28,078 nt of DNA. Origin: Acidobacteriota bacterium. GTDB lineage: Bacteria; Acidobacteriota; Thermoanaerobaculia; Multivoradales; UBA5704. The stretch covers positions 1 through 28,078 of the forward strand of contig JBDTZG010000064.1 in NCBI GenBank assembly GCA_040005235.1, read 5' to 3'. Of the stretch, positions 1 through 28,078 are shown in pieces. The stretch's first letter is position 1. Each line of letters opens with the position of its first letter. The notes beneath the pieces were generated by a model. That model was not told where the DNA came from and did not search any database. It saw only the letters and a program-made list of their open reading frames with translations. A program made the position numbers and the translations under genes.

Positions 1-465
1 GCGGACGCCCTGTTCGGCAAGCGCAGCGAGGTCAAGGACAGCCACGACCGCTACGCCAACATCGAGATCAACTATCTCCTCCAGCGCATCGAGTCCTACC
101 GGGGGCTGGCGATCCTGGCGACCAACCTCAAGAGCTCGCTGGATTCCGCCTTCCTGCGGCGCCTCCGCTTCCTGTTGGATTTCCCCGCCCACGCCGAGGG
201 CGAGCGCCGGGAGATCTGGAAGCGCGTCTTCCCGCCCGAGACGAAACAGACCGGCCTGGAATTCAGCCGCCTGGCCCGTCTCGGATTGAATGGTGGAGCT
301 ATCAACAACGTGGCCATGAACGCCGCCTTCCTCGCCGCCGACACGGGAACGCCGGTGACCATGCCGCACGTCCTCGCCGCCGCCCGCACCGAGTTCCTGA
401 AGCTCGGCCGTCCCATCAACGAAGCCGATTTCCGCTGGACCGAGCCCGTGGAGGCGAAGGCATGA
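1..465 (+). CDS. eCIS AAA+ ATPase (Afp15/Pvc15-like), C-terminal part; 5' end is outside the window
   Basis: Frame 1 is open from base 1 and reads ADALFGKRSEVKDSHDRYANIEINYLLQRIESYRGLAILATNLKSSLDSAFLRRLRFLLDFP. This is the post-Walker-B, sensor-1 and arginine-finger region characteristic of eCIS ATPases. Stop TGA at 463-465. The track ORF 175..465 is only its tail. Confidence 0.93.
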   Translation, partial: ADALFGKRSEVKDSHDRYANIEINYLLQRIESYRGLAILATNLKSSLDSAFLRRLRFLLDFPAHAEGERREIWKRVFPPETKQTGLEFSRLARLGLNGGAINNVAMNAAFLAADTGTPVTMPHVLAAARTEFLKLGRPINEADFRWTEPVEAKA

Positions 466-716
466 AAGTGAACCTCCACATCGATCGACTGGTTCTGGAA
501 GGGATCGATCTCGATCACGCGCAGCGCCCGCTTCTGCAGGCGGCGGTGGAAGCCGAGTTGGGACGGCTGATCGGCGAGGGCGGGATCGGAAGCCTGGCGT
601 CGGGCGGAGCCGTGCCGTCCGTGCGGGCGGCAGGGTTCGAGATCGGCGCAGATGGGAGTCCTTCGCGGTTGGGGCACCAGATCGCGCAGTCGGTTTATGG
701 GGGGACTGGGAAGTGA
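462..716 (+). CDS. Small eCIS-associated hypothetical protein (84 aa)
   Basis: ATGA overlap with the ATPase stop. The pattern 'LHIDRLVLEG...QAAVEAELGRL...LGHQIAQSVY' resembles small proteins typically found between the ATPase and DUF4157 genes of eCIS loci. Confidence 0.8.
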   Translation: MKVNLHIDRLVLEGIDLDHAQRPLLQAAVEAELGRLIGEGGIGSLASGGAVPSVRAAGFEIGADGSPSRLGHQIAQSVYGGTGK

Positions 717-2134
717 TGAGGCAGGCCGCGGCCCCGCCTCAAGCGAAAACCGCGCCGCCGGTCCAGGATGGCGTCCTCCAACGAAAGTGCGCGTGCGGCC
801 AGCATGCCGGCGGTGGGAAGTGCGAGGAGTGCAAAAAAAAGCAGAAGATGCAGAGGCGGAGGAGCCAGGGCACCGAGCCTTCCGAGGTCCCGCCGATCGT
901 CCATGAGGTGCTGCGATCGTCCGCGCCGCCTCTGGATGCCGGGACGCTCGGCTTCATGGAGTCCCGGTTCGGCCGGGACTTCAGCCAGGTGCGGGTCCAT
1001 ACGGGTACGCAAGCGGCGGACTCAGCACGAGTCGTAAATGCCCAGGCTTACACGGTCGGGCGTGATGTGGTTTTCGGTGCGGGAGAGTACGCACCGGGAA
1101 CCATCGCGGGGCGACGACTGCTCGCGCATGAGTTGACCCACGTCGTACAGCAGGCCGGCGGTGGGCGGAGATCGAGCGTCCAGCGCAGCTCGATAGGCTC
1201 TCTGCCAAGTATCGTCCTTGGACCAGAAGATGACGCGCTCGAGAGCGAAGCGCATCGCGCCGCCGAGACACTCGACGAAGAGGAAGACGAAGTGAAGGTT
1301 TTGGAGCGCTCTGTGGGGCCCTCTTTGCAGCGCCACCCGGCGTTTGTGGGTTTGGATGAAGCCGGCCCCGTGGCAGACCTGACAGGCAAGACAGAAGACC
1401 AGTTGTTCAGTTGCATGAAGGGCGCGAAAGCTGACCCGGAAGAATGTGTTCCGCGCCGGTCTCTGGCGTGGGACGACTTCACAGGTGCGCCAAAAGGTAA
1501 TTTTTCGGCCTTTACGACCGCGCCAGTGAAAGATAAACCAATGGATCCGCAGAGGGCGGCATGCCTCCAGCGAGTCCTCGGCAAAACGACGGATCAGACG
1601 CGAGTCTTCCAGGCCCAGCTTGATTCAGGTAAATCGTGGGTCAGAGGTGAATTCAAAGACCCGACCAATCCCTCCAAGACACAATGCGGCAAAAACATCA
1701 GGAACTGCGAATCACAGTTCAAGAAGTTGAAGCCCAATCAAACAGGAACGATGACGCTGAGTTCGAATCCCAATTCAAAATGCGGCGCAGCCATAACGCC
1801 TAATCCTTCTGTGACGGCGACCTCAAAGGATGAATGCAAAACTGTGCTAGGCGCGGAGTGCACGCGTGTGGCCCAACTTGAATCCGAACGGTTACTGAGA
1901 CACGAGCAAGGCCACTTCGACATCAGTTGTGTGTTTGCTAGGAAAGCGAACTCGGCGCTCATCGCAGGTGGAAATTTCAAGGACATTAAGGCGGCGGTCG
2001 AGCCGTTAGGATCAAAAAAGGACAAAGCGTTCAAAAAATATGATTTTGATACTGACCATGGTTGCATTGCAGCGGAGCAGGCCAACTGGGCAGGGGAGCT
2101 TGCCAACGGCCTGCCCAAAATCACGATTCCTTGA
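713..2134 (+). CDS. DUF4157 (eCIS core domain) cargo protein 1 with C-terminal DUF922-like Zn-metallopeptidase tip
   Basis: GTGA overlap (ATG at 716 is an alternative start). N-terminal LQRKCACGQHAGGGKCEECKKK. DUF4157: PLDAGTLGFMESRFGRDFSQVRVHT...AYTVGRDVVFGAGEY...LLAHELTHVVQQ (HELTH 1127-1141). Tip: LAWDDF...SWV...LLRHEQGHFDI (1901-1915)...YDFDTDHG...EQANW, which follows the DUF922 pattern. Confidence 0.88.
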   Translation: MMRQAAAPPQAKTAPPVQDGVLQRKCACGQHAGGGKCEECKKKQKMQRRRSQGTEPSEVPPIVHEVLRSSAPPLDAGTLGFMESRFGRDFSQVRVHTGTQAADSARVVNAQAYTVGRDVVFGAGEYAPGTIAGRRLLAHELTHVVQQAGGGRRSSVQRSSIGSLPSIVLGPEDDALESEAHRAAETLDEEEDEVKVLERSVGPSLQRHPAFVGLDEAGPVADLTGKTEDQLFSCMKGAKADPEECVPRRSLAWDDFTGAPKGNFSAFTTAPVKDKPMDPQRAACLQRVLGKTTDQTRVFQAQLDSGKSWVRGEFKDPTNPSKTQCGKNIRNCESQFKKLKPNQTGTMTLSSNPNSKCGAAITPNPSVTATSKDECKTVLGAECTRVAQLESERLLRHEQGHFDISCVFARKANSALIAGGNFKDIKAAVEPLGSKKDKAFKKYDFDTDHGCIAAEQANWAGELANGLPKITIP

Positions 2135-2310
2135 GCGAGCATCATGATGACCTTTCAGTTTCCCGCGTCTCCAAGGACGGCCTTCTGCGGATACAAATCG
2201 CACAGTCCATGGGTAGGGGCTGGGGAAGTGAATCGGCGGGGCACGAACGGCGCGGTCGGCGCGGCTGGGAGAGTCCGGCCTGGGAACTTTATTCGCGGTA
2301 AACGGAGGGC

Positions 2311-3750
2311 GTGGCGATGAAGCGTCAGTGCGGGCCGCGAGCCCGGGACCGGTCGACAGGACCTTTCGCTACCGACCTTCCGCGCCGCGCAAAAGGGACG
2401 GTGCCTCCGGTTGTCGATGACGTGCTGCGCTCGTCCGGACAGCCGCTCGATGCCGCGACGAGTAGCGTGATGAAAACCCGTTTCAACCAGGACTTCAGTA
2501 GGCTGCGGGTACATACCGGCAGCCATGCGGCCGAATCGGCGAGATCCGTCGCGGCTCAGGCATTTACGGTAGGGCGCAACGTCGTATTCGGTGCCGGCCA
2601 GTACAGTCCGGAAACTCCAGCCGGCCGGCGGCTCCTCACTCATGAGTTAACCCACGTCGCCCAGCAGAAAGAGTTGCCGGACCTTGCGCCCGTGGGAATC
2701 GTACCCGCGGGTGACGCGAGTGAACGGGAGGCGGACCGCGCCGCCGCGGGCGTGACTCCAATCGGGGAGATCCGGCAGAGACCGGCGGAGCCGGTTCTTC
2801 AGCGGCTTGGCGTCTGGCAAGCCATCACCAGGTTTTTCGGCGGCGGAACTTTTGAGCCCAAGGAGCTGAAGGACTACCTGGCCTTTCTCGATACGACTCA
2901 CAAGATCGAAGGGGACTTCGACAGCGACAACAAGGCGCGTGACGTCGTCCGCCGGTGGAAGGCGGGTGAGAAGGATTTCCAGATCCTCCCGGTTTTCACG
3001 CGGGCCCTGCTGATCGAAGAGATGATCACCGGCCATCCCTCCGAAGCGGATCAGGAAGCCACCATGGATTTGCTGCGCGAGTCAATCGTCGGCGAGCGTA
3101 CCGCCATTCTCCAGAAGGTCGGCCTCCCCAAGCTGAAAGGGGCACTCGACGGCAAGGAGCTGAAAGAGCTTCTCGTCTTGGCCGATCAGGAGCAGGACGA
3201 TCTCTCCCTGGAAGAGATGGGCACTTGGTCTGTAGAGGGCATCCTCAAGAACGTCTTCCGCCATGGCGACGTCAAGGTGATCGATTTCCTGATTCGCGAG
3301 AGCTACAAGATATTGAGCTTCACCGGAGCCTTCGACAAGTGGGAGTACCCGGACGGCCGGATCGAGGAGACCTTGATCCCCGGCCTGTGGGGGAATACCT
3401 GCCGCGTCGTCCGGCCGCTTTGTCCGCGTGCCAGAGAGATCCGCTTGAACGTCGCGATGACGAATGCGGAAGCGAGCGCCACCCTGGTTCATGAAGTCGC
3501 TCATGCGGAGGTCAACGCATCCGAGGTCGACGCTCGCGTGGAAGGCGAGAAGTACCGAATCCGCCATGGCATGGCCCCCGCGGAACCGGACTACCGCAAG
3601 CCTGACGGCTCGATCGATGAGCCGGCCATCCGCAAGGAGGTCACGGCGTCTCCTCATTACAACCCAGTGGGCAGGACACGGGTCGGACGCAGGTATGAAG
3701 GGGAGAAGGAAGTCAGAGGCTGGCATCTCCCGGCCAAGAAAGTGAAGTGA
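2311..3750 (+). CDS. DUF4157 cargo protein 2 with shared helical middle domain and C-terminal HExxH (gluzincin-like) tip
   Basis: GGAGGG RBS before GTG 2311 (ATG 2317 is an alternative). DUF4157 with HELTH at 2641-2655, then DASEREADRAA, LQR, and a middle domain containing IEGDFDSDNKAR. The tip has ATLVHEVAHA (3490-3504) followed by EVDAR. Confidence 0.87.
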   Translation: MAMKRQCGPRARDRSTGPFATDLPRRAKGTVPPVVDDVLRSSGQPLDAATSSVMKTRFNQDFSRLRVHTGSHAAESARSVAAQAFTVGRNVVFGAGQYSPETPAGRRLLTHELTHVAQQKELPDLAPVGIVPAGDASEREADRAAAGVTPIGEIRQRPAEPVLQRLGVWQAITRFFGGGTFEPKELKDYLAFLDTTHKIEGDFDSDNKARDVVRRWKAGEKDFQILPVFTRALLIEEMITGHPSEADQEATMDLLRESIVGERTAILQKVGLPKLKGALDGKELKELLVLADQEQDDLSLEEMGTWSVEGILKNVFRHGDVKVIDFLIRESYKILSFTGAFDKWEYPDGRIEETLIPGLWGNTCRVVRPLCPRAREIRLNVAMTNAEASATLVHEVAHAEVNASEVDARVEGEKYRIRHGMAPAEPDYRKPDGSIDEPAIRKEVTASPHYNPVGRTRVGRRYEGEKEVRGWHLPAKKVK

Positions 3751-3761
3751 GGAAACGATCG

Positions 3762-4055
3762 ATGGACAACCCGAGGATCGAGATCAAGGCAACGGTCGAG
3801 GAGTTTGCGGAGCGGGCCATGACGGACCATTTTGAGTCCGGTGCCGAGGTGAGCTATGCCGCGACAGCGCTCCGGCTCGGCGCGCCCGAGCGTTTTGCCG
3901 GGCGCCATCTGGCGATCTTCCATGACCAGGAGGTACCCGCGGACGGTCCCTGGCGGCAGGTCGGCCGGCTCTTACGGTTCAAGATCCTGGAGAGTCTGTT
4001 GACGAGTGAGGATGTCCTGTTCGTCGGAGCCGTCCATGATCTTGTGGTGGAGTGA
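3762..4055 (+). CDS. Small acidic hypothetical protein, candidate immunity/inhibitor for cargo protein 2
   Basis: Lies immediately after the cargo-2 stop. ATG 3762 is preceded by GAGGA; the alternative GTG 3747 overlaps the stop. About 97 aa, beta-rich-looking, no recognisable family. The immunity role is inferred from position only. Confidence 0.6.
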   Translation: MDNPRIEIKATVEEFAERAMTDHFESGAEVSYAATALRLGAPERFAGRHLAIFHDQEVPADGPWRQVGRLLRFKILESLLTSEDVLFVGAVHDLVVE

Positions 4056-4157
4056 GAAATCTCCACGGTTCCTTCACGCCTCGGTAACGTATTCAGCCTT
4101 TCGTCGCCTACTTAAGACAGCGCCGACATTCAGGTTGAGCGGCGAGGAACGGAACGA

Positions 4158-5858
4158 GTGAATCGATCGAATCTGGCACCAGCCCAGCAACCGGCAGCCC
4201 CCTTCCGCCCTGCGGGGCTTCTGCAGCGCCATTGCGCCTGCGGGCAGCACACTGGCGGCGGCGAGTGCGAGGAGTGCCGCAAGAAGGGCAAGAAAGAGTC
4301 CGCTGGCGGTGGGCTTCAGAGAAAGCTGGCCCTGGGGCCGCCGGAAGATCTCTTCGAGCGGGAGGCGGACCGGGTCGCCGAAACGGTGACGAGCGGCCGC
4401 TCCGGCGCACCTTTCGGCATCTCCGCCGCGCGGCCCTCGCTCCGCAGGATGGCGGCAACGGAAGGCCCGGGAGAGGCGCCGGCCGTCGTAGGCGAAGCCC
4501 TGCGCTCTCCGGGACAGCCGCTCGGCGCCGGAGTCCGGGCGTTCATGGAGCCTCGGATCGGTCATGACTTCAGCCGGGTGCTGGTCCACACCGGCGATGT
4601 GGCCTCGCGTTCGGCGGCCGCGGTGGACGCGCTGGCCTACACGGTCGGCAGCGACGTTGTCTTCCGGGACGGGCAATACGCGCCGGAGACGCCCGAAGGG
4701 CGGAAACTGCTCGCTCATGAGCTCACCCACGTCGTCCAGCAGAGGGAGAGCCCGACGACGGTCCAGAGGTCGGCTTCCGGGTTCTTCAGCAGCATCTTCC
4801 GCAGCATCTTCCGCTACGGCTTCAATGATTCGGATATCAAGGAGTATCTGGCGCGCCTGGAGAAGTCGGGCAAGATCGAAGACGACTATGACAGTGACCT
4901 CAAGGCCCGGCAGATCGTCGAGGAGGGAAAGTCCCGTTCCCTGTCGGTGAAGATCAGGACGCTCCTTGTCCGGGAGATGCTGGAGGGCGCCACGCTCTGG
5001 GGCGATGAAGGCGCGATCATCAAGCTATTCCGTGAGTCGAATCCTGAGGACCGCAAGGACATCGTCAAGAGCATTGGCCGGGAGAGGATCCTGGACGACT
5101 TCAGCTTCGGCAATTTCCGGACAATGGAGGCAATCCTTCTTACTCCCGCCGACTTCTCCGACTCCAAACTGGTGGAACGGCTTCAGGCTCTGTCCGAGTC
5201 GGACTTGAGTGACTATCAGAAGAGCGCGCCTGATCCCAAGGTGAAGGAGCAGATCACCAAGCTGATCCGTCTCAAAAAGATCACCACGCCGCTGGGACTG
5301 GACGTCGAGGTCGGACAGGACGGTTCGGCGAAGCTGGACATCAAGGGTGCGGAAGTGACTTTCCTGCCGGATACCCGCAGCGCGGCCGTCCAGGAAGAGG
5401 GGGGAAGGACGGGGGTTGTCAGCCTCAAGACCGACACTCCCGGAGGCACCCTGAACAAGGGTGTCGTGACTTCGGTCGATCCCGTGCCGAAGGTCCGGAT
5501 CACGCTTCAGACGAGCTACAACCCGACCGCCTTGCCCGAAAACCCATCCAAGTACGGGCGAGGAACGGTCCCCGGAGATCCACAGACGGACCTGCGGTAT
5601 CACGAGGGCCGGCACGGAGTCGATTTCCTGTTTTTTCTCCGCACGTATGACCTCCCTGCTTTCCAGGGCAAGGTGGGAGACACCGAGCAACAGTTCCAGG
5701 GGGCCCAGAAGAAGTACCAGGACGACATGAAAGCGTATTTCACGCGTGCGGTCGAGTTCTCGGTACGGAACACGGATTGCCCAGGGAAACCTATTTCCGC
5801 GGAAGGGCTCCGTAAGATCAATTTGAGCGCGGAATTCTGCTCCGAGCCGGCGCGCTGA
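4158..5858 (+). CDS. DUF4157 cargo protein 3 with shared middle domain and a distinct C-terminal HExxH tip
   Basis: N-terminal LQRHCACGQHTGGGECEECRKK, then LQRKLALGPPEDLFEREADRVAE. DUF4157 with HELTH at 4716-4730, then VQR and a middle domain containing IEDDYDSDLKAR. The tip has SKYGRGT...LRYHEGRHG (5601-5615)...TDCPG. Confidence 0.88.
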   Translation: MNRSNLAPAQQPAAPFRPAGLLQRHCACGQHTGGGECEECRKKGKKESAGGGLQRKLALGPPEDLFEREADRVAETVTSGRSGAPFGISAARPSLRRMAATEGPGEAPAVVGEALRSPGQPLGAGVRAFMEPRIGHDFSRVLVHTGDVASRSAAAVDALAYTVGSDVVFRDGQYAPETPEGRKLLAHELTHVVQQRESPTTVQRSASGFFSSIFRSIFRYGFNDSDIKEYLARLEKSGKIEDDYDSDLKARQIVEEGKSRSLSVKIRTLLVREMLEGATLWGDEGAIIKLFRESNPEDRKDIVKSIGRERILDDFSFGNFRTMEAILLTPADFSDSKLVERLQALSESDLSDYQKSAPDPKVKEQITKLIRLKKITTPLGLDVEVGQDGSAKLDIKGAEVTFLPDTRSAAVQEEGGRTGVVSLKTDTPGGTLNKGVVTSVDPVPKVRITLQTSYNPTALPENPSKYGRGTVPGDPQTDLRYHEGRHGVDFLFFLRTYDLPAFQGKVGDTEQQFQGAQKKYQDDMKAYFTRAVEFSVRNTDCPGKPISAEGLRKINLSAEFCSEPAR

Positions 5859-5873
5859 AAGGGAACCGACCTG

Positions 5874-6536
5874 ATGACCAACTTCCCCCGTTTCCCCCGC
5901 ATCCTCAAAGGCGGCCTCGTGCTGATCGATCCGGTCACGGCGGCGGTGCGGCGGATCGTCGTGCTGCAGTACAACCCGGACTCGCTGTCGCGGACGCTGC
6001 AGGTGCAGGGGGTGGGCGACAGTGCCGACCGCTCGCAGGCACTGCGGCTCAAGGCGCCTCCGGTCGAGACGCTCAAGCTGGAGGCGGAGATCGACGTGAC
6101 GGACCAGCTCGAGCTGCCGGACGAGGGGCAGAACCGGATCGCCGTGGAGCTCGGGCTGCATCCCCAGTTGGCCGCGCTGGAGACGATCATCTACCCCTCC
6201 AGCGCCCAGGTTTTGGAGAACCATTCGCGGGCTCAGTCGGGAACGCTGGAGATCGCGCCTATGGAAGCGCCGCTGACGATCTTCGTCTGGAGCAAGAGCC
6301 GCATCCTGCCCGTGCGGGTGACGGACTTCAGCGTCACCGAGGAGGCGTTCGATCCCAACCTCAACCCCATCCGCGCCAAGGTGAGCCTGGGCATGCGGGT
6401 GCTCAATATCAACGACGTCGGCTTCGTCCACAAAGCCGGCAGCCTGTTCATGAGCTATTTCCAGCAGAAGGAGCAACTGGCGGCGAAGATCGCCGGCGGC
6501 GGCTTCGGCCCCCTGGGAATCGGAGGCATCCCATGA
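5874..6536 (+). CDS. eCIS tube-initiator-like protein (N-terminal half of the Afp7/Pvc7 type; CIS tube family)
   Basis: Motifs 'IVVLQYNPDSLSRTL', 'PLTIFVWSKSRILPVRVTDFSVTEEAFDPNLNPIRAKVSLGMRVL' fit gp48/gp54-like tube initiators. It sits just before the LysM and hub genes. Confidence 0.8.
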   Translation: MTNFPRFPRILKGGLVLIDPVTAAVRRIVVLQYNPDSLSRTLQVQGVGDSADRSQALRLKAPPVETLKLEAEIDVTDQLELPDEGQNRIAVELGLHPQLAALETIIYPSSAQVLENHSRAQSGTLEIAPMEAPLTIFVWSKSRILPVRVTDFSVTEEAFDPNLNPIRAKVSLGMRVLNINDVGFVHKAGSLFMSYFQQKEQLAAKIAGGGFGPLGIGGIP

Positions 6537-6895
6537 GCGACCTGTTCCAGAACATGCTGCAAGCGGTGCCGCTGTCCAACACGCTCTTTTCACCCTCCAG
6601 CCGCTATTACGGCATCGAGACGGTGAAGCTGATGACGGCGGAGGGCGAGGAGGTCATTTATCTGCGGCGCCGATTCGTGCCCCAGCCGGAGCGTTTCGGG
6701 CTGCTGCGCGTACACGCCGTGACCGAGGGCGACCGGCTGGACAACATCGCGGCCCGGCACCTGGGTGACCCCGAGCTTTTCTGGCGGCTCTGCGACGCCA
6801 ACCGGGCGTTGCGGCCGGACGAGCTGACGGAGGAGATCGGCCGGCGGCTGCGCATCCCCTTGCCGGAGGGCCTGCCGGGCGGGGACGATGAATAA
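6533..6895 (+). CDS. LysM-domain baseplate protein (gp53/P2 gpX-like)
   Basis: 'HAVTEGDRLDNIAARHLGDPELFWRLCDAN...GRRLRIP' is a LysM fold motif. ATGA overlap with the upstream gene. Confidence 0.9.
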   Translation: MSDLFQNMLQAVPLSNTLFSPSSRYYGIETVKLMTAEGEEVIYLRRRFVPQPERFGLLRVHAVTEGDRLDNIAARHLGDPELFWRLCDANRALRPDELTEEIGRRLRIPLPEGLPGGDDE

Positions 6896-8030
6896 CGGTT
6901 TCTATCTGACGCTGATGGTAGGGCCGATGGTGCCTCTGCCGGTGGGACAGGACGTGATCGACGCCCTGGCCAGCGTGCAGGTCACGGTGTCGTCCGGCGC
7001 CATGGCGGAGAGCGGTTTCCAGCTCACCTTCAACCTGGGGAAGCGGTCGCCGCTCGAAACCCTGTTCCTGGTGGCGGGAAGCTCGCTGCCGCCCATCATC
7101 CGCGTCGTTTTGATCGCCACTGTAAACGGCCAGGCCGAGGTGCTGATCGACGGCGTGGTCACGCGCACGGACGTCGCGTCCGGATCGGACAGCTCCACCT
7201 CGACGCTGACGGTGACGGGGACCGACCTGACGGCGGTGATGAACTGGGACCTGTTCAATCCGATCAAGAACCTGCCGCTTCCGGCCATGCCGAACGAAGC
7301 CCGGGTGCTGTTGCTGCTGGCGAAATACGCGCTGTTCGGGGTCATCCCGATGGTGATCCCCAGCGTGCTGATCGACATCCCGATCCCCACGGACCGTATC
7401 CCGCGGCAACAGGGGAGCGATCTGGCCTACATCCGGGCCCTCGCCGAGGAGGTGGGCTACGTCTTCTACCTCAAGCCGGGGCCGGTGACGGGGACCAGCA
7501 TCGCGTACTGGGGGCCGGAGATCAAAGTCGGCGTGCCGCAGCCGGCCCTCAATGTGGACATGGACGCCGAGACCAACGTCGAATCGCTGAGCTTCAGCTA
7601 CAGCGGGGAGAATGCCGCGCTGCCGATCGTCTACGTGCAGAACCAGGAGAGCAAGGTGCTCTTTGTAATCCCCATTACCAGCATCACGCCGCTCAACCCG
7701 CCGCTGGGCCTCGTGCCGGCGATCCCCAAGCAGTTCCCGGAGTTTCGGGAGACGGCCAAGTACGGGCCGGTGCGGGCGGCTCTGGTGGGCCTCGCCAAGG
7801 CGGCGCAAACGGCGGAAGTGGTGAATGCCCAGGGGAACCTCGACGTGCTGCGCTACGGCCGGCCCCTGCGCGCCCGCGAACTGGTGGGGGTGCGCGGCGT
7901 GGGCACGGCGTTCGACGGCCTCTATTACGTCAAGAACGTGACGCACAACATCAAACGGGGCGAGTACAAGCAGAGCTTCAACCTCTCCCGCAACGGCCTG
8001 ATCTCGACGGTTCCCAGGGTGCCCGTATGA
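6888..8030 (+). CDS. Baseplate hub protein (gp27/VgrG N-terminal/P2 gpD-like)
   Basis: Motifs 'VLIDGVVTR', 'TLTVTGTDLTAVM', 'QQGSDLAYIRALAEEVGYVFY', 'VGVRGVGTAFDGLYYVKNVTHNI'. Located between the LysM and spike genes. Confidence 0.85.
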   Translation: MNNGFYLTLMVGPMVPLPVGQDVIDALASVQVTVSSGAMAESGFQLTFNLGKRSPLETLFLVAGSSLPPIIRVVLIATVNGQAEVLIDGVVTRTDVASGSDSSTSTLTVTGTDLTAVMNWDLFNPIKNLPLPAMPNEARVLLLLAKYALFGVIPMVIPSVLIDIPIPTDRIPRQQGSDLAYIRALAEEVGYVFYLKPGPVTGTSIAYWGPEIKVGVPQPALNVDMDAETNVESLSFSYSGENAALPIVYVQNQESKVLFVIPITSITPLNPPLGLVPAIPKQFPEFRETAKYGPVRAALVGLAKAAQTAEVVNAQGNLDVLRYGRPLRARELVGVRGVGTAFDGLYYVKNVTHNIKRGEYKQSFNLSRNGLISTVPRVPV

Positions 8031-8542
8031 GCCATGGAGAGAAGTTCTACGGCAAATACCGCGGCACGGTGATCAACAACATCGATCCCATGCAGCTCGG
8101 CCGCATCCAGGCGATGGTGCCGGACGTCTCGGGTTTCATCCCCACCAGTTGGGCCATGCCCTGCGTGCCGCTCGCCGGCAAGCAGATGGGCACCTTCGTG
8201 GTGCCGCAGATCGGCTCCGGCGTGTGGGTGGAGTTCGAGCAGGGAGACCCTGACTATCCGATCTGGGTCGGCGGCTTCTGGGGGATCGCCGCCGAGGTGC
8301 CGGTGCTGGCGCTGGCGGGAGTACCGGGGAATCCCAACATCGTGCTCCAGAGCACGCTCCAGAACACGCTGGTGATCAGCGACCTGCCTGGGCCGACCGG
8401 CGGGATCATGCTCAAGAGCACCACGGGCGCGACGCTCATCGTCAACGACACGGGGATCTACATCCAGAACGGCAAGGGCGCGAGCCTGGTCATGGTGGGA
8501 CCCTCGGTAACGATCAACAACGGCGCGCTGGTGGTCATCTGA
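8027..8542 (+). CDS. Central spike protein (gp5 OB-fold/baseplate assembly protein V)
   Basis: 'YGKYRGTVINNIDPMQLGRIQAMVP...WAMPC...PQIGSGVWVEFEQGDPDYPIWVG' is an OB-fold signature, followed by short beta-helix repeats. Confidence 0.92.
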   Translation: MSHGEKFYGKYRGTVINNIDPMQLGRIQAMVPDVSGFIPTSWAMPCVPLAGKQMGTFVVPQIGSGVWVEFEQGDPDYPIWVGGFWGIAAEVPVLALAGVPGNPNIVLQSTLQNTLVISDLPGPTGGIMLKSTTGATLIVNDTGIYIQNGKGASLVMVGPSVTINNGALVVI

Positions 8543-8557
8543 AAGGGGAGGAGAACG

Positions 8558-8881
8558 ATGCCTGGATTCCTTCTTCACGTCGGCGCCACGGTGCTCTGCT
8601 CGCACGGCGGGCAGGCGCAGCCGACGGTCTCCAATCCCCGCGTGACGGTGAACGGCATGCCGACGGTCATCCTCGCGGCCCCCTACGTGGTGGCGGGCTG
8701 CGCCATGCCGCCGCCGACCGCCGGCAACGGCCCGTGCGTCACCGCGCAATGGATCACCGCCGCCACGCGGATCACCTCGAACGGCCAGCCCCTTCTGCTG
8801 CTGGACAGCCAGGCCATCTGCGCGCCCACGGGCACGCCCTTGTTGATCGTGGCCACCCAGACGCGGGCGACCGGAATGTAA
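8558..8881 (+). CDS. PAAR-like (DUF4280-type) spike tip protein
   Basis: GGAGGAG RBS. 'GATVLCSHGG...VTVNG...GC...PC...W...NGQPLLLLDSQAIC' supplies Cys/His candidate Zn ligands. Directly follows the spike gene. Confidence 0.82.
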   Translation: MPGFLLHVGATVLCSHGGQAQPTVSNPRVTVNGMPTVILAAPYVVAGCAMPPPTAGNGPCVTAQWITAATRITSNGQPLLLLDSQAICAPTGTPLLIVATQTRATGM

Positions 8882-8893
8882 CGTGAGGACCGG

Positions 8894-9253
8894 ATGAACA
8901 TCGATTATCCCTTCCATTGCGATCGCCTCGGCCGCACCGCCACGACCGGGTACGACGACCACGTCCGGGACATGATCGAGCAGTTGCTCTTCACCAATCC
9001 CGGCGAGCGGGTCAACCGGCCGGACTTCGGCAGCGGCCTGCTGCAACTGGTCTTCGCGCCCAACAGCCCGGAGCTGGCGGCGGCTCTCCAGTTCACCATC
9101 CAGGCCTCCCTCCAGCGCTGGCTGGGCGACGTGATCCAGGTGCAGGCCCTGGAGGTCACCAGCCGCGACTCGACGCTGTACGTCGTCCTTCAGTACGTCG
9201 TGCTCCGCACCGGCGAGACGCGCGTCGACACCTTCGAACGGAGCGGCTCATGA
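8894..9253 (+). CDS. gp25/GPW-family baseplate wedge/sheath initiator (Afp9-like)
   Basis: 'IEQLLFTNPGERVNRPDFGSGL' is the gp25 signature. Confidence 0.93.
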   Translation: MNIDYPFHCDRLGRTATTGYDDHVRDMIEQLLFTNPGERVNRPDFGSGLLQLVFAPNSPELAAALQFTIQASLQRWLGDVIQVQALEVTSRDSTLYVVLQYVVLRTGETRVDTFERSGS

Positions 9254-11832
9254 AGAGCGATCCCGGATTGATCTGCAACGACGAGCGGCGCCATCACGAC
9301 GTCCGCAAGGCGAAGGACTGGAACGGGCTCGACTACCTGGAGGTCGGCGAGGACCAGCAGACGGTCACGCTCTATTTCCTCGACAAGGCACCCGCGGGCC
9401 TGCAGCCGGAAAACATTGTCATCGAGCCGTGCGGCGGCGGTAGGCCGGTGCGGGTGGTGGACTTGCAATTCTGCCGCATGGAGGACGAGGAGCGGGACGA
9501 CTGCCTGCACCTCCGGCTCGACGGGATCGGCGGCTTCTCGCCCTACCGGCTCTGCCTGCGCGAGACGGATGAGCAGGGCCGGCCGACCTCGCGGCCGTTC
9601 CCCGGTATCGACCCTCGCTACGCCTGTCTCGATCTCGATTTCAAGATCGGTTGCCCGAGCGATTTCGATTGCAGGGAGGAGCCGCACTGCCCGCCGGAGC
9701 CCCTGGAGGAGCCGGCGATCAATTACCTGGCGAAGGATTACGCCAGCTTCCGGCAACTGATCCTGGACCGCATTGCGGTCACCCTGCCGGATTGGCGCGA
9801 GCGCCACGTGCCGGACCTCGGCGTTACGCTCGTGGAGCTGCTGGCCTACGTGGGCGATCACCTGAGCTATTACCAGGATGCCGTCGCCACCGAGGCCTAC
9901 CTCGACACGGCGCGGCGGAGGACCTCCGTCCGGCGTCACGTCCGCCTCGTGGACTACCCGATGCACGAGGGCTGCAACTCCAGAGCGTGGGTGTTCGTGG
10001 ACGCGAGCGCCGACCAGTCCCTCAAGCCCGGTCAGTTCCATTTCATCACCGGTTTCAATCCCTCGCCGGCCGCGGGCAAGCCGCTCACCCGCGAAGACTT
10101 GAAGGGTTTCTCCGCGGTCCTGTACGAGGTCTTCGAGCCGCTGGAAGACCGGCCGGTCGAGCTGCGCGAGGCGCACAACGAGATCCGCCTTTATACCTGG
10201 GGAGATCGCGAGTGCTGCCTGCCGCGCCATGCCACGCGGGCCACGCTGCGCGACGAATGGATCAAGGAGGAGCCGCCGACGCCGAAGCCGGAGAAGCCCT
10301 ACGGGTATGGGAAGCCGGATCACGACGACGACTGCGCGCCGTCGCCGGAGCCCCGCGAGCCCCGCCGCCGCCTGGACCTGAATCCGGGCGACCCGCTCCT
10401 CTTCGAAGAGGTGCGCGGCCCGAGGACCGGCCATCCCGCCGACGCCGACCGCTCCCACCGGCAGGTGGTGCGGCTGACGCGTGTAACGACGAGCGTGGAC
10501 GAGCTCTACAACCAGCCGATCGTGGAGATCGAGTGGGCGCGCGAGGACGCCCTGACCTTCCCGCTCTGCGTCTCCAGCCTCGGCGGCAAGAATTGCCGCA
10601 TCCTGGACCCGGTGAGCGTGGCGCGGGGCAACATTCTGCTGGTGGATCACGGCCGCACGGTGGAGGACAAGGAATGGGACCCGGTGCCACCGGGCAAGAC
10701 CAAGCCCCTTTGTGAAGGCGAGGGACGGCTCGCTGAAACGCCGCTGCTCTCCGGCCGGTTCCGGCCCTTCCTGGAGCAGGGGCCGCTGTCGTTCCGCCAG
10801 CCTTTGCCGCCGCGCTCGCGCCATGTCCCGGCCTCGCGCCTGCTTGCCCAGGACCCGCGCCAGGCCATGCCTCAGGTGACGATCTCCGAGGCGTGGAGCG
10901 TACGGCGGGACCTCCTGGAGTCCGGTCCCGGGGACCGGCACTTCGTGGCGGAGGTGGACGATGACGGCCGCGCCCACCTGCGGTTCGGCGACGGCGAGAT
11001 GGGCTTCGCGCCCCCGGCGGGCAAGGTCTTCCAGGCCTCCTACCGCATGGGGAACGGGCCGGCGGGAAACGTGGGCGCGGAGTCGATCCGTCACCTCGTC
11101 CTAGCGGACGGCCTCACGATCTCCGGCGTGAATCTGCGGCCGCGGAACCCGTTGGCGGCGCAAGGCGGAACGGCTCCCGAGCCGCTCGCCGAGGTCCGTC
11201 TACTGGCGCCACACGCCTTCCGAAAGGATTTGCAGCGGGCGATCACCGCGGACGACTACGCCCGCATCGTCGAGCGCGAGTTTCCAGGCCGGGTGCAGCG
11301 CGCCGCCGCCGTGATGCGTTGGGCGGGGAGCTGGCCCGAGGTGCTGGTGGCCGTGGACCCGTGGAGCGGCGAGGAGAACGTGGGCGGGCTGCTGCACGAG
11401 ATCGAGCGGAAGCTCCGCCGCTACCGGCGGATCGGCCACGACGTCGTGGTGAAGCGGGCCCTCTCCGTGCCGCTCTACATCGAACTGCGCGTCTGCGTGC
11501 GTCCTTCTTTCGTGAGCGGCCACGTCGAGGCCGCGCTCCTGGAGATCCTGGGGAGCCGGGCGCTGCCGGATGGCCGGCGCGGTTTCTTTCATGCCGACAA
11601 CCTCTCCTTTGGCGAGGGGATCGCCCTCTCGCGGCTGATCGCCGCCGCGCAGTCGGTCACCGGCGTGGAGAGCGTGGAGATCGTCAAGTTCCACCGGCTC
11701 CACGAGGGTCCCGCCGGCGAGATCGAAAAAGGTTTCCTTCCTCTGGCCCCGCTGGAGATCGCCCGGCTCGATGGAGACCGTCGGTTCCCGGACAACGGTT
11801 GGATCAAGCCCGAGATGCGAGGTGGCCGATGA
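9250..11832 (+). CDS. Baseplate wedge protein 1 (gp6/gpJ-like, Afp11-like), about 860 aa
   Basis: Start reassigned to ATG 9250 (ATGA overlap with the gp25 stop); the track extension from 8917 overlaps gp25. Motifs 'YLAKDYASFRQLILDR', 'DLGVTLVELLAYVGDHLSYYQDAVATEAYLDTARRR', 'LRFGDG', 'GNGPAGNVGA', 'RAITADDY'. Confidence 0.9.
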   Translation: MKSDPGLICNDERRHHDVRKAKDWNGLDYLEVGEDQQTVTLYFLDKAPAGLQPENIVIEPCGGGRPVRVVDLQFCRMEDEERDDCLHLRLDGIGGFSPYRLCLRETDEQGRPTSRPFPGIDPRYACLDLDFKIGCPSDFDCREEPHCPPEPLEEPAINYLAKDYASFRQLILDRIAVTLPDWRERHVPDLGVTLVELLAYVGDHLSYYQDAVATEAYLDTARRRTSVRRHVRLVDYPMHEGCNSRAWVFVDASADQSLKPGQFHFITGFNPSPAAGKPLTREDLKGFSAVLYEVFEPLEDRPVELREAHNEIRLYTWGDRECCLPRHATRATLRDEWIKEEPPTPKPEKPYGYGKPDHDDDCAPSPEPREPRRRLDLNPGDPLLFEEVRGPRTGHPADADRSHRQVVRLTRVTTSVDELYNQPIVEIEWAREDALTFPLCVSSLGGKNCRILDPVSVARGNILLVDHGRTVEDKEWDPVPPGKTKPLCEGEGRLAETPLLSGRFRPFLEQGPLSFRQPLPPRSRHVPASRLLAQDPRQAMPQVTISEAWSVRRDLLESGPGDRHFVAEVDDDGRAHLRFGDGEMGFAPPAGKVFQASYRMGNGPAGNVGAESIRHLVLADGLTISGVNLRPRNPLAAQGGTAPEPLAEVRLLAPHAFRKDLQRAITADDYARIVEREFPGRVQRAAAVMRWAGSWPEVLVAVDPWSGEENVGGLLHEIERKLRRYRRIGHDVVVKRALSVPLYIELRVCVRPSFVSGHVEAALLEILGSRALPDGRRGFFHADNLSFGEGIALSRLIAAAQSVTGVESVEIVKFHRLHEGPAGEIEKGFLPLAPLEIARLDGDRRFPDNGWIKPEMRGGR

Positions 11833-14800
11833 GTGACAATTGTTCTTGCGGAGGTGGCGCGTGCGGTTGCGGGTGCTGTGAAGGAACCGAGCCCCTGACG
11901 CCGCGAACGATCGCCAACCGGCCCGGCCTGGATGCCCTTGCCTACCGCGTGGGTACGCACGCCTCGTTCCTGGAGACCATGCAGGCACGCCTTTCCAGCT
12001 CCGATTTCATGGCGCTGGAAGGGCTGACCACCCGCGACGCTGCCGATCCCTCCCTGGCCCTGCTGGATGCCTGGGCCCTGGTGGGCGACGTGCTGACGTT
12101 CTACCAGGAGCGCATCGCCAACGAGGGCTATCTGCGCACGTCCACGGAACGGCGCTCCGTGCTGGAGTTGGCGCGGCTGGTGGGTTATGAGCCGCGCCCG
12201 GGAGTGGCGGCGAGCACGTATCTGGCCTACTTGCTGGACGAAGGGCCCGAGGCGTTGATCCCCGCGGGCGCCGCCGCCCGCAGCGTGCCCGGTCCCGGCG
12301 AGCTGCCGCAGACCTTCGAGACGATGGAAGACCTCACCGCCTGCGCGGCCTGGAACAACCTCCAGGTGCGGCTCACGCGGCCGCAGAATGCAATCACGAC
12401 GGAGAATGACCGGGGGAGGGGCGTTTATCTCCAGGGGGTCAACACGCAGGTGAAGGTGAACGATCCGCTGCTGATCGGTCCGAAAGGCCGGCCGGACCTC
12501 TACCGGGTAGTCATGGTAGAGCCGGACGCGTTGAAGGACCGGACGCGAGTCACCGTGCAGCCCTGGTTGAGGACTGTCCCGCAGGCGCCGCCTCCGCCGC
12601 CCGCGATCGACTTCATCAAACTGGACCTCAGCAATCTGCAAAGCCGCAAGCTGCCGGCCAACACCCCCCCCCGGGTGATCAGCGGTCTCAAGGCGATCGA
12701 GGCAAAGGACCCGTTGAAGATCAACGAATCCGAGCTGCGGGTCTTGATGCAGGAGGCCCAGAGCGGCCTGGAGAAGGGACCCTCAACGAAAGTGGCGGCG
12801 TGGCTCATGAGCGTCATCGCGAACCTCCAGGAGGCGTTGCAATCCGATCTCTTCAAGGAGAGGAGCGTCGCCTCCGCGTCGCCGGCGATCCCTTCGAGCG
12901 TGCTCATCGACCAGCTCGCGAAACCGCCCAAGCCGCAGAACCGGAGCAGTGCTCAACTGGATCGCAGCTCCCAGGAGCTCTTCCAGCCGGGGTCGGATGT
13001 GAACGGCAAGCTGCTGGCGTCGTCCCGGCCGGAGCTGCGCGGCATGCTGTATACGGCCTGGGCGAACGCGCCCGCCACCGCGCTCCCCGATTTCGAGGTC
13101 CACGCATTGCGCGTCCGGGCCTCGGTCTTCGGCCACAACGCGCCACGGAAATTGACCAGCTCGAAGCCGGATGATCAGGGCGTTATCCTGTTTACCCAAG
13201 GCGACGATCGGCCCCTCGAGGAGGTCGACAAGTTCGATCCGTCCAACCCCGACCCGGACGGGCTGTCGCGGATCGTCTGGCTCGACGCCCCGTATCCCCA
13301 GATAAGGCCCGAGAGCTGGGTCGTGTTCCACCGTCCCTCCGTGACCGAACGGATCAAGGAGCCACTGATCATCGCGAGGGTCCGGGAGACCGCCGAGCGC
13401 TCCCGGGAGGCCTACGGTATCGCCGCCAAATCGACACGGCTTGCCGTGAACAAACCCTGGCTCGACCTCAATTCGAATGATGAGGAGGAGCCAGAAGACT
13501 CCTTCGACGTCATCCGCGGCACCGCCATCTTCGCCCAGAGCGAGCTCCTGCCGCTGGCGGAGGCGCCGATCGATCCCGTGGAAGAGGCGGTGGGCGGCGG
13601 CGAGATCGAGCTAGCCCGGTTCTATGACGGCCTGATGACCGGCCGCTGGCTGATCGTCAGCGGCGAGCGCACCGACGTGCGGGAGATCGATTTCGACGGC
13701 AAGGAGCAGGTGGTGCCGGGAATCAAGGCGAGCGAGCTGATGATGCTGGCCGGTGTAAAGCATGGCGTCAGCACGATCGATTCCCTCCCCGGCTCCGACA
13801 CGGTTCCGGAGAAGCCTCGACCGAAAAGGCCGCTTCCCGGCGACCGCACCCACACTACGTTGACGCTCGCGAAGGAGCTGCAGTACCGGTACAAGCGAGA
13901 CACCGTCGTGATCTACGGCAACGTCGCCAAGGCCACCCACGGCGAGACGCGCTTCGAGGTGATGGGGAGCGGCGACGCCAGCAAATCCCTGCAATCCTTC
14001 ACGTTGAAGCAGCCGCCTCTCACCTACGTCTCGGCGCCCACGCCGTCCGGCGTCGAGAGCACGCTCAAGATGCGGGTCAACGACCTCCTCTGGCACGAGG
14101 CGGACAGCCTGGTCGGCCTCCAGAAGACCGACCGGAGTTACATCGTGCGCATCGACGCCGGCGGCCAGACCACGGTTGTGTTTGGCAACGGCGAGCGCGG
14201 CGCGCGACTGCCCACCGGCCCCGAGAACGTGCGGGCGACCTACCGCAACGGCATCGGCAAGGGGGGCAACGTCAAGAAGGAACAGATCACCCAACTGGCC
14301 ACCCGGCCTCTGGGCGTCAAGGACGTGATCAATCCGCTCCCGGCCACCGGCGGCGCGGACAAGGAGAGCCGCGATCAGGCACGGCGCAACGCGCCCCTGG
14401 CGGTGCTGGCCCTCGATCGCCTCGTCTCGGTGCAGGACTACGAGGATTTCACCCGCACCTTCGCCGGCATCGGCAAGGCCCGGGCCACGCTCCTCTCGGA
14501 CGGCTTCGCCGAGCTCGTCCACGTCACCATCGCGGGAGAGGACGACATCCCGATCGGAACGGATTCCGAGCTGCTCCAGAATCTCGAAGCGGCCCTGCGC
14601 TTGTATGGCGATCCGCGCCAAGCGTTGCTCATCGACGTGCGCGAGCGATCCTTCCTGATCGTCGAGGCCGAGGTGCGGGTGCTGCCGGATTATCTCTGGG
14701 AGAAGGTGGAGCCGAAGATCCGCGCCGCCATGCTCCAGGCGTTCGGGTTCGACCGCAGCGACCTGGGGCAGGACGCGGTTTTGAGCGAGGCCTACCGCGC

Positions 14801-15023
14801 CATCCAAAGGGTGCCGGGGGTCGATTTCGTGGACGTGAACGTGTTCACGACCCGCGATCCCGAGGACCTCCTGGCGGAGACCGATCTCAAGGATCAGCCG
14901 AAGAAGCGTCTCCGGGCCTCCCTGGCGGCGATCGACGACGACGGGACGATCCACCCCGCGCAACTGCTCTATTTATCGTCCGAGGTGGCGGACACGCTGA
15001 TCCTCAAGGAGCTGAAGTCATGA
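11829..15023 (+). CDS. Baseplate wedge protein 2 (gp6/gpJ-like), about 1064 aa
   Basis: Start reassigned to ATG 11829 (ATGA overlap). Motifs 'DVLTFYQERIANEGYLRTSTERRSVLELARLVGY', 'GNVAKATHGET', 'VVFGNGERGARLPTG', 'DRLVSVQDYEDF'. Confidence 0.9.
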   Translation: MSDNCSCGGGACGCGCCEGTEPLTPRTIANRPGLDALAYRVGTHASFLETMQARLSSSDFMALEGLTTRDAADPSLALLDAWALVGDVLTFYQERIANEGYLRTSTERRSVLELARLVGYEPRPGVAASTYLAYLLDEGPEALIPAGAAARSVPGPGELPQTFETMEDLTACAAWNNLQVRLTRPQNAITTENDRGRGVYLQGVNTQVKVNDPLLIGPKGRPDLYRVVMVEPDALKDRTRVTVQPWLRTVPQAPPPPPAIDFIKLDLSNLQSRKLPANTPPRVISGLKAIEAKDPLKINESELRVLMQEAQSGLEKGPSTKVAAWLMSVIANLQEALQSDLFKERSVASASPAIPSSVLIDQLAKPPKPQNRSSAQLDRSSQELFQPGSDVNGKLLASSRPELRGMLYTAWANAPATALPDFEVHALRVRASVFGHNAPRKLTSSKPDDQGVILFTQGDDRPLEEVDKFDPSNPDPDGLSRIVWLDAPYPQIRPESWVVFHRPSVTERIKEPLIIARVRETAERSREAYGIAAKSTRLAVNKPWLDLNSNDEEEPEDSFDVIRGTAIFAQSELLPLAEAPIDPVEEAVGGGEIELARFYDGLMTGRWLIVSGERTDVREIDFDGKEQVVPGIKASELMMLAGVKHGVSTIDSLPGSDTVPEKPRPKRPLPGDRTHTTLTLAKELQYRYKRDTVVIYGNVAKATHGETRFEVMGSGDASKSLQSFTLKQPPLTYVSAPTPSGVESTLKMRVNDLLWHEADSLVGLQKTDRSYIVRIDAGGQTTVVFGNGERGARLPTGPENVRATYRNGIGKGGNVKKEQITQLATRPLGVKDVINPLPATGGADKESRDQARRNAPLAVLALDRLVSVQDYEDFTRTFAGIGKARATLLSDGFAELVHVTIAGEDDIPIGTDSELLQNLEAALRLYGDPRQALLIDVRERSFLIVEAEVRVLPDYLWEKVEPKIRAAMLQAFGFDRSDLGQDAVLSEAYRAIQRVPGVDFVDVNVFTTRDPEDLLAETDLKDQPKKRLRASLAAIDDDGTIHPAQLLYLSSEVADTLILKELKS

Positions 15024-17122
15024 ACGGCCCGGAAGACCGCCTGTATGAGCTCCTGCCCGCCGCCCACCGGCGGCGCGACTTCGACCAGGGGGAGCCGCTG
15101 CGGGCTCTGCTGCGGGTGATCGCCGAGCAGGTGAGCGCGGTCGAGGAGGACATCGACCAGCTCTATGAGAACTGGTTCATCGAGACCTGCCAGGACTGGG
15201 TGGTGCCGTACCTCGGAGACCTGATCGGTTACCGGCCGGTCCCCGAAGCGGGGCGTCCCGGCGGGGCGGACCTCAACAAGGCTTTGATTCCCCGCCGCGA
15301 GGTGGCGAACACGCTGCGCTACAGGCGGAGCAAGGGGACGCTGGCGCTCCTGGAGCTGCTGGCGCGGGACGTGGCGGGCTGGCCGGCGCGGGCGGTGGAG
15401 CTCTACAAGCTGCTCGGCTTCACCCAGCATATGAGCCATCTCCGGCTCGACCGCGGCCGCACCCTGGACCTGCGCCGAGGCGAGGCCCTGGGCCACCTGG
15501 GGAGCCCGTTCACGGGACCGGCCTACACGGCCGGCGTGGGCCGGCCTCCCGGCCTCTCCGGCGTCGGGCTGTTCGTCTGGCGGCTGCGCTCCTATCCGAT
15601 CACCATGGCTCCCGCCTGCCTGGTGGAGAAGTCGGCGAAGAACCTGTTCACGTTCAGCGTGCTGTGCAATGACGCGCCGCTCTTCGTGCGTCCCATGGCC
15701 GAGGACGATCCCACCGCGATCGCGGGGGAGCTGAACCTTCCCATCCCGATCTCCCGCCGGGCTTTCGAGGCGAGGAAAGGGGATTATTACGGTCCGGACA
15801 AGAGCGTTTACATCTGGGTCGGCAAAAAAGCGAAGGGTTCCACGGAGAGCGTTCCCGAACCGGTCCCGCTGGAGCGCATCGTAGTGGCGGACTTGAGCGA
15901 CTGGCGCTACGCCCCGCCGAAGGACAAGGTGGCGGTGGACCCGGAGACGGGACGGATCGTCTTCCCGCGGGACCGGCGGGACAAGGACGTCTGGGTCTCC
16001 TACAGCTATGGTTTCAGCGCCGACATCGGCGGTGGGGAGTACGATCGGCTCCTTTCGCAGCCGAAAGGCGCGACGGTCATTCAGGTCGCCAAGCGCGGGC
16101 CCAAAAAGGATGACGATCCCCTCCACGTCCGGTCTATCGGCGAAGCCCTTGCGCTCGCCGCGAAGCATCCGCACGCGGTGATCGAGATCCTTGACAGCGA
16201 GTTTTACGCCGAATCGATCGACGTCGATCTGAAGCAGGATCAGACGTTGCAGATCCGCGCGGCGCGGCGGACGCGGCCGGTGATCAGCCTGCCCGAGACG
16301 AGGGTTTCAACGACGGACGCCCTCACCGTGACGGGCGAGGCCGGCAGCGCCTTCACGCTCGACGGGGTGATGGTGGTGGGCCGGAGCGTGCAGGTGCGGG
16401 GGGATCTGGCGGCCTTGACCCTGCGCCACTGCGCCCTGGTGCCGGGCTGGGGACTGGAAAATGATTGCAATCCCCGCTGGCCCAACGAGCCCAGCCTGGA
16501 GCTTTTCGACCTCACCGCCATGCGCGTGGTGATCGAGCGCTCTATCGTGGGCTCGATCTATGTCAGTCAGGACGAGGTGGGCACCGATCCCATTTGGATG
16601 CGGATCAGCGACAGCATCGTGGACGCCACTCGCCCGGACGAGCTGGCCGTGGGCGCGGTAGAGGCCGCCATGGCGCACGTCCGCTTGACGGTGCAGCGGT
16701 GCACGGTCTTCGGACAGGTGCGGGTGCACGCGCTGGATTTGGGAGAGAACAGCATCTTCGAAGGCGTGATCCGCGTGGCGCGGCGCCGGATCGGCTGCCT
16801 GCGCTTCTCCTCTTATCTCCTGGATCCGGACACCCGCACGCCGCGGCGTTTCGAATGCCAGCCCGACCTCGCCGGCGCCGGCGAGGAAGTGCGGGTGCGT
16901 CCGCGCTTCCGCAGCGTGCGCTACGGCTCGCCCCTCTACGCCCGCCTTTCCGACAATTGCGCGGAGGAGATCCGGCGCGGCGCGGACGATCAATCGGAAA
17001 TGGGCGTCTTCCATCACCTTTATGAGCCGCAGCGGGCCGCGAACCTTCGGGCCCGCCTCGAAGAATACACACCGGCCGGCGGGGACGCCGACTTGATCTA
17101 CGCCGACCAGGAGGCACCATGA
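15020..17122 (+). CDS. Baseplate/tail protein with gpI (gp7)-like N-terminus and a probable C-terminal parallel beta-helix
   Basis: N-terminal 'LYELLPA..RRRD...PLRALLRVIAEQ...LYENWFIETCQDWVVPYLGDLIG...KGT' is a gpI-like motif. C-terminal repeats 'LTLRHCAL / VVIERSIVG / MRISDSIVD / LTVQRCTVFG / LGENSIF' are typical of beta-helices. Confidence 0.78.
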   Translation: MNGPEDRLYELLPAAHRRRDFDQGEPLRALLRVIAEQVSAVEEDIDQLYENWFIETCQDWVVPYLGDLIGYRPVPEAGRPGGADLNKALIPRREVANTLRYRRSKGTLALLELLARDVAGWPARAVELYKLLGFTQHMSHLRLDRGRTLDLRRGEALGHLGSPFTGPAYTAGVGRPPGLSGVGLFVWRLRSYPITMAPACLVEKSAKNLFTFSVLCNDAPLFVRPMAEDDPTAIAGELNLPIPISRRAFEARKGDYYGPDKSVYIWVGKKAKGSTESVPEPVPLERIVVADLSDWRYAPPKDKVAVDPETGRIVFPRDRRDKDVWVSYSYGFSADIGGGEYDRLLSQPKGATVIQVAKRGPKKDDDPLHVRSIGEALALAAKHPHAVIEILDSEFYAESIDVDLKQDQTLQIRAARRTRPVISLPETRVSTTDALTVTGEAGSAFTLDGVMVVGRSVQVRGDLAALTLRHCALVPGWGLENDCNPRWPNEPSLELFDLTAMRVVIERSIVGSIYVSQDEVGTDPIWMRISDSIVDATRPDELAVGAVEAAMAHVRLTVQRCTVFGQVRVHALDLGENSIFEGVIRVARRRIGCLRFSSYLLDPDTRTPRRFECQPDLAGAGEEVRVRPRFRSVRYGSPLYARLSDNCAEEIRRGADDQSEMGVFHHLYEPQRAANLRARLEEYTPAGGDADLIYADQEAP

Positions 17123-18513
17123 AAGGCGACTTCTCACGCGTCACTTTCGATCCCCGGAAGAATTTCACCCGCGTCCTGATGCAGCAGGGCCGGGTCCAGC
17201 TCGACGCCGATTGGAACGAGCAGGCGGCGATCCTGCTGCACTATTTGCGGACTCTGGCGGCGGACGTGATCGGACCGTTCGGCGGGCCGAAGGAAGGCCT
17301 AGGCTTCACGATCGCCAAGGTGGAAGCCAACGGCAAGGTCGCGGACCTGACGATCGGACCGGGCCACTATTACGTCGACGGTCTCCTCTGCGAGAACCCG
17401 GGGATCGAAAAACCCGGGGTCGCGGACCGGCAACCGATCGATTACTCCAAGCAGCGCGATTACCCCGAGTTGAGAAACCTTCCCGATAAGTTTCCCTTCC
17501 TGGTATACCTGGACGTCTGGGAGCGGCACATCACCTGGGTTCAGGATGACACCATCCGCGAGGTGGCGCTGGGCAGGCTGGACACCGCCACGAGGGCGCA
17601 GCTCGTCTGGCAGGTGCGGGCGGTCGGCGAGGCGCCCGGCGGCGGCGGCGTGGGCGAGACCAAGGACGCGGTCATGAACCAATGGCAGAAGTGGGTGAGC
17701 TTCTGGCAGCCGCCCAATCGCGGCAAGCTCAAGGCCCGAGCGAAGATGGAAGGCGACGACACCAATCCCTGCATCGCCTCTCCCGAGGCCCGCTACCGGG
17801 GAGCCGAGAACCAGCTCTACCGCGTGGAGATCCAGGCCTACGAAGAAGGTGGCCCAGCCGCCACGAAGACGGTGACCTTCAAGTGGTCGCGGGAGAACGG
17901 CTCGGTGATCTTCCCCATCCGCGGTCTGCGGGGAATGACGGCGCAGCTTGGCAGCCTGGGGCGGGACGAGGCCACCGGCCTGAAGCGGGACGAATGGGTG
18001 GAGCTCGTCGACGACGTGATCGATCTGAGCGGCAAGCCTGGGCCTCTGCTGAAAGTCACGGATATCGACGCCGCCCGCGCCACGGTCACCCTCGAAAAGG
18101 CGGCGGGTGACAACAGCAATCTACCGGGTTATGACGAGCAGGACGAAGCGACGCGGAAGCACGCCTTCCTGCGCCGTTGGGATCACAAGGAGTCCTCGTA
18201 CAAAAAGAAGGAGGATGCGAGGCAGCCGAAGGGTGGCGTGCTCTTCGTGTTCGGCGAGGCCAGCGATGGCTGGCTCTCCCTGGAGAACGGCGTTCAGATC
18301 CAGTTCCAGCTAGAGGGGACCTACCGGCCGGGCGACTACTGGCTGATCCCGGCGCGTACGGCCACGGGGGACGTCGAGTGGCCCGGAACGGTCAAGGAGC
18401 CCGAGGCCGTGCCGCCCCATGGCGTGGAGCACCACTTCGCGCCGCTGGCCCTCGTCATCGACAACAAGCCCGTGGTGGATCTGCAGAGGACCTTCGAGGG
18501 CATGGCTACGTAA
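17119..18513 (+). CDS. DUF6519-family protein (eCIS fibre/baseplate-associated)
   Basis: Motifs 'MKGDFSRVTFDP...VLMQQGRVQLDADWNE', 'GHYYVDGLLCEN', 'LVYLDVWER', 'YRGAENQLYRVEI', 'FKWSRENGS', 'YRPGDYWLIPART', 'GVEHHFAPLA'. Last gene of the operon. Confidence 0.85.
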   Translation: MKGDFSRVTFDPRKNFTRVLMQQGRVQLDADWNEQAAILLHYLRTLAADVIGPFGGPKEGLGFTIAKVEANGKVADLTIGPGHYYVDGLLCENPGIEKPGVADRQPIDYSKQRDYPELRNLPDKFPFLVYLDVWERHITWVQDDTIREVALGRLDTATRAQLVWQVRAVGEAPGGGGVGETKDAVMNQWQKWVSFWQPPNRGKLKARAKMEGDDTNPCIASPEARYRGAENQLYRVEIQAYEEGGPAATKTVTFKWSRENGSVIFPIRGLRGMTAQLGSLGRDEATGLKRDEWVELVDDVIDLSGKPGPLLKVTDIDAARATVTLEKAAGDNSNLPGYDEQDEATRKHAFLRRWDHKESSYKKKEDARQPKGGVLFVFGEASDGWLSLENGVQIQFQLEGTYRPGDYWLIPARTATGDVEWPGTVKEPEAVPPHGVEHHFAPLALVIDNKPVVDLQRTFEGMAT

Positions 18514-18551
18514 CTCGATGAGACGAACTGACTCATTCTACGAGGAGTTAC
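18510..18551. other. Nested inverted repeat between the eCIS stop codon and the tRNA 3' end (possible terminator or att-related site)
   Basis: GTAACTC (18510-18516) pairs with GAGTTAC (18545-18551). An inner pair is ATGAG (18518-18522) with CTCAT (18532-18536). No U-tract. Confidence 0.35.
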
Positions 18552-18577
18552 AGCACTTCACCACCCTGAGGAACGTT

Positions 18578-18653
18578 TGGTAGCGCATACGGGATTCGAA
18601 CCCGTGTTCCCGCCGTGAGAGGGCGACGTCCTAGACCCCTAGACGAATGCGCC
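18578..18653 (-). tRNA. tRNA-Glu (anticodon CTC)
   Basis: The reverse complement is GGCGCATTCGTCTAGGGGTCTAGGACGTCGCCCTCTCACGGCGGGAACACGGGTTCGAATCCCGTATGCGCTACCA (76 nt). It has an acceptor stem, anticodon loop CT-CTC-AC, GGTTCGAATCC T-arm and encoded CCA. Confidence 0.97.
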
Positions 18654-18671
18654 GTACGACCTGCGGCGCGT

Positions 18672-18701
18672 TTTATAGCACAACGCTTCGGGCGACTTCA
18701 A
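18672..18701 (-). promoter_or_regulatory. sigma70-type promoter for tRNA-Glu
   Basis: Minus strand reads TTGAAG-18 bp-TATAAA with an extended -10 TG and a GC-rich discriminator (ACGCGCCGC), about 18 bp upstream of the tRNA 5' end. Confidence 0.7.
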
Positions 18702-18725
18702 ATCCCCCCGGCGCTCTACACCGCT

Positions 18726-21143
18726 CTACTCGCTACGCAGGGCCTCTACCGGATTGACCTGGGTCGCGCGGGTCGCGGGCAGGTAGCTCGCGAAGATTGC
18801 GACTCCGGCGAGCAGGCTCGCGACAGAGAGGATCGAAACCGGATCGTAGGGCTCGACGCCGTAGAGGATTTTCGACAGGGCCATAGAGAGGAGGATGGCG
18901 AGGGGCACGCCAATGGCGACGCCGAGCAGCGCGAGCTTAGCGCCCTGCCCGACCACCAGGCTCAGCACCTGATTGCGCCGGGCGCCGAGCGCCACCCGAA
19001 CGCCGATCTCTCTCCGCCGTTGGCCGACCAGGAAGGAGAGCACGCCGTAGACCCCGATCGCCGCGAGGACGAGCGCGATGGCCGCGAAGATCGAGAACAT
19101 GCCGCCGAAGAAGCGCTGATCCCAAATTCGCGAGTCGAACAGCGCGCGCAGGCTTTGGACGTCGAACACCGGCAGGCCCGGATCGGCGGCCCGAATCTCC
19201 CGGCGCGCCGCGAGAGCGATCGTCTCGGGCGGGCTGCTGGTCCGGATCGAAAAACCGGTGTTCGGAGTCGGCGCCCACAGATACGGGAGGAATGCCGCGG
19301 GTTCCACCCCTTCGTGGCTGGGGTCGAAACCGTCGTAATGGAAATCGGGGACCAGGCCGACCACCGTGATCCACGGTTTGCCCTCTTCCTCCAGCAGCCG
19401 GAAGCGTTGGCCGATCGGATTTTGTTTCGGCCAGCGTTTCTTGGCGAAAGCCTGGTTGATCACCGCAAAAGGTGCCTTGGCCGCGCCTTCGGAGCCGGTG
19501 AACATGCGGCCTGCGACCAGTTTCACTCCAGACGCGCCGAAGAAATGCGCCGTCACGCCGGCCCAATAAGAGTGCGGCTCTTGGCCCGGCTGTGCCGGAT
19601 GGCCGGCGATCTCGATCGCGCCTCCCGCGCCGCCGCCGCCGAGCGGGATCAGGTTCGAAGCCGCCACCGCCTCGACCCCGGGCAACGATTCGAGTCGCCG
19701 CGCGATCTCCTCGACCCGCCGCGCCTTGGCCTGGGGGTCGGCGTAGGTCTCTCCGGGAAGATAGATGCGAAGCGTCATCATCTTGTCGAGGTTGAAACCC
19801 GGATCCGCGCTACGGACCGCGAGGAAACTGCGCATCATGAGCGCGGCGCCGACCAGGAGGACGAGGGCGAGCACCAGCTCGCCGACCACCAGGACGCTAC
19901 GCAGCTGGGACCGGCCGCCGGCCTCGGATCGGCCGCCCGACTTGAGCACCCCTTGCAGGTTTTTGCCCGTGGCCTGAAGCGCCGGAGCGAGGCCGAACAA
20001 AATGCCCGTGGCGATGGCGGCGGCGGCGGTAAACGCCAAAACCGGCCCGTCGATCACGACCCGAATCCAGTACGGCGGCTGGTTGTCCGCGGGGATCGAA
20101 GCCATCATCCAGAACACGCCGAACTTCGCGAGCGCCACGCCCAGCAGGCCGCCGCCCAAGCCGACGAGGACGCTCTCGATCAGGACCTCCCGCACCAGAC
20201 GCCGACGGCCGGCGCCTAGCGCCGCACGCACCGCGAGCTCGCGACCTCGGGAGCTCACCCGCGAAAGGAACAGATTCGCTACATTGGCGCAGGCGATCGC
20301 CAGGACGAACAGGACCATGAACATCATGATCAGCACCATCCGGTCCATGCCTTCGCCGACCATTTCTCGCCGCAGGCTGCGAATTTCGGCGCTCCAGCCC
20401 TTGTCTTCCGGGTAGTCGGCCGCGAGTTGGGTCGCGAACGCCTCCATTTGGGCGCGAGCTTGACCCTCGGTCGCGTGAGGAGCAAGACGGGCGAAGATCG
20501 AGATGCCGCGATCGGCGCGCGGATTCTCGTGATGGTCGAGCGCCAGAGGCTGCCAGGCCAGACATTTCTGCGAAAACTGAAAATTAGGAGGCATCACGCC
20601 GATGATGGTGGACGCCCGGTTGTTGACCAAGATCGAGGTACCGATGACTTGTGGGTTGCCGCCGAAACGGCGCAACCAAAGCTCGTGCGAAATCAGGAGC
20701 GTCCCCGGAGCCCCCGGCCGATCATCTTCCGGCCGAAGCAGGCGGCCCAGCGCGGGTTTGACCCCGAGCAGAGGAAACAGGCTTGCCGACATGTCGAGGC
20801 CGACGATTCGTTCCGGCTCTTCCTGGCCCGCGAGGGTCAGGCTCCGCTCGGTGAACCCGGCGACCTCGGAGAAGGCCCCCTTGTGCTCGACCAGCTCCCG
20901 GTACGCGGGATATGAAAAGTCGGCATGCTCGATGTCGTTTTGCGGCTGTGCCGTATGGAGGGCGAGAATGCGGTCTGGGTCGGCGAACGGAAACGGCCGA
21001 AGCAGGATCGCGTTCACCACGCTGAAGATGGTGGTCGTGGTCCCGATCCCGAGGCCGATACAGGCGATGGCGGCGATCGTCGTGGCCGGGGTTTTTCCCA
21101 GCATCCGCAAGGCGTAGCGGATTTCACGCAGCAGGCTGTCCAC
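18726..21143 (-). CDS. ABC transporter permease, duplicated MacB/FtsX type (ADOP-like orphan permease), about 805 aa
   Basis: Probable start is GTG 21143 with GGGAGGG 7 nt upstream. Motifs 'IRYALRMLGKTP...LGIGTTTTIFSVVNAILLRP', 'LAIACANVANLFL..R.RELAVRAALGA', 'IGVYGVLSFLVGQRRREIGVRVALGA', 'PATRATQVNPVEALRSE'. Confidence 0.93.
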   Translation of the reverse strand: MDSLLREIRYALRMLGKTPATTIAAIACIGLGIGTTTTIFSVVNAILLRPFPFADPDRILALHTAQPQNDIEHADFSYPAYRELVEHKGAFSEVAGFTERSLTLAGQEEPERIVGLDMSASLFPLLGVKPALGRLLRPEDDRPGAPGTLLISHELWLRRFGGNPQVIGTSILVNNRASTIIGVMPPNFQFSQKCLAWQPLALDHHENPRADRGISIFARLAPHATEGQARAQMEAFATQLAADYPEDKGWSAEIRSLRREMVGEGMDRMVLIMMFMVLFVLAIACANVANLFLSRVSSRGRELAVRAALGAGRRRLVREVLIESVLVGLGGGLLGVALAKFGVFWMMASIPADNQPPYWIRVVIDGPVLAFTAAAAIATGILFGLAPALQATGKNLQGVLKSGGRSEAGGRSQLRSVLVVGELVLALVLLVGAALMMRSFLAVRSADPGFNLDKMMTLRIYLPGETYADPQAKARRVEEIARRLESLPGVEAVAASNLIPLGGGGAGGAIEIAGHPAQPGQEPHSYWAGVTAHFFGASGVKLVAGRMFTGSEGAAKAPFAVINQAFAKKRWPKQNPIGQRFRLLEEEGKPWITVVGLVPDFHYDGFDPSHEGVEPAAFLPYLWAPTPNTGFSIRTSSPPETIALAARREIRAADPGLPVFDVQSLRALFDSRIWDQRFFGGMFSIFAAIALVLAAIGVYGVLSFLVGQRRREIGVRVALGARRNQVLSLVVGQGAKLALLGVAIGVPLAILLSMALSKILYGVEPYDPVSILSVASLLAGVAIFASYLPATRATQVNPVEALRSE

Positions 21144-21316
21144 CAGGCGACCCTCCCGAAGAAACGGCAGAAACTCTCTCAAGCCGTCATACGGTCCCGG
21201 TTCGGGCTTTGTTTCGCCCGCCGGTTCCTACCTGGCGTAATCTTTCCTCTGTCACTCACCCCACTGTCGTTCATAGAAACCTCCTTCTAAGCACCGCGCT
21301 TACGAAAAGGACATCC

Positions 21317-23434
21317 TTGTTGAGAAACCGCTGGGCCATACCCGCCGTCGCAATCCTTCTCGCCACCTCTCCCTTCGTTGTCCCGTCTCGGATCTTGGCG
21401 TATACGCAGAGTGGCGTTGGCGTATCGATCTTCAACACCATCCCCATGGGGCACGAATGGGTCACCCGCATGGCGGGAATCGAGCTGCTGGGCTATACAC
21501 CCGCGAGCGCTCCGGACGTCGTCGATCCGAAGGATCCCCGCTCCGGCTGGACGCTGGGGAAGGCCAAGAATCTCAACCTGTCGTCCCCCGGCGCTCAGGC
21601 TGAGGTTCAGCGCATCAAAGGGGTTGCCTGTCCTCAGTCGGATGATGCGTGTGCACGCTATGCCGCGCGATACAAGCCCGTCTACGATGCCATCGTCGGG
21701 GAGCGCTGGGTCGATATCGCCGGCTATAACGTGATTGCGGGTAAGGTGCCCGCCATCGCCAGCGACTGTTGGGACGCGGTCGCCCAGGAACCCGTCGAGG
21801 TGCAGTACGACCACTTCATGCGCCGTTACGACGACAGCAATGGAGAGGGCGGTTCCGGTGCCGCCTATCGCTCTCAGGTTCGCTTCATCAAATATTTTGT
21901 CGCGGCGGCCATGGCCCCCTCGAGCGTCATCTCGGTTTATGACGGAGGCGCCGCCGGTTCTACCGCAGTCCAGGTGGACCGCAACTACTTTCTGTTTGGC
22001 CGCACGGTTCATCTCTTCGAGGATTCGTTCAGCTCCGAGCACACGGTTCGCGTCGACGTCGACAACTTCACGAAGGTGCGTCAGGTGAAGAGCTACCTCT
22101 GCGCGAAAGGCTCTGAGCAGCACACCCACTCCAACCTAGAGACTCTCAGCTACGCGAGCGGCGATGTGGTCTGGAACAAGGGCACGGGGCTGAATCCTTT
22201 CTGGGGCGGCTACAAGGCCAGCAATATGAAAACTCCCGCCCTCGTGGCGGTGGAGGCCACCAAGGACCTGTGGGCGGCATTCATCCGCACTATGGGGATA
22301 CCTCCGGCCCAGCGCGAGGCCGTGGCCGTCGCAGAAGCGACGGCGCTGGTCAACAACTGGTTGAGTTTCGACTCGCAGGAGGTGACCGGCTGGTATGCGA
22401 ACCCGGCGAACCGGCTCGAAAAATACGTTCTGGCCGATGGCGACAGCGGCCCCGGCGATACCGTGCAGCAGTGCATGGACCGGCTCAGCAAGGGCACCAC
22501 GCAGCAGGCTTACGTGGCAAAGCTGCAGGCCCTGCAAAACGTGTGTCTCTACAACGCCGTCCCATGGCCCGGCTACGAGGATCTCTTCGACACGTCGATG
22601 CACACCTACTTTTCCTGGCAGTGGAGATCGCCGCTTACGTACCAGCAGCCTCCGGCGGGTTGGACGATCCCCGACCTTCCCGCGGACAGCGGAACCCGCG
22701 TTCGGATCAAGAGCGTCGTCAATGGCCAGTACCTGACTGCGCCAAGCGGCCTCGCCTCGGGGAGCTACGTCTACGCCAAGGGGGGAAGCGCGCCGCTCGA
22801 ATTTACGCTCGTCGGCGCCAGGGATGCACTCGGTGTCAGGGACAATGCAACGCTGCGAATGACCGACGCGCCGTTGCTCTTCCTCAGCTACACCGCCGTC
22901 ACCGGCGCGGGCCAGCTCTTCGCACCCGGGTGGGTGCTCTCCCCGACCAACTATACGATCACTCGGATCGGCCAGACGCAGAATTCGGCGATCAAGAGCA
23001 TTTACTGGAACGAGTACCTGTATCTCAATGCCGCGACTCAGTCGCCCTACATCGACAATAGCGGCAACCCAGGTAACGCCAACGCCCAGTGGTATCTCGA
23101 ACCCAAGCAGAACGTCACGTCCGGCAACCAATGCTGTTGGGATCGCCTGGTCCAAGGCTGCTCGAAAGACTCGCAGTGCGATCCCGGCGGAGAGGGCTGC
23201 GTCTATTCCGGCACGAAGACCGCTCAATACGGAGCCTTCCAGTGCAATGTCACCAAGTGTTGCTGGGATCGCTTGTTGCAGAGCTGTTCGCAATCGTCCG
23301 AGTGCGACCCCGGTGGCGAAGGCTGCATCGCCTCCGGCACTCCGACGCTGACCTACGGTACCTTCCAATGCAACACCTGTGAGATGCAGGGCCAGGTCTA
23401 CGACCGCGCTACAAGTTCCTGCAAACCGAAGTAG
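21317..23434 (+). CDS. Secreted putative Zn-dependent phospholipase C/P1-nuclease-fold protein (hemolysin-like) with beta-trefoil and Cys-rich repeat domains
   Basis: Probable start TTG 21317 or 21320 after AAAAGGA. Signal peptide RNRWAIPAVAILLATSPFVVPSRILA|YTQ. Candidate metal motifs PMGHEWVTR, GERWVD, YDHFMR and GRTVHLFEDSFSSEH. Region 22694-23104 shows three IKS..NxxYL-like repeats ending in QW. The fold call is an inference. Confidence 0.65.
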   Translation: MLRNRWAIPAVAILLATSPFVVPSRILAYTQSGVGVSIFNTIPMGHEWVTRMAGIELLGYTPASAPDVVDPKDPRSGWTLGKAKNLNLSSPGAQAEVQRIKGVACPQSDDACARYAARYKPVYDAIVGERWVDIAGYNVIAGKVPAIASDCWDAVAQEPVEVQYDHFMRRYDDSNGEGGSGAAYRSQVRFIKYFVAAAMAPSSVISVYDGGAAGSTAVQVDRNYFLFGRTVHLFEDSFSSEHTVRVDVDNFTKVRQVKSYLCAKGSEQHTHSNLETLSYASGDVVWNKGTGLNPFWGGYKASNMKTPALVAVEATKDLWAAFIRTMGIPPAQREAVAVAEATALVNNWLSFDSQEVTGWYANPANRLEKYVLADGDSGPGDTVQQCMDRLSKGTTQQAYVAKLQALQNVCLYNAVPWPGYEDLFDTSMHTYFSWQWRSPLTYQQPPAGWTIPDLPADSGTRVRIKSVVNGQYLTAPSGLASGSYVYAKGGSAPLEFTLVGARDALGVRDNATLRMTDAPLLFLSYTAVTGAGQLFAPGWVLSPTNYTITRIGQTQNSAIKSIYWNEYLYLNAATQSPYIDNSGNPGNANAQWYLEPKQNVTSGNQCCWDRLVQGCSKDSQCDPGGEGCVYSGTKTAQYGAFQCNVTKCCWDRLLQSCSQSSECDPGGEGCIASGTPTLTYGTFQCNTCEMQGQVYDRATSSCKPK
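23132..23374 (+). repeat. Two-copy 42-aa (126-bp period) Cys-rich tandem repeat
   Basis: CCWDRLVQGCSKDSQCDPGGEGCVYSGTKTAQYGAFQCN versus CCWDRLLQSCSQSSECDPGGEGCIASGTPTLTYGTFQCN. Copies start at 23132 and 23258. Confidence 0.93.
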
Positions 23435-23445
23435 TTCGCCCCGGT

Positions 23446-23477
23446 GCCCGCCGTACGGCGACGCGTCGACGGCGGGC
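23446..23477. terminator. GC-rich hairpin between convergent genes, possible terminator
   Basis: GCCCGCCGT (23446-23454) and ACGGCGGGC (23469-23477) form a perfect 9-bp stem. There is no strong U-tract. Confidence 0.5.
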
Positions 23478-23484
23478 TCGTTGT

Positions 23485-24603
23485 CTACTTTAAAGCCTGG
23501 GCGAGATCCTCGATCAGGTCGTCCGGATGCTCCAGCCCGACCGAGACGCGCAACAGCCCTTCGGGCGCCCGAGTGTTCGGCCCTTCGACCGAGGCGCGGT
23601 GCTCGACCAGGCTTTCGACGCCGCCCAAGGAAGTCGCACGGGTAAAGACCTTCACCTTCGAGGCGACCTCGAACGCCCGCGCCCGGCCGCCGGGGACGAC
23701 GAAGGAGAGCATGCCGCCCCAGCCGGTCATCTGGCGCTTGGCGATCTCATGCCCCGGATGGTCGGGAAGACCGGGGAAGAACACCCTCTCGACGCTTGGG
23801 TGCTCGGCCAAGAACGTCGCGAGCCGGGCGGCGTTTTCACCGTGCATTCGCATCCGTGCCGGCAGGCTCCGCACCCCGCGCAGAACCAGCCAGCTGTCGA
23901 ATGCCGAGGCGCCCGCCCCGGCGCTCGCCTGAAGCCGCCGCACTCGGGCGAACAGCGGGTTTTCCTCGCGCGCAACCAGTGCGCCGCCGAGGACGTCGCA
24001 GTGGCCCCCGAGATACTTGGTCGTCGAATGGAGGACGAGATCCGCGCCGAGCATCAGCGGCCGTTGGAGCACGGGGGTCGCCCAGGTGTTGTCGACCAGG
24101 GTGAGCGCGCCGTGCGGCTTGGCCCGTTCCGCCACGCGGGAGATGTCGGCGATCCCGAGCAGCGGATTCGATGGCGTTTCGAGCCAGACCAGCCGCGTGG
24201 TCGGACGCATTGCCCGCTCGACCGCATCGAGATCCGCCATGTCGACGAAGCTCGATTCGAGGCCCCAGGCCCCGAACGTCTCGGTCAGCAAGGTTCGCGT
24301 GCCGTAGAACACGTCGTCCGGAGCGATCACGTGATCGCCGGGGCCGAGCGCCTGGAGCAGAGTCGCGGTGGCCGCCGAGCCGGTCGCGAAAGCCGCCGCC
24401 GTCGTTCCCCCTTCGAGCGCGGCCAGGCACTGTTCGAGATCGCTCCGGTTCGGCTGGCTCTCGCGCGAGTAGATGTGACCCTTGGGGTAGGAGCCGTCCT
24501 CCGCCCGTTCGAACGTCGTGGCGAGGTGGAGCGACGCGGAGACCCCGCCCGAGGCGGGCTCGATCCGGCGTCCGGCGTGAATGGCGAGGGTTTCGATGCG
24601 CAT
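23485..24603 (-). CDS. Cystathionine gamma-synthase/gamma-lyase family PLP enzyme (Cys/Met metabolism)
   Basis: Motifs 'ETLAIHAG', 'YSRESQPNR', 'LVWLETPSNP', 'DNTWATP', 'HSTTKYLGGH' (PLP lysine), 'ATSLGGVESL', 'LLRVSVGLEHPDDLIEDLAQAL'. MetB, MetC and MccB cannot be distinguished by eye. Confidence 0.93.
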   Translation of the reverse strand: MRIETLAIHAGRRIEPASGGVSASLHLATTFERAEDGSYPKGHIYSRESQPNRSDLEQCLAALEGGTTAAAFATGSAATATLLQALGPGDHVIAPDDVFYGTRTLLTETFGAWGLESSFVDMADLDAVERAMRPTTRLVWLETPSNPLLGIADISRVAERAKPHGALTLVDNTWATPVLQRPLMLGADLVLHSTTKYLGGHCDVLGGALVAREENPLFARVRRLQASAGAGASAFDSWLVLRGVRSLPARMRMHGENAARLATFLAEHPSVERVFFPGLPDHPGHEIAKRQMTGWGGMLSFVVPGGRARAFEVASKVKVFTRATSLGGVESLVEHRASVEGPNTRAPEGLLRVSVGLEHPDDLIEDLAQALK

Positions 24604-24670
24604 CGGGGGGCTCTCCCAGAGTTTCGTCCAATCTTATGTTTTCTGCCGGCCGCAAGCGGGACCAAGAGCG

Positions 24671-24699
24671 TTTACAGCTCGCGGAGCCGGTGCTAGGGT
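24671..24699 (+). promoter_or_regulatory. Candidate sigma70 promoter for the M28 peptidase gene
   Basis: TTTACA-17 bp-TAGGGT with an extended -10 TG, about 50 bp upstream of the GGAGG RBS and ATG 24751. Confidence 0.45.
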
Positions 24700-24750
24700 C
24701 GCCGCGGTTTTTGGGCGTCGATCCACCCCTCAAAGTCTCGGAGGTTTCCC

Positions 24751-27012
24751 ATGCGCCGATCGGTCCGGCTTGGTCTCGTTCTGCTCTTCGCCGTACGTTT
24801 CGCTCACGCCGACGGGCCTCAAGCCCCGACCCTGCTCGGTTTCTCGACCGACCGCTCGGCCGCCGAGCGGGCCATCGAGCAGCAGTTGGATCATGGGCTC
24901 AAAGCCGAGGACCAGCGCGCCTGGATGAAGCGGCTCTCCGCGCATCCGCACCACATCGGCTCGCCCTACGGCAAGCAGAACGCCGAGCTCATCGCCGAGC
25001 TCTACCGCTCGTTCGGTTTCGACACCCGGATCGAAGAGTTCAGCGTTCTCTTCCCGACCCCGAAGCTGCGGAAGCTGGAGCTGGTGGCGCCGACCTCCTT
25101 CGTAGCCTCGCTCACCGAGCCGCCGATCCCGGGCGATTCGACCTCCGGCCAGACGGCCGAGATGCTGCCGCCTTATAACGTCTACTCGATCGACGGCGAC
25201 GCCACGGCCGAGCTGGTCTACGTCAATTACGGCATCCCTTCGGACTACGAAGAGCTGGAGCAGCGCGGGATCGACGTCAAGGGCAAGATCGTGATCGCCC
25301 GCTACGGCCATTCCTGGCGCGGCATCAAGCCGAAGGTTGCGGCGGAGCACGGAGCGCTCGCCTGCATTCTCTACTCCGACCCGGCCGACGACGGCTATGC
25401 CCAGGGAGACGTTTACCCCAAGGGTGGAATGAGGAGCGACCACGCGGTCCAGCGCGGCTCGGTGGCCGACGCCCCGCTGCGTTCGGGCGATCCGCTCACC
25501 CCGGGAATCGGCGCCACGGCGGACGCCAAGAGGATCGACATCAAGGACGCGGCGACGCTCACCAAGATCCCCGTCCTGCCGATCTCCTACGCCGACGCGC
25601 TTCCGCTTCTCCGCGCGCTCGGCGGGCCGGTGGCACCCGAGTCGTACCGGGGCGGCCTTCCGATCACCTATCACCTAGGTCCCGGGCCCGCGAAGGTCCA
25701 CCTTGCGCTCGCTTTCAACTGGGACATGGCGACCGCGTACGACGTGATTGCCACGCTTCGCGGCTCCGAGCTGCCCGACGAGTGGGTTATCCGCGGCAAT
25801 CACCACGACGCCTGGGTCCACGGCGCGAGCGATCCGCTGTCAGGCCAGGTCGCCATGCTCTCCGAAGCGAAAGCGATCGGCGCGCTCGCCAAGACCGGCT
25901 GGAAGCCGCGCCGGACGATCGTCTACGCCTCCTGGGACGGCGAAGAACCGGGCCTGCTCGGCTCGACCGAATGGGTTGAAACCCATGCCGACGAGTTGCG
26001 CGTCAAAGCGGTTGCCTACGTCAACAGCGACAGCAACTCCCGCGGTTTCCTCGGGCTTGGTGGCTCGCACTCACTGGAAGCTTTCTTGAACGACGTTGCC
26101 CGCGACGTGGTCGATCCGGAAAAAGGGGTGAGCGTCCTTGAACGTACGCGGGCCAACCAGCGCCTGACGGGTTCGGCGGACGAGAAGCGCGAGGCGCGCG
26201 ACCGGGCGAACCTGCGGATCGGCGCCCTCGGCTCCGGTTCGGATTTCACCCCGTTCCTGCAACACCTGGGCATCGCGTCGATCGACGTGGGCTACAGCGG
26301 TGAGGAGGAGTACGGCCAGTACCACACGGCCTACGACAGCTTCGACCACTTCGTTCGTTTCGTCGATCCGGACGGAGCCTACGGCGTGACGCTCGCCCAG
26401 ACGGGCGGGCGAATCATCCTGCGGCTCGCCCAGGCCGACGTGCTGCCGTTCGAGTTCACCGGTTTTGCCGACAACGTCGCCCAGTATGCCGACCAGGTGC
26501 GGGAGTTGGCCGACAACCTACGCACCGAGACCGAAGAGCAGAGCCGCATGATCTCCGACGGCATCTATGCCCAGGCGTTCGATCCGCGCCATCCCTACGT
26601 GCTGCCCAAGGCCAAAGGTCCGGTGCCCTTCCTCAACTTCGCGCCGCTCCAGAACGCGGTCGCCGCGGTGCAAAAGAGCGCCAAGGCCTTCACCGCCGCC
26701 GCCGCGGATCGCGCCCGTTCGGGCCGACCCTACGAAACGGCCGAGCTCCAAAAGCTGGGCGACCTGCTGATCGGCAGCGAGCGAGCCCTCACCCGCCCGG
26801 AAGGTCTCCCCGGCCGGCCCTGGTACGTCCACCAAATCTACGCCCCCGGCTTCTACACCGGCTACGGCGTCAAGACCCTACCGGGAATCCGCGAAGCAAT
26901 CGAAGCCCGGAACTGGGACCTGGCGGCCCGCGAAACGGAAATCGTGGCGGAAACGCTGCGAGGCTACGCCGCGCAGATCGACAAGGCAACGGCGGCGTTG
27001 GGCGGGCGGTAG
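24751..27012 (+). CDS. Secreted M28 peptidase, glutamate carboxypeptidase II/transferrin-receptor-like (PA + M28 + TfR dimerisation domains)
   Basis: Signal peptide; PA domain 'ELVYVNYG...GKIVIARYG'; 'VQRGSV'; 'GNHHDAWVHGASDPLSG'; 'SWDGEEPGLLGSTEW'; 'LGSGSDF'; 'YHTAYD'; 'GLPGRPWYVHQIYAPG'. Confidence 0.93.
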   Translation: MRRSVRLGLVLLFAVRFAHADGPQAPTLLGFSTDRSAAERAIEQQLDHGLKAEDQRAWMKRLSAHPHHIGSPYGKQNAELIAELYRSFGFDTRIEEFSVLFPTPKLRKLELVAPTSFVASLTEPPIPGDSTSGQTAEMLPPYNVYSIDGDATAELVYVNYGIPSDYEELEQRGIDVKGKIVIARYGHSWRGIKPKVAAEHGALACILYSDPADDGYAQGDVYPKGGMRSDHAVQRGSVADAPLRSGDPLTPGIGATADAKRIDIKDAATLTKIPVLPISYADALPLLRALGGPVAPESYRGGLPITYHLGPGPAKVHLALAFNWDMATAYDVIATLRGSELPDEWVIRGNHHDAWVHGASDPLSGQVAMLSEAKAIGALAKTGWKPRRTIVYASWDGEEPGLLGSTEWVETHADELRVKAVAYVNSDSNSRGFLGLGGSHSLEAFLNDVARDVVDPEKGVSVLERTRANQRLTGSADEKREARDRANLRIGALGSGSDFTPFLQHLGIASIDVGYSGEEEYGQYHTAYDSFDHFVRFVDPDGAYGVTLAQTGGRIILRLAQADVLPFEFTGFADNVAQYADQVRELADNLRTETEEQSRMISDGIYAQAFDPRHPYVLPKAKGPVPFLNFAPLQNAVAAVQKSAKAFTAAAADRARSGRPYETAELQKLGDLLIGSERALTRPEGLPGRPWYVHQIYAPGFYTGYGVKTLPGIREAIEARNWDLAARETEIVAETLRGYAAQIDKATAALGGR

Positions 27013-27017
27013 GGCGG

Positions 27018-27401
27018 CTAATACGGCTTCTGGGTATCGAGCGAAGGAAGCGGCAGGAAGTGCTTCAAATTCGTGGTGAACAGCGGGACCGCGAGCCGCA
27101 CTGCCACCGAGGCGATCATGGCGTCCTGAAGGTGAACGCCATGGCTCAGGTGGAAACGGGCGGTCTGGCGCATGGCCCAGCGGTTGTCGTCCGCAGTGGG
27201 ATGCTCGACGTGAAATTGGCGAAGTAGGCGGATCGCCTGGGCGCGGCGGGCACCGTCTCGTGCCCCTTGGACCGTCTCCATCCAAACCACGGGAGTGATC
27301 GCGAGGCGGCGGCGCCCCAGCTGCTCGAACCACTCTTTGGCGGGTTGAAAGCCACGGAGTAGGTCGATCAACACGGAGGTGTCGAGGATCGCGTCGCTCA
27401 C
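27018..27401 (-). CDS. vapC: PIN-domain ribonuclease toxin (VapC family)
   Basis: 'ILDTSVLID...WMETVQG...DAMIASVA...LFTTNLKHF' carries the PIN acidic residues. GTG 27401 overlaps the upstream TGA (GTG 27404 is an alternative). Confidence 0.88.
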   Translation of the reverse strand: MSDAILDTSVLIDLLRGFQPAKEWFEQLGRRRLAITPVVWMETVQGARDGARRAQAIRLLRQFHVEHPTADDNRWAMRQTARFHLSHGVHLQDAMIASVAVRLAVPLFTTNLKHFLPLPSLDTQKPY

Positions 27402-27685
27402 CACGAGTAGCGCGGGGCGGCCGCGCGAAGGTGCTCGACGTATTCGGCGCCGCTCGGCATTTCGCGATCCTCGGCCCAGGAGCCGATCTCGGGCGACGCG
27501 GCGATCTCGGCCGCGGTCAGGCCCGCTCCCCGAAGATCCTCCTCGGACAACAGGAGGGCCTCTTCAGTCAACGCTTCCAGAGTCACCAAAACAGGCCCCC
27601 GCAAGACGCCCGAAGGCAATTCGACGTGAAGCTGCCCGTCTTCGGTAACTTCCCCCTCGAATTTCAGCGCCGTCGCGGTCTTCAT
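27398..27685 (-). CDS. Putative antitoxin of the PIN toxin
   Basis: 95 aa, acidic, translationally coupled upstream of vapC. N-terminal beta-rich 'FEGEVTEDGQLHVELP' is swapped-hairpin-like, and the C-terminal 'IGSWAEDREM..GAEYVEHLR' resembles VapB-type toxin-binding tails. Confidence 0.75.
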   Translation of the reverse strand: MKTATALKFEGEVTEDGQLHVELPSGVLRGPVLVTLEALTEEALLLSEEDLRGAGLTAAEIAASPEIGSWAEDREMPSGAEYVEHLRAAAPRYSW

Positions 27686-27705
27686 GGTGCATTCCCTCAG
27701 AAATA

Positions 27706-27753
27706 GGTTACCACCATGGCCGCAGGTCTTTCCTGGAGAAGCCCCTGGTAACC
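27706..27753. promoter_or_regulatory. 8-bp inverted repeat upstream of the TA operon, candidate operator
   Basis: GGTTACCA (27706-27713) and TGGTAACC (27746-27753), 20-70 bp upstream of the antitoxin start. Confidence 0.35.
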
Positions 27754-28078
27754 CACGCTACCCGAAAAAGTGGCCGAGCAGCAGATCGTCAAGGCGTCGG
27801 CGGCTCTGGGCGGGCGGTAAAAGTGGCTTTTGAGGGAAAAATCTCGCTTGTCGCCCGCGCAGTAGCGATCCCCCGTCGGGCCGGCGCTTTCCGCGGGGGA
27901 TGGCGAGCTGGGGGAAGGAATAGCGGAATTCAGCGCGCGCGAGCCGCTTTCGGCCGCCGCGAGCCCAATTCTGAGTCGGATAGCCGCTATCCGCGGCGGA
28001 AAGTCCCTTCCTGGGACCGCAGTCGGAACCTGTCAATGGTTTTGAGACACTTTTTGGGTTTCGGCTAAGGAAGAATCG

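Follow-up and report, generated by a model that had tools for sequence, protein, structure and literature searches.

DUF4157 proteins have been described from several angles in contractile injection systems. The domain, now PF13699, has been described as the PVC-metallopeptidase, an N-terminal HExxH domain that is fused to highly variable toxin tips including Tox-MPTase and that was proposed to act as a releasing peptidase (Zhang et al., 2012, PMC3482391, in the part of the text available). Surveys of eCIS loci, as far as their available text goes, place DUF4157 N-terminal to toxins (Geller et al., 2021, PMC8213781; Danov et al., 2024, PMC11297309), in line with the frequent fusion to toxin domains that the initial annotation of the present locus had stated. 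In the second survey, DUF4157 occurs in 1130 predicted eCIS-associated toxins (EATs), of which 983 have no other annotated domain (PMC11297309). Several EATs are toxic to E. coli or yeast (PMC8213781, PMC11297309).

The closest experimentally described system is AlgoCIS. According to the accessible part of the report, cryoET and mass spectrometry showed the DUF4157 proteins Cgo1 and Cgo2 to fill the tube lumen; two HExxH motifs are present in Cgo1 (PMC8894135). Cargo loading depends on the NTD and on an AAA+ ATPase (PMC8894135; bioRxiv 10.64898/2026.05.27.728243); the NTD is required and DUF4157 is dispensable (bioRxiv 10.64898/2026.05.27.728243, available text). The toxicity of Cgo1 in E. coli is independent of both its HExxH motifs (PMC8894135, same part). 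Therefore, a second HExxH motif is insufficient to establish a protease toxin. Outside eCIS, metallopeptidase effector-immunity pairs are known in the T6SS, namely VgrG2b C-ter/PA0261 and Tpe1/Tpi1 (PMC6899460).

Here, we analyze a stretch of 28,078 nucleotides from an Acidobacteriota bacterium (contig JBDTZG010000064.1, hereafter the window), in which three DUF4157 genes, each ending in a different tip, are associated with injection-system genes. The initial annotation had put this cassette forward as the best candidate for an undescribed effector system in the window; its observations are confirmed and its interpretation is partly supported, and systems of this kind are already in print (PMC3482391, PMC8213781, PMC8894135). 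The cargo arrangement is thus known; the partner gene of tip 2 is newly noticed.

The injection-system locus

The features of the locus, all on the + strand, are the following.

1..465, +, C-terminal part of an AAA+ ATPase (Afp15/Pvc15-like), truncated at the contig start, with weak AAA matches
462..716, +, conserved 84-aa ORF, located after the ATPase and before cargo 1
713..2134, +, cargo 1 (473 aa), with an N-terminal CACGxHxGGGxCEEC motif and DUF4157 at nt 929-1162 (HELTH)
1310-2131, +, tip 1, of the DUF922 type and including a Cys-rich insert; HEQGH motif, nt 1901-1915
2311..3750, +, cargo 2 (479 aa), with a short N-terminus devoid of the Cys motif and DUF4157 at nt 2443-2673
about 2803-3135, +, shared linker domain of cargo 2, between DUF4157 and tip 2
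3163-3747, +, tip 2, whose folded core starts at about nt 3223; HEVAH motif, nt 3490-3504
3762..4055, +, 97-aa partner ORF 3' of tip 2, with an alternative GTG start at 3747 and no signal peptide
4158..5858, +, cargo 3 (566 aa), with N-terminal Cys and EREAD motifs and DUF4157 at nt 4518-4751
about 4794-5078, +, shared linker domain of cargo 3, between DUF4157 and tip 3
5280-5855, +, tip 3; HEGRH at nt 5601-5615
5874-6536, +, tube-like gene, used as the anchor to find orthologous loci
6533-6895, +, 120-aa ORF between the tube-like gene and the 380-aa ORF
6888-8030, +, 380-aa ORF 3' of the 120-aa ORF
8027-8542, +, spike OB-fold (Phage_base_V), Pfam match
8558-8881, +, DUF4280/PAAR-like, Pfam match
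8894-9253, +, gp25, Pfam match

As initially annotated, the three DUF4157 genes have the ATPase on one side and the baseplate genes on the other: the ATPase ends at 465, and the tube-like, spike, DUF4280 and gp25 genes, together with a Baseplate_J gene recognized by Pfam, are found downstream of the cargo genes. The region 1-465 has 54-78% identity to ATPase ORFs located directly 5' of DUF4157 genes in 46 loci. Its orthologue in G016 (74% identity), an open frame of 813 aa, has both a WHD and an AAA domain and belongs to a locus ordered as Pvc16_N, WHD+AAA ATPase, small ORF, two DUF4157 genes and tube-like gene. The 84-aa ORF at 462..716 has no match in Pfam or NCBIfam, and homologues with 36-63% identity occupy the same position in eight loci (L004, L005, L015, L032, L034, L056, L060, L085).

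Another contig from this genome, C72, has a sheath gene and a gp19 tube gene at its end; we infer the join of the window to this contig, because the ATPase gene is truncated by the contig end. Judging from gene content, the genes of the window and the sheath and tube genes of C72 make up an injection system that is complete in outline. In this soil-type bacterium, the three neighbouring genes of the phage-tail-like machine most likely encode the cargo that it injects.

Three carriers with unrelated tips

PF13699 (DUF4157/eCIS_core) is matched by cargos 1, 2, and 3 with 116.8, 103.3, and 110.4 bits, the Pfam cut-off being 22 bits, over residues 73-150, 45-121, and 121-198, respectively. These are the only matches in the whole 6.2-Mb genome. 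The HELTH motif starts at residues 139, 111, and 187. Each carrier also has, where the initial annotation had located it, a second motif in its C-terminal part: HEQGH at residue 397 (nt 1901), HEVAH at residue 394 (nt 3490), and HEGRH at residue 482 (nt 5601). In shuffled sequences of the same composition, 0.007-0.025 HExxH are expected by chance per protein, and the second HExxH is invariant in the homologues of each tip (25/25 rows for tip 1, 13/13 for tip 2, 51/51 for tip 3).

The carriers are paralogous in their N-terminal parts only (55, 46, and 37% identity over 136, 217, and 267 columns, respectively). Profile-profile comparison of the tips with one another gives hhalign probabilities of 0.3-2.6%; the tips are unrelated, which bears out the earlier view that they share no obvious similarity beyond the motif. 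An N-terminal motif with four cysteines is present in cargos 1 and 3 and absent from cargo 2, and cargos 2 and 3 share a linker domain of ~100 aa after DUF4157. Database gene calls make cargos 1 and 3 shorter, with lengths of 408 and 469 aa, but conservation of the Cys motif in homologues supports the longer N-termini that begin at 713 and 4158. None of the three tips matches Tox-MPTase or other Pfam toxin models, and no immunity candidate is found 3' of cargo 1 or cargo 3.

The window cargos and the PVC-metallopeptidase toxins have in common the N-terminal HExxH domain and highly variable tips, with HExxH metallopeptidases among those of the toxins; in contrast with those toxins, the window tips do not match the Pfam Tox-MPTase and tip 2 has a conserved downstream partner. 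With AlgoCIS, the locus shares several DUF4157 genes in an operon, the succession of an NTD (disordered in AlgoCIS and probably so in the window), DUF4157 and a CTD that differs between carriers, and a second HExxH, found in the CTD of Cgo1. However, AlgoCIS has two carriers vs. three in the window. The available AlgoCIS text reports neither the shared linker domain nor the Cys motif, and no partner or immunity gene for Cgo1, whereas tip 2 of the window has a partner. Finally, DUF4157, a marker of eCIS toxins, is common to EATs and the window cargos, but EATs lie at the 3' end, whereas the window cargos are mid-operon, between the ATPase and baseplate genes.

For tip 1, profile comparison, which the initial annotation had advised, led to a family. 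Against six stand-alone DUF922 ORFs, hhalign gives a probability of 98.1% (E 9.8e-14, 153 columns, tip residues 44-274), and the family motifs TWxDF, HEQxHFD, and YDxxTxHG...QxxW are common to tip 1 and DUF922; TWxDF, HEQxHFD, and YDxxTxHG are invariant in the tip-1 alignment. The direct match to PF06037 is 20.1 bits (E 7.4e-4), below the 27-bit cut-off and restricted to profile positions 88-153, and 20 of the 25 members of the tip-1 family match this model at E<=0.01 (best 3.6e-6). Hence, by sequence comparison, tip 1 is assigned as a Cys-rich DUF922-family domain with eight conserved cysteines. DUF922 (PF06037) is itself zincin-like only by prediction (Lenart et al., 2013, PMC3650047), which counts against tip 1 as a zincin effector. 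The stand-alone proteins, which come from the same taxonomic order, share the whole domain and the motifs with tip 1, which differs by its Cys-rich insert of ~80-100 residues and its DUF4157 carrier. In place of this carrier, they have signal-peptide-like N-terminal segments, so tip 1 may be active in an oxidising compartment.

Tip 2 would be, according to its AF2 model (pLDDT 87.7), a small and rare zincin-like domain. H110, E111, and H114 are invariant in the 13 rows, the HExxH being on a helix that follows a beta-sheet. E121 and E129, also invariant, are on the next helix (121-134) and are candidates for the third ligand. Tip 2 had been considered unassignable to a characterized family; it matches no Pfam toxin model, and its structural neighbours are zincin-like, with a best Z of 5.6 that is below the trust level advised by the tool itself.

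Tip 3 appears from sequence searches to be a member of a large unnamed family, with 520 cluster representatives at E<=1e-3 in an exhaustive search. This family is frequent in metagenomes and is borne mainly by DUF4157 carriers; its members match no Pfam toxin model. H108, E109, and H112 are invariant in the 51 rows and the motif opens helix 105-122 of the model. This model is confident (pLDDT 92.7) and has no clear match among solved folds, in keeping with the earlier statement that tip 3 could not be assigned to a characterized family.

A candidate partner of tip 2 and the role of the cassette

The 97-aa ORF is directly downstream of the tip-2 gene in seven of eight related loci, and the contig of the eighth stops 113 nt past the gene. 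No homologue at E<0.01 was found in the 78 other loci searched. Five tip-2-like loci that are more distantly related, and whose contigs extend far enough downstream, lack a detectable partner. The predicted complex of tip 2 with the 97-aa protein reaches ipSAE values of 0.74, 0.76, and 0.74, the best control giving 0.00; the ipSAE mark was attained in 58 of 80 solved complexes, as against 2 of 110 mismatched pairs. The runs agree on at least 67% of the contacts and the pLDDT of the partner is at least 86. The predicted interface is on the HExxH cleft, with tip-2 residues 107, 110, 111, 114, and 115 and the invariant loop 74-82. Because of the conserved adjacency and of this predicted capping, the 97-aa protein is a candidate immunity protein, which would switch tip 2 off in the producer. 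PA0261 and Tpi1 are periplasmic immunity proteins with a signal peptide, a lipobox or a TM helix, whereas the window partner has no such signal. The modeled pair may be read as a toxin-immunity pair, which hints at an antibacterial role and a target in the cytoplasm. Delivery through an eCIS-type machine further sets the pair apart from VgrG2b C-ter/PA0261 and Tpe1/Tpi1, to which it shows no sequence similarity.

We consider it probable, if with some reserve, that the three genes encode the cargo of a contractile injection system, as modular proteins with swappable HExxH effector tips, of which tip 2 is predicted to be capped. Each cargo has a putative loading region at its N-terminus, probably disordered and carrying the four-Cys motif in cargos 1 and 3, followed by DUF4157/eCIS_core, the linker in cargos 2 and 3, and the swappable C-terminal effector. 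How the cargos are loaded and injected, and that their tips bind zinc, cleave proteins and are toxic to a given target, we infer. By analogy with AlgoCIS and PVC, the upstream AAA+ ATPase would unfold them and thread them into the tube lumen, and contraction of the sheath would expel them into the target cell, where the tips would refold and act as metal-dependent hydrolases. In the producer, the active-site cleft of tip 2 is predicted to be capped by the 97-aa protein.

That the proteins are cargo but their second HExxH domains non-catalytic, toxicity arising from another property or the tips being non-proteolytic metal enzymes or binding modules, seems unlikely to us. H, E, and H are invariant in all the aligned rows (51, 25, and 13), which points to the conservation of a metal or catalytic site, and the predicted position of the partner on the cleft of tip 2 is that expected if the site is the dangerous part.

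Adaptor proteins present cargo in the T6SS, and the 97-aa protein could likewise be a cargo-specific chaperone or adaptor, serving to stabilize tip 2 or to bring cargo 2 to the ATPase. Its strict linkage to tip 2 and its predicted binding to it would fit such a role, as would the lack in cargo 2 of the N-terminal Cys motif of its paralogues, which might create a need for help in loading. DUF4157 itself was speculated to be a chaperone of eCIS toxins (PMC11297309, available text), and many PVC-type toxins are without immunity genes (PMC3482391, available text). However, an interface over the HExxH residues and the invariant loop resembles inhibition, not handing-over, and the tip family of cargo 2 also includes homologues in which the Cys motif is present (P0035). 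We therefore regard a chaperone or adaptor as improbable, and retain the 97-aa protein as a candidate inhibitor.

For the question of what eCIS particles inject, and into which recipients, the locus supplies three concrete candidate effector domains. It is possible, though we hold it rather doubtful, that tip 2 and its partner are the first case of a zincin effector and its immunity protein associated with an eCIS-type machine and that tip 3 represents a new class of metal-dependent toxin. If so, the inhibitor of tip 2 plugs the HExxH cleft and bacteria are the target of this soil lineage of injection systems, while tip 3 defines an effector family of at least 520 sequence clusters, mostly eCIS-borne, with its HExxH in a fold without solved relative. 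Since tip 3 is common and models confidently, one structure would annotate hundreds of proteins. For tip 2, having a candidate active-site inhibitor as its neighbour opens the way to a simple toxin/antidote assay and gives a hint of a bacterial target.

Variation between orthologous loci

The initial annotation had raised the possibility that the tips are invariant among orthologous loci. They are not: orthologous loci have two (G004), two (G016), four (G019), and one (G024) DUF4157 carriers, and none of their tips is common to the window. A related carrier in another locus (L023) has the cell-wall-targeting domains YkuD and Tse3_N.

These results weigh on the very improbable reading in which the machine acts in or on the producer and the HExxH proteins are effectors of self-directed lysis or development: a role in differentiation is reported for Streptomyces CIS (PMC11126660, available text), an immunity-like inhibitor is also compatible with timed self-activation, and no tail-fibre or receptor-binding gene was identified in the window (ORFs 15020-17122, 18615-20219, and 21209-23434 have no Pfam match), but high tip turnover is typical of conflict systems directed against other organisms, and the L023 carrier has cell-wall-targeting domains. 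The cargo of an injection system directed at other cells is the more probable reading, the sequence by itself favouring neither a released machine nor one that acts inside the producer. Together with the shared linker domain, modular swapping may help cargo engineering for such particles; swapping of tips is observed across 80 related loci.

Organization of the cargo cassette and its surroundings

The window corresponds to the initial 28,078 bases of contig C57, in a genome of 6.2 Mb distributed over 140 contigs. Three ORFs, hereafter cargos 1, 2, and 3, carry PF13699 (cut-off 22 bits), a domain now named eCIS_core in Pfam and formerly DUF4157; these are the only three matches in the 6.2-Mb genome scanned.

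Features at the 5' end of the window
1-465: C-terminal part of an AAA ATPase; identity to ATPase ORFs of the fetched loci, 54-78%
462-716: ORF of 84 aa between the ATPase and cargo 1, conserved at this place in 8 loci with 36-63% identity
713-2134, + strand: cargo 1, 473 aa, PF13699 at 116.8 bits
2311-3750, + strand: cargo 2, 479 aa, PF13699 at 103.3 bits
4158-5858, + strand: cargo 3, 566 aa, PF13699 at 110.4 bits

In all three cargos, a HELTH motif lies inside PF13699 and a second HExxH is found near the C-terminus: HEQGH in cargo 1 (nt 1901), HEVAH in cargo 2 (nt 3490), and HEGRH in cargo 3 (nt 5601). Shuffling each cargo gives an expectation of 0.007-0.025 HExxH per protein, and chance is therefore no explanation for three second motifs. 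The C-terminal domains carrying them (tips 1-3) are not detectably related to each other, with profile-to-profile hhalign probabilities of 0.3-2.6%. The initial annotation had described three DUF4157 genes with dissimilar metallopeptidase-like tips, flanked by an ATPase and baseplate genes. PF13699 scores, motif coordinates, and profile comparisons confirm the description of the cargos, and the flanks are as it had them, with the ATPase C-terminus (1-465) upstream and gp25 and Baseplate_J genes downstream.

The resemblance between cargos resides in their carrier parts. Cargos 1 and 2 share 55% identity over 136 columns of the N-terminal part only. Cargos 1 and 3 share 46% over 217 N-terminal columns, including a four-cysteine motif, CACGxHxGGGxCEEC (788-835 and 4233-4280, residues 26-40 of both proteins). 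This motif is absent from cargo 2, with no remnant in the 177-nt spacer upstream, and occurs in many homologues on DUF4157 carriers; it could form a small metal-binding knuckle in the presumed loading region. Cargos 2 and 3 share 37% identity over 267 columns, including a domain of about 100 aa that follows DUF4157 (about 2803-3135 and about 4794-5078). This linker domain (KEYLAxLxxxxKIExDYDSDxKAR; consensus KEYLAFLxKNxKIENxYDSDNKAR) has no Pfam match, is absent from cargo 1, and has the look of a shared adaptor that connects carriers to their tips. An acidic motif, GPxDDxxExEADRxA, which recurs in many homologues, lies 3' of DUF4157 in cargos 1 and 2 (1217-1264 and 2707-2745) and 5' of it in cargo 3 (4326-4382).

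ATPase ORFs matching 1-465 stand directly upstream of DUF4157 genes in 46 fetched loci. In genome G016, the orthologue is an open frame of 813 aa with winged-helix and AAA domains, preceded by a Pvc16_N protein. The 84-aa ORF (462-716) has no family match, and no NCBIfam family was found for cargos 1-3 or for the two small ORFs of the cassette. On the 3' side of the cargos, Pfam identifies tube-like, spike OB-fold, DUF4280 (PAAR-like), gp25, Baseplate_J, and DUF6519 genes. Another contig of the same genome, C72, ends with a sheath gene (10237-11925) followed by a T4 gp19-type tube gene from 11932 to the contig end. From these two genes, we infer that the machine is most likely encoded by one operon split by the assembly between C72 and C57. 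In this part of C72 (locus L097, 9254-12342), an ORF of 227 aa without Pfam match precedes the sheath, and genes for two type I phosphodiesterases are found upstream of that ORF.

After the baseplate genes, the window has four large ORFs without Pfam match (15020-17122, 18615-20219, 21209-23434, and 23527-24696). Tail-fibre or receptor-binding genes would be expected among them; none was identified with Pfam. Downstream of the injection-system genes, an ORF of 753 aa (24751-27012) with PA, Peptidase_M28, and transferrin-receptor-like dimerisation domains is probably unrelated to the injection system.

Variability between loci and relation to known cassettes

With the tube-like gene as an anchor, orthologous loci were found in 14 of 31 related genomes, the window's own being counted. 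The closest (G004, 85% identity) and that of G016 contain two DUF4157 genes each; there are four in G019 and a single one, encoding 1610 aa, in G024. Against the window cargos, BLASTP similarity ends after DUF4157 or in the first part of the linker, and no tip is therefore common to the orthologous loci and the window. Eighty metagenome loci, all with the linker domain, contain 87 ORFs that bear it, of which 74 are complete. The last 170 residues of these 74 and of the window's two fall into 14 clusters, three of which have HExxH in every member (17, 14, and 9 members, that is 40 of the 76 proteins); tips 2 and 3 belong to two of these three. In one metagenome locus (L023, 5602-9411), a related carrier combines two PF13699 stretches with YkuD (L,D-transpeptidase) and Tse3_N (muramidase) domains, and is by its domain content a predicted cell-wall-directed cargo of the same carrier family. 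Since tips and carrier numbers differ between loci, the cassette qualifies, at the level of gene content, as a polymorphic, modular toxin locus, as had been proposed. Cargos 1-3 are quite probably injected cargo with swappable effector domains.

The cassette had also been put forward as a candidate for an undescribed effector system. The kind is already known from several sources. The name “PVC-metallopeptidase” was given to a peptidase, probably self-releasing, that occupies the N-terminal position in polymorphic toxins for which PVC-type machines provide delivery; HExxH toxin tips are listed among its partners, and immunity genes are missing for many of these polymorphic toxins (Zhang et al., 2012; PMC3482391). 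DUF4157 was then described as a core domain of eCIS with a link to toxins, several of which were validated (Geller et al., 2021; PMC8213781), and 1130 toxins with DUF4157 were predicted, 983 of them without another annotated domain (Danov et al., 2024; PMC11297309). In AlgoCIS, the tube is filled by the DUF4157 cargos Cgo1 and Cgo2 (Xu et al., 2022; PMC8894135). Finally, a 2026 preprint (10.64898/2026.05.27.728243) reports that an NTD and the ATPase mediate loading, DUF4157 being dispensable. The cassette is an unexceptional case of a known class. It well deserves annotation and provides two moderately interesting leads. Its particular features are a DUF922 tip, the pair formed by tip 2 and a small neighboring ORF, and the large unnamed family of tip 3.

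Three dissimilar tips

Tip 1, which covers residues 200-473 in cargo 1, can be attached to a named family. A word-indexed search, spanning proteins of 260-839 aa with longer carriers outside this range, gave 25 cluster representatives. PF13699 is present in 24 of these. In the alignment of 25 rows, it is carried by all 24 homologues, the 25th row being the window tip without its carrier. Twenty of the 25 aligned members match PF06037 (DUF922) at E<=0.01; the window tip itself scores 20.1 bits, under the Pfam cut-off of 27. The profile of six stand-alone DUF922 ORFs from genomes of the same order, all starting with signal-peptide-like segments, aligns with that of tip 1 over the whole domain (hhalign 98.1%, E 9.8e-14). 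TWxDF, HEQxHFD, and YDxxTxHG...QxxW are common to both, whereas a Cys-rich insert is additional in tip 1. Conservation in tip 1 is complete for H198, E199, and H202, and complete or almost complete for eight Cys. For DUF922, a zincin-like character has been predicted (Lenart et al., 2013; PMC3650047).

Tip 2, which covers residues 285-479 in cargo 2, is rare, with 7 clusters in the protein search (again proteins of 260-839 aa) and 8 occurrences among the 80 metagenome loci, which were fetched with one alignment (A3). In tip numbering, H110, E111, H114, E121, and E129 are invariant in 13 aligned rows. In the AlphaFold2 model (mean pLDDT 87.7, core >90), a beta-sheet is accompanied by two consecutive helices, 101-117 with the HExxH and 121-134 with both invariant Glu; Foldseek returned no match at E<=1e-3.

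Tip 3, which covers residues 375-566 in cargo 3, belongs to a much larger family. The word-indexed search yielded 3 clusters only; with an exhaustive HMMER search, the family grew to 520 representatives at E<=1e-3, 262 of them at E<=1e-10, with protein lengths of 112-1239 aa among the 150 listed of the 520. Fifty-one aligned rows give the consensus TIQTxYGPG...SGYGRGTT...FHEGxHGxD...TDCVG, with H108, E109, and H112 invariant. The model is confident (pLDDT 92.7, pTM 0.87) and consists of six strands followed by helices 105-122, 136-166, and 174-179; no clear fold match was obtained in Foldseek pdb, VIA wide, or VIA second look. In the protein atlas, the nearest clusters are unnamed (0.96-0.93), and the first named one is DUF922, at 0.88. 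A distant DUF922, as motif spacing and this atlas value could suggest, was not supported: hhalign gave 0.3% against DUF922 and none of the 51 family members matches PF06037 even at E<=1. When 300 other genomes sampled from the phylum were searched with a single-protein query, tip 3 was found in none, so that its distribution looks patchy; it was not found in genome G013 either.

PF13699 was present in 36 of the 51 tip-3 proteins scanned (150 listed, 520 found), and no other delivery domain was seen in them. The initial annotation had suggested looking for the tips on Rhs, CdiA, VgrG, or LXG carriers. Neither these 51 proteins nor the 25 tip-1 proteins (search span 260-839 aa) contain RHS, VgrG, LXG, PAAR, or CdiA Pfam domains. 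Solved relatives were sought by sequence with single proteins and profiles, and only chance-level rows at E<=1 were obtained. The idea that the three tips are all zinc peptidase toxins with activity is tentative and somewhat on the doubtful side. Cgo1 has two HExxH motifs, neither of which is needed for its toxicity in E. coli (PMC8894135).

A small ORF paired with tip 2

The initial annotation made no mention of an ORF of 97 aa located between cargos 2 and 3 (ATG at 3762, end at 4055), which is added here. Its ATG lies 11 nt past the cargo 2 stop. This partner ORF is found directly 3' of the tip-2 gene in 7 of 8 loci, 5 by tblastn and 2 more by HMM, and the contig of the eighth ends 113 nt past the gene. 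The partner HMM has no match at E<0.01 in 78 other loci and detects no partner in 5 tip-2-like loci that are more distant and leave enough space 3' of the gene. A signal peptide and membrane segments are absent from the protein, which has no Pfam, NCBIfam, or usable protein-atlas match.

Co-folding supports binding of the partner to tip 2. Three runs gave ipSAE values of 0.74, 0.76, and 0.74, the best control being at 0.00; among reference cases, 58 of 80 solved complexes attain this ipSAE mark, compared with 2 of 110 mismatched pairs. The runs share at least 67% of contacts, with a partner pLDDT of at least 86. The confident part of the predicted interface includes, on the tip 2 side, residues 107, 110, 111, 114, and 115 at the HExxH, loop 74-82, which is invariant, and residues 172-178. 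The partner contributes, among others, its invariant D22. Neither tip 2 nor the partner has a sequence relative in the PDB, and recall of a solved complex is therefore unlikely. The partner ORF appears to encode a cognate inhibitor, an immunity protein being the most likely kind. The main alternative is a loading chaperone. For ORF 3762-4055, we lean slightly toward the immunity protein.

The ATPase would load the cargos, which would then be injected; the tips would carry out metal-dependent hydrolysis, and the partner would keep tip 2 inactive in the producer. Judged across the cargo, zinc peptidase, and immunity claims, this best explanation is considered reasonably likely as a whole.

Distant relatives of the partner were found in two related genomes, in loci L100 (1324-1839, contig C58 of genome G374, E 7e-7) and L101 (280-1785, contig C1 of genome G041, E 1.3e-6). 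Both have lipoprotein-like N-termini and neither adjoins a tip-2 gene; they may be immunity-like genes of the orphan type, or else the fold may serve an unrelated purpose in them.
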